A stretch of 64,000 nt of DNA from Octopus bimaculoides (lineage: Eukaryota): positions 96,652,734 to 96,716,733 of the forward strand of contig NC_068982.1 in assembly GCF_001194135.2 (NCBI RefSeq). The letters run 5' to 3'. This document shows positions 1 to 64,000 of the stretch, one piece after another (the stretch's first letter is position 1; every line of letters begins with the position of its first letter). A model generated the notes under the pieces. It was not told where the DNA came from and did no database searches. It saw only the letters and a list, made by a program, of their open reading frames with translations. The position numbers and the translations under genes were made by a program.

Positions 1-175
1 GAACGGGGTTGTGGTCAGGAGAGGACGTGCTAAGCGACGGTCTAGGTTTGGGAGAAGCAGCTGCTATTGCTAGTGTTCTTTGGGTCGGGGCAAGCTTTGA
101 GGATCGGATACCGCAAGACAGACGAAAGGAAAACCGAGGTAAGGCGATTACATCTACTCGCACACATACACCACA
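1..175 (+). mobile_element. 3' part of a Gypsy-type LTR (same family as 56737-57134), cut by the window edge
   Basis: Clear similarity to 56950-57134 (AAGCGACGGTCTAGGTTTGGGA...AAACCGAGGTAAGGCGATTACATCTACTCG). Ends in the same ACCACA terminus at 170-175. Confidence 0.75.
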
Positions 176-300
176 TCTTCTTAGAACTCAAATTAATGAA
201 ATTAAACATATTTTATTGAACAAGATTATAAGTAATCAATATATACATATGTGTGTGTGTATGTGTGTTTGTGTGCACACACACACACACACATATATAT

Positions 301-500
301 TGGTTTCAAATTTTGGCACACAGCCAACAATTTCAGAGAAGTGGGTAAGTCGATTACATCAGATGTGGTGTGCAGGAGAGATTTTTTTTATCAATCCAAA
401 AAAGGATGAAAGGCAGAATTGACCCCAGTAGGATTTGGACTTAATGTGCAGAAAGTTGGAATAAAGGTTGCAAGGCATGCACTCAAATGGTCTAATAACT
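301..500 (-). mobile_element. Degenerate tRNA-derived SINE (Meta-domain-like family)
   Basis: Shares AAGTCGATTACATC and AAAGGATGAAAGGCA motifs with copies at 4425, 14430 and 27765. Family name is from recalled consensus, not a search. Confidence 0.6.
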
Positions 501-1194
501 CTACAAAATCACCACCTTCATCCTGATGATATCGAAGCAGAATATAACATCAACAAATAATGGTGGTTATTTATATGAGGCAACATTGAACTTCTCAACT
601 TAGCAGACAAGAATTCCAATCTCAGCTAACTTTAGACTTATTGATCTTTGGGTGACCCTTATCTACTTCTGCTTACATCCCCATGTTCATCTGGAGAATA
701 TAGTTGTTACTAAATACCATCAAAAGAAGTGAAATCAGGTATTGAATCAATGCAGTAGAAGCTGCCTTTGGTAACCAAAGTATTTTACTAAGCCTTAAAG
801 CTCAACACTGGCTTTAAACTACTTATTTAAACTTTAATGCTTATAATCTCTTTTCCTATTTTAACTATCCTGCCAGAATGTTCTTGAGAGTCAACATTTG
901 AAAGATTGAAAGGAAAAGTCAACCTTGGTAGAAATTGGAACATAAAGACAGACAAATGCTGCTAAGCATTTTGCTTGGTATGCTAACAATTCTGCCAATA
1001 AATAAATAGAGAGAGAGGAGAGGGGGAGGGAGAGAAAGAGAGAGATGCATTGAATACGAATACCAACAGTATGGTTGGGAGAAATACCTCAGGGGATTGT
1101 CCTGTATACAATACAATAGTGTTTTACTTATGTCATATATTGACTTGAAAAACATCAATAAGCTGAGATTATCCAAGCAGGTAGGAGACAAAAT

Positions 1195-1800
1195 CATCAT
1201 CATCATCATCATTTAAGATCTGCTTTCCATACTGGCATGGGTCAGACAGCTTGACTAGAACTGAATTTGGCTTGGTTTCTACAGCTGGATGCTCTTCCTA
1301 AAGCCAACCACTCTGAGAATGTAGTAGATGCTTCCTACATGTCACCAGCATGGGTGTTTTTACATGTTACCGGCACCAACTACAACTACAATTTCACTTG
1401 GCTAGACAAGTCTTCTCAAGTACAGCAAATCACCAAAGGTTGCGATCACTTGTCATCACCTCTGTGAGGCCCCACATTCAGAGATCATGCTTCACCACTT
1501 TGTTCCATGTCTTCCTGGGTCTACCTCTTCCACAGGTTCCCTCCACAATAAAAGATCAGCACTTCTTTAAACAGCTGTCCTCGTCATATGCATCACATGA
1601 CCATACTAGTGCAGATATCTCTCTTGCACACCACATCTGATGCCTCTTATGCCCAATTTTTCTCTTACACTCTGCCGTACATGTACACTGATATTGCACA
1701 TTCAGTAGAGCATGCTAGATTCATTTCTTTCAAGCCTTCACATGTCCTCTGCCATCACAGCCTTTGTTTCACTGTCATGTAGCATGGCTGTTTTCACACA
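1195..1800 (-). mobile_element. RTE LINE 3' fragment
   Basis: (CAT)n tail on +, followed by sequence similar to the 3' UTR and C-terminal coding part of the RTE copy at 35793-37895. Confidence 0.7.
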
Positions 1801-2437
1801 GGTGTCACACAATTTGCTTTCACTCTGAGGGAGAGGCCCTTTATAGCCAACAAAGACAGAAGCTCTCTGAATTTTGCCCAGCCTATTCCTATTCTTATTC
1901 TAGCAGCCACAACCTTGGAGCATTCCCCTTCACTGCTAACTTGGTCACCTAGGTAATGAAAGCTACCAACTACTTCTAGGTATCTCCCCTGGCATTTGAA
2001 GGAGTCTATTTTCTATATATTTCTATAAAATAAATCCACTAAATTCTAAACAGATATTACAAGATGTATAATTCACTATAATAAGTAATGGTTATACAGT
2101 AGTACTAACAGAGGTTTTCCTTGGTTTGCAATGCTGAGTTAAATCTCTCATGTATGGAAAAGTTATCTCCACGAGGAGATGTGTATCCCATTTGCTTAAA
2201 CTCAAAACTATAGCAAGATGGGATTGAGGATGATAGTTGCTCTACATGCAGGTTTGAAAGGATTCAAGATTTCCTCTGGTTTATAATATCTCTTAATTAA
2301 GGTGAAAGGTGGTGCTGAAAGTGTCTTTACTCCTAGGCACTGCAGACCCTTGTGTGGTACTATTTAACATTACAGAAATTAGAAATATGCACCAGTTCTG
2401 TCTCATGAAGGATGAAATAACATTAGAAATATTAATT

Positions 2438-3640
2438 ACTAGCAGAAATACCCGGCTTTGCCCGGGTTAAAGAGAATAATGAAATCTAAAAACGCCGTCT
2501 AGACTACGCAACCCTCAACTGTTAGTAGCTACGATACCATATTTGTACATTAATAACTCTCCAATGCATGCCAGCATGGAACATAGACATTAAGTGGAAT
2601 GCCAGTCTCTCATCTGGGAAGGCCTTGAAATCAATGTTACCAACTGGGGACTATGTGTCGCAGTGATAATAAAAAGACTCAAAGGAGGTCTGCAATGAAA
2701 TAATTTTACTCAACACTTTGCAAGTGAATCAGTGGAGGCAAAGATGCGTCTCATTTACTTGACAATTTATGCACCACATTGCAGAAATCACAATGTAAGT
2801 ATANNNNNNNNNNNNNNNNNNNNNNNNNNNNNNNNNNNNNNNNNNNNNNNNNNNNNNNNNNNNNNNNNNNNNNNNNNNNNNNNNNNNNNNNNNNNNNNNN
2901 NNNNNNNNNNNNNNNNNNNNNNNNNNNNNNNNNNNNNNNNNNNNNNNNNNNNNNNNNNNNNNNNNNNNNNNNNNNNNNNNNNNNNNNNNNNNNNNNNNNN
3001 NNNNNNNNNNNNNNNNNNNNNNNNNNNNNNNNNNNNNNNNNNNNNNNNNNNNNNNNNNNNNNNNNNNNNNNNNNNNNNNNNNNNNNNNNNNNNNNNNNNN
3101 NNNNNNNNNNNNNNNNNNNNNNNNNNNNNNNNNNNNNNNNNNNNNNNNNNNNNNNNNNNNNNNNNNNNNNNNNNNNNNNNNNNNNNNNNNNNNNNNNNNN
3201 NNNNNNNNNNNNNNNNNNNNNNNNNNNNNNNNNNNNNNNNNNNNNNNNNNNNNNNNNNNNTATATGTATACATATACATCTCTCTCTTTCTCTTTCTCTC
3301 TTTCTCTCTCTCTGAAAGTATCTGTCATTACAGTATCGAAATGTGATTGTTTCAGTTAGTGGAATATTTTCATTTTTAAAGTGAAAGTATTTGACATGAG
3401 TGTTTTTGTTTCACTTTTGACACGTAATACTTAAATAGTGGAGGAGATATTATGTTGCCGTGGGCTCGAACTCTGCAAGAAGTTAAACATTTTTTTTGAC
3501 TTAAACACAACTGGAACCCTAAGTAAGGCATCTGTAAAATTTGAATGAAATTGGTTGCGTAGTTCTCGAGTTTTAGGGATTCACACACACACACACAGAC
3601 AGACAGACAGACACACATTCTCATTTTTATATATATAGAT
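2438..3640 (+). mobile_element. Putative non-autonomous Helitron/Helentron-like element spanning an N-gap
   Basis: 5' end ACTAGCAG...ACCCGGCTTTGCCCGGGT (short subterminal hairpin). 3' end has a (CA)/(CAGA) microsatellite then TTTTATATATATAGAT. This matches DINE/HINE-like architecture. Continuity across gap 2804-3260 is inferred. Confidence 0.45.
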
Positions 3641-3674
3641 AACAGAAATAAAAAAGGAAAAATATAAACATGAA

Positions 3675-4053
3675 CAGCTGTGACTGTGTGATAAAAAGCT
3701 TACTTCCAAACCACATGGTTCCAGGGTTCAGTCCCACTGCATGGCACCTAGGGGAAGGTGCCTTCTACTATAGTCTCAGGCTAACCAAAGCCTTGTGAGG
3801 GGATTTGGTAGACAGAAACTAAAAGAAGCCCAACATGTGTGTGTGTGTGTGTGTGTGTCCTACCACTGCTTGACAACTGGTATTGGTGATTTTATATCTC
3901 CTGTAACTTTAAGGTTCAGCAAAAGGGATCAATAGAATAAGCATCAGACTTAAAGGTAAGATAATTACTGGGGTCAATTAATTTGACTAAAATTCTTGAA
4001 GGTGGTGCTCCAGCATGGCCACAGTCTAATGACTGAAACAAGTAAAAGAAAAG
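3675..4053 (+). mobile_element. tRNA-derived SINE, near full length (CORE/V-like head, internal (TG)n)
   Basis: tRNA-like head with GGTTCAGTCCCACTG B-box-like motif, central (TG)n, tail GGTGCTCCAGCATGGCC...ACAAGTAAAAG. Partial copies at about 28372-28510(-), 28935-29100(+), 33235-33400(+) and 40310-40460(-). Confidence 0.7.
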
Positions 4054-4424
4054 ACATACAATTAACAGAGTCAAATATTTCCCCAATATTGTTGATGAAA
4101 TATTCAACTGCCAAGTAGAGGTCTGTGAAGGTCATTATCACATATTTAGTTAGTAAAAGGGCAAACAGATGTGCCATCTGTTATTGGCAGATAAATTTCA
4201 AACTAGGAATTGTTCAATAATCCTCTTTTCAACTTAATCTTCCATTGTGTGTGAGCACATGTGCATGTATTATCTAAATGTCAATCAATTTTTTTTTTCA
4301 TCGCTGTATTAAAATATATAAATTAAACTCTCTATTTTGAAAGTGTGTAATAAAAATGAGAAATCACTTCTATTTAATAGATTTCTATTACTAGTTCAAG
4401 CTCTCTTACATTATTTATGTTGCT

Positions 4425-4570
4425 AATTCAAATTCCGACGAGGTTAACTTTGCCTTTCATCTTTTCAAGGTCGATAAATTAAGTACCAGTTGAGTACTGG
4501 AGTCGATTTAATCGACTTAACCCCACCCCCAAAATTTCATGCCTTGTGCCTATAGTAGAAAGGATTATTT
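4425..4570 (+). mobile_element. 5'-truncated tRNA-derived SINE (Meta-domain-like)
   Basis: TTCAAATTCCGACGAGG...GGTCGATAAATTAAGTACCAG core shared with the other copies. Confidence 0.65.
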
Positions 4571-5099
4571 ATGCTGCTAATATTTTTCAGAAAGACATGA
4601 ATACATCACATCATATGTACCCATGTGGTATTACTAAATTCTTAATGAAGATAGACTACTAACAGAGTAACAGGCATACTCCTTTTAGTTTTTCCAGTTA
4701 GACAAAATTTAGAATAATAAACATTTTGGTCATTCTAAGATGAATTGTCATGAAATAAAAATGATTTGTTGGACAATTAACTTTAGCTTATATTTTTAGT
4801 GTTTTTATTAGTGAACCCCAAATGATTGTCTTGAATTTGAAAAATGGATAGCAACAATCAGGAGAGTAAAGAGAGATATGGGTATACAACTGATTTGAAG
4901 TTGTAAATTGCCATTATTTTCAACTGAATTTTTATTAGCTACATCTATTCCCCTTAAGACTCTCAGCTCTTCAAGTTTATTAAAAAAAAAAGATTGTCAG
5001 ACTTACTCTGCTTCCATGAATAGACACTATGGAAATATCCTCCAGAAGCAAGAGGCTGGATCAACAAAATTGTCAATAATATGGGGCTATACCATTATT

Positions 5100-5560
5100 A
5101 GATCATAATCTGGAAGTATACAGGTCATCTCTGGTAGATTATACTTAGTGGTATAACCAAGTCTTGAACATCCTTGCTAATACACTAAAACAGCAATGCA
5201 TCATCACCAATGCAATGTGGATTAACATCAAAGTTTCACAGAAAAAGCAATGCAAGAGTGTAAGCAAAGGAATGGTACTAATGGCCCGCCTTATAAAATA
5301 ATGAGGCAAAGTCTAGTTCTTAAGGCATGGTCTGATTGTGGAAGATAACATGGAATGGGTACATGAAAGAAAGTAATTATAATATGAAGAACTCAAAAAG
5401 GTATGTGAGGTACAATGATGGCAGTGCACAGTACTTCTAGCAGAGGTGAATGTTGTGGATTTGTAATAGGACAAGGATGTCCTGTTTGGTTGGAACTGGA
5501 TGTAGAAGGACTAGCAGAGCAGTGATTTATAAATTACAGATAAGAATATAAAATGCTTCA
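5100..5560 (+). mobile_element. Highly decayed RLE-type non-LTR retrotransposon fragment (HERO/NeSL-like, R2 superfamily)
   Basis: Manual translation across stops and frameshifts gives Y.T.W.YNQVLNILANTL, VEDNMEWVHERK and YEELKKVC...W.C...EV. These resemble the RHxxVL and WEENxEEAHERKxxKY-EVGxRG motifs of the restriction-like endonuclease. Confidence 0.55.
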
Positions 5561-6408
5561 ACACAGATGTAACCAGAAATATGTGAAACAAAGACTAAAG
5601 CTAAGAGTGAAAAAGAAATTTTCAGTAAGTATTAAAACAAAGTATTCATTGGATGATAATATATGTTATATAGTGACTTGATAAACCTGGATCAACCGAG
5701 AATATCCAAGCAGCTTAGTTATAAAAAAAAAAAAGAATGATATAATGTACAATTCACCACAATGAGTAATAGTAACACTGTATGTAACATCAACAGTTGC
5801 TTCTGGTTTGATAGCATGGATGCTTGAATGATACAAGGAAAAATGCTACAGTGTGAACCAGAAGAATCCAGACATTTCCTGATTACTTGGGGGTGGGGGG
5901 AATATACTGTTGGAAATTCTTATGATCTCCAATGATCTCTATTCAACATCTGATGATGGGCATGTCCCACAGTGTAATCTGCATGTAAAAATTAGCGTCA
6001 ACCTAATAACATTTAATAGCAATAATTGACACAATTTGCATACATATCTAAGAAACAGCTTTAATTGACTAAGTTCAAGTGTAACCTGTATTGGAGTATT
6101 GTTCACATATTTGTGATGACATTGCTGTTAGACAAATATTCTACTTTGCTTCATTCTGTCAGCACCAGAAATTTTTTATCTTTTTATCCAGACATTGAAT
6201 ATGAAAATCAACATGAAAGAGAATGAATTCTTTCTCAACTATTTCAAGTAATGTGAAATGGTTAGTTGAATGAGAAACCTTTGACAATATCTATTTCACC
6301 TAGTTTTGAGAATGTATACACTTCTACTTTGGTGCTATGATCCAAGAACACTTGTGAGGCCCCAATAATGAAAATGCATAATTCTAAAACATTATTTGTC
6401 AACTTCTA

Positions 6409-6411
<3 letters not shown>

Positions 6412-6454
<43 letters not shown>

Positions 6455-6732
6455 NNNNNNNNNNNNNNNNNNNNNNNNNNNNNNNNNNNNNNNNNNNNNN
6501 NNNNNNNNNNNNNNNNNNNNNNNNNNNNNNNNNNNNNNNNNNNNNNNNNNNNNNNNNNNNNNNNNNNNNNNNNNNNNNNNNNNNNNNNNNNNNNNNNNNN
6601 NNNNNNNNNNNNNNNNNNNNNNNNNNNNNNNNNNNNNNNNNNNNNNNNNNNNNNNNNNNNNNNNNNNNNNNNNNNNNNNNNNNNNNNNNNNNNNNNNNNN
6701 NNNNNNNNNNNNNNNNNNNNNNNNNNNNNNNN

Positions 6733-6821
<89 letters not shown>
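6412..6821. repeat. (TA)n and (CA)n microsatellites flanking N-gap 6455-6732
   Basis: Directly visible. Confidence 0.95.
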
Positions 6822-6823
<2 letters not shown>

Positions 6824-8669
6824 TTTCTTCTTACATGATTTAACTGACATTGTAAAACATGAAAATAAGTGATCTTTAAAAATCGGTTACATTTACTATT
6901 TGAATTGTTTTATTAACTTGTATCCTCAAATCACGTCCTGTGCAATTATTGCATTTGTATTACCAAAATCGGTAGAGATCTATCTTCGTTGGTGTGAAGG
7001 GAGTTAAAAAGGACAACCATGGATAATTTATTTATTTATTTTATCTTTCCGCAATGTTCGAAAGTTTTGCTGTCACCGAAAGTTACAAATGGTGACCCAA
7101 AAACCTTTAGAACAGACATTTTTTCCTGATTGAACAGCACGTGTGCACAGTTTTTTTGTTTTTTTTTCCATGCTATCAGCCAGCACATTGCTTACAAGCA
7201 TATCAGCAATTTTCGAAGCACACTTTTTTAACGATAATAACAATTACGAATTTTCTATTTTTTTATGTTTTTAACATGCAAATTTTCATCATATTTCAAA
7301 CAACTCCAGTTTCCCAATCAGACGGAAACTTATCTCCACGATTAGAACCCAGTTCCTCGCGAAATATTGCCTCAGAGACTACTCATTTAAGCCAGAAAAT
7401 CACAAAAAGTAAGGGACCTCCTCATCAACCCGATGAGGGTTACACGATCCTGGAGCTCGTATGGTGCACTTCCTCGCTGGACTGAGTATGGTTACATCAA
7501 CTGATTCCAACAGTTGGAAGATTGTAAGTCATCTCAGCTCCTGCGAAAAATGCAACAACTATTCGAATAAAAGATACCACAACGAAACACATATTTCTCG
7601 AACTAATACACTAATCCTGGCATCGACTAAAAACAACGCCAATATGTGATACACTGGCTGAAATGGAGAACAGATTATGATAGTCTCTTCACCCTTATCG
7701 CCCTAACACTACAGAGACGTCTTTCGGTGACGAAGTAGCAGCCCAGATACTCTGCATTTTAGCTTTCCTTTGAGATCAATAAAATCAGATCACTAACACA
7801 GTGGACCGTTTTAAGCATTCGTAAATATATTGTATATATACACTGGGTTCAAATGGTGACTATTTGAAATCTGTCATCGAACCCTGTTCTGTTGATTGAT
7901 TGAATTTGTAGGCTGTTAGTCGATATTACTAGTCTTTTTGTTGGACCCTACCCATGTTTTCCTATTTAACTCCTACACATTTTAAATGACAACCCTCAAA
8001 ATTAATGAGCGAAAACTGTAGATTTTGCATATATGAGTGTTTGTCTACGGCGGGAAAGAAAAAAGGTTTTGTTTTTCAATATTTTTACTTGAGTATGAAA
8101 ATAAAGCTGTTTTTATGACTTAAGCCAATTATTGCGACCAGGTCACCTCTTCGTGTATAATCATGTAACATGTATTAACGCATATATATATATAGAGAGA
8201 GGGAGATGTGTGTGATGTCGAGATATTCTATAAACTGAAACATACAATGTAAATACCATGTGCGTATGTATGCATGTAATATGCATGGTTTCACATAACG
8301 ATATATATGATATATAGTCAAAATTTATAAACAAAATATGACGCCAACTAATGCTGGTGAATACTACTTTTGTTTGTTACCCTTTTCGTGTATTATATAT
8401 ATTTACAAACAATATGCATGTCGGATGTGTGTACATGAGGTATACCAACATAAATCCCCGACTGTATTTAAATGTTGGATAAGACTATGTGTATCTGGAG
8501 AAAGTTTTAAAAGTTTTATATCATGTTCAGTAACTTAGTAAGAATTTAATAACATGCAACACAACTAAAATAAAGTCGGAAAAATATACATGAATTAAGA
8601 AATATAAACAATTTTAAGTCTGATTTTAAGTAAGGTTCTCCGTCAGACAATTTCTACCCAGTGAAAAAG

Positions 8670-8715
<46 letters not shown>

Positions 8716-8984
8716 CATACGCACACTTAATAGAATAGACATAATATTACTTATATGTCTAAAATTAAGAAACCAATAACTGAATGAATACATTAAAAAA
8801 CACGCTAACAACGATATTAATAATAGATAATCATAGGAGAATAAAAGTTGTTGAGAGACAAACCTGCGGTGGTAAGTTCGAGTTAGTCAATTGTCAAAGA
8901 AGTTAGAGGAATGATATAAGTGCCAAGTAGCTTTTTGTTCAGTTGTGTAACGAAGTTAATTGTTGTAAGTTCTCAGCCGGGAAC

Positions 8985-9030
8985 CTCCGACTACGCGACG
9001 TAGTAACAGCTGGCGCTGTTGTCACGTCAA
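8985..9030. promoter_or_regulatory. Candidate promoter core at the edge of a CpG-rich block
   Basis: Adjacent palindromes ACTACG-CGA-CGTAGT (8990-9004) and AACAGC-TGGC-GCTGTT (9005-9020), then a CRE-like TCACGTCA. Lies at the right end of the CpG-rich block 6900-9050. Confidence 0.35.
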
Positions 9031-9769
9031 TATACTCTCACCATCACTGCCACCACATTACAAACAATACTATAAACCTGATAGTTTTGGAAAGTAACAT
9101 ACATACGTCTTTGTGAGTATGTGTGTGAGAGAGAACGTACGTATATCACACTAACACACACACACACATACATACATACATACCTGTGTCTATATATGCA
9201 GATGTATTTTCCAGGTTAGTATTGTGCTGATTATCATGATCCAAGTCACCTCTCATTAGGAACAATCGCTCTTAAAGATAAAGTTTTCATATGTGTCATT
9301 TGGCTTGGTTTCTATGGCTGGCTGCCTTCTCTAACACCAACCAATTAACAGTATGCGCTGGAGCATTTTCACATAGCACCAACTCAAGAGATGTTGAATA
9401 GTCCTCAATTAGGATCTTGTTGTATCCATTGCTTGTCAGAAAAGTGTAAAAGATAGGACAGAAAGTAACAATAAGTCAAATAAAAAAAGCATAATGAAAA
9501 CCAAAAGTGCATGTACTGTACACAATTAAAACGCAAGACGACAGAGAAGTGAATAGTAAAAAACACATAAAGAGGAAAGTGTGCAGAGGCACATCAGGAG
9601 TAGTGGTGGTGAATTTTGGGAAGCATGGAATTTTAAAGCTATGGACACATAAGAGATGGTTACCTTTGTGTGTGATAGATGCACAGGAACAATAAGCACT
9701 AAGAGCACACAGGACTTAGACTCTCTCAAATGCCCAGGAAACTCTCTCAAGGTAGTAGATAGTTTCTGT

Positions 9770-11467
9770 TACCCAGGGTAATGCTCTAAAAGTATTGTTT
9801 CTAGAATACGAATAGGATGGAGAAAGTTCAAAGAGCTACTACCTCTGTTGGAAACAAAAGGACTCTCTCTCAGAGTGAAAGGTAGAGTGTATGATACTTG
9901 TGTACAAACAGCTATATTCCATAGTAGTGATACATGGGCTCTGAATGCAGAGGACACATGTAGACTAGAGAAACAAAGGCAGTATGCACATGAACAACAA
10001 AGCGCAAATGTGTTGAGAGAAAAGTTGGACATAAGAGGCATCAAATGCAGTATGCAAGAGAGGAGACTACATTGGTTTGGACACATGATGTGTATGAATG
10101 AAGACAGTTGTATAAAGAAGTGCAGGTCACTGAAAGTGGATGGCACCTATGGAAGAGGGAAAACCCAGGAAGACATGGGATGAAGTGGTGAGGACTGATC
10201 TCAGGATGCTGTGACTCACAGAAAAAATGACACTGGACCAAGATGTCTGGCAATATGAGGTTCTAGAGAAGACCTGCCCACATCAGTGAACCTGAATTCT
10301 AGAAGCATTGTGTCCCACCCATATGTAACAATAAAACTTTTACACACGCTACCCCAACAAACCAAACTGCATCCCCACTTCCTTCCCAAACTGTCTCTCT
10401 TCTCTCCCTCACATTTCCTCTTCATACACTATGATTATCTTCCACTCCTCAATCCTGTCCTTGCTACCCTGCACGCTGTATCATTGCTACCCCCATCCCC
10501 TCCCCCTCTATATGCCCAGATTATCACCAGTCACTGCATTCCTCCACTCTCACTCCTGACTCGCAACTCCTTGGCAATACCCTGCCAGCACCTGCCACCA
10601 TTCATCTCCCTCTTCCTTACTCTACCATCCCATCTAAGCCCTGATCCCTGTTCCTTGCAAGTATACCCTGGCACTTGCCACCATTCCTTTGTTGCTTTTG
10701 CAGTCTCCTACTCTCTTTCTCTCTCCCTCTCTCTCTCTCCCTTTCCCTTACTCTCCCCTCTGAGTAATCATGTATTTCCTCTCCAGTAACAAACCTATTT
10801 CTGCCCTCATTCTTGATCACTTTCCCTCTTTTAGCAACAAACCTGTTTCTGTCTTCATTCTTGATCACTCTCTCTCTCCCTCCTTCCCTTACTCTTAGCT
10901 CTGGTTAGGTAACCATGTATCTCCTTTACATCAGCACACCTCTTTCTTGTTAACTCCCACTCTCTTTCTAGGTAACTGTTTCTGCCCTCATTCTTGTTAA
11001 CTCTTGCTCTTTTTCTCTTCCTCTCTCTCTGGTTGGGTAACCATGGACCTCCTCTACAGCAAGACATCTGTTTCTGCCTCTCTGTCACACTCTTTCAGGA
11101 TCTGACACAAGATCACCTCCAATGTCCCCTCCCCTCTCAAAGACTCTTTGTCTTACAAAGTCACTTGGTAACCCTGCCTGTGCAGGTGCCACTTAAGCAC
11201 CCAATCCACATTGTAAAGTGGTTGGCATTAGGAATGGTAGCCAGCTGTAAAAACCATGCCAAATCTGACCTCGACTGTGTGAGTGCCACATAAAAAGCAC
11301 TCAGCCACTCTACAGAGTGGTTGGTGTTAGGAAGGGCACCCAGCCATAAAAACCATGCCAAAACAGACACAGAAGCAAAGCACAGGCTCCCACTTGACCA
11401 GCTCCTATCGAACTATCCAACCCATGCCTGCATGGAAGGAAGATGTTAAATGAGGATGATGATGATG
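9770..11467 (+). mobile_element. RTE LINE 3' fragment (C-terminal ORF, pyrimidine-rich 3' UTR, GAT tail)
   Basis: ORF 9848-10183 ([17 protein letters not shown]...ERRLHWFGHMM) is homologous to the RT C-terminus at 36473-37000. Ends in (GAT)n near 11455-11467. Confidence 0.8.
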
Positions 11468-11544
11468 TTCTGACAGCTGACAACCAATGTGAGTAGTTTA
11501 GTCCATGCTTTGAGAATTTTAAGCAAGAAAAATATTTCCAAAAG

Positions 11545-12130
11545 TCAGGGATGTTGTGCTGCTTTTGATTTTATAAGCATGTCAATGAACAGCAGAAGTA
11601 CTGGTTTCAAAAACATGGCCAAAGTTGTTGGAAAGAAGTGGATAATCTCATGAACTTCTACCAAATCAGTTGCTAGACATTGAAACTTGTGTGTCAATGC
11701 CCAGAGAAGCAAGACATTCAAGACATGGTAACAGAGAGTATTTTGTCTGGTTGCACATCTCTGGACAGCTCCCAGTAGACTGATATTCAGGACAAGACTG
11801 AGGTTCCTAACTGGAGATACAAATTGTAAGTGTGAATATGTCATAACTATAGACAGCTTTAAAAAGATAGCTGGTAGTTGACAAAAGTCTTACAGAGTGA
11901 TGCTAAGACACGGTCTGCATTTTTGACAATTTTAGAAATGTGATTCATCCAAGGCAGATCACTGTTGACAAAAATGTCCAGGTCATGTTCACCAGTGAAT
12001 TCCTTAAAGTTTGTGTTGTAGAAGAAGTAGGAAAATTTTGTGGTTTTCCTCTCAAAATGTATACAATATAAGGTGGTCCATTTGCCTCCCACCAGCTTGA
12101 GTTGCCATTCAGCTATCCATTGCTGCATTA
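11545..12130 (-). mobile_element. CR1/L2-like LINE, decayed C-terminal RT fragment
   Basis: ORFs with WIAEWQLKL, DLDIFVNSDLPWMNHISKIV and SHLQFVSPV...AVQRCATR, typical of the CR1 post-RT region. Confidence 0.7.
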
Positions 12131-12159
12131 TGTCTGGTCAGATTGCAGAAATGGTCTAT

Positions 12160-13520
12160 AATGTACAGGGTGTTCAGGCTAAATTTAATGATTTTTTAAT
12201 GTCTCCTTTTTTGTTTTTAGTGACAGCTTGATGTATTGGTGAACAGTCAATAGCATTAGAGAGCATAAAGATTAATGATGTTTTAGGAGGTTGAGTAGCA
12301 TAGTTCTGACCCTCATAGAATTACAATTTCTTGAGTCTAAATGTGTCAGGTATAACAGCAGAAAAAAATACAAGAACATGAGTTGTAATTGACTGCCACA
12401 CTATTCAACTACCTAACGAAAGGTACAGTAGACGGTACATTTTGAATAATACTGTCTGAAGAAAATATACATATTGGTTTCTCATGCAGTTGGATCTTGG
12501 TGATGTGTGCTTGATAGAACAGGAAACAAATATGTGACATGATTTACAGGAACGGACATAATGCATCAAAGCTGAGATCTGAACTCAGTCATGCCTCCCA
12601 CCTCACTGAAGAATAGCGGGAAAGATTCCTCTTTTTAAAGCTGATTAGGAGCACCAGCAAACAAGCATAATCTGCCTGTGCTAGGCTGGTCTGTCATGTG
12701 ATGGGATTGGATAGCCTGTGTAATCCAGAAAGACTCAATCGATGTATATGCCATCACATGTATATGCCATCACATGCGACCACTTGTAGAAATTCATGTA
12801 TGAGCCAATATCAGGGTATTTAAGGCTAGACAGTCAAATCATAAACATACTTCTGCTACAATGTAGTTGAGAAGTTAGCTGACATGGAGGACTTGAAGTC
12901 ATTTGAAAAGAGTTACCTGTATCATGATGATTCACACTGGGTATCAAAATGCTGACCTCATGACTGTTGCTCAGTGCTCTATGAATATTGTTGAGGCTGT
13001 AAGACATGACATGGACATCATGAAAACCAATGTCTCCCAAATTGTGATGGTCTTTCAGTGTGTCTCAAGTAAGGATGACACCATGCCACCCTCATATCTT
13101 TCAACAGGGTCTTAGGCTCGATTTAGATGACTATGTGAAACTGTTGGAGACTGTGGTCAAAGTTTGGCTGGAGAGGGTTACTGCTGGAAGGCCATATGTG
13201 TGGCACCAGGATTTGGCTTCTCGCCATACCTGTACAAAGAATCAGAAGTATTTATTGGAGAATTTCTATAACTTTACCAGTCCAAGGATTACTATATGTG
13301 AGGCGCTGTTGAGAAAGACACCAACTGTTCTGCCTGCAACACCAATGCAGAGCTTGTGGCCAAGATCAAGGAGGTGTTTGAATATCTTCCCAGGGACACA
13401 GTGAGGAACAAATGCACTAGGTTCCAGAGCCGTCTTGAGGAAGTGTGGAATCTGAAGGTGGCTACTTTGAGTAAACTGTTATCTCCCAGCCAGTTTCTAG
13501 TTTATATACTTTCGATTTTT
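12160..13520 (+). mobile_element. Decayed maT/DD37D-like Tc1-mariner element with internal insertions
   Basis: TIR-like start TACAGGGTGTTCAGGCT at about 12161. Transposase fragments 13010-13470 read VMVFQCVSSKDDTMPP and GLRLDLDDYVKLLETVVKVWLERVTAGRPYVWHQD. Confidence 0.55.
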
Positions 13521-14039
13521 TAAAAATACTTTCATTTTTGGACAGGATATTGTTTTCTATTCTTTCGATGCAAACTGTTAAATTTATCCCCATCACCCTA
13601 TGTAGGATCCATTCCTTTTTACCTATGCTTCAAGATGGCATCCATTTCATTAATATATGCAACAAACAAGAGGGTTTCAGATTATATTATGACCCTTTTC
13701 ATAATCTTCCTAACATGATCCAATAATTTTAAACCTCTATAACTGTCTCTCTTTAATACATCTTTTTCCTTGTAGCAGTTTACAATGATCCTGCTACACC
13801 AATCATTGGGTATGAGTCTTCCCTGGACTGCTTACTTAATTCAAGTGACTAGCAAGAGGGGAAGAGTTAAAAATGTCTTCTGACTAGAGTCTGATGAGTT
13901 GTCTGTGAAGCTACAGCATTCGTGGATGCAAAACCATTGGTCACTCTATGACCAGACATTAACTTTGTTACTTTAATAATTTACTACTCCATACTTTAGA
14001 GTGTTCTTCTTTTTTGGATATATGATAAATTGACAACAT

Positions 14040-14055
14040 ATATACATGTATACAA

Positions 14056-14140
<85 letters not shown>

Positions 14141-14255
14141 CACACACATATATATATATACATACATACATACATACATACATACATACATACATACATT
14201 CCATACGCATACATATGCACATACATGCATACATATATATGAGTGTGTGTGTGTG
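14040..14255. repeat. Compound (TACA)n/(TA)n microsatellite
   Basis: Directly visible. Produces several spurious ORFs in the track. Confidence 0.95.
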
Positions 14256-14429
14256 TAGTTCATTCTGAAAAGTGATTGGTGTTATGAAAAGCACCTACTT
14301 ACATGCACATGTGTAATGAGGTTCTCTGGCTTGTCTAGGAAAGCTGTAATTTTGAATAAAAACTACTTCAGACTATGGCAAGCTGTCCAACTCATACCAG
14401 CAAAGAATAAGGAATATGGACATAAAACA

Positions 14430-14648
14430 ATTATTTCTACTCTAGGCACAAAACCTCGAGAATTTTGAGGGAAGGGAGCTAGTTGACTATATCAACTCCA
14501 GTGCATAACTGGTACTTATTTTATCAACCCCCAAAAGGATGAAAGGTAAAGACGACTTCGATGGAATTTGAACTCAGAACATCAAGACAGATGAAATACC
14601 GCTAAGCATTTCACCCAGTGTGCTAATGATTCTGCCAGCTTGCTGCCT
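14430..14648 (-). mobile_element. tRNA-derived SINE (Meta-domain-like), near full length
   Basis: Reverse complement starts GGCAGCAAGCTGGCAGAATCATTAGCAC and includes TCTGAGTTCAAATTCC (B-box-like) and the shared core. Confidence 0.7.
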
Positions 14649-15866
14649 AATAATAATAATAACAATGATGGTGATGATGATGATTATGATAATGCACATG
14701 TGTGTGCACACACACATCATTATTTTAAATCTGCTTCCCATACTGGCGCGGGTTGGACAGGTCATTACAATTTGAGTTAGTTCTTGTTTGGAGTTACTGC
14801 CATCCTAACTGGCTTGGAAACTACAGCTCACTCATACATTTTAGTCATGACTTCGTTTCTACAACTGGATGTTCTTCATAACATCCACCATTTTACAGAG
14901 TGCACTTGGTGCATTTTATCATAGCACAAACACTAGAAAGGTTATGTTCTCAACAAATCTATGGGATTCCTTCAACCCATGAATCTTGAAAATGCTGTAT
15001 TATGCTGCATACTAATATTAGTTGCTTCATCTATCCCTAGTTTAATGTTAGTCTTATACAATCATTTATATGAATGTCATTTGTTGTTCAATTGCTTTAT
15101 ATATAAACTTTCACCAGTCATTGAAGTAACCGGAATTATCCCTAAAATGAATGGCTGTACCCTTTGATACTTGTGGGGAACATACCTCACATACAAGCAC
15201 ATTATATCAATTGATTTGACAGTTAACAAGTATTTTGAATTTTTAACTGGTCAAATACTATTTCAAGCAAAATCAGAGCAACATTTGGATCAGATTCATG
15301 TGTAGTTTGTTGGATGTAACTTAACACTTTCAAGTACACTGCTTTTATTTTCATGGTTTAATTCAGTGATATACTGATATAGTGACGTACTGTTTATGCA
15401 CTATATTTAATTTCAAGTTTTTTCCACTTCACTACTTTGACTTTGTTTGAAATTAGAACACACTACTACTAACTTTTTTCAAAATTTCTCATGATCAGGT
15501 ACAGTTGATTTATGCATGCTTGTTAGTAAACATTTACAACACTTGCACACTGGATTGTTATTCTTTCAAATAAACCACTTGAACTGACTTCTCCACTCTT
15601 TGTTACTTTGTCTGCCGGTATGTGTGTGCATATGTTTGTATGTGTGAATATAAGTAAATTTACTTAAGACAGTGTGCCGTGCTGGAGTGAAGTTTCTATT
15701 ATTTCAGATAAAGTTTTACTTCTGGGAGAAAGAAAGCATAATTGAAGGTGTAAGATGATAAATATTGGTTGGCACTGAAAGGGTGCCACACAATTCCTTA
15801 CATAAATGTTAGAGGAAAATTAGCAGAACAAGAAAACATCTGAACATAAAAACAATCCTTTTATTC

Positions 15867-16255
15867 TGTATGTACAAAATGTTTACACCTCAGGACAATC
15901 AGTAGCCAGGTCTGGTGTGGAAGCAGCAAAGTCGGAGTCAAACGGAGCTGGTCAAATACCTAGCCGGTCAAATACCGAGCTGGTCAAATAATGGTCAGCA
16001 GCAGAAGCGAACAGAGAGCTGCTAAGGACACATCTACATAGTTCAGCGGCTGCATCTCGAGTCTGAGATACAAGAGACCTCTGCTGCTGCTAGTTTTCTG
16101 CGCATGCACATGAGGGAACTTCTGGCAGGCCTTCCAGAAGATTCCAACCCTGTGCATGCATGAAGACCCTCAAAATTACATCACTACAAGGGCAACCTGA
16201 ATATGAGACCTGTAATTCNNNNNNNNNNNNNNNNGGGGGGGGAGAACTTGATACA
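15867..16255. mobile_element. Possible solo LTR of another family
   Basis: TGTAT...ATACA termini, about 390 bp, more GC/CpG-rich than flanks, three internal GGTCAAATA repeats. No TSD found and an N-gap lies inside. Confidence 0.3.
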
Positions 16256-18412
16256 GTCAAATGAAAACACTTCATTTCTGACAACCTTCTTAATACTGAT
16301 GGCATAATAAAACAAATCCTGTCTATGCTGTAAAGTGACTGATATTCGGAAGGATGTCCAGCCAATAAAACCATACTAAAATCATGATAGTCAAAAATAA
16401 AATAATTTGTTTTTGTATTTGGTTTGCAAGATTCTCAATGTGAACTTGTGTGTTGGAATGAATTTTGTTGTAGGGAGGATAATTACACCAATAATAATAA
16501 ACACACCAGTATGTGAGTTTATTATTATTGGTGTAATGACCTTCCCTAGATACAATAAAAATAAAATGTAAAACCCTAATTGCACAAATAGACTTGACAC
16601 CATGTTAGTATTGCACAATGAGTTAGGAAATTTACATGTGGTTACTCAACCCCTTTGCAAAAGAAAAGAACACCTTTAAATTACACCCTACTGACTAAAA
16701 AAAACAAAAAACAAAACAAAAAACATAGGATAATCTAGTTCTGTGAAAATAGAAAGACAGAAATAGTCATGGCAGGAATGTTTTTGATCATTCAGGGCTT
16801 ACCTAGGATTAAGCAGCAACAGCACCATTAAAAGTGACAATACTGCCAAGTTCAAATTCTCCAGTAGGATTATAGAAGCCACTTGACCTCAGACCAAGCC
16901 TGTCTTAACCAGGCTCAACTCTGGATTCTGATTCTGCTTGTAATTATTGGCTGAATTCATCATGTACATGTATCCATTCCTAGGTAGACAGCATCCTTGA
17001 TCAGGGGAATAGACACTTTGTGTGTGTGTGTGTGTGTTTATGTGTACTCTTGTCTTGACATCATGATTGTAAATGAGCATCATCATACAAGTGATGTTCA
17101 TTTCCAGTCTTCTGTGAAAAATGTGTCTGGCCATGAGGAAATATTACCTTGCTTGGAAACAGGTGAGGGTTGGTGACAAAAAAGGTGTCTGGCAGTAAAA
17201 AAATTGCAGTGCCGTTGTTCTTTAGCCCAAGTTCAACTCTGAGTAAACCCTTAATCAAAAGCATTCCAGTCATGACCATCCTCTCTTTTTGTCTAGGGTT
17301 ACATTAGCAAATGCATCCTTCTCTTTTTTTTTTCTAATGGTAAGGTGCAATATGAAGGAGATTTAGCTGCTATTTCTAGCTAGTTAAATCACTTTGTAGA
17401 GGATTCCTTACTAATGGTGTATTTAGGTACTAAAACAGGATCTAATCAAACAATAATAGCCATATGTTTAATTGACAAAACACCATGTTTTTATATATAG
17501 TACATAAAGCATGAAATAAATAGACATTATGTTGATGTGTATTTATAACATTTAGTCTATTATAATTATTATTTTGGCTCATAGCTGTGGCACCATTAAA
17601 ATTCTAGTGAACCCAGCAGTGACTACCTAGCTTCTTCTTTCTGCTCCCTCTTCATTGGTTATGTGAATGAGTCAACTGAAGAACTTTCTCTCGTCTAATC
17701 ACTCAAAATAATGTGTAATTTATGTAATTCCTGTTGCCAGCATGTTTAAGATATTTTCAGAAAAAACAACTGACATTGATAAAAATAACTTCCAGTTGTG
17801 ATGTTAAGTAGAAGAAAATGAAAAGGAAGAAACCTATGGACACATGTCTTCTTTCCACAAATAGATGTCTGATTATAAAGATTATAAATAGATATAAAAG
17901 TGTGGATAAACAGTCACATTTATTGTAAACATACACAAATAACATACATACACACATCTAGATATCAGAAAACATCCTTTTGCCTTCAACATCATTGCCA
18001 ACATGATTGTATTTTCTTTTCCTTTCAGCTGTTCATTTTATACTTGGGTGCAAGACCACAATTTTACATAGAAGTAGATAGTGGAGAGGTTCATGCATTC
18101 TCCAAGGGTATTAACCATATAAATAAAGAGAGATAGTTTTAGTTGAAAAACAAAACATGATTCCTGAACTTGGTCTACAGAGATATTACACCATCATATA
18201 GTCTTTTATTGATAAATGTTTGTGATAAGATTTTTCCAAAACAAATGACGTAATTTGGCAGAAATGAAATGTGTCAGACGAAATCCATACAGTATTTAAT
18301 TTTGTCCTTCAACATTCAGTGATTAATCATATCTGGGTCAACTTTACCCTTCATCCCTCAGGAGCTCTACAAGCAACATTCTGAAGTTGATTTATTTTTC
18401 TATAGCACATCA

Positions 18413-18634
18413 TCATCATCATCGTTTAACGTCCGCTTTCCATGCTAGCATGGGTTGGACGATTTGACTGAGGACTGGTGAAACCGGATGGCAACACCAG
18501 GCTCCAGTCTGATTTGGCAGAGTTTCTACAGCTGGATGCCCTTCCTAACGCCAACCACTCAGAGAGTGTAGTGGGTGCTTTTACGTGTCACCCGCACGAA
18601 AACGGCCACGCTCGAAATGGTGTCTTTTATGTGC
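18413..18634 (-). mobile_element. Young RTE-derived 3' end (short element)
   Basis: Almost identical to the reverse complement of 42290-42510. Has a (CAT)n tail and runs into gap 18635-19091. Confidence 0.8.
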
Positions 18635-19091
18635 NNNNNNNNNNNNNNNNNNNNNNNNNNNNNNNNNNNNNNNNNNNNNNNNNNNNNNNNNNNNNNNNNN
18701 NNNNNNNNNNNNNNNNNNNNNNNNNNNNNNNNNNNNNNNNNNNNNNNNNNNNNNNNNNNNNNNNNNNNNNNNNNNNNNNNNNNNNNNNNNNNNNNNNNNN
18801 NNNNNNNNNNNNNNNNNNNNNNNNNNNNNNNNNNNNNNNNNNNNNNNNNNNNNNNNNNNNNNNNNNNNNNNNNNNNNNNNNNNNNNNNNNNNNNNNNNNN
18901 NNNNNNNNNNNNNNNNNNNNNNNNNNNNNNNNNNNNNNNNNNNNNNNNNNNNNNNNNNNNNNNNNNNNNNNNNNNNNNNNNNNNNNNNNNNNNNNNNNNN
19001 NNNNNNNNNNNNNNNNNNNNNNNNNNNNNNNNNNNNNNNNNNNNNNNNNNNNNNNNNNNNNNNNNNNNNNNNNNNNNNNNNNNNNNNNNNN

Positions 19092-19735
19092 GGCATCCAA
19101 AACCTTCACTGGCAATAGCTGGCTGTTGTTGTAATTGGGCTCCATGTACCTTTGCATGTCGTTTAAGTCCTGTTGAATCACACTCCCTTCCACATGCCCG
19201 ACAGACATGATTAGTATGGTGTGTAGCATCATCACCAGCGGCCTGGTAGTCAATCATCAGTCTTGCTTTATGACTACGAAGATGACTCATGAGTCCAGCT
19301 TTACTGAGCCACGGTCTTGCACAGACACTGCATGTCAGTGTCATAGGAAGACCCTTACCATCTGGAAGTGCAACAACAATGTAGTTGTCCCCTCATGCAC
19401 AATCCTTCTCCACCTACCACGGTCAATAGCTATGCCTTCCTATGTGTTAGGAGAGATGTTGGCATCTCTCAAGGAAACCTTCAGCAAGTCTATATCTCTT
19501 TTTTGGTTTATGTGGAGGTCGTTCTTCTTTAGCTACCTCTCCATAAAAGAGTTGTTTTGGCATCCTTGAATCTTTCATCCTAACCAGATGACCACTCCAT
19601 CTGAGCCTTTGCTTCAACACAAGAGCTTCTATACTTTCATACCGAGAGCTTTCCAATATCTCAAGATCACTGATGCGGTCCTCCCACTTAATGTCATAGA
19701 TCCGTCTGAGACACATCTGATGGATACATACATAC
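19092..19735 (-). mobile_element. RTE-clade LINE 3' fragment of a second family, with C-terminal zinc fingers
   Basis: LRRIYDIKWEDRISDLEIL...QRLRWSGHLVRMKDSRMPKQLFYGE, then CSVC...GLMSHLRSH and CRAC...GLKRHAKVH C2H2-like motifs. Confidence 0.8.
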
Positions 19736-20400
19736 ATACATGCATGCATGCAAGTAACGTTTATCACCACTTCAACACTGATGTTACTACCATTTTAACC
19801 CCAGGAGGATGCCTTCTCCAGCTGGTTATTTGATGCAATCTGCACCCAATATATATTACAAGCAGGGGAGCAAACCCCTACCATCTTCCAGTGACAGGAC
19901 CACCAGGCTGTATGGTTCTGAACTATTTGTGCTCATCTTCAGTGGTGGACACTTGTCTGGTATAGAGATACCAGTAGCTCTCTCCAGCTTGCAATATATA
20001 GAAAATAACTAACAATCAGTCATTGATCTTGCACCAAACAAATTAGCTAGTTAGGAAAACTCTATAAGAGATGAAAGCAGTAACTATACTGAGAAGTAAT
20101 GTTTATCACCACTTCAACACAACTCTCCTGTAGGAACTGACATTACTACCATTTTAACCCCAGAAGGATATGATGCAATCTACATGTGATATATATTGCA
20201 AGCAGGAGAGCAAACCCTACCATCTCCCAGCGACAGGACCACCAGACTATATGGTTTTGAGCTATTTGTGCTCATCCTCATCCTAGCTAATTTCCTTGTT
20301 GCAAGATCAGTGACTTCTTAGTATAGTTACTACTTTCATCTCTTATAGAGATTTTCTAACTTGCTAATTTGGTTTTATATATCTGATGATTTGGTGAATC

Positions 20401-21487
20401 TTAAGTTTGCAGAGTTTCTTGATAAACAACATTTTTGGTCTTTCCTTGTGGAACATAAATAAACAAATGATTAGGCTTGCCAACTCTTGAGCATCCCACA
20501 TAAAGTTGGCCATGGGAGAAAACTGGTTCCACAAGGTTCATTCCTATCACATCCTGAGCCTTGTTAATGCTCATTGCAAAGCTCATTTTCAATGATGTTT
20601 GTACTGGAAAGGTATATCTGAGGGAATAAGTGGAATTCTAGGAATGAATACAAGCTCACTGCTTGCTTTACCAGTCAAAATTGTTGTCTTCAAGACTGTT
20701 AGCATAATCATCTTTATTATAAGTCGTGTGCCATTGCAAAGTTTTGAAGGATTGAGTTTTCGAAGTAGCATAACTGGTGCCCCAATCTTGAGGTGTAAGT
20801 TGTGAGATGGGAGGTTGGGTGGTGTTAGACTATTCAAGAATTCAACTGGATAATTCACAGCTTCATAGATGTTGAGTACAGTGTCAATGGAATGTGACGC
20901 TCACCTGGCAACTGTTCCAGAAGTTTGATGTTCAAATCATCAACTGCCACATTCTTTGGAGCTAAGACGGCACAGGTTTTCTGCCAGTTGTGGTCTGTAA
21001 ACCGATTCCTCAGGTTAGGAAACACCTTATTCATTAGTTCCTTTAAATCAGATACCATATGTCCAAAAGGTAAGCTTACGCAACCATCCTTCTCACCAAC
21101 TGAAGTGCCATTACCAACATCCAATAGTTGCTTTGAAAAGGTTCTGTCAGCAGTCTCATGTTGGTTGTGAGTCTTAGCTTTTGCACACTGCTCCATAGGT
21201 AGGACGACTTTATGCTGGCATTTACCTCATCAGCTTGTCACAATTGGAACTACAGGAAGGGTTTGTCTAAAGTCTCTCCTGCAAGCAAGACTGTGACACC
21301 TCAAATGAGACTGGTGTTTTGTGTCAGATCCTGAAGGGCCATGTCAAGAGCTTCAAAAGAAACCTTATGGCTCATTGTCACCTCATACCAGATGATCAAC
21401 CTGCATTCACCCAGAAGTTTTCCTTTTACAGAACCACGACTGATGTTGCAGTTTGCCTTCACTTTCTTGGACAGTTCCAAAGCTCGG
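20401..21487 (-). mobile_element. Helitron PIF1-like helicase remnant (frameshifted)
   Basis: Consecutive ORFs: [75 protein letters not shown] and FSHGQLYVGCSRV. These are Helitron helicase motifs. Confidence 0.9.
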
Positions 21488-23255
21488 ATGATGATGATGA
21501 TACATACATACAAACACACACATATTTATTTGGTGTTGAATCTGTCATTTGATAAAGAGGAATCAGTTGTTTCAATTAACTTGATTACCTGCTCTTGAAT
21601 TAACATGAAAGTGTCTGAGTATTCCATAGACACATGTACCTTTTACATAATTCTCTGAGAAAATTATGATAATAGTGAGTGACAAGGCTGTACAGTTTGA
21701 GTTACAGGTACAATCATGTACCTTCAAATGTAGCTATATACAGTTTCTGTGTAGCCAGTTTCATTCACAAGGTAAAAGTGAAACCAAGTGTATAGAGAAT
21801 AACACTTGCTCTCATGACTGCCAAATGGATTTCCTAACCACTTAACCATACTGCACCTACATATATATATATATATATTTTCCCCCTCACCCCTCTCCAT
21901 CACCAACCTCCCCCTCTCTCTCTCTCACACACACCACATCCTGTAAAAACACATACTGGAATACTAATACCTGGCAATATTCAGCTGCTGTTACTCTGAA
22001 GGAACACCTGGAAGATATTTGCAAAGCATACTACAAAGAAACAAGCCATCTTAAGCAACCCAGGTGGGTAAAAAATTAAAAGAATGAATAAAGAATTTAC
22101 AATATAGAATAGGGCAATGAAATGCCATTACAAAGAGTGGAGCAAAGTTCACAAGACCAGTACAGACATCCTGTGAGTGCTGTGTTATTTATATCATTCT
22201 GTTCATCAACCAAGTGCACAAAAGTGACTTGAATAACATTGTGTGGGCTGTGGGTCAGTTATGAACTCTTTAAGAAATACTCACTTCTTAATGAATGACT
22301 TTCCATATGAACCCTGAATTGCAGGATTAGCATTTCTCCAGCAAAGACTTGGAAGAGGAACACTCTGAATTACAATGAAAAGATTATGCATGGGTATGTT
22401 TCCCTTAAACTTGAAAAGGATGATATTAATAAAATGAAATGTAGCAGCTCTTGGACTTGTGATTATTATATCAGATCACACCTTAATTCATGATCAAGAG
22501 ATAGATATGAAATATTTAACAAACAAACAGGACAGTGAAGCCCTTGAATGCCCAAGATGCAACCACAAATGTTAATTATATCACTGTTCTGTAGAGGACA
22601 TAATGCATGTAATCAGCAGCTACACAAAAATACCATTGAGGTACTATCTCTCCCTGCATAATGATGTTGTTATTAAAACAGCATATGTTGCCATCCTCAG
22701 AAAAGACTGTCTTGGGATAAATATAAACACCTTTGTTATGGAAAACATACATATCAACACAAAGAATGTTGGTAGATGATTTCCATCAAAACAAGAGTTC
22801 TACATAAAAAATAAAAAATAAAACCTCAATTTCATTTCAGTTGTTGTCAGCCTCTTCAGAATTCAAATACTAGTTATGTACATTTGAAATATATTTAGTT
22901 GCTAGGTCTGGAAGGATGTGTAACTAAAATGGTCCCTGCTCCTTCGATTTGGTTGGTCTCTTACCATCTCCATACAGGTACGTCTAACTCACTTGCCTCT
23001 CCTCTTCTCATCATCCATGTATTTACAAATCTTTTTATTTGTTAAATCTGAAGGATGAGGCAGTAGCCATAACCAGTGTAGGCCTTCTAAGACCAGTGTG
23101 ATTGATGCTGTTAATGTAATACTTAAGCTGTTGTGTTACAAGGAAAGATGTGAACAGGGAGGAGTTCCAAAAGCATGGTTTTCTGAAGAGAACACATTTT
23201 TCAATAGCAGTAATAAAGGCTGCAGATCATCAGATGGGCTAAAACTTCCATCCTA

Positions 23256-23256
<1 letters not shown>

Positions 23257-23349
<93 letters not shown>

Positions 23350-23369
23350 CGCACACACACACACACACA
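23257..23369. repeat. (TG)n(CG)n(CA)n microsatellite
   Basis: Directly visible long alternating purine-pyrimidine tract. Confidence 0.95.
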
Positions 23370-24295
23370 TGTGCATGTGGTTCTTAAATCACAGTCTCAA
23401 TGAGTGATCTGGGAGAGAGGAGTGGTAGATAGGAGTATAGAAAGGTAAAGTCAAGAGAAAGAGAGAGAGAGAAAGAGATATCAATGATGAAGTGACCAGG
23501 GAGAGGGGCTGTTTATATTATTAAAACAAAAATGAACTATGAGAAATGATTCAGTGAATTTGAACAACAAAAATGAAGAAAAGTATACTAAATACCATAC
23601 AAGATAAATTCTTAATATATCTCCACTTCAAGAGAAGATATACAAACACCTTATTGCAATTATAACAAAATCCAAATGAGAAGCATGGATATAATCTCAA
23701 GGAATCAACAATTTTCCAGAATCAATGTGCTATGCCCAAAAAAGGAAAAAAAAAAGTGTTGCTTTTTTTCTTTTTTTCTGGAGACAAGAAAACAGTTGTG
23801 AACATGTTTCTATGTCAATAGGCTTCATCAGCAGAGCAAACCTCCTTTCTTGACTCAAGCTAGGCATAAAACTTACTTAAAAACCTTTGTTCCCTATAGA
23901 GCATAGGCCATCAATTATTTCTCCACTGTTCTCGACTCAGAGCTGTCTTTTGCTAAAGGAGTGGTCTGGTGCATGAACATGGACACTGAAGGCATAGAAA
24001 AATTTACTAAAGGCCATAAAAGATTAAAAAATTTTGATTCATTGAAATTATTTTCACTTTGAGGAAAGGTAAAGAAATGCTTAGCAGCAATTGCACCAGA
24101 CTCTGAATGAGTAGGAGAGATAATCCCAAGGCCTCAAAAATTCTCCAGACAAATTTCCAGATAAGAGAAACAGAACAAGTGTATCAGATTATGTCAATGG
24201 TGACAGAGAGAGAGAGAGGGGGGGGAGAGAGAAAGAAAGAGAGAGAGAGAGTGGCAACAGTTACGTTTGCTGATGAGAAGAAGAAAGAGAACGTA

Positions 24296-24530
24296 CAGGA
24301 TGGCCCAAAAGTAGATTTACAGTTATTCAACTATCTCTTTCGCATTCATATATTAACGGTTTACATCTTAATCATAAAAAAATATGAAACCATTATTCTA
24401 TGCTGATTTAGTTAATTTCGTCAAGTTCCCTTTTCAGTTTGTAAGATAGAAATTTAAATATAATAAAATGTTTTAAAAGAAATTTAAAGTGCCTACGTGA
24501 TAACTGTAAACCTACTTTTGGACCACCCTT
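24296..24530. mobile_element. Tc1/mariner-type MITE, about 235 bp
   Basis: Imperfect 30-bp TIRs CAGGATGGCCCAAAAGTAGATTTACAGTTA / TAACTGTAAACCTACTTTTGGACCACCCTT, flanked by TA at 24294-5 and 24531-2. Confidence 0.75.
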
Positions 24531-25496
24531 TATATGACAGAAGCTAATAGAGAGAGAGAGAGAGAGCAAGCAAGCAACTACGTTTGCTGATGAGAGAGAG
24601 AGAGAGAGAATGAAAGAGAATGTATATGACAGATGCCAATAGAGTGATTGAGAGAGAGGAAGACAGAAGTATATACACAAACATACACATATACACAAAC
24701 ACCCCATAATATAGCCAAACAAGTTTTTGCAGAAGACTGGAAATGAAAGAGACCGCTTGTATGAGTGATGCTCGTTTACTACAACTATCACACAATGCAC
24801 AAGCAACGTCAAGATAGGGGAAACACAAATGCGTGCGCGCGTACACACATTCGACGGGATTCTTTCTGTTTCGGTTTACCAGTTCCACTCACAAGCTTTA
24901 GTTAGTCCATGCGGTTAAGAAGCGACAGAACATTACTAGTGTTAAGTTATAGTCGACTGTCATGAAGATTTTTAAAATCAAAAGTTTACAAGACGGAAAC
25001 TTTTTATTTGGTTTCAAATTATTAAAAAAAAATTTATTATTTCAAAAAGTGACGCTTGTGTCAACGTTTCGTTAGTTCGAAAGAGACAAGTAGACAAGAG
25101 TTGGAATGCCAGGTGTACGTAGCCTGCTCAACAACGATGCTGAATCTTTATTACAATCATACGATTATACATAGAAATTGGACATAACAAGACAGACAAT
25201 TACAAAAAGGTTGTATGAGTTCGAATGATACATTAAAAATTTTAATTATGAATAAACGAAAAACTGGCTTACTTTTGCCTTGAAATGAAAAATTGGCTTA
25301 CTTTTGCCTATAAACGAGAACTTTTTGGTGTGTTTTTTTTTTCACAATTATTTATTTATTATTTATTATTATTATTATTATTTTTAAATAAACCTAGAAG
25401 ACATTTCATGATAAAAATTATACAAAGTAGCAGGTTCACACGATTGAACCCGGCAGCCTATAATGTCCAGCAACTCGTCTTTCCTTTCTTCGATGA

Positions 25497-25609
25497 TTAA
25501 GCTGGGTTACTGACACCCATCTTTCTCACCACATTTTTCCATCGTTTTTCATATTCACTCGGTGGCAGGGTCTTCCTCTCCAACCCTATCTTGCTCTTCA
25601 GATGGTATC
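25497..25609 (-). CDS. Candidate terminal coding exon of an unidentified minus-strand gene (YHLKSKIGLERKTLPPSEYEKRWKNVVRKMGVSNPA*)
   Basis: Pyrimidine-rich acceptor CTCTCGTTCTCATATTACTTCAG, open frame to TAA, AATAAA signals about 130-150 nt downstream. Upstream exons not found. Confidence 0.3.
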
Positions 25610-26165
25610 TGAAGTAATATGAGAACGAGAGGTTTATGTTTCAGGAAATATCTTAAAGTTTTATATTGTGTAACACAAGCAATAGGTTGGAAAAATTACG
25701 GTAACGTCGGGAAAAACAGTAAGAACACGGGACTGAGACGATTGATTCTCTATCTTTCAGACACACCCAAATTCAACTAGCATCCTCTAGATTTGACACA
25801 TTCTAAACATCACGCAGATACATTCACAGAAACTTTGAAACGTGGTACAAGGGAAGTAACTATCAAAACTATTGAATTTTTTTTTTACTTTTCTTTGATG
25901 TTCAGTTGAGAATCTGGATTAACCTAATTCAAACCTTACAATAAATAGAAGGGTTCCTGTTTCTATCGAATTCAAGAATATTTGTAAATGCTTTTAAAAT
26001 GCATACATAAAATCTAAGAGACTTTCAATCCTCATTTCGTTTTCAATGAATGACTGACCGAGTTATTGGAAAGAACATATTAGTTACTTTCTATAGTTAT
26101 TTACCAAGGTTTATGTGAGTTTCAAATATATCTTCATCGACTCTTCTCCAGTGAAGAACTTTTTG

Positions 26166-26800
26166 TATGTATGTATGTATGTCATTATTCAGTTTATTTC
26201 AAGATTTCTTGCCAACAAAGAAAGAACCGGTTTCTAACCTAGTTCCAAGGCTGCTTCATTGGAATTTCAATATCAACAGGGTATTTTTGTTTGTTTGTAT
26301 GTACGTGCAGATTTGTGTTTTATGTATGCATACTCATGCATATAGTTACATATCTAGACATGCTCATATATATATTTAAATGATAAACTTCTGGAAATTT
26401 TACAGATTTTTACAGTTCCAGTGATGGATTGGATCTGTAGTCTTCGAATTAGCTTTCTCCTTTCTGGTTTAGAGAAGCCGAATTTTTCGAGATTAGTATT
26501 TAGGCAGTGCCTTACATATCCTAGGGCCCCAATAATTACAGATATAAACTTGAAATTGTAATCTGGATAGAGTAACTATAGATTTCTCAATAGTCCAGCG
26601 TAGGTATTCTCTTTTTCACTGATCTTCAGCTTTATGTTAACATCCGCTGGGCACCTAATTTCCACAACTGTGCACAATTTCTCTTCTCTACCCCAAATCA
26701 TTATATCAGGTCTGTTGTGCTTACATTTTATTGAAGTCTACACTGGTACATTTAACCAGTATTCCTTTTTATTATGAGTGGCTATGGCTTTTACCTTATT
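26166..26800 (-). mobile_element. 5'-truncated RLE-type non-LTR retrotransposon (R4/Dong or NeSL-like) with (ACAT)n tail
   Basis: Manual translation: KHNRPDIMIWGREEKLCTVVEIRCPADVNIKLKISEKENTY...IIGALG, a PD..E/D-x-K-like RLE domain, with one internal stop and a late frameshift. Not in the ORF track. Confidence 0.75.
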
Positions 26801-26814
26801 GTGGGTTTTTATTT

Positions 26815-27010
26815 CTTTGTATGTATGTATGTATGCATGTAGGTGTATGTGTGTCTATGTATGTATGTATGTGTATATGTATATATGCATGCTTATATGT
26901 GTATGTTTGTATATGTGTGTTTATGTATGTGTATATGTATTTATGTATGTATACATGCATCTGTGCATGTGTCTATGTATGTATGTACACAAGCACACAT
27001 GTATAGTACA
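26815..27010. repeat. Degenerate (TATG)n/(TG)n microsatellite
   Basis: Directly visible. Confidence 0.9.
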
Positions 27011-27764
27011 CATGAATGTATAGACATCATCATCATCCTTTAACGTCTGTTTTTCTTGCTGGCATGGGTTGGACGGCTTGACAGGAGCTGGCCAGCTGAA
27101 GACCTGTCCAGGCTCCATATCTGTTTTGGTATGGTTTCTATGGCTAGATGAAATTCCTAAAGCTAACCACTTTACAGAGTGTACTGGGTGCTTTTAAGCA
27201 ACACCAGTATGGGTACATTTTATGTGGCTTTGGCCCAGGTGCTTTTCACATGGCACTAGCACCCATGAGCCTGCGAGATTAGGAACACTCAACTGAAGAG
27301 AGATGCAGGGGACATGCCTTTATGCAAAGACAACCACATATTTACTTAGCTTGACTAGTCTTCTCAAACACAGCAAACCGCCAGAAGTCTTAGTCCCCTG
27401 TTATTCCCTCTGTGAGGCCCATCCGAAGATCCTTTCTCACCACTTGATCCCACATCTTCTTGGGTCTATTTCTTTTACGTTTCCCCCACAATTAGAGCTT
27501 GGCACTTCTTGATGCAACTGTCTTCATTCACATGCATTACATGACCACACCAGCACAGTCTTCGCCCTTGCACACTACATCTGATGCAAATACATATATG
27601 TATAGGCATGAATCCTGTTTCAAGCTAAACTTCTCAAATATTGAACACATTTTGATAATACCTTTGATAGCTTGTAGCTGTTATCTCTTGACTGAGTATG
27701 AGTCTTGTGATATCCAGCTTCTCAAGTTTGGTCTTCAGACAGTCACATAACCAAGTGTTCCAGT

Positions 27765-27960
27765 AATTCTTTTCTACTCTAAGCACAAGGCCCGAAATTT
27801 TTGGAGAGGGGGGGGCCTATCAATTAGATTGACTCAGTATGCAACTGGTACTTAATTTATCAACCCCAAAAGGACGAAAGGCAAAGTCGACCTTGGTGGA
27901 ATCTGAACGTAAACAGACGAAATACCGCTAAGCATTTCGCCCGGCATGCTCCAGTAATTC
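27765..27960 (-). mobile_element. tRNA-derived SINE (Meta-domain-like)
   Basis: CAACTGGTACTTAATTTATCAACCCC...GGCAAAGTCGACC...AAATACCGCTAAGCATTTCGCCCGG, shared with other copies. Confidence 0.7.
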
Positions 27961-29329
27961 CGGCAGAAATCTAAATCTATAGTTTAGATGAAATAACAGC
28001 AGATTTCTTGTCAGCTCAGTTTAACTTCTCTTAGTCAACTGAAGAGAGTAAGAGGAAGTTAAACAATATCATGATCATCAGAGGAGCAGTAGTATCACTA
28101 TAATTTTAACATTCATTTTTTCATGTTTGCATGGATTGGATAGATTTGAAGCAGATTTTCTACGGTCAGATGCCTTTCTTGTTGCCAACTCTCACCTGTT
28201 TCCAAGCAAGATATTTCCCAATAGCCAGACATTTTTTTGCAGAATATTGGAAATGAATGACATTGCTTGTATGATGGTGACATTCATTTACAGCTCATAT
28301 GATGTCAAGACAGAGACACAAACACATGCACACACACACACTTATATATACATACACACAAGATGCTTCTTTCAGTTTCCATCTATTAAATCCACTCACA
28401 AGTCTTTGGTCAGCCCAAGGTTTTAGCAGAAGACATTTGCCTGAGATGCACTCAGTTGTACTGAACCCAAAAATGTGCGTTGGAAGCAAGCTTCTTAATC
28501 GCACAACCAGATTGACCCTATATGTAGTAGAGAATATAAATTTCAATCAAAATAATATGAGAAAATAACAGATAAAATGGTTTAATTCTACTACAATCAT
28601 AGATTAGGAAGATATATTCTCCACTAGTCAATAAATTATTCTGGCTCTGGTGAAATTAATCAATTACAAAAAAAGCACCCAGTACACTCTGCGGAGTGGT
28701 TGGTGTCCAGCTGCAGAAACTAAACCAAAACAGACTATGGAACCTGGTCCAGCCCCTGTCAAGGTGTCTAACCCATGCTAGCATGGAAAACAGACGTTAA
28801 ATGATAATGATGATGAGTAAAATAATGTTACATATGAGCATCAATTTTTATGTCCCAACTAAAAACAGAAAAAGTGAATGTAACAAATTAGATTTGAACA
28901 GTATTTCAGTAGAGTGTGTGTGCGCATGACTGGACATAGGTGCAAGTGTGGCTGTGAATCTCACTTCACAACAATGTGACTTGGGTTCAGTCCTACCGTG
29001 TGAATGTTGGGCCAGTTCTACTATAGCCCTAACTGGCTAAAGACTTGTGAGAGGATTTCGCAATGGAACCTGAAAGAAGCTCTTCATAAGATTGAAGTGC
29101 TTTTGACCATAAGTCTAATCAATCAAGGCTACCCTGTGAAACAACAACTAAAACAATAAATTACTTTAAGAAAGACAAGCCTGCTTTTAAGCGTCTTCGA
29201 CCTACAAAAAACAGTAGCTAAATCTTCTCAGATCACCCCATTACTGTCTTGAAAAAGAAAGGACTCATATACTGCGTCTGGAAATAAGGACAGGGAGGAT
29301 ATGGCTTGGATATCTTTGACCATTTTGAC

Positions 29330-29425
29330 GGCGGAGGTAAAGAATACGTACACCACTCGTTTTCGGCGTAACAAAAACCCTAACCCTAACCCTAACCGCG
29401 AGTGTGCGTATTCTTTACTTTCGCC
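29330..29425. mobile_element. 96-bp hairpin MITE containing about 3.5 telomeric (CCCTAA) repeats; Mutator-like 9-bp TSD
   Basis: Arms GGCGGAGGTAAAGAATACGTAC(ACC)ACTCGT and GCGAGTGTGCGTATTCTTTACTTTCGCC pair over 28 bp. Flanks CATTTTGAC (29321-9) and CAATTTGAC (29426-34) match at 8/9 positions exactly at the arm ends. Confidence 0.65.
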
Positions 29426-29777
29426 CAATTTGACTGCCTTCTTGACCAGAGCTGACGTGTTGTAGTGATAAACAGCATGCATATAAATTAGCCTTAAGAT
29501 GTAATAAAACGAGAAAATTAGCAAATGTGCTTTTTGCACAATCTCCAGTCAACAAGAGAGATTATGTCTCAGCCCGCGATAATAGCAGTCAAATCACACT
29601 CTGCTATCTTAGAAGAGGACACATTGGAAAGTGTAATCTTAGTGGAACTATCAACCAGAGAGAGGATGATTACGGGTAGAATCCCTTTGGTCTTAGTTTG
29701 TTTGATCAGGGCGGATCCAGGACGAAGCAACAAATGATTCTTTACTTAAAATTTGTTTCCCAGAGTAATTGAACTTC

Positions 29778-29850
29778 TGCGTCATACCGGAAGTGTGGTG
29801 CATTGTGGTAGTGTGGTTGCCATAAGGAAAAAGTCGGCAGGTTGTGGTGG
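29778..29850 (+). promoter_or_regulatory. EIF3G core promoter: CRE-like half site, ETS motif and GTGGT repeats
   Basis: TGCGTCA at 29778-84 and CCGGAAGT at 29787-94, about 80 nt upstream of the ATG, in a CpG-rich block. Four TGTGGT copies follow. Confidence 0.6.
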
Positions 29851-29869
29851 CTCTCAAAAGAAATTCACT

Positions 29870-29877
29870 ATGAATGC
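29870..29877 (+). CDS. EIF3G: EIF3G coding exon 1 (ATG AAT GC)
   Basis: Followed by GTAAGT. Joins exon 2 to give [13 protein letters not shown]. Confidence 0.8.
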
Positions 29878-32800
29878 GTAAGTGTTTCATTATATTTATA
29901 TTCATTGTAATGTCCTTTCATGTTGAAATAGATACTTTCTCGTTTGATTGCGTATATTAATATATGTGATTCTTAATTTTAACCAGAGGAAAACTGAGCT
30001 GGGCGGAACAGGTTGAACACGAAGGTACGTCTTATTTCGCACAAATTATATTTTGGTGTAAATGACCACAATTATTTATCATATTCTTTTGTTGCTGTAA
30101 TCTCTCTATTTAAATTTACTTTTGTTAATTCATTTCCACAGTTTTTAGTTAATGGTATAAGTAACATAAAGTAGGATACATCTGTCAAGCTACTATTAAA
30201 GGCATAATATTATCAAAGCAGCCGGTGTAAAGATTTTCTTTCACCACATGCTTTTACTATTTCGCTATTTTTCCTACAGCTGTCAGAATTCATTAATACT
30301 ATTTTAACTTTTTATCAATGTTTGAAATAATTTTAAAACAAGAACCTTTTCCTGATGGATCCCATCCTCTCCTTTGATATTTCACATACACTCATGTTTA
30401 TAAATATATACACATCCACACTTTAACCAGCTGTCGGTTCTCTTCTGTTACGGATTCTAAATGGCGCCGTTCAATGGATTTTTTTTTTTTGTTTTTCTCA
30501 GTTTCGAACTTCATGTTGCATCTATCCTAATTGGATCAATTAAAGAGGATAGATTTCTTCGCAGTCTATGCTGGAGATTTTTCGTTATCTTTTGTTTAAC
30601 ATCTTATATTGTTGGGTCCTTCTCCATCTCCGTTGCACTATTGGAATATAAATTAACCTTAGTAAATTATTTGCCATCTTATCAATCTCATGAAGCTGAA
30701 AATCAAAATTGTTTTCGATGTGATTTGAACTGAAAACATAAAAGTGTCGTAATTAAATACCACAAAGCACTTTTGTCCGACACAAATGATTCTGCCACGA
30801 TAGCTTTTGTCTCGAGTAGAAAAATGACGCAGATTGTGAGTTGGACATAATTGTACTTGTTAGTATAGATAGAATTGAATAATTGATATATAAAATTTAA
30901 TAATATATTTGTTTGTCGTATAAGTACACGATCGCATCAATATCTAGGATAAGCTATATGGTATATAATGAATAAAAGTACATGTAAATTTTACAAAAAA
31001 ATTTCGCCTCAGTCCTTTTAGTATAATGATAGTCTATGTTGGACATTGGCACAACAAAAAACTAGTTCAGATTTGTTATTCGAGCTTTTTTACAGTAGAA
31101 CCGGAAATTCTATGGTAAATTCTCATTTAATTTAGGCTTGCAGTTGCTATTTTATACATTCCATGAAAGTAATGAACTGATTCAGTGATACATCTTTAAC
31201 TACGCACCCGTCTTTAATTACAAGTGCTTAGTTGTATTTTACAATATCTGGTGAGCATTTTTTCATATTTTTCGACCGATTTTAGGGCAATTGGTTAAAG
31301 AGGCTGGATGAATTGCTCATTTATTCAAAACAGCATTGTCTTGCTAGAATCGAGTGGTGTTTTTTGTTGTTTTTCTCGCAAGACAGTTGAAAAAGTATGT
31401 ATCTTTATGGATTCAACGGAACATTTTTTTTTTTATATTTGAAAGAAATCATGTATATTGTAAAAAATAAACCATCGTTTAAGTTTTCTTTCGCCTTTTA
31501 AATACAAACCCACTGTATCTTGCTTCGACACCCCATGGAAATGTTTAAACAACAATAAATACTTGGGGGTACCAATTGTCTGCTAATAAGATATCCTTCG
31601 TCAGAATCAGTCAAGTCTTGCAATTCTCTCAAAATATTTACATTTATTTTTAAAATGTTAGATTTACTAGAAGTATCATATTTCGTCAGAACGATTTTTA
31701 AAAAATGTTCATTTCGGCACTAAAATCTCAAGTTTCTGCTTTTCCCTAGTCATTCATTTGACAGGTGTGTGAAATGACATTTCCAAACCTCTTAAACTTG
31801 TATTCTTATTGTTCTGATTGTCAAAAGTCTATTAGTGTTTCAGTCAAATTCATTTTCTTTACCTATATCTTGTGCTTGTTTGCTCAAAGTACCATGTATT
31901 AAAATTCTATATTAATACAGTTGTACACATCATACCTTTCATAATCAGATGCTTCTCTCGTTTCTTGTCTTTTAATGTTTATCTAAAATAGAATTAATCA
32001 TATATAACTTATCAAATAACAGCTCAGTGTCTAAATACAGGGTATTCCAGGTAACTGCAAACAAAACAGGCAGAATAGAATATACTTCCACCAAAAAATG
32101 GCAAGCAAGCTTAACTAGATAGAAACACACAAAAAAAAGTGTCATTTGGCAAACTGCCATCGGCCCTGATATCACCATAGAAAACGCCTTCACACCAAAA
32201 TCAAGTGGCCCATATCCCCAGTGGCCACCCTCTCTACAAGTTCCTGATATTGTGGAGATCATCCCATTCCTGACGACATATTTTTTGGTTTAGAAGATAA
32301 GTTGCCATAGGTACAATAATGATTTTTTTTCTTGTTCATATTACCCAATGGATATTTTTTCCTCACATTTTATTACTCGGTGGTATAGCACCTGACTGAC
32401 AGGATGTTTTGCAGTGTTACATTCCTTTTTGTTCTTGGTTCAGATCCTATGGCTGACTTTTCATATTTGTGGTCTCAATAAAATAAGTACTGGTCAATTA
32501 TGGAATCAATGTAATTTACTTTACTCTCTACTTTGTAGCTTTCTTAATAATCATTATTAGTTGATGGCAGGATCAACAAATTGCATTAGAAGAATTTAGT
32601 TGTGTTCTTAGTTCAAAACCTAACAATTGATTTTACTTTTCACTTATCTTGCCTTACAGAGATAAATACAAGTATTGAATCTTAAGTGTTAGGTGGATGA
32701 AATTTTTATTTCAATGTTTTCTGGGACTAGCAATGAAAGTTGACTATTCTTCCTTCATCCACGAATATTTGGCTTTGTAATAGTGTAAAATATATGTATT

Positions 32801-35800
32801 TTTTTTTAAACCTAGATAATGAAGACGAAATAATTCTAGCTCCTGGAGAATCGGGTGAAGCAACTATTGAAGAGAAAGATGGACTGAAGAAAATCACAGA
32901 AGTCAATTGGAGTGAAGACTTAGGGAAGCACATTAAGGTATGACACGAATTTTGTTTTATTTATATGAATCTATCATATGTGAAATAGTGCCTTAAGTTA
33001 GCATTTAAAAATATAACCATGTGGACAGCAATCTATTGAGTCATGAATTTATGACTCAATTACCATTGCATCTGTGTTTACTTTTGAAGATTGATTTTAA
33101 CACCTATTTAATCAGTATTGCTGTTTGACATATTTAAGTTTGTTGCTTGATTGACTACAAAATTAACATGGTGCATTCTTAGCATATTAAGTGCAGTGTT
33201 TATTTTTAGCTAAAACATTACATTTATACTAGGTTCTGCCATGGCTTCATGGTTAAGAAGTTTGCTTCTCAACTCTGTGATTTCAGGTTCAGTCCCACTG
33301 TGTGACCCCGTGGGCAAGTGTCTTCTACTATACAACCAGGTTGGCCAAAACCTTGAGTAAATTTGGTAGGCAGAAACTGAAAGCCTATTAATGTGTGTGT
33401 ATGACTGCATCTTCTTGTCTTAGTATTATGTGATAATTTGAAGCAACTGGCACTGTTACACAAGCAGAGTCTTCATTTCCAATCTCCCGTGTAAATTTGT
33501 TCAACCATGGGGAAATATTAACTTAGGAACAGGTGAAAAATGATGGCAGGAAGGACATCTCACCATAGAAAATCTGTTTGCATGAATTCCATCTGACCTA
33601 TGGAATCATAGGAAAGTGGACGTAAGAGTTATCATGATTTGCAAATATCACAGTTGTGATAGGTTCCTTGTGTTCATTTTGGCAATTTAGTTCAACTCCA
33701 CAGAGTTTACAGTTACTGAATTAAATCACGAAGGTATTTTCTATCTTTGAACTAACTGCTTTGGCAAATTTAATTCATTAAATTATTTTACCTCATAGTC
33801 TAGGAAATATTAGAAATTCTATTTTTGAAAGACTGGCTCCCTGTATATTTAACTCGTACTGTTTTTCTCTCGACCATTTTTGTTTCTCTTGGTTTGAATG
33901 TGCAATCATTACTGTGACTAAATTGAAGACAACAAACATGGTTTGGAATGCCAAGCTATTTATAGTCTTGAGTTTAATATAACTACATAAGCGTGGAAGA
34001 CAGATGTTAAATGATGATGATATTGCTTATTCATGTATTTTGTTTTATAGGTTATCAAATCTTACAGAGTTGAAACAAAAAAGCTCACTAAATCTATTGC
34101 CAGGCGAAAGGTTTGCTTTTTATTATTTTCTTTTTCTTTCTCTCAACTTCTTTTACTAGAAATTCAATTACATTTACATCCACTAATTTTATTTTATGAA
34201 ACTGCATTCGCATTCGATATTTCATTAAAAAAAATTCCTTTGTGATGTGTGTTTAAATAAGCATATACACAAGAATGTGATTGTATCAGATTGAGTACTA
34301 TTTCATCCTATTCTATTTTAATGTATAAGTTCCAATTAGTATCAAACTGCAAGAACATTGTATACAGATGAATGTCTTGATGATTTTAAATAAAAATTAT
34401 CAATTCATCACCTAGATTAACTCTTGACCCAGCATTTATCTACAGCAGCAAAGTAAATTGATCTGATGTTCCATGAATAGTTTTTTTATTAAAACCTTGC
34501 TATTCAGTTGATTTTGCTATTAATTTTTGATCTCTCACTTTGAGAATCATTTGATTTATTCTTTCATCTTAGGTTTTTTAAAAAAGTTATGTTCTGCAGA
34601 TTTAATTATATTTGACATATAAATGCAAGGAAAGGGAGTAGAAATATTATCCCCTCTCTTTTCTATTCATATTTTATGCTATCTAGTGTCAACTTCTGAT
34701 ATACAGGTGTCAGCTGAAAAATTCATAAGTTGACCAAGATACTCTAATGGAATTTGACCAAATGAGGTATATTTTTCAACATAGTCCCTGTTGCTGTCCT
34801 CACACTTCTTCCATCAGTGTTGCAGTGCTTGGATCCCATTGGTGGAGAAGCTTTCATGCTGTTGGTCAAAACAGCAGATTTGACATCACTGTAATACTGG
34901 TTCCCAGCCAAGATTTTTTTCATGTTGAGGAATAGATGATAATCAGATGGGGCCAAATCAGGAGAATAGAGAGCGTGATCAACCAATTCAATGCCATAGT
35001 CACATTGAAACCAAAAATTTGTATACTGAAGCATTGTCCTGATGAAACAAGATCAAGACCACTTTCATCAGTTTTCCTGGGCGTTTAGTCTTGATAGCCT
35101 TTTGTGACTGCCTCAGAAAGTTGGCATAATACTCTCCATTGATGGTGACTCTTTTGAAGAATAAACAGTGCCTTTTGCATCCTAAATAACTGAAGCCATC
35201 ATCTTTCTGCAGAGGCAGACCTTTTTTGGAGCAGGTGAAGAGGGGTGTTTCCACTGCATGGATTGCCTTTTTTGTCCCTAGTTCAAAGTGATAAAGCTAA
35301 CACTCCTGGGTTATGAAAATTTCAAGGAAACCAGCTGGATCTTCCTCAGTGTCAGATTTTCCCATGATGTGATCAGCCTGGTGCATCAGATGATGTGGCA
35401 CCCACTGAGCAGAAACCTTCATCATGCCAAGTTCATTGTGTAGAATATTTTCAACTCTCTTGTGGCATATGCTAATAGCCTTGACTATTTGGTTTATAAT
35501 CCATTGTCTGTCACCCATTACCATGTAGTGAACACAAATGTTTTCCTCGGTGGTGACTATTGTAGAACGTCCAGACCATGAGTTATCTTCAAGACTCCCT
35601 TCCTCTACTAAATTCAGCTGTTCACTTGTGCATTGTTGATCAAGCTTGAACGTAATGTAGCAACCATGGGAGCAAAATCATTCTTCAGCAGGTACTTGAT
35701 AACACCAAGATGCCAAATTTTCCTGAGAAGTTGCTACTAGTTACTGTTATAGTTTTCTTTGAAGAGTCAGGTGTTAGTTGCCTGGAAACAATCATCATCA

Positions 35801-38800
35801 TCGTCGTTTAACGTTCGCTTTCCATGCTAGCATGGGTTGGACGATTTGACTGAGGACTGGCGAACCAGATGGCTGCACCAGGTTCCAATCTGATCTGGCA
35901 AAGTTTCTACAGCTGGATGCCCTTCCTAACGCCAACCACTCCGAGAGTGTAGTGGGTGCTTTTACGTGCTACCGGCATGAGGGCCAGGCTGACGGTTCTG
36001 GCAACGGCCACGCTCAAAAAGGTGTTTTTACGTGACACCTGCACAGGAGTCAGTCCAGCGGCACTGGCAGCGACTTCACTCGAATGTTTTGTTTACATGC
36101 CACTGGTACAAGTGCCAGTAAGGCGACGCTGGTAACGATCACACTCAAATGGTGCTTTTTATGTGCCACCAGCATGGCAGCCAGACCGCTGCTCTGGTAG
36201 TAATCCCACTCGGATGGTGCTTTTAGCGCTCCACTGACACGGGTGCCAGTCATCGAATTTGGTTCAGTTACGATTTCACTTGCCCCAACAGGTTTTTGCA
36301 AATAGAGTTTAGTGTCCAATGAAGGAGAGGTTGGCATGGGTGCCAGTTGTTGAATTTGGTATGATTTCACTTGCCTCAACAGGTCTTCGCAAGCAGGGTT
36401 TTGTGTCCAAAGAAGGAAAGGTACACATAAGTGGGCTGGCTACACCCCTGGTAAAGGTCACGGGTTATGGTCTCACTTGGCTTGTTGGGTCTTCTCATGC
36501 ACAGCATATTTCCAAAGGTCTTGGGCACTAGTCATTGCCTTGGTGAGGCCTAATGTTTGAAGGTTGTGCTTCACCACCTCATCCCAGGTCTTCCTGGGTC
36601 TACCTCTTCCACAGGTACTCTTAACTGCTAGGCTGTGACACTTTTTCACACAGCTATCCTCATCCATTCTTGCCAAATGACCATACCAGCGCAATCGTCT
36701 CTCTTGCACACCACAACTGATGCTTCTTACGTCCAACTTTTCTCTCAAGGTACTTACACTTTGTCGAGTATGCACACTGACATTACACATCCATCAGAGC
36801 ATACTGGCTTCATTCCTTGCGAGTTTACGCATGTCCTCAGCAGTCGTGGCCCATGTTTCACTGCGATGTAGCATGGCTGTTTGTCCACATGCGTCATACA
36901 GTCTGCCTTTTACTCTGAGCGAGAGGCCCTTTGTCACCAGCAGAGGTAAAAGCTCTCTGAACTTTGCCCAGGCTATTCTTATTCTAGCAGCTACACTTTC
37001 AGTACACCCTCCCCCACCACTGACTTGGCCACCTAGGTAATGGAAGCGATCAACTACTTCTAGTTTTTCTCCCTGGAATGTGACAGAATTTGTTCTCTGC
37101 ATATTTTCAGTGTTTATAGCACCTGAGCATTTGCCACATACAAAAACTATCTTGCTAGTTAGCCTTCCTTTGATATTGCTGCACCTCTTATGTGTCCATA
37201 GCTTATACTGGGTACATCTTATGGAGTTTCTACCTACGCCTTTTCTACAGATCGAGCAGGGCCATCTACTTGAAGGGGTTTGTGTTTTGTTTACCTTCCT
37301 ACTTATTAGGACTTTGGTTTTAGTGAGGTTGACTCTAAGGCCCTTCGATTCTAATCCTTGCTTCCACACCTGAAACTTCTCTAGTTCTGATAATGACTCA
37401 GCAAATAGAGCAAGGACATCAGCATAGAGGAGCTCCCAGGGGCATCCTGTCTTGAATTCCTCTGTTATTGCCTGGAAGACTATGATAAATAGGAGGGGGA
37501 TGAGGACTGAACCTTGGTGGACCCCTACGTCTACCCGAAATTCTTCACTACTCATTGCAAACCCTCACCTTATTGACGGCGTCCCTGTGCATGACTCGCA
37601 CAGCTCTCACGAACCATTCATCTATCACTAGTTTCCTCATTGACCACAAGACAAGGGATCGGGGGACCCTGTCAAAGGCTTTCTCTATGTCAACGAAAGC
37701 CAGGTACAGAGGTTTATCTTTGGCTAGGTATTTCTCCTGCAGCTGTCTTACCAGAAATATAGCATCAGTGGTGCTTTTTCCTGGCACGAACCCAAACTGT
37801 GTCTCATCTAAGCTGACTCTCTCCCTAATTAGTTAGGCTGTGACGTTCATTTCCTAATCCAACAACTTGATACCTCTCATTACCTGATCCAACTTGAAAC
37901 AATGCAGTTATTAAGGAGATTGAAATTAATGCATGCAAGATTTCATGGTTCTAGCATCACTCCTTCATAGTCACCCTATGAACTTTTCAGTCTTGCCTTA
38001 TATCTCTTTCAGACTCAGATTATGCCATGTTTGTTGATAGTCAACAAAGGCAAAACAGTTGTCTGGTATTAATACAAGTGTAAGATTTTCTCCCATATTA
38101 CTCGATTTTTGAAGCTGAGTACGTCCTAGTTTGTTCTCTCTAGAATATTTTTACTAGCTGTTTAACCTAAAAAAAGAGTGATATGTATTCTGGATACATT
38201 ACAAAAATGTTTTGAACATCTTTACCTATAGGTCTACCTAGTCAGAAGACAGTTTGTTTGCAGGAGATTTGACTGTTAGTTTTAGAGCTCGATACAAGAT
38301 TCACTAGAAGACAGATTTTGTTGCACAAAATCTTCCACCAAACTTTAGTCACAATTTATGTTCCTAACACTAGCTTAATGATAACTAAGTTATTTTATTA
38401 AATTCTTTGTTATTTTAAAATTAATTGAAAAGAAACACAGAGCATCTCAACAGAAATATGGTAACAAAAGGGTGTAGTTGATAAATAGATGATAAACTTG
38501 TCTTAATATGAAGACTTGCTATGCTAAGGTTCAACAATGCAGCTAATGAATTTTATGTAAAATTCTTATTTTCACTGTCTTGTTTTTTAGCTATACTATG
38601 ACCATATTTGTTCTTTTTTCAGCAATGGAAGAAGTTTGGATCTGCTGAAAGTGATCCACCAGGTCCTAACCCTGCAAACACGATTATTTCTGAAGACATA
38701 TTCATGTCATTTTTGAACAGTAAAGAGGTATGTAACCCTTTGTCTACTTACGGAATATACTAATTGTATTGCATTTTATTAGTTCTTCAATATTCTTGTC

Positions 38801-41800
38801 AGAAAAATACATTGCATCCTGCTTCAAATTACCTTAAGACTTTAGATTTTAAACTAGCCCCATCCAGTTCAAATGTTCTGCGTGTTTTATGTTCAAGCTG
38901 GCAAGACGCATCCTCTCACACTCTACCATGTCATTCTAAACGTAAACAATGACCTCTTCAAAATCTTGATAAGATAATGCATGATCAGTTCAGAAGGGTG
39001 TGTATAAAATGAGCTTTGCATTTGGCAGTAATCTGGATGGTAAAGCATTAATATGAAAATTCCTTTGAAAACAATGTGTTAATTTTTTTGTACAAACATA
39101 ACGGAATTGTACATGACTCAGCTTTTTGACAAATAGTACTTTCTAAATATTTTCAGCACCAAATTGAAACAGACGATGACCCACTTCTGAAAATAAAATC
39201 TCAGAAAATTGTTACTTGCCGTATTTGTAAAGGAGATCATTGGACTACCAGATGTCCTTATAAGGACACTCTACAACCATTACAAGATAATCTCAAGGAA
39301 GGAGAGAAGAAACAAGATGCAACAACTCCTGGTAGTGCTGCTGGTTCATTGGCATCAAAAACTGGCAAATATGTACCACCAAGTTTGCGTGATGGTGCCA
39401 ACAAAGGACGAGGAGAATCAATGAACAATAGCAAACGAGGTAAATATATTGTTTTAGTGTTTTCCTGGTGAACCTCAAATATTTTAAAGAATGTTTGTTT
39501 ACTTGAGCATATCTTGTATATAACATTTCAATTGTGCACATAGCTGCCTCTGTTTTATGCATAACATCATCGTTATTTAACATTTGTTTTCCATGCTGGC
39601 ATAAGTTAGATGATTTGACAGGAGCTGGCAAGCTAGAGGACTATGCCAGGCTCTAGTGTCTGCTTTGGCGTAGTTTCTATGGCTAGATACCCTTCATGAT
39701 GCCAACCATTTTGCAGAATGTACTGAGTGCTTTTTACGTGGTACTGGTGAGGCCATCAAGACATAGAGCCCCTCAGCTGAGAGGGTGCGTATATTGGAGG
39801 AGATAGTTTTATGCCTGGTGACGAAAGTTTGTAGAGAAGGTACATGGAGAAAGAAGAGAGATGATAAACAGTGTTGGGTTGCAGAAGCCAGAGTTGGGGG
39901 CAAGTGTAGTACATGGTAAGATGTAGTTTGGTTCATTGGGTGGGGGTTAGTGTAATGTGTGGGTGGAGAGCACATAATGCACAGTGCTTCCAGAACTTTT
40001 GCTGAGGTGGTCAGGTCCTTGCAAGAACCTCATATCACCAGACATCTCAGCCCATCATCATTGCTTGTGAGGCTCAACATCATCATTGAATGTCCACTTT
40101 TTTATGCTTGCGTGGGTTAGATGTGATTTGTTGAGGCAGATTTTTCTACAACCAGATGCCCTTGTTGCCAATTCTCACTTGTTTCCCAACAAAGTAATAT
40201 TTCCCATCACCTGACATGTTTTTCACAGAAGACTGGAGACAACATCTCTAGTATGATGATGTTCATTTCCAACGATTACACGATGTTGAGACATGGATAC
40301 ACACAAACACATACATGGCAGTTTTCTTTCAATTTCTGTCTACCATATCCATTCACAAGGCTTTGATTGGATAGAAGCTATAGTAGACACTTGCCCAAGG
40401 TGCCATACAGTAGGACTGAACCCAAGACCACATGGTTAGGAAGCAAGCTTCTTAACCACACATTGCTGTGTTCTTAATTTTATATATATATTTCCATCAC
40501 CATCATTGTTTTAATGTCTACTTTTCTATGATTGTATGAGTCAGATGGAGTTTATTGAAGCAAATTTTTTATAGGTGGATGCCCTTCTCGCCACCAACTC
40601 TCACTTGTTTCCTAGCAAAGTAATATTCTCCCATTGGTTAACGTGTTTATGCAGAATATTGAAACCGAATGACACTGCTTATGTAACTGACATTCATTTA
40701 CAGCAACCAAATGATGTCAAGGCAAGGAGGTACATCCACACTCACATGCACATATGATAGGGGTCCTTTCATTTTTTGTCTACCATATCCACTCAAGGCT
40801 TTGGTTGGCTTAGGGTTATATTAGAAGACATTTTCCAAAGATGATGTTCAATGAGACTAAACCTGAGACCATGTGGTTGAGCATCAAACTTCTCAACCTT
40901 AATGTCATATCTTCATTTTGTGTCTTGTATTTCCATGCTGGCATGGATTAGATGAATATTAATTGATGAGGTTGTACTTTACAGCCATATGCCCTTCCTT
41001 TCATCAATCTTTACTTGCTTTTCAAGGAAGGGATTTTTATTCTGTTGGGCTTGAAAAGTATAGAGCTACATGTTACATTGATTCTAGGGAATATAAACAT
41101 TTATACATTCACAAACATATATGTGGCATATAAATAGCACCCACTACACTCTTAGAGTGGTTGGCATTAGGAAGGACATCCAACCGTAGAAACCATACCA
41201 AACCAGATTGGAACCTAGTGTAGCTCCCCAGTTTTTTCAGTCAAACCCATGCCAGCATAGAAAGCGGGCGTTAAAGGATGATGACTGTTTGCTTAGTTAA
41301 AACTTGTCATCAAAATTAAATGCTTCAGTATTTATGATCATATAATTATACTGATTCACACATGCACACATAAAGGTATAATTTTGGATCATGTAGTTGT
41401 AATTTCACAGGCCAAAATGCTTCTTCGACAGAAGATATATCTTTAGGTGAAGCACTTAATTTTCCTAGCCTAAAACTTCAGATCTACAGTAGAAATCGAT
41501 ATGTCTATAATTTTAAAATATTAGGATGTCAATTGGTCAGCAAGAAATGTTTATATCAGTAGTTTATGTAAATATATTGTATTGTCTCACTATTGATTTC
41601 TTTATTCAGATGACTTTGCTACAATCCGTGTGACGAATCTCTCTGAGGATACTCGTGAAGCTGATTTACAAGAGCTATTCCGGCCCTTTGGAACTATTCA
41701 CAGAATATATTTGGCTAAAGATAAAAACACATGCCAATCGAAAGTGAGATTTTCTTTGTTTTTCTTCTCATTTTAATTCTGCTAACTTTTATGTGTATGT

Positions 41801-43373
41801 CTGTTAAAATTGAAAATCAAGCGAAAACCTTAAAACATGTTAGAAGCTAATAGAATTGATTGATTTATATGATTTTTTTTATTATAATAGTTAACTGTGC
41901 TACTACTAAAACTATTCATGGAAGGCATAAATATACAGCTATGTAACACAGTAAACCCATTTTGAGTAGCTGTATTGTGACATACTTATTTCAATGTGCA
42001 TTTTCACAGATATTGAACTTGGTAGCTTTAACACTTTCCATACACATTTTATATCAGAAACTAAGTAATGNNNNNNNNNNNNNNNNNNNNNNNNNNNNNN
42101 NNNNNNNNNNNNNNNNNNNNNNNNNNNNNNNNNNNNNNNNNNNNNNNNNNNNNNNNNNNNNNNNNNNNNNNNNNNNNNNNNGAGATGCACCATTTTGAGC
42201 GTGGCCGTTGCCAGTACCGCCTGACTGGCTCCCGTAGGATTTTCGAGTGAGATCGTTGCCAGTGCCCCTGGACTGGCTTGTGCGGGTGGCACATAAAAGA
42301 CACCATTTCGAGCGTGGCCGTTTTCGTGCGGGTGACACGTAAAAGCACCCACTACACTCTCTGAGTGGTTGGCGTTAGGAAGGGCATCCAGCTGTAGAAA
42401 CTCTGCCAAATTAGATTGGAGCCTGGTGTTGCCATCCGGTTTCACCAGTCCTCAGTCAAATCGTCCAACCCATGCTAGCATGGAAAGCGGACGTTAAACG
42501 ATGATGATGATCTTACATTCTGAATTAAAATAGTGCTGGATGGATTTGACTTTAACTTTTATTCCTGATGGTTTGATTAAAACAAGTGTTGGGGATGAAT
42601 TGAGATTCATTCAGCAATTCTACATCTGTCGCAGAAATGTTAACATACTAAATAAAATGCCATATTCATCTGATTTAGCTTTTCATACACTTTGGTTTGA
42701 TAAAATAAACATCAGTTTGTTACAAATTTATTGCTTTGTAACAATGTTTAAAATGAAAAGAATAAAAAAAAAGACAAGAAAACTATAAGTTACTGTATGA
42801 TGAAAAAGGCAAAGAAAATTACCACTTGTAAAGCAACATGAATTATTTGGACTTGAGATATAGAATAAGTATATTCAAGAAAAGCTTTTCAAAACATTTT
42901 TTGAAAGGTATACTCAGGATTATAAAGAGTTACATTAAGCTTATATTTTCTTCTATTTCTTATTGCTTTTTTGGTCCCTGGAATAGAGAACTTTATATAT
43001 ATAAAATATGTTGTGTTGTTGTTAGTGTCAACATTGGAGTGAGATAAATGTGGAAACATTACATGTGCACTTATCTCATAGTTGTCTCGTGGTTTTCTAA
43101 TAATTTCTCTTTTCTCTGATCAGGGTTTTGCTTTCATCAATTTTCATCGCCGTGAAGATGCAGCTCGGGCTATTCTTGGAGTATCTGGCTATGGTTATGA
43201 CCACTTGATTCTTAATGTTGAATGGGCAAAGTAAGTTTAACCATAACTTTTTCTAGTTACTTTCTCTCTGGAGATTTCTTCTCTTTCGTTCATACTCTGT
43301 TTATGTTGTACAAAAACATTTGTCCTTTTAAATTTGATGTTATCTTCTTTGCAGGCCATCTGTAACATCTTGA
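29870..43373 (+). CDS. EIF3G: Eukaryotic translation initiation factor 3 subunit G, spliced CDS of 9 exons, 876 nt, 291 aa
   Basis: join(29870-29877,29987-30024,32816-32937,34051-34110,38623-38727,39157-39439,41610-41743,43124-43230,43355-43373). All introns are GT-AG with consistent phases. Protein has SWAEQVE, WKKFG..E.DPPGPN, the zinc knuckle [30 protein letters not shown] and an RRM ([14 protein letters not shown]...KGFAFINF...[15 protein letters not shown]). Confidence 0.97.
29987..30024 (+). CDS. EIF3G: EIF3G coding exon 2 ([13 protein letters not shown])
   Basis: ttttaaccag acceptor and GTACGT donor. Contains the conserved SWAxQVE motif. Confidence 0.92.
32816..32937 (+). CDS. EIF3G: EIF3G coding exon 3 (DNEDEIIL...LGKHIK)
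   Basis: Phase 1 in, phase 0 out. cctag acceptor and GTATGA donor. KKITEV..GK.IK matches the KTVTEY..GKKFK region. Confidence 0.88.
34051..34110 (+). CDS. EIF3G: EIF3G coding exon 4 ([20 protein letters not shown])
   Basis: ttttatag acceptor and GTTTGC donor. Matches IVRTFRIETRKASKAVARRK. Confidence 0.93.
34702..38000 (-). mobile_element. Mariner (D,D34D-type) element in EIF3G intron 4, split by an RTE insertion
   Basis: TIRs with TA at 34700-1 and 38001-2. Transposase fragments ([29 protein letters not shown]) at 34744-35700. The 5' UTR piece resumes at 37896-38000. Confidence 0.88.
35793..37895 (-). mobile_element. 5'-truncated RTE LINE, 2.1 kb, with 8-bp TSD GAAACAAT
   Basis: RT motifs [37 protein letters not shown] and LLYADV. 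(GAT)n tail. TSD at 35785-92 and 37896-903. Frameshifted. Confidence 0.92.
38300..38472. mobile_element. Fragment of a recalled octopus MITE-like repeat (piggyBac-like end)
   Basis: Ends GAAATATGGTAACAAAAGGG (reverse complement of CCCTTTTGTTACCATATTTC). Based on a recalled consensus only. Confidence 0.35.
38623..38727 (+). CDS. EIF3G: EIF3G coding exon 5 (QWKKFG...FLNSKE)
   Basis: ttttttcag acceptor and GTATGT donor. 105 nt, phase 0/0. Confidence 0.95.
39157..39439 (+). CDS. EIF3G: EIF3G coding exon 6 (zinc knuckle to ...GESMNNSKR)
   Basis: ttttcag acceptor and GTAAAT donor. Contains [17 protein letters not shown]. Confidence 0.96.
41610..41743 (+). CDS. EIF3G: EIF3G coding exon 7 (N-terminal half of the RRM)
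   Basis: ttattcag acceptor and GTGAGA donor. Reads [28 protein letters not shown]. Confidence 0.96.
42182..42510 (+). mobile_element. Young RTE-derived 3' end in EIF3G intron 7
   Basis: Ends ...CCAACCCATGCTAGCATGGAAAGCGGACGTTAAACGATGATGATGAT. The 5' side runs into gap 42071-42181. Confidence 0.85.
43124..43230 (+). CDS. EIF3G: EIF3G coding exon 8 (GFAFINF...VEWA)
   Basis: ctgatcag acceptor and GTAAGT donor. Contains RNP1. Confidence 0.96.
43355..43373 (+). CDS. EIF3G: EIF3G coding exon 9 (KPSVTS*)
   Basis: tctttgcag acceptor. TGA at 43371-3. Confidence 0.9.
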
Positions 43374-43499
43374 TAGCTGTGTGTTGTAGAAGTTGATGAC
43401 TCCCACACATTTAGGTGTTCTCTTGATGATGCTGCCTAAACATTTTATTGCATTAAATAGTACCCACAACAGTCAGCTGCAGCTGACATGTGAAACATT

Positions 43500-43515
43500 A
43501 ATAAAACTTAATAAA
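43500..43515 (+). terminator. Tandem poly(A) signals of EIF3G
   Basis: AATAAA at 43500-5 and 43510-5, about 130 nt after the stop, followed by a U/GU-rich stretch. Confidence 0.7.
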
Positions 43516-45972
43516 ACAATGCCTTTTGTACTGTTCACTTTTTTTCCTGAGTTTATTGAGATTTGATACATATAGTCCAACTTGTAAGAAAGTGCTTATT
43601 GATGCTGAGTAAAATGTTAGTCACTCTTGTAATGATGAAACACATTTGTGCAGTTAGCTTTAGTTTATTTCTAATTAATCTAAAGTATGTTTAAACTTCA
43701 AATTTAGCTATAAAAATAACTTATATTAATTAATCTTGGAAAAGAGTAGTTTTTGTTGGATCTAAGGGCAGGTAGCCAAATGTATCAAAATCAACTGTTG
43801 CTGCAAATTTTGACAATAGTTAGTCTATGGGAAAAGAACTCAGAAGAAAGGCTGCTAAAAGCTACACAATATATCAATAATCAAACTTCCTATATTGTAA
43901 AACAGTTTGTAACCTAGATTTTTAAACATTAACTTCACGACAGAATTTAAAATTAGTACTGGGTGCAGCTTTTTAACTAATGAAACGTAAATTTTCAACA
44001 TAATTCAATTGTCTAATTATTTTAAGATGGTAGAATGCAGATTTCATAGAGTACTGGGGAATATGTCTAATATTCAGTTAATATTCATTCTATGTTCTTA
44101 GAATGAGATGAAGAGTTGGACATGCTGCTTGTGTTGGATCTAAGGGCAGGTAGCCAAATGTTTCATCGTTCAACATTTACATGTGTACATACATTGATAT
44201 TATATTGGATAAGAAACAGGCACCATAGAATAGAAAGAGCCCTTCAATTTTGCCAAAGATATGACAGCCTCCTTAATACTAGTGAAATGGTCAAATGCAC
44301 TAGTAGACTGTAGTGTGGTTGATGTTAGGAAGAGTATGCCTTCCATGAATAGTTTTAGTAGTAGCACAGTTAACTATTATAATAAAAAAATCATATAAAT
44401 CAATCAATTCTATTAGCTTCTAACATGTTTTAAGGTTTTCGCTTGATTTTCAATTTTAACAGACATACACATAAAAGTTAGCAGAATTAAAATGAGAAGA
44501 AAAACAAAGAAAGAGTGAGACCTGAAAAGAATGGAAATGAGAAAAGCTCAATGAATGTAAAAAGTATTACTGAACAAGACAATGAATTCCAGAGAATGAT
44601 GGGAATAGAATCGATGAAGGATGTTGAAAACATTGGTTAAGATGGCTGGGTCATGTAATGATGAAGTATGAAAGTGACTGGGTGAGAAAAGAGAATGCTA
44701 TGAATGTAGATGAAAGACCAAGAAAGAGTTTAATTGGCTTTTTGTCATTCTGGTAGAGATGAGGTAATAGAATAATTACCTTTCAGCAACTGGGTGTGGG
44801 GTGTACTTTATTTAATCATTTTTCAAAATGGATAAACAATTGAATCTTAATTACAATGAATATATATATAGTGGAAAATTAAGATAAACTCTAGAATAAG
44901 TTATTAGTTCCTACATATGTTCCTATTGCAATGGATCATCAGGGGAACAGATTTCATATCTGATGTTGATAGGCTATACAGAGTGCTAACTGTACATACA
45001 GGATTGTGTGTATATATATATATATATATATAGTTTCAGTCACTAGGCTGCAACCATGCTAAAACACTGCCTTGAAGGGTTTAGTTGAAGAAAACGGAAT
45101 AGTATATTATATACATTCACAAACGTATATTAAATTTTGTTACACCATATACTCTTGGAACAGTATGTGTCTGGGTTGCAAAGAAATAGATGAGCCAATC
45201 TAATAAAACTATGGTTCAGAGAATTTTGTATCACATAGATACATGAAGGTATATATATATATATATGTGTGTTTTCCAAAGTGGAGATGAACAGCTTTCT
45301 CTGTGATTGGCTTGAAAAATTAAGACACTAGGATATTTTCCTACTTAACATGAAATTGATGGTAGCCTTAATTCAAAAATAAATATCCACCAATGCAGTG
45401 CTAAGCACTCATTTTCATCGTTCAACATTTACATGTGTACATACATTGATATTATATTGGATAAGAAACAGGCACCATAGAATAGAAAGAGCCCTTCAAT
45501 TTTGCCAAAGATATGACAGCCTCCTTAATACTAGTGAAATGGTCAAATGCACTAGTAGACTGTAGTGTGGTTGATGTTAGGAAGAGTATCTAATTGCAGA
45601 AATCATGCCAAAGGTAATGTACTAGGGAGACGTCTCTGGCCTAAAGGAACAGTCATGTTAGCAAAGGGACTTGGGTTCGAGTATATATATGTCCACCATT
45701 AGAGGACTAGCTTCAGTTATTGGGGCAACTTCATATTAAAAGTTTCTTGATAGTGTACAGAATAGTATATTAATAAAGAAAAATTAGTGAAAGTAATGGT
45801 TTTGTTTCTAGTTTATTTGTATTTAGATATAAATGACGAAAATTGTCTGAGGTGTTCCAACCATAATCATCCCATCCTTTCTGTGTATGAAACCCATGAT
45901 TAAATTGTCTATGTTTTCAAGTGCGAATAGATGAAGATTTGGCTGCTATTTCTAGCAGCTTAATAGTGACAT

Positions 45973-46356
45973 TGTGGAGGCGCAATGGCCCAGTGGTTAG
46001 GGCAGCAGACTCGTGGTCATAGGATCGTGGTTTTGATTCCCAGACTGGGTGTTGTGAGTGTTTATTGAGCAAAAACACCTAAAGTTCCACAAGGCTCTGG
46101 CAGGGGATGGTGGCGAACCCTGCTGTACTCTTTCGCCACAACTTTCACTCTTACTTCTTGTTTCTGTTGTGCCTGTAATTCAAAGGGTCAGCCTTGTCAC
46201 ACTGTGTCATGCTGAATATCCCCGAGAACTACGTTATGGGTACACGTGTCTGTGGAGTGCTCAGCCACTTGCACGTTAATTTCACGAGCAGGCTGTTCCG
46301 TTGATCGGATCAACTGGAACCCTCGACATCGTAAGCAACGGAGTGCCAACAACAAC
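45973..46356 (+). mobile_element. Full-length tRNA-derived SINE (OK-like) with 11-bp TSD
   Basis: tRNA-like head GGAGGCGCAATGGCCCAGTGGTTAGGGC...GGTTTTGATTCCC and (CAA)n tail. TSD AATAGTGACAT at 45962-72 and 46357-67. Confidence 0.85.
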
Positions 46357-47282
46357 AATAGTGACATAAGTTTACTTAAATACACATATTAATGTTTGCT
46401 TTTATGTATATAGCTAAATATAGAATTGAAGGATCAGTCAGCACCTTTCAGTAGTGTCATTTTTTATATTTTTATAGTAACTGTCATCATATATGGATGT
46501 ATATCATCATTCTTACATCCACTTTCTATGTTGGTATGGGTTGCAGAGTTAGGATCCAATGGGGTAGAGGACAATGTTTTGCTACATTGTCTCAGTTTTG
46601 AAATGGTTTCTAAGAAGGGATGCCCTTCTTCATAGCAACCATTTTACTGAGTCTAAAATGATTCTTTTTCTTGTGGCACCAGCACTTGTGAGGGTGCCTT
46701 GTCACTCACAAGACTAAAGCCTGAGAAGGAGAATAGAAGAGTAATTGCTCACTTTAAGCAAGGTGTTGAGAGGTTCAAGTATGATGACAGATATGTAATG
46801 GGATGATACAGAGTAACTTTGAGTGGCAGTGGTCGGAATGGTGTCACAAGGTGGTAAATGTAGTGGTGATGAGACACCAGAACATCCCCAAGATGACATA
46901 AAGAAAAAGGAATGTGGAGAGGGGAATCAGCAAGTTCTGAAATATTCAAAATTGAAAATAATCAGTTTGAGTCTTGTGCATGTACAGATTCACACATATA
47001 CAGTTGTGTGTGCAGACATGCATCTTGGTAAAGATATTCCAAATGTGGTGTCTATCCTGTTTAAATGCATTCCAAACATGACCATCCAGTTTATTTTTAC
47101 ATACTTTCCACTGACCATTTCACATGTCAAATGTGACCATCTGTAGGGTCTAACATAAGGAAAAATGGACTTGAAAAAAATCTCCCTCATGTAAAATCTA
47201 CCATTTAAAAAAAAAAAAAAAAAGCAAAGGTATATCAGATTATGTAGTCTGGGGGTACTACCAGAAAAATAATATGGAAATA

Positions 47283-48496
47283 TGACAGTAGCTGTAAAGT
47301 TCATAGGCTGACTATGAAGGAGTAATGCTAGAGCTGTGAAATCTTGCATGCATTAATTTCAACTCTCATTAATAACTACATTGTTTCTTACCAGGTAAAC
47401 TGATTTCTGACTGTTCAAAGAAGACTTCAGAAGTAATTAGTAGCGACTTATCAAGAAATGTGACAAAATTTGGCATTGTGGTGTTATCAACTGCCTACAG
47501 AAAAAGAGTTTAGCCCACAAGAATATTCATGCTGACATGGTTACTATATCAGAGGATGATGCTCCAGCTTTATCAACTGTGGAAGAGTGGGCAGCTGAAT
47601 TTAGGCAGGGATGAGAAAGTCCTGAAGATGATCCAAGGTCTGGACATCTTACAACTGCCATCACTGCAGAAAGCATTGTGTTTACCACATGGTGATTGAC
47701 TATAAACCAAATAGTCAATGATATTAGCATATCCCTTGAGAGAGTTGAGAATATCCTGCACAATGAACTTGGCATGACGAAAGTTTGTGCTTGGTGGGTG
47801 CCACATCCGACACCTGATCCAAATTAGGCTGATCGCATCACAGGGAAATTGGACACTGTTTGAGGCAGATCCAGTTGGTTTCCTTGAACATTTCCTAATT
47901 CAGGTTGAGTGTTGGCTTCATCACTTTGAGTGAGAGACAATCCATGCAGTAGAAACACCCCTTCTTACCTGCTCCAAGGAAGGCCATCTGTAGGGAAGGT
48001 GATGGCCTCAGTTTTTTGGGGATCAAAGGGCATAGTGTTTACTGACTATATTCAAAAGGGCCACACCATCAATGGAGAGTTTTATGCCAACTTGCTGAGG
48101 CAGTTACAAAAGACTCTCAAGGTCAAACATCCAGAAAAACTGGTGAAAGAGGTCTTGTTTTGTTGAAACAATCCTCTGGTACACAAGTCCTTAGTGCATG
48201 ACTGAGGCAAATAATTCTCCCTGTTCTCCAGATTTGGCCCTATTTGTTTATCTGTCCCCCAATATGAAAAAGCACTTGGCTGGGAAGCAGTATCACAGTG
48301 ATGACATCATGTCTGCTGTTGATGACTTTTTTGATGAACAGGATGAAAGCTTCTTCACCAAAGGGATCCAAACACTGCAACACCAATAAAGAAGTGTATG
48401 GACTGCAAGGAGGACTATGCTAAAAAATAAACCTCATTTGGTCACATTCCATGAGAATATCTTAACTGCCTATGAACTTTTTTTTGCCCACCCTCA
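47283..48496 (+). mobile_element. Near full-length decayed mariner
   Basis: TIRs with TA at both ends. Transposase fragments GKVMASVFWG, TINGEFYANLL and SPDLA, with multiple stops and indels. Confidence 0.88.
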
Positions 48497-49590
48497 TATC
48501 ATTTTACAAACATAATGGGATCTATTTTAAAATGGGGGCCACAGTATTTTCTTAACGAAACACTTTGAAACTTGGTACACTGGTAGAATGTCATATAAAA
48601 CATCTTTTTCTCTTAGTAATGTACCTAGACGTACATTAAATGGTGCCACATCTGCTTTTTTTTTTTGTTAACTTTGGCTGCTGGTTCTCTTATTAGTTTT
48701 TGTTGGATTTTGTTTAAATCAAGAGTATTTGATTATGCATAGCCATGTAATAATTTCTCTTATTTTACCCTTTAAAAACCACAAAGAATTCCACATTTTC
48801 TGTAAAACAATTTCTCCTCTCATGTTTAAGAAACCTTAACATCATTGCTTGGTCAATACAATCAGTGTGTCAAGTCACATGTGAATTAGATAAAGAGTAG
48901 AAAATAGAGATATTCAACTCTTAAGCAGTGCATGCATATACACATATGTTAATACTTGCTTTTATGTCAAGTTATATATAAAAACAATTTAAAATTAAAC
49001 TGAAGGATTTACTTAATACATTATAGTGGCACACATATTTATTAACTTTTACAGGGAAAATGTTGACAGCGATTTGAAGTTTCAGCTTGCTTGCCTTCAT
49101 CAGAGTGTGATTTACTTTGGTTCTTTTTGGCTGGTTGGAATTTTGGTGACTGGAGTAATGTGAATGATTAGGTTTTGGTAGATAGGGGAAGTAGTAAATG
49201 TAGAAAGGCAGGAAAGTGAAAAGGATAGGAAGAAAGTATGTATTTGTAGGGTGTGGGTTGATAAAAAGGTATGGTGAAAAGATTTATATATATATATATG
49301 CACAAATACATACACACACAGAGAGAATAAGTGGTATCACTTAATTTAAAGACAAGAATTTACTGATGATGAAACGTGATTTCCATTTATTAAACAACTT
49401 ACCATGTATGAAGAGAAACAATATTTTACTCCTTTAAATGATAGTTTAAGCCCCAAAATACAAATTATTGACAGCATTAATGATGCCACACAAATGAGTA
49501 TCACTTAATGTAAGAACATTTAAAACAATTTTTTAAATGAAAATGGAATGTGTGCTTTAAAGACTGAGAAGTATAAAAACATATATAACA

Positions 49591-50607
49591 CTAATACTTG
49601 GTCAAATATCCAAAATTTCTCAAAACAGAATCACATCTACGAGGCATTGAATCAATAAGATTAATTATCACATTATCTGGAATTTCTTGCCATTTTTTTA
49701 CTATATAATCATACAATTCAGTCGATGTCCAGGATTGCTTTTGTTGAATGCTCATATTGACCCGTTTCCATAAAGTTTCAATTGGATTTAAATCTGGTGA
49801 TTGTGCTGGCAACTGTAGCACCTGCATTTTCTTGCTTTTTGTGAATTCCTTGATTGTTCTTTCAGCATTCTTAGGTATGTTGTCATATTGAAAAATCCAC
49901 GACCGTTCTAAATGACTTTTGGCATATGGAAGCATAGCTTTATCTAAGATCTCCACATAGGCCGTACTGTTCATGATGCCCTTGACTTGATGAATGGGGC
50001 CGACTCCTTTTCCTGACATGCAACCCCAAACCACGACACTGTCATCTGCGTGTTTAACTGTCAGATTCATACACTCTGATTCATCCCCTGTACAACGTTG
50101 GACGTACACTTGGCCGTCAGAGCTGAACAAATTAAATTTCGACTCACTTGACCATAAGATTTTTGACCAGTCTGAGGATGTCCAGTTCTTATGTTCCTGG
50201 GCGAATTGAACGCGGGCACATCGGTTTTTCAGAGAAATATAAGTTTTTTTCTGCGCAACACGCCCCACAAGTCCAAACTGTTTTAGTCTGTTTTTTATGG
50301 TTGTGATACAGATCTGCTTCTGATATTTCTGTCGAACGTTTTTCAAAATATCAACAGCAGTCATTTTCTTGTCCGTTGTCGATAAACGGTGAATGTACCG
50401 GTCCATCCGTTCTGTGGTTTTTCGAGGTTGCCCTGACCGAGGACGATCAGAATAGCCACCAGTTTCATTGAAGATGTCCACAGCATGATGAGCAGCAGTT
50501 ACAGAGCACCCAACATCAGCAGCTATGGCTCTAAAAGTCCACTTCAGCCTATGCAGTTGGACAATTCTCGATCGCGTTTCTGATGATAAGCTTTTGCGTT
50601 TACCCAT
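49591..50607 (-). CDS. Intact 338-aa Tc1-family (DD34E-type) transposase-like ORF, first catalytic Asp replaced; candidate domesticated gene
   Basis: Paired-like HTH plus RSGQPRKTT, WSSESKF (canonical WSDESKF), FQYDN, and SPDLNPIE with exactly 34 residues between D and E. No stops or frameshifts. True ATG is at 50607 (the track starts at an upstream TTG). Confidence 0.85.
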   Translation of the reverse strand: MGKRKSLSSETRSRIVQLHRLKWTFRAIAADVGCSVTAAHHAVDIFNETGGYSDRPRSGQPRKTTERMDRYIHRLSTTDKKMTAVDILKNVRQKYQKQICITTIKNRLKQFGLVGRVAQKKTYISLKNRCARVQFAQEHKNWTSSDWSKILWSSESKFNLFSSDGQVYVQRCTGDESECMNLTVKHADDSVVVWGCMSGKGVGPIHQVKGIMNSTAYVEILDKAMLPYAKSHLERSWIFQYDNIPKNAERTIKEFTKSKKMQVLQLPAQSPDLNPIETLWKRVNMSIQQKQSWTSTELYDYIVKKWQEIPDNVIINLIDSMPRRCDSVLRNFGYLTKY

Positions 50608-51730
50608 CAAAACGGATCATTGGATGATATAATGAATTTGTTGTTAACCGTCTGCTTTCCTAAAATAGAAGTAAAAGATCATAAAATATTAAATACATGA
50701 GGATGTATATGATATGTATTTATGCATTTTGTCTTCTGTAATAACATACTCGTAATAAACATAAACAATGCCCACGTGCTTCTCTCCCTTACATAAAAAA
50801 GTAAACGAACCAATCAACTTATTCTAAAAACTTCAATTATAAGAGTGGTTCACATTTGCGGTGTTTTATCATCCATGAGAGTACTGCTAATTCAAATTTT
50901 CGGGCTTAGACTTACATTATTTGAAAGAATATAATTTTACTTTCTATAAATAGAAATTGTTTGAATAGTAAGTGGTTAAATATGCAGGAATGTGCTGTGT
51001 AAGCGAGGCCTTTAGTGTTCATTTATTTTCGTAAATGGCCATATGAAAGACTCTTATTAACGTTTCATTAACAGTTTATTTTGTGCTTTTAAACCAAGTG
51101 ATATAATTATATAGAACGCATGCACGCTCACACTCACAAACACATCGAGTGCACAAATATACATAAGTACATGTGCGTATATATGTAATGATGTGTGTAT
51201 ACCCTGGGTATAACATTAACCTGTATCCAGGGGTGAGATTCCAGTTCGAGAATTCTGGAGTTGTGAGGACCGTGGCTTGAGCCCTTAGTTACCGTTATTC
51301 CTAGAGTAATAACCGCCAGAACCTCATCTATAAGTTAAGTAGATTTTCCGAGGGTAGACGAAGCTCCTGTTGCTTTTGACAAAGTCGTCGAGGAGGCAGC
51401 TCTTCGAGGTGAATCGAACCTGCCCTCTTGCAATGCTTGCTCTTGGAACCTTCTGTGACGACCGAGAGATTGGCAAAAGTGTTGTTCAGGCTTTTTGCAC
51501 TTAAATCCAGTGACAGACAGATGTCTCACTATCATATCATTTCTTCATCCGTTTAGTATTTTATAAAGTTCTGTGGCGATGGATGTGTGGTGAAAAATCA
51601 TATTTACGCACATGTAAGGATGAAAGTAAATCAGTACAAATCAGGCTAAAGGAGAGACAAGATGAGGCAATCATGTATGTATGTGTGGGTGCGTGTGTGT
51701 ATGGCGTTTGTGCGTGCATGCATGTATGTA

Positions 51731-52172
51731 CAGGGGTTGGACAAAATAATGGAAACACCTAGCATCATAATTTTGAAATATCTATAAAACCGTCAAAAGC
51801 TTGTTTATTTTTATGTTTTTTTTATTTATTATTAGTGTTGCTTAATATGTTTTGCTAAAATTGCTGTTTCTTTTCAGATATCATCAGAAAAAGGTAATTA
51901 AAATTTATTAAAATGACCGATCTATTGGACTTTCAAAGAGATCAAATTGTAGGAGCTCGTATGGCAGGCGCTAGCGCAAAGAAAACAGTCTAAATGTTTG
52001 GTGTATCAAGAAGTACAGTCTTGAAAGTAAGGACAGCCTTTGAGAAAGAGGGTAAAACTTCCTTGTCGAAACAAAACTCCGGAAGAAAACCAAAACTTTC
52101 AGATAAGGATCGTAGGACTCTTACGCGAATTGTTTGAAAGGATCACAAAAGTACAGCTCCCAAAATTACTGC
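51731..52172 (+). mobile_element. 3'-truncated Tc1 element (left TIR plus N-terminal transposase)
   Basis: TA-CAGGGGTTGGACAAAATAATGGAAAC TIR. ATG at 51913 gives MTDLLDFQRDQIVGARMAG...SGRKPKLS with two stops. Confidence 0.8.
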
Positions 52173-55119
52173 ATGTATGTAGCATTCTTTGTGTGGGACA
52201 GGAGAGATAGTGAAACCATTGATGCACAGATTTTGGGTCTGGGGGACTGATTTTTCCATGTTTGACGATCAAATATTAACATTTCTTTTCGCGAAGTTCT
52301 ATTCCTATGTCAGCTGAAAATGTTGTTATTAATTTTGGCCGTTTTGTTAACCTTTGAACTGCAGAGGTTGCCAAATGTGGCTTCGAGAAGGCGAATGATT
52401 ACATATTTAGTTAGGCTGCCTGTCATTCCCCATATTAAAACCAAGTCCCAATTTGAAATTTTCAACGAATCCATATATTTACATAAATACATACAGTGAT
52501 TGATTACTGAGAGTATTAAGCTGAATGCCAGGAGTGTGTCTATGTACATGTATTTGTCTAGAGGTGTGAATGTATGCTGGCTAGAAGTGAATCATGGTAT
52601 TTTTGTGTTAATGAGAAGCAGGAAAGTTCTGCGTTCGTTGTGGATGAAATGATCTTTTTAACCTGAGGTTGAGTATCAACCAAGAATTCTCTGCATTTAT
52701 CTGTCTCCCCTTAAACCTCTGCCTTCTGAAGAATCTCTGTGCTTATTGTCCTGCACTTCTAAATTTTTAAGACCATATTTTGGCGGAAAACTACATGGAA
52801 GTTTCCATTCAAATCATGCGATCACACGATGCAGCTGAAATATGACTGGTCAGAATTCAGAGCAAATCATCTGATATGCGGTGATCTATTCTTTGTTAGT
52901 TAGACATCAGGGTTTTGAATTCTAAGCTTTACTACATTATTAATAACTTGGTGTTAGAACTCAATATACATATGCTTCAGAATAAAGCATTAGGTAAGTA
53001 CAGAGTGTAATATGAAATTAAATGAATGACAAGGGAACAGGAATTATGTAATCAGCTTCATTAGTTTACTCCCTTTTTCTTCTACAAGATGCAATGCATG
53101 CACAGCTGAGTACTTGTACATCGCCTTCGGCTCTGAGTGCGCTGCATTTTATAACAGAAACAGCTCTAAGCTAATGAAGTTGATTATGTAATTCCTGTTT
53201 CCTTGTCATATATTAAATTTTACATGCACATGCATACACATACACATGCGTGTGCACACATATGCATGTACAACAAACACTCATACATATCTCATTTATC
53301 TCGTCCATCAATTATACCAGATGGTACAGGAACCTCAGGCATTGAATCCCCTACCACCATCCTCATTTTTCTATGTTTCTTGTCAGTCATGAGATCTGTG
53401 TATAAGAGAGTGCATCAGACCTGTTTGTACCAAATACACCCTACCTTTGCCCTTTCTGTAGTACTAGTTGTCACTCTCCCTGTTCCCATCATACAAGTCA
53501 TTGTTTCTACCATACTCTTGTTCTTCATTCACTCATTTTGGCTCTTAATTTACCATTTCTCTCTCTCCTATGATGACATTACCTTATGAGAACATATTCT
53601 GTGCTCTTATAGTGTATAAGGCAAACCTTCTTGTGTTGGTACCATCATAAAATGTCCCCAGTCATCCCTGTAACATTTACAAAAAGTGTAGGATTCTTAG
53701 AATACCTTTTAATTTTGTTTTGCCAAGAACATGAAACATTCTCTAGTACCGATGCTATGGGAAATGCATCCAGTGCATAGTAAAGTGGGTGATGAGAAGA
53801 AGAACATAAAGCCATGAAAACTAAGTAAACAAATGAAGAGTATGACCCTCTGATTTGCTTATGAGAGCTATGGCTTCTTATAAGAAATGGCTTAGACAGT
53901 GATGACGCATACAACCAGCCCAAGCCGAAATGAAAAGTAGATATAAAATGATGATGATGATGATGATGATGACGACATACATGTACACACACACACACTT
54001 GTGTGTGTTAACAGTTAATTTGATGTGTAATTATTATAGATATGTCTTATTCCTACTTTCACTCATTATTCTGTAACAAAACAAAAATAAAAGAACTAAA
54101 AGAACATTGAACAAAAATTATAAAATATATAAAAAAATTTTTTTTTAACCCTAGTATATGGCTGAGGAATTGTGGAGAGAAGGCTTAGGGTGGAGGTGAA
54201 GTGAATGAGTGCAGCAAGAGAAGGGGGCGAAAGAGTGACTGGAGGATACCATAGAAGCAGGTGGAGGAGAAGAGTGTTATTGCAGGGAAAGCATCCAGGT
54301 AGCAAAGCTATGGGGAAAGGACAGTGAGAAAATGTAGAGGGTCACAGTGAATATATGCAGTGAGAGCAGTAAGAGAAAAAAAAAATTGGAGAACATCCTA
54401 GAGACGAGAATAAGTAGAAAATGAATTGAGTGTGAGTAGCTTGATAAGAAAAGAATTGGAGGAAGAAGAGCACCATAGAGGTGGAGTGAAAGCTGAGGAC
54501 AAAAACAATTAAAGCATACCTTTCAGGCCATGATCCACTTCCTCACACACACCTTCCTTCTTAGTCAATGCAGAAGCTAGGGATAGATGAGTGGTTGATG
54601 AGAGCAGTACAAACTATGTACAAGGATGCTATCAGTAAAGTGAAGGTTGGCAATTACTCTAGCAATGAATTTAGTGTACAAGTAGGAGTTCACCAAGGAT
54701 CAGCTCTCAGCCCCCTCTTGTCTATCATAGTCCTCCAACCCATAAAAGAGGAACTGAAGACTAGTTGCCCTTGGAGCTCCTCTATGCTGATGACCTTGTT
54801 CTTATAGCTGAATCTCTACCCGAACTAGAGAGAAAATTTCAGGTGTGGAAGCAAGGTTTGGAATCTATGGGTATTAGAGTTAATTTAGCCAAGGCCAAAG
54901 TCCTATTATGTCAGAAAATGGACAAATCTCAAACCCCTTCAGGGAGATGACTCTGTTTGATATGCAGGAAAGATTTTGGTAGAAATGCCATACAGTATAC
55001 CCAGTGCAAGTTATGGACACATGAGGTGCAGTGGTATCAAGGGAAGGTAAACAAAAAAAGTAGTCTTTGTGTGTGGCAGATGTTACAATAAACACTAAGA
55101 ATGCACCGAGAACAGACTT

Positions 55120-56030
55120 CCTCAAATGTCTAGTGTGTAAATGTAATGTTTTTAGTTGTGGTCGAGGGTTACCAATTGTAATGGCTAGTTCTTCGTTGAA
55201 GTTGAGGGTCACCAATTTGTAACGGTTGTTAAGTGTTGGTTGGTTGCCAATATGTAAGATGGAGGAAGAAAGTGATTGAAGTTGTAAAGAGATATTTATT
55301 TACTGTTACTTTNNNNNNNNNNTCTTCGTTGAAGTTGAGGGTCACCAATTTGTAACGGTTGTTAAGTGTTGGTTGGTTGCCAATATGTAAGATGGAGGAA
55401 GAAAGTGATTGAAGTTGTAAAGAGATATTTATTTACTGTTACTTTGTATATATCCAAAACCACAACGGGTTGGTATATATAATTAGTAAATGGAAAAGCA
55501 TGTGAGGTAAAAAGAGTTCATTTCAGCTGGTATGTGTGTACACAATCTCATAGTAGTATATATAGAGAGATATGCTAATGTTACAGAGGAAAGAAAGTGA
55601 GTTTGTGAAAGTTATAGAGTTGAGGGAGGTTGTGTCTCATAGTTGGCTGGTTGTAACCTTCTTTCTCCTTCTGGCCATTTGTCTTCAGTGGCTGCCTTCT
55701 TGTGACTATGACTCTAGTTGTCCGTTCACTAACTAATTTTGCCTTGCCAAATTCTAGCATTTATAACTAGCCAAAACTATTTAGAAAGATGAACATATTG
55801 TTGAGAACAATAGATTTCGTTGGCGGTCTGTTATCTCTATTTGAGCTTTTGGTGGACTAGAAGAGGTTAGAAGGGTCAAGTGGCAAAGACATTATTCTGC
55901 TTAGCAAAGGTATCTGGCAAATGTAACTGCTGTCACTCATAGAAAAACTATTGTTTTACCGTGAGAAAAGTGCTGTTGAACTATTAATTGAAATTTGGCT
56001 ATTGAGGATCGAATCCACACTATGCCTGCA
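55120..56030 (-). mobile_element. Insertion in the RTE, possibly a Penelope-like fragment
   Basis: Interrupts collinear RTE sequence. Family call rests on recalled similarity only. Contains a 123-bp artefactual duplication around a 10-N gap. Confidence 0.3.
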
Positions 56031-56406
56031 TGAAGCCACAAGTGGGATCCTTAGAAGTAGTAGATAGCTTCCATTACCTAAGTAATCAAGTTAGCAGTGG
56101 TGGAGGAAGTTCTGAAAGAGTAGTTGATAGAATAAGTACAGGCTGCACAAACTTCAGAGAATTACTACCTTTGTTGGCAACAAAGGGCCTCTCCCTAAGA
56201 GTGAAAGGTAGATTATATGATGCCTGTGTATGTACAGCCTAGCTACATGACAATGAAATATGGGCTATGACTACAGAGGAGATGTGATGGCTTGAAAGAA
56301 ATTAAGCTAGTATGTTCCACTGGATGGGCAATGTCAGTGTGCATGTATGGCAGAGTGTAAATAATTTAAGAGAAAAATTGGGTATAAGAGGCATCAGTTG
56401 TAGTGT

Positions 56407-57134
56407 AAGACGCCGAAGTTCTGCAAAGGAAGAGAAGGGACCCGCCGGCGTGAAAGTAGGGGAGGAAGTTTGGGTCAAGCCGCCGAAGGCACGCTGCACA
56501 TCACAATGGGGCAGGGGAACAGTGACAGCGGTCAATTCCAGAAACAATGTCTCTGTGGATGGAATGCCGCGTCATGTGCTGGATCTGCGCAGGATTGCCA
56601 CTTCGTCGGATGAAGAGTGCGATGGAAACGAGCCACCTAGCTTGAGAAGATCTCGACGTGTAGGGCGCCCGCCCGGTTGGATGGCGGACTTCGAATTGGA
56701 GTAGGGGTGAACGTGATCTTTAAGATCAGGGTGGCGTGTGGTATGACGTCAGTGNNNNNNNNNNNNNNNNNNNNNNNNNNNNNNNNNNNNNNNNNNNNNN
56801 NNNNNNNNNNNNNNNNNNNNNNNNNNNNNNNNNNNNNNNNNNNNNNNNNNNNNGTCTGGGGAGGCTGACCGGAAGGGCGAGTTGACCGGAAGGGGAAACA
56901 GGGCAGAGGGAGCCTCGATCGGCATTCGTGCCCTTTTCGAACGGGGCTGCAGTCAGGACAAGACGTGTTAAGCGACGGTCTAGGTTTGGGAAGGTTTGGG
57001 AGAAGCAGCTACTATACCTGGTGTACTTTGGGTCGGGGCAAGCTTCAAGGATCGGATACCGCAAGACGGACTCGCAGTCGAGGAAAGGAAAACCGAGGTA
57101 AGGCGATTACATCTACTCGTACGCACACACCACA
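56407..57134 (+). mobile_element. Gypsy LTR retrotransposon 3' fragment: integrase C-terminus, PPT and 3' LTR (56737-57134)
   Basis: VKVGEEVWVK...WGRGTV...VDGMPRH...LRRSRRVGRPPGWMADF* (SH3-like tail). Purine-rich tract before TGTGGT. LTR ends ACCACA, a 6-bp inverted terminus. Confidence 0.85.
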
Positions 57135-57843
57135 GTGTTCAAGAGAGAAGACTATGCTGGTATGGCCATGTGATGTTTATGGATGAGGATAGCTGCATAA
57201 AGAAGTGCTGATCTCTAATTGTGGAGGGACCCTCTGGAAGGGAAAGACCTGGGAAGAAGTAGTGAGAAAAGATTTTCAGATGTTGGGTTTCACAGAGGAG
57301 ATGACAAGGAAATGCAACACCTGGCAGTTTGTTGTGCTTGAGAAGATACATCAAACTAAGTAAAACTGTAGCTGTCCATATGTACAGGTATGTCCTCCAT
57401 GTTCCTCTCTCAGCCGAGAGGTCCTTCCCTTGAGGGCTTGTGAGAACTGGTGTCATACAGAAAGCATTCGTGCTGGTGCCACATAAAAGCCTCCCATTCC
57501 GTGCAAAGTAAATGCACCTGTGCCAGTGTCATACAGAAATGTCCATGCTGGGGGCAATATAAAACTGCCCATTCAAGTGCCATGTAAAAAGCACTCAGCA
57601 CACTTTGTAAAGTGGTTGGTGTTAGAAAGGGCAATCGGCCGTAGAAACCATGCTGAAATAATAGACAAATGGAACCTGGAAAGCTCCCCAGGTGGCTAGT
57701 TCCTGTCAAACCGTCCAACCCATGCCAGTATGGAAAGTGGCCATTAAGTGATGATGATGTTATTAAGTATATATGAATATAAGTACAAATACATATATAT
57801 TTTTTTCTAGCATATTTTTCCTGGCTTAAGGATTCTTAGACGG

Positions 57844-57845
<2 letters not shown>

Positions 57846-57889
<44 letters not shown>

Positions 57890-57945
57890 ATGTATATGAG
57901 TATATATATATATTCATATATGTATGTGTGTATCTATGTATATGA

Positions 57946-58014
<69 letters not shown>

Positions 58015-58046
58015 TATATGTATGTGTGTGTGTATCTATGTATGAG

Positions 58047-58117
<71 letters not shown>

Positions 58118-58175
58118 CTGTATTTTCCTGATTCTTGGACGGTTATATATATATATATATATATATATGCATATG
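57846..58175. repeat. Compound (TA)n/(TG)n microsatellite with a duplicated flank (GATTCTT.GACGGTTATATA twice)
   Basis: Directly visible. Confidence 0.9.
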
Positions 58176-58638
58176 TATACGGGAGATGGGTCTCAATATA
58201 CTCTCGACAAGAAATTATAAATTCGTCAGCTAATAATAAATAACTAGCATCTATGATAAACTGTCTTTAGCTTTTTTTATTTTGAACTGTCAATTCCTTC
58301 CATCTCTCCCTTCTTACTGTTTGCCTTGACTGTAGTTTAACAACACGATGACGGTGGGATAACGTTTTTCTCATTAAATCTCATATACGTTGGCATGTCG
58401 TGCCAATATCCTCTCTACCACTGTCACTTCAATACGTCACAACCACTTCGAAAAATCGCTGTTTTCTGAAAGCGACTGAGTTAATGTTTGGCTAATTACA
58501 TTGTATTTTAAATTTCTTCCTTCTAGTTCTGAGATGAGAAGGAGAATCAACAAACAAACGTTGTATAATGATAAGACTTGCTGAACACTGAACAGATGTC
58601 GGAAAGTGTTGAAGAGAAAACAAGAAATGTGGCCGATA

Positions 58639-58659
58639 ACTTCCGGTATCTGCCATCTT
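58639..58659. promoter_or_regulatory. Candidate promoter: ETS (ACTTCCGG) and YY1-like (GCCATCTT) motifs
   Basis: At 58639-46 and 58652-59 in a CpG-rich block, just upstream of a spliced exon chain. Confidence 0.55.
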
Positions 58660-58760
58660 CTCGGTTAGGAAAATAATAGGAGAGTCGCTCGAAGCAAAAT
58701 AGAAGTAGCAGCTTGGATATTTGAGCGTAAAAGAGAAGCAGTAGAAGAGACGTTTGAGAG

Positions 58761-59548
58761 ATGAGGTGAGACTTCATCAATCGAAGAAAGCTGCACAAGT
58801 GAACGTATTCTCTTTACACGGGGTGAAAGTATTTTCTTAATAGGAGACAGAATATGGCTGGCAACGGACTACACATGTCATATGGAAATGATAAACCTCC
58901 ATCCTCGACCGGCAGTGGCGAAGCTGACATAGCTAATGATCCTGCCAGTAGTGGATTCTTTACGAACGATTTTAAAAAGTAAGTTTTTTTAAAGTATTAT
59001 ATACCATAATTTGATATCATTCTTTTACATTTTACTCGATTATAAGGTGCCATGTTTTGTCGTGGTGACAAGGGAAAAAAATGGGAGGGTCGGCCAGAAC
59101 TGATGTTCCTTATTCTTATGGCTGTAAGCTTAATTTAATAAGTTGGATAAGAAAATAAATTTTGTTATGAAAATCGCATGAACAATGTTTGTGTTAGCTT
59201 CCAATATAATGATACCCGAAGTAGATATGGAAGTTATGAAGTATTATCCCCATAAAGCCTGTTCTGTATCCTTTTTGCCACCTGATGGCTTTAGAAGTCT
59301 GCTAAACTGTAAACAATGAATTTCAATAGTACTTAGTGTGTGTATATATATATATATATATNNNNNNNNNNNNNNNNNNNNNNNNNNNNNNNNNNNNNNN
59401 NNNNNNNNNNNNNNNNNNNNNTGTTTCTTTTTTATGTATAGTAACATATAAAAAATTAAAACATTAATTAAAGGGTTACACATTTATTTTTACAGGGAAA
59501 AGGTTCACAGTGACTTTCAAGTTTCGACTTTTCGCCAGTCTAACGAAG
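58761..59548 (+). CDS. 5' exons of an unidentified gene: join(58761-58765,58844-58978,59496-59548), MRRQNMAGNGLHMSYGNDKPPSSTGSGEADIANDPASSGFFTNDFKKEKVHSDFQVSTFRQSNE...
   Basis: Donors GTGAGA, GTAAGT and GTAACG; acceptors ttcttaatag and tttttacag. The frame stays open across both introns. An in-frame TGA lies just upstream of ATG 58761. Later exons were not found in the window. Confidence 0.5.
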
Positions 59549-61268
59549 GTAACGGAGCAAAGCCTTCGAAGTCACTGTCAACATTTTTCCGTGTGTATAT
59601 CCGTATTCCCCCCCCCCCTCATAATTAAAAAAAAAATTTTTAAGAGAACATTTTTCTTCTTTGAGTTCACAAGACATAATTCCACAGTATTTTTGTGTCA
59701 TAAAATTGATTTTATGACACAAACCTATAAAACTGACATCTCCAGTTTTAAATGAACCGAAGAAAAAATTAAACATAATGTTTAAATATTCCAAGCTGTA
59801 ACCGTATCTCTCTCTCCAAATCTAAACTATTGGTGTCACTAAATATCATGAATTGTGACTTTATTGATTTCCTATACAGGAACATGATATCAGATTGCAA
59901 AGAAATGGGAAAATGACGCCTATACCTTTTTCAAAGTGATTAAGGATGGAAGTGAAATGGCTACAGTTGGGAATCGAAACCAAATTGTCCTCAGCTTAAA
60001 GGCTTTACATTCCACTAGTTTCCCTAATAGCCATATGTATTGAAATTAGTTCTTTGGAATGACTATAAAAAAAGAAGAAAAAAACTTTGTTGAATTGATA
60101 TTAGTCCGGTTTATTTCTTAAATTGGGGAAACATATTGTGGCATTATAACCAACAGTATTCGTTCAATCAATAGAAATCGATTTGATTGGCAATGTTTTT
60201 TTTCTCGATTAGGGTCGAATTAAATGGGTATCAGCTGTTATCAGTGTATTAACTATATATGTTACTAATTTCCTGGCAATACTTTGCGATCACCTAACAG
60301 TGCCTCTATTTTTACATATGCTTGAGTTATTATAAAGAAATGAAATATTTAATTGATGCGTAAACTACAACAACAATAATGCAATTTATGTGTGCATATG
60401 TTGTACACATACAGATCTAATTCTCAACATATACATCACATAAACAGTTATGACTGAATCACTCCTGTCTAAGTAGCTCTTACATCGTCCCATATCTCTT
60501 TCTTCTCAACTCTTTTACTCACCTTCTTTCTATTTCACGTTTTAACTATCCCCTCCATTTGTTTGTAATCTGTAAACCCCCCCCCCCCCCGAACCGAATA
60601 TTTCGATTCAGTTTCGATTCTGGGTTGAAACTAGTTATGCCTCCTAACACCCTTCAAAGATTGCTCCCATTTCCTTCAAGTGATGAATCTGACACCGTGT
60701 TCTTGTATAAAAACTAATACCTAGCACCAGTGGAGTAATGGTAATTTGCTGACAGTCCAAATTTGTAGCCTAATTTTGATTTCTGGTTGAGATGTCTTAG
60801 ATAGTTAATATTGGGGTAACCTTGACTGTCACACAATATCTCAGCCCTTGAATTTACGTAAGAAACTAATATTAACCTCCTTCCCTATAAGTACAGATTG
60901 GATAATGTAGCTGTAGATATATATGAAAACACAAGATGGTCGCAGCTCGTATGCTTTTCATCATTTTCTCTATTAGGACTGGCGAATCCTAATAACGTTG
61001 CAACTTAGGTTTGTTTATCATTTATTGAATAGATATACTCATACCCTGCGACATAGTTTGCACTTAGGTTCAAATGTTTCTCTTATGTTTATAATCTACA
61101 GTTCATAAAGGAAATAATAAACTGTGTGATATACTCCTTTGATGAGGTAGTGGAGATCTAAATTTCAGCAATGGGAAAGAAAATTGTGTGTAAATGAAAT
61201 GAAAATTGAACTGGGGATTGAAACTGCACTGTGGAGATGCTGCTTACAAAATTGTTTTGGTTGAGATA

Positions 61269-62527
61269 TGAGGCTGGGCTGAAAAGTTAATAGGCTGATT
61301 ATGAAGGAGTGATGCTAGAGCTGTGATATGTTGCATGCATTAATTTTAACTCTTATGAAAAACTGCATTATTTCTCTCCAGATAAACTGACATTTGACTC
61401 TTCAAAGAAAACTTCTTAAGTAACTAGTAGCAACTTCTCTTGAAAATGGACAAAATTTGGCATCGTGGTGTTATCAAGTACCTGCAGAAATAGGGTTTTG
61501 CCCACAAAGGCATTCATGTTAACATGGTTGCTACATTAGTGGATAATGCACCAGATTTATCAACAGTGCAAAAGTGAGCAACTGAATTTAGGAAGTGAAG
61601 GGAGAGTCTTGGAGATGACACAAAGTCTGGACTCCTGCAACTACCACTTCTGAGGAAAACATTGTGTTCATCACACGGTAATGGCTGACAGGTGATTGAC
61701 TATAAATCAAATAGCCAATGCTATTAGCATGTCCTGTGGGAGAGTTGAGAGTTGATGAACTTGGCATGATGAAGGTTTGTGCTTGGTAGGTGCCATGTCT
61801 TCTGACACCTGATCAAAAGCACACCAGGGTTATCACATCATGGGAAAATCTGACATTATTTCATGTATATTTAGTTGGTTTCTTTAAACTTTTCCCAACT
61901 CAGAATGAGTGTTGGCTTCATCACTTTGAGCCAGAGACAAAGAGACAATCCATACCTACTTCAAAGAAGGCCAAGGTTGTTTCATCTGCAGGGAAGGTGA
62001 TGACCTCAGTTTTTGGGATGCAAAAAAAATAGTGTTTATTGACCATCTTCAAAAGGGCCACACCATCAATTGAGAGTACTGTACTAACTTGTTGAAGCAG
62101 TTATGAAGGATTATCAGGAACAGACGCTTAGGAAAACTGACAAAAAGGGCCTTGTTTCATCAGGACAGTGCACCAGCACACAAGTCCTTAGTTTGGCTGC
62201 AGTGTGTGACTGTAGCTTTGAACTGGTTGATCACCCTTCCTAATCTTCTGATTAGGCCCCATCTGACTATTAACTATTCCCCAATATAAAAAAAACAAAC
62301 ACTTGATTGTGAACCAGTATTGCAGTGATGATGACATCATGTCTGTTCTGGATAACTTTTTATAACAAACGGGATGAAAGCTTCTTCACCAGTGGAATCC
62401 AAGCATTGCAACACTGATGGAAGAAGTGTGTAGTCTGCAAGGGGGATTATGTTGAAAAATAAGCCTCATTTGGTTACAATCCATGGGAGTATCTTGGTCA
62501 GCCTGTGAACTTTTCAGCCAACTCTCA
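61269..62527 (+). mobile_element. Near full-length decayed mariner (same family as 47283 and 34702)
   Basis: 30-bp TIR pair. ATG at 61446 gives MDKIWHRGVIKYLQK*. Contains GKVMTSVF, FHQDSAPAHKS and APSDY, with stops and indels. Confidence 0.9.
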
Positions 62528-62529
62528 TC

Positions 62530-63600
62530 TGCTGGAAATGAGGATTCTGCAAAGTGGGTAGAGATTTGTGATGGATGAAGAGGGTTCACTGCACTATAGG
62601 AAGGGGTATGTTGCCAGTTGTGCAATGCACAATGGCATCCTTCATGGTTCAGTTGATGGGCATGCACAAGTTGCAATGCTGAGTAAAAGCCATTCAGGTG
62701 ACAGTAGATTTTCCTCCAAGTATTCTAGGTTGTATTTTTGCCTGAAGTATTGCAATGCAGTTATTAGTGGACAATATGAGGAACTTGGGACTGTGAATAA
62801 TTCATGACTAAAAGGCTGTTTCTGATGGGTCAAAGGTGCTGCCAGGGTAGTTAGCATAGGACTAGCAAAGTTCTAAACAGTCAACTGACTTGAAGTATTA
62901 TAGTGTCTGAGTTGTAGCAAGGTGCTTTATGTATGTGTGTTGAGTAGTCTTGATAATAAGTTGGGTGACCTGATAGGTGCAAAGATAGTGATGGTTTGGT
63001 AGAGGTTGGGTTTAGAGGTGAGAAAGAAATCCAGGATGTTTGGTGTGTCTGTGTGTTGACTATAGATGCAAGTAGGTGATGAAACTAGTTGATGTAGAGA
63101 TTTGAAGATTATAAAAGATTCAGTTTCTGCACAGGTAGCATCAATATGAGGAAAGTGTGAGAGCCTCAAGGAATCATGAGGTTACAATAATACCCTTCCA
63201 GGAAACTGATCTGAGTACTTGCAGCAGAGTGAAGTTTGCTTAAGGCACACAATAATGTCTTGCAATCCATTTAACTTACAGTCTCTTTTTCTATAATTAG
63301 TTTGGATTTTTTTTTGTTTTTGTTTAGTCAGTTGATAAGAGCAGTGTCTGTGACCATTGCAGTTCCCCAGGAGCTGGTGAGATTGATATGTTCAGTACTC
63401 AGTTTGAACATCTGTAAAGTGACGTCTGTAGATAAAGCATATGCAAGGAGGGAAATCCTGAGGATTGACATTTAGGAAGTAAAGATTTTGAGATAATGAT
63501 CAGTGTGAAATGTAGATGGCAAAAAAGTATGTGATGAAATAGATGAACCTGGGTAGAAGTAGCAGGAAGCCAGGAGAGTTAAGTTTATAATCAAAGAGAA
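62530..63600 (-). mobile_element. Decayed CR1/Jockey-group LINE, APE endonuclease region
   Basis: ORF 62927-63169 reads LHQLVSSPT....NILDFFLTS, typical of the APE C-terminus. Confidence 0.6.
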
Positions 63601-64000
63601 TCATTATTTCTTGACTTTATATAATCTTCCAAAGAGGTAAAATTGTCACAAATAATCGTGCAAGGGCTAGATATTCTAGTGGCAGTTAGTTCTGTGTTTT
63701 AGAATACACAATTCAGATTTAACCAGGTTTGACTATCCCTATCTCTTATTCGACTAAAATTAATAAAGCCAATACCAGTATACAGTTAGATTAGCTCAAT
63801 CAACTGAATAAAGTAATTTCTAACCCACAATTTGCAATTCATGGTTATAAACCAATAAAGGAGCCTCGACCTGCTAGCCAACCCTTAAATCACACCTTTA
63901 GAGTTTTTTGACAACTACGTTTCTGTCCCACACCATCAGTGTCATAGATACCACATTTCATGCTACTACTTCAAAAAAACTACCTACAGAACAAAGGCCA

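Follow-up and report, generated by a model that had tools for sequence, protein, structure and literature searches.

A complete Tc1-family IR-DR transposon with an open transposase frame and an altered catalytic triad in Octopus bimaculoides

Introduction

Sleeping Beauty (PDB 5cr4) is the reconstructed vertebrate representative of the Tc1-like DD34E elements with inverted and direct repeats (IR-DR), i.e. of the Tc1/Tcb1 clade. Elements of this clade are about 1.6–1.8 kb long and end in TA. They carry long imperfect inverted repeats (IRs) with outer and inner repeated sites and encode a protein of about 340 aa, which combines a paired-like helix-turn-helix (HTH) with a DDE_3 domain and has a D-E spacing of 34 residues. 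Cephalopod genomes are rich in transposable elements (TEs), and few co-options have been documented in them. Domesticated genes such as SETMAR/Metnase, CENP-B, TIGD and POGK/POGZ retain the DNA-binding fold and have an altered triad. They are single-copy, have orthologues across species, are under purifying selection and in many cases are fused to host exons.

As a class, domesticated transposases are without paired terminal inverted repeats (TIRs) and target site duplications (10.1101/656579). TLEWI, a low-copy-number mollusc gene of Tc1-like type and a domestication candidate (Puzakov et al.), was described from pteriomorph bivalves. It has DD36E spacing, introns in the coding sequence and no TIRs, and it was reported to be absent from cephalopod genomes and transcriptomes (10.1101/656579). 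The usual fate of Tc1/mariner elements is vertical inactivation, and inactive mariner/Tc1 copies encode dominant-negative transposases (Lohe & Hartl 1996, reviewed in PMC2874221).

The locus described here lies in a 64-kb stretch of the Octopus bimaculoides genome, referred to as the window. An initial annotation had proposed it as a candidate domesticated, single-copy, spliced cephalopod gene derived from a Tc1 transposase.

Results

The open reading frame (ORF) of the transposase is bracketed by two inverted-repeat arms. Together they delimit a whole Tc1-like IR-DR transposon of 1769 bp, including the TA at each end (49335..51103, minus strand). The left (5') TIR is at 51060..51103 on the minus strand and the right (3') TIR at 49335..49377 on the plus strand; both were identified by repeat pairing, alignment and motif search. 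The motif search placed an outer direct repeat (DR) in each arm, TATCACTTGGTTTAAAA at 51087-51103 (minus strand) and TATCACTTAATTTAAAG at 49335-49351 (plus strand). The right inner DR (TATCACTTAATGTAAGAACA; 49499..49518, plus strand) is located 164 bp inside the outer one, which is the IR-DR type of arrangement. The two occurrences of the TTAAGTGATA motif, at 49335 and 49499, were already noted in the initial annotation as being about 165 bp apart, and the distance of 164 bp bears this out. A candidate degenerate left inner DR (AACCACTTACTATTCAAACA; 50958..50977, minus strand) matches at 13 of 20 positions, a weak match that may be due to chance.

Both arms begin with TA followed by TCACTT. 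Over their first 48 nt they are 76% identical with a 1-nt indel, and the arm alignments comprise 16 nt at 88% and 33 nt at 73%. The earlier statement that a matching left TIR is missing was wrong, as the matching inverted repeat is found at 51060-51103. Not seeing a TIR by eye is unreliable for IR-DR elements, the arms of which are only about 75% identical. The element of the closest relative has the same IR-DR layout, and its arms are only 75% complementary. Arm divergence was considered as a clock and dropped, because the arms of the relative's presumably young element are just as divergent.

With up to three mismatches allowed, the 17-nt terminal motif had three matches in the 64 kb (128 kb of strand), compared to 0.65 expected by chance. 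All three were at the positions and in the orientations predicted for an IR-DR element. For a given 2-kb stretch and one orientation, the chance expectation was about 0.01. On either side, the element is bordered by low-complexity sequence rich in TG/TA, which would fit insertion into a single such tract. TA precedes TCACTT at both ends; it is too short and too common in AT-rich sequence to prove a duplication without an empty site. The non-coding arms have one indel and have lost one of the four DRs, and the ORF has no indel. The locus is a structurally complete IR-DR transposon. The presence of both TIRs, with TA at both ends, counts against domestication.

The ORF (49591..50607, minus strand) is uninterrupted and encodes 338 aa plus a TAG stop from the ATG at 50607, or 339 aa when read from the TTG at 50610. 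No other N-free ORF of the window is as long; the second longest is a 253-aa RT fragment. Pfam assigned HTH_Tnp_Tc3_2 (E 9e-17) and DDE_3 (E 1e-12), and also HTH_SB and HTH_23. The intact 338-codon Tc1 frame described initially was thereby confirmed. Among the other TE-like ORFs of the window, Pfam recognised an RT/PHD fragment and a weak HTH and no more. An Rfam scan found no RNA families in the 64-kb window.

Two domains were distinguished. The bipartite paired-like HTH DNA-binding domain (aa 1-113; 50269..50607, minus strand) was delimited by Pfam, the AF2 model and Foldseek. In the model it has six helices with a pLDDT of about 80-94, and Foldseek matched it to the paired domains of Pax5 and Pax6. 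The DDE_3/RNase-H-like catalytic domain (aa 114-338; 49594..50268, minus strand) was identified by Pfam, Foldseek and similarity to 5cr4 (phmmer, E 1e-44). For the protein model, the best Foldseek match was again 5cr4 (TM 0.81, E 5e-17), followed by Mos1 and Metnase, and the predicted structure superimposes on the transposase domain of Metnase/SETMAR with a TM of about 0.8. The spacing from the second D to the E (D242 to E277) is 34, i.e. DD34E. On sequence grounds, the 338-aa protein is a Tc1 family (DD34E) member of the IS630-Tc1-mariner superfamily by descent, but presumably not a functional one. Its paired-like DNA-binding fold is predicted to be kept.

Residue conservation was counted against 106 relatives. 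The first catalytic Asp, found in 106/106 relatives and corresponding to D153 of Sleeping Beauty, is replaced by S154 (codon AGT; 50146..50148, minus strand), a change that requires two nucleotide substitutions. In DDE/RNase-H-like transposases this Asp coordinates the catalytic metal. Given this established chemistry and the Ser in its place, we infer that the transposase cannot cut or join DNA. The loss of the first Asp behind the earlier description as catalytically dead thus stands; the rest of the triad is intact, with D242 of the DNDPKH motif (49882-49884) and E277 (49777-49779, both minus strand) kept.

Further changes affect motifs around the active site, all on the minus strand. A187, D188 and D189 (GCA GAT GAC; 50041..50049) replace the GGG of KHGGG, where G is found in 100, 105 and 106 of the 106 relatives. 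In the alignment of relatives, I244-P-K-N247 (49867..49878) takes the place of D-P-K-H in DNDPKH, with D in 105/106 and H in 106/106 at the two altered positions. L266 (49810..49812) replaces the W of WP(S/A)QSPDLNPIE (W in 103/106). The changes to DNIPKN, HADD and LP had been noted before and hold against the 106 relatives. The GRPR motif reads GQPR, with Q60 (50428-50430) where 94/106 relatives have R. This Arg is important for DNA binding in the Tc1 family. Of the claim that the HTH and a GRPR-like linker remain, the HTH part is supported by Pfam and the model; the linker part is not, as its conserved Arg is now Gln.

Besides D154S, the protein deviates at seven more columns that are at least 95% conserved, compared to a median of 0 among the relatives. 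Altogether about 8-10 residues are aberrant at family-invariant positions, and two of them are two-step codon changes. By hand count, 6/8 aberrant residues are inside the active-site motifs, which hold about 24/53 conserved columns. Of 107 sequences, only one has a more divergent catalytic domain, and the DNA-binding domain is within the normal range of the family. Domain-wise decay was dropped as a discriminator, as uniform decay of the more conserved catalytic domain predicts the same pattern. The divergence of the catalytic domain also fits a constraint relaxed on catalysis alone.

The initial annotation had further described host-gene-like splicing. All of the motifs it named were found. 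The acceptor-like polypyrimidine-AG string (50660..50677, minus strand; motif scan) is in the 5' untranslated part of the transposon. Sequence reading gave a 6-codon upstream ORF (uORF; MIRFDG and a stop) at 50600..50620, which overlaps the ATG, and an in-frame TGA at 50617-50619 between the acceptor-like string and the ATG of the main ORF (both minus strand). AATAAA (49386..49391, minus strand; motif scan) is inside the right IR, and GTAACT is at 51292. As evidence for splicing or polyadenylation, the motifs are not above chance. The window has 71 acceptor-like sites of the same strength, or 0.55 per kb per strand; the probability of at least one in the 496-nt leader is about 0.24. AATAAA occurs 69 times per strand (1.08 per kb per strand). 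At a GC content of 35%, polypyrimidine-AG and AATAAA motifs are next to uninformative. Moreover, the acceptor-like string, the uORF and AATAAA are all inside the transposon. Because of the in-frame TGA, an upstream exon could add only 5'UTR, with no coding sequence and no N-terminal fusion.

No protein with an identity above 47% was found among about 15 billion database proteins (5.8 G clusters, 1.84 G representatives), the annotated proteomes of O. vulgaris and O. bimaculoides included. TE-derived ORFs are annotated in both species, yet no annotated orthologue or paralogue exceeded this identity, and a host gene is therefore without support from that side. Public assemblies list no called gene for exactly this 338-aa protein, and no second copy of the element was found within the 64-kb window. 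No DNA encoding relatives was found in metagenome, prokaryote-genome and viral contigs; these hold no cephalopod DNA and are uninformative on copy number. A 20.9-kb locus of O. vulgaris, reached via a LINE RT (P0121) as the nearest annotated protein of octopus, was rejected as the syntenic site. It has only dispersed repeats in common with the window and no collinear flanks, and it is a paralogous LINE copy. The Tc1-like IR-DR lineage is rather isolated and previously uncatalogued, comes from an octopod and is at most 47% identical to any predicted protein.

We checked how long the frame would be expected to stay open. Neutral decay was simulated with an indel rate taken from this genome. For the intact 1014-nt frame, the probability of remaining open was about 1e-4 or less at a divergence of at least 4%, about 1e-2 at 2% and about 1e-2 to 0.1 at 1-2%. 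If the aberrant invariant residues came from neutral drift, they would imply a divergence of about 4-8%. The intact frame would then have the lowest of these probabilities, which counts against a frame left open by youth or chance. If the copy is young (1-2%), its open frame is unremarkable.

The CpG observed/expected ratio of the ORF was 0.79 and that of the non-coding parts of the element 0.73, compared to 0.34 for the rest of the window and 0.20-0.32 for old LINE copies; the element was less CpG-depleted than 91% of the window. These ratios point to an insertion of fairly recent date. The argument is a weak one because 25/279 stretches of the same size, and likewise the upstream flank, were as CpG-rich as the element.

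Discussion

Probably, the locus is one complete classical Tc1-family (DD34E) cut-and-paste IR-DR insertion that was vertically inactivated, with the frame still open through youth and/or chance. From the left end to the right, it consists of TA, the left IR with its outer DR, a leader of about 500 nt, the 338-aa ORF, the right IR, which contains a poly(A) signal and both the inner and the outer DR, and TA. It is like the Tc1/Tcb1-clade elements in its domains, spacing, ends, size and repeats. Unlike them, it has Ser as the first triad residue, mutated KHGGG, DNDPKH, WP and GRPR motifs, a degenerate left inner DR and an identity of at most 47%. The replacement of the first Asp, together with the changes in the four motifs, would have inactivated the copy. 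The open frame may mean that the copy is fairly young, or it may be due to chance. If it is made, the protein would do no more than bind DRs or poison active subunits, the latter by analogy with the dominant-negative action of inactive mariner and Tc1 transposases. As in such copies, a full-length defective transposase is combined with ends that look usable, judging from the sequence. By the same analogy, the defective transposase would be expected to inhibit an active one or to compete with it, and the element would move only with a related active transposase in trans.

The step to a domesticated, single-copy, spliced cephalopod gene was not supported, as three of the four arguments for it fail or lose strength. 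Both TIRs, TA and the inner DR persist, the splice and poly(A) motifs are at background frequency and the GRPR Arg is lost. Like SETMAR/Metnase, CENP-B, TIGD and POGK/POGZ, the octopus protein has an altered triad and a DNA-binding fold that is predicted to be retained. Unlike these genes, the element keeps both TIRs and TA flanks, a fusion is impossible and no annotated orthologue was found. The locus resembles TLEWI as a mollusc Tc1-like gene considered for domestication. Membership of TLEWI was rejected, as the octopus element has DD34E spacing, an intron-free ORF and both TIRs.

Two other readings can be largely set aside. That the inverted repeats match by chance and the ORF is a TIR-less remnant is very improbable: the aligned arms are short and imperfect, and short two-copy matches are often due to chance, but the terminal motif matched only three times in 128 kb of strand, always in the predicted place and orientation. 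Its low expectation per 2-kb stretch, the TA start of both arms, the same low-complexity kind of flank on both sides and the same architecture in the nearest relative also speak against chance. It is even harder to believe that the transposase is still active with a non-canonical site (S-D-E or a compensating acidic residue), which would make the element an autonomous, unusual Tc1 lineage. The intact ORF, the kept D242 and E277, E155 next to S154, the recognisable TIRs, the low CpG depletion and the isolation of the lineage would fit such activity. Against it stand the metal-coordinating Asp present in every relative, the radical changes near the active site (GG to DD, D to I, H to N, W to L) and the loss of one of the four DRs.

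A more serious alternative, which we nevertheless consider rather unlikely, is that selection kept the frame open and the dead transposase serves as a lineage-specific domesticated DNA-binding gene or transposition repressor. As a repressor, it would act as a dominant-negative subunit or compete for DRs, and selection would have favoured it for as long as there was an active relative. In spite of D154S and 7-9 further changes at invariant sites, the frame has stayed intact, which neutral decay of at least 4% would hardly allow. The catalytic domain has diverged to an unusual degree, conservation of the paired-like domain is normal and its fold is modelled with confidence, the non-coding IRs have decayed (1-nt indel, left inner DR lost) and the octopus proteomes contain no close intact paralogue. 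For mariner, it is established that inactive transposases act as dominant-negative inhibitors (PMC2874221). However, both TIRs and the TA flanks persist, the GRPR Arg is lost, neither annotated Octopus proteome contains an orthologue in spite of its TE-derived ORFs, the exact protein is not a recorded gene and the splice evidence is at chance level. The ORF and the non-coding parts of the element are equally CpG-rich, which points to youth and not to coding constraint. Selection bias has to be considered as well: the locus was flagged as the longest ORF, and thousands of Tc1 copies would include a few frames open by chance. It is unlikely, too, that we see an early stage of domestication, in which selection keeps a recently inactivated Octopus Tc1 transposase open as a repressor that binds DRs or as a host DNA-binding gene in the making, with the TIRs still there, the core dismantled (SDE, HADD, DNIPKN) and the paired-like domain preserved.

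With the inactivated insertion as the preferred reading, the locus is, as things stand, a matter of routine TE annotation: a catalytically dead copy of an isolated octopod Tc1-like IR-DR lineage, probably without a host function. If the frame is under selection, the locus would show a Tc1 transposase in early domestication or evolving into a repressor, with the TIRs in place, a stage that is rarely caught. In cephalopods, it would then be the first one described.

Results

The longest N-free ORF of the 64-kb window lies on the minus strand at 49591..50607 and runs for 338 aa counted from the ATG, with a TTG one codon upstream. It is uninterrupted, as the initial annotation had stated (338 codons without stop or frameshift); the runner-up is a 253-aa reverse-transcriptase (RT) fragment. 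Pfam matches were HTH_Tnp_Tc3_2 (E 9e-17), DDE_3 (E 1e-12) and weaker N-terminal HTH models, and aa 114-338 aligned over their full length with 5cr4, the catalytic domain of Sleeping Beauty (E 1e-44). In the AlphaFold2 model (mean pLDDT 79), six helices at the N-terminus precede an RNase-H-like core. The model superimposed on 5cr4 (TM 0.81), Mos1 and Metnase/SETMAR, and its N-terminus on Pax paired domains. The product is therefore a Tc1-family transposase of normal architecture.

The TIR/TA search of the flanks proposed in the initial annotation, which had seen no matching left terminal inverted repeat (TIR), recognised both TIRs: the left arm is present at 51060-51103 and pairs with 49335-49377. 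Pairing occurs in two segments offset by one base, 49335-49350 with 51088-51103 (88%) and 49345-49377 with 51060-51092 (73%), and a direct alignment of both ends showed identity from TATCACTT inwards. Allowing ≤3 mismatches, the 17-nt terminal motif TATCACTTAATTTAAAG was found three times in the whole window on both strands (0.65 expected): at the right outer end (49335), 164 bp further inside (49499) and, inverted, at the left outer end (51103). The left inner copy is degenerate at best (13/20 at 50977). TA directly precedes both ends, and the flanks on both sides are low-complexity and TG/TA-rich, as expected for one tract split by insertion.

The closest relative with fetchable DNA is encoded on a 1638-bp Logan contig (L001, SRR31023096; protein P0003, 45% identity). 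This contig is a whole Tc1 element with inverted-repeat arms and short direct repeats (IR-DR): its gapless 221-nt arms show just 75% complementarity and carry short conserved repeats at the outer and inner edges. The layouts match and the ends are paired, so the octopus locus is a complete 1769-bp IR-DR Tc1-like transposon (49335-51103). L001 itself has an intact 362-aa ORF and a CpG o/e of 1.2 and is probably active or very young.

Conserved residues were compared with 13 relatives and then with 106 full-length relatives. The reported loss of the first catalytic Asp holds: S154 stands where 106/106 relatives have D, and its codon (AGT) is two steps away from GAY. The other motif changes were also read correctly, but the triad has lost a single member, as D242 (second Asp) and E277 (Glu) are kept. 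KHADD replaces KHGGG (G in 100/106, 105/106 and 106/106), DNIPKN replaces DNDPKH (D in 105/106, H in 106/106) and LP replaces WP (W in 103/106). The supposedly retained GRPR-like linker of the DNA-binding part is altered to GQPR, with Gln in place of an Arg found in 94/106 relatives. Leave-one-out counting at columns with ≥95% conservation gave 8/53 deviations for this protein, the highest of the set (median of the relatives 0, next highest 7). Overall, a strongly diverged catalytic domain adjoins a relatively normal DNA-binding domain.

The spacing of 34 residues between D242 and E277 makes the element, by descent, a DD34E member of the Tc1 family, with ends of the IR-DR type, but it lacks the complete triad of functional members. 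Membership in TLEWI was rejected: the element is DD34E-spaced, with an unbroken ORF and both TIRs, whereas TLEWI is DD36E, intron-bearing, without TIRs, restricted to bivalves and reported absent from cephalopods (10.1101/656579). The TIR/TSD loss listed there for domesticated transposases was not found, and the element does not fit the usual domestication criteria cited in that work.

Among 5.8 billion protein clusters, the best matches (42-47% identity) were Tc1/Tcb1-type transposases, found in bees and nematodes and on anonymous contigs of 1.2-2 kb. When 1.84 billion representatives were scanned exhaustively with HMMER, the family numbered 26,190 members, and the closest of them reached no more than 44% identity. 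The exact protein has no record as a called gene. The database includes annotated octopus proteomes with TE-derived ORFs, in which no orthologue or close paralogue of the transposase occurred. As a control, the RT fragment of the window had its top matches in proteins of Octopus vulgaris (79%) and O. bimaculoides (76%), which identifies the DNA as octopod. Following the first of these matches into the O. vulgaris genome led to a paralogous LINE copy, which was rejected as the syntenic site. Contig collections (metagenome, prokaryote-genome and viral; no cephalopod DNA) yielded nothing for the transposase relatives.

The initial annotation also described host-gene-like splicing, a uORF and an AATAAA after the stop. 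The acceptor-like string, uORF and AATAAA exist, all of them within the transposon, and the splice evidence is at chance level. Equally strong acceptor-like sites (≥12/14 pyrimidines, then YAG) number 71 in the window (0.55 per kb per strand), giving a chance of ~0.24 that the 496-nt leader contains one. The AATAAA hexamer has a density of 1.08 per kb per strand, and the non-consensus donor GTAACT was counted 17 times on the minus strand. An in-frame TGA (50619-50617) separates the proposed acceptor from the ATG; hence, any upstream exon could add only untranslated sequence, and there is no host-domain fusion.

Mutating the ORF in silico left it free of stops with a probability of 0.35, 0.14, 0.05 and 0.02 at 2, 4, 6 and 8% divergence. 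Decayed repeats (within the window and between window and O. vulgaris) had 0.14-0.20 gap openings per mismatch, 90% of them frameshifting. Combined with this gap rate, the chance that the frame escapes both stops and frameshifts falls to ~9e-3 at 2% and ~9e-5 at 4%. Taking the 8/53 aberrant residues at invariant positions as the product of neutral decay gives ~4-8% divergence, at which an open frame is improbable. This clock is soft because P0060, an apparently intact relative, deviates at 7 of the 53 columns, so some of the differences may reflect the history of the lineage instead of decay.

CpG o/e was 0.79 in the ORF and 0.73 in the non-coding parts, against 0.34 in the rest of the window and 0.20-0.32 in old LINE copies. 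The copy may therefore be younger than most of the sequence around it, but the hint is weak: 25/279 windows of the same size reach the same CpG level, as does the upstream flank. CpG o/e is very uneven across the window (1.8-kb windows: mean 0.35, sd 0.24, maximum 0.95). Nearly undepleted patches, with peaks near 7.0-9.2, 24.8-26.6, 29.8-31.8, 51.1-52.1 and 57.8-59.8 kb, stand out from a strongly depleted background and may represent young insertions or islands unmethylated in the germline.

Several other repeats occur in the window. A second, broken Tc1-like fragment (51934-52179, plus strand) lies ~830 bp upstream of the element on the opposite strand. It comprises the N-terminal HTH part only (~aa 12-91 of relatives; 32% identity to the relative P0015; weak Pfam HTH_29/HTH_32) and is of another family; the intact ORF gives no match to it. 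One LINE family (RVT_1 and PHD finger) has several decayed copies, mutually 73-80% identical, at 36362-37844 (minus), 54564-55121 (plus), 56052-56406, 1411-2013 and 9801-10191. The first contains the 253-aa RT ORF and shares 87-89% identity with a copy from O. vulgaris (chromosome OX597814.1).

A ~180-bp unit with at least five copies (18411-18597, 42326-42511, 35793-35977, 41122-41193, 1275-1352) shares 85-91% identity with its counterparts in the O. vulgaris locus and yields a recurring pseudo-ORF with a D/N-variable site. Because it often adjoins LINE copies or N gaps, a SINE or the 3' tail of the LINE is its probable identity. Another repeat has three copies, 75-79% identical (48064-48481, 34736-35147, 62293-62514), one of them ~850 bp downstream of the element. 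Its ORF 34744-35034 had no Pfam match at E <0.01; a 13-letter motif in it resembles the C-terminal motif of mariner (DD34D) transposases. A minus-strand ORF fragment with two C2H2-like zinc-finger motifs (19100-19344; CSVCARPW...HLRSH and CRACGREC...HAKVH) abuts an N gap and is probably part of a TE ORF. N runs (~2.8-3.3, 6.4-6.8, 16.2, 18.6-19.1, 42.1-42.2 and 56.8-57.0 kb), several edged by (TG)n or (TA)n microsatellites, are assembly gaps, the window being part of a draft scaffold; they do not touch the element.

Discussion

The best-supported reading, which we consider probable, is a vertically inactivated yet structurally complete copy of a Tc1-like transposon. Its main rival, that selection has kept the frame open as a repressor or incipient host gene, is unlikely but deserves consideration. 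The open frame is statistically odd, the non-coding arms have decayed and the DNA-binding domain is relatively normal beside the diverged catalytic one. However, TIRs and TA are retained, the GRPR Arg is lost, no annotated orthologue was found anywhere in the searched proteins and splice motifs are no better than chance. Moreover, the octopus genome carries very many Tc1/mariner copies, and this locus was flagged for its open frame, which is a selection bias. Of the versions of this rival, a gene domesticated long ago and shared across cephalopods is the least likely, since an element of that age should no longer have TIRs or non-coding CpGs. We give hardly any credence to an element still active with an S-D-E site, or to TIRs that match by chance.

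Vertical inactivation is the ordinary fate of the Tc1/mariner family (PMC2874221). For the inactivated copy, the encoded protein is predicted to be unable to catalyse transposition. If made, it might bind the direct repeats or act as a dominant-negative subunit, and the element would be mobile only with transposase supplied in trans.
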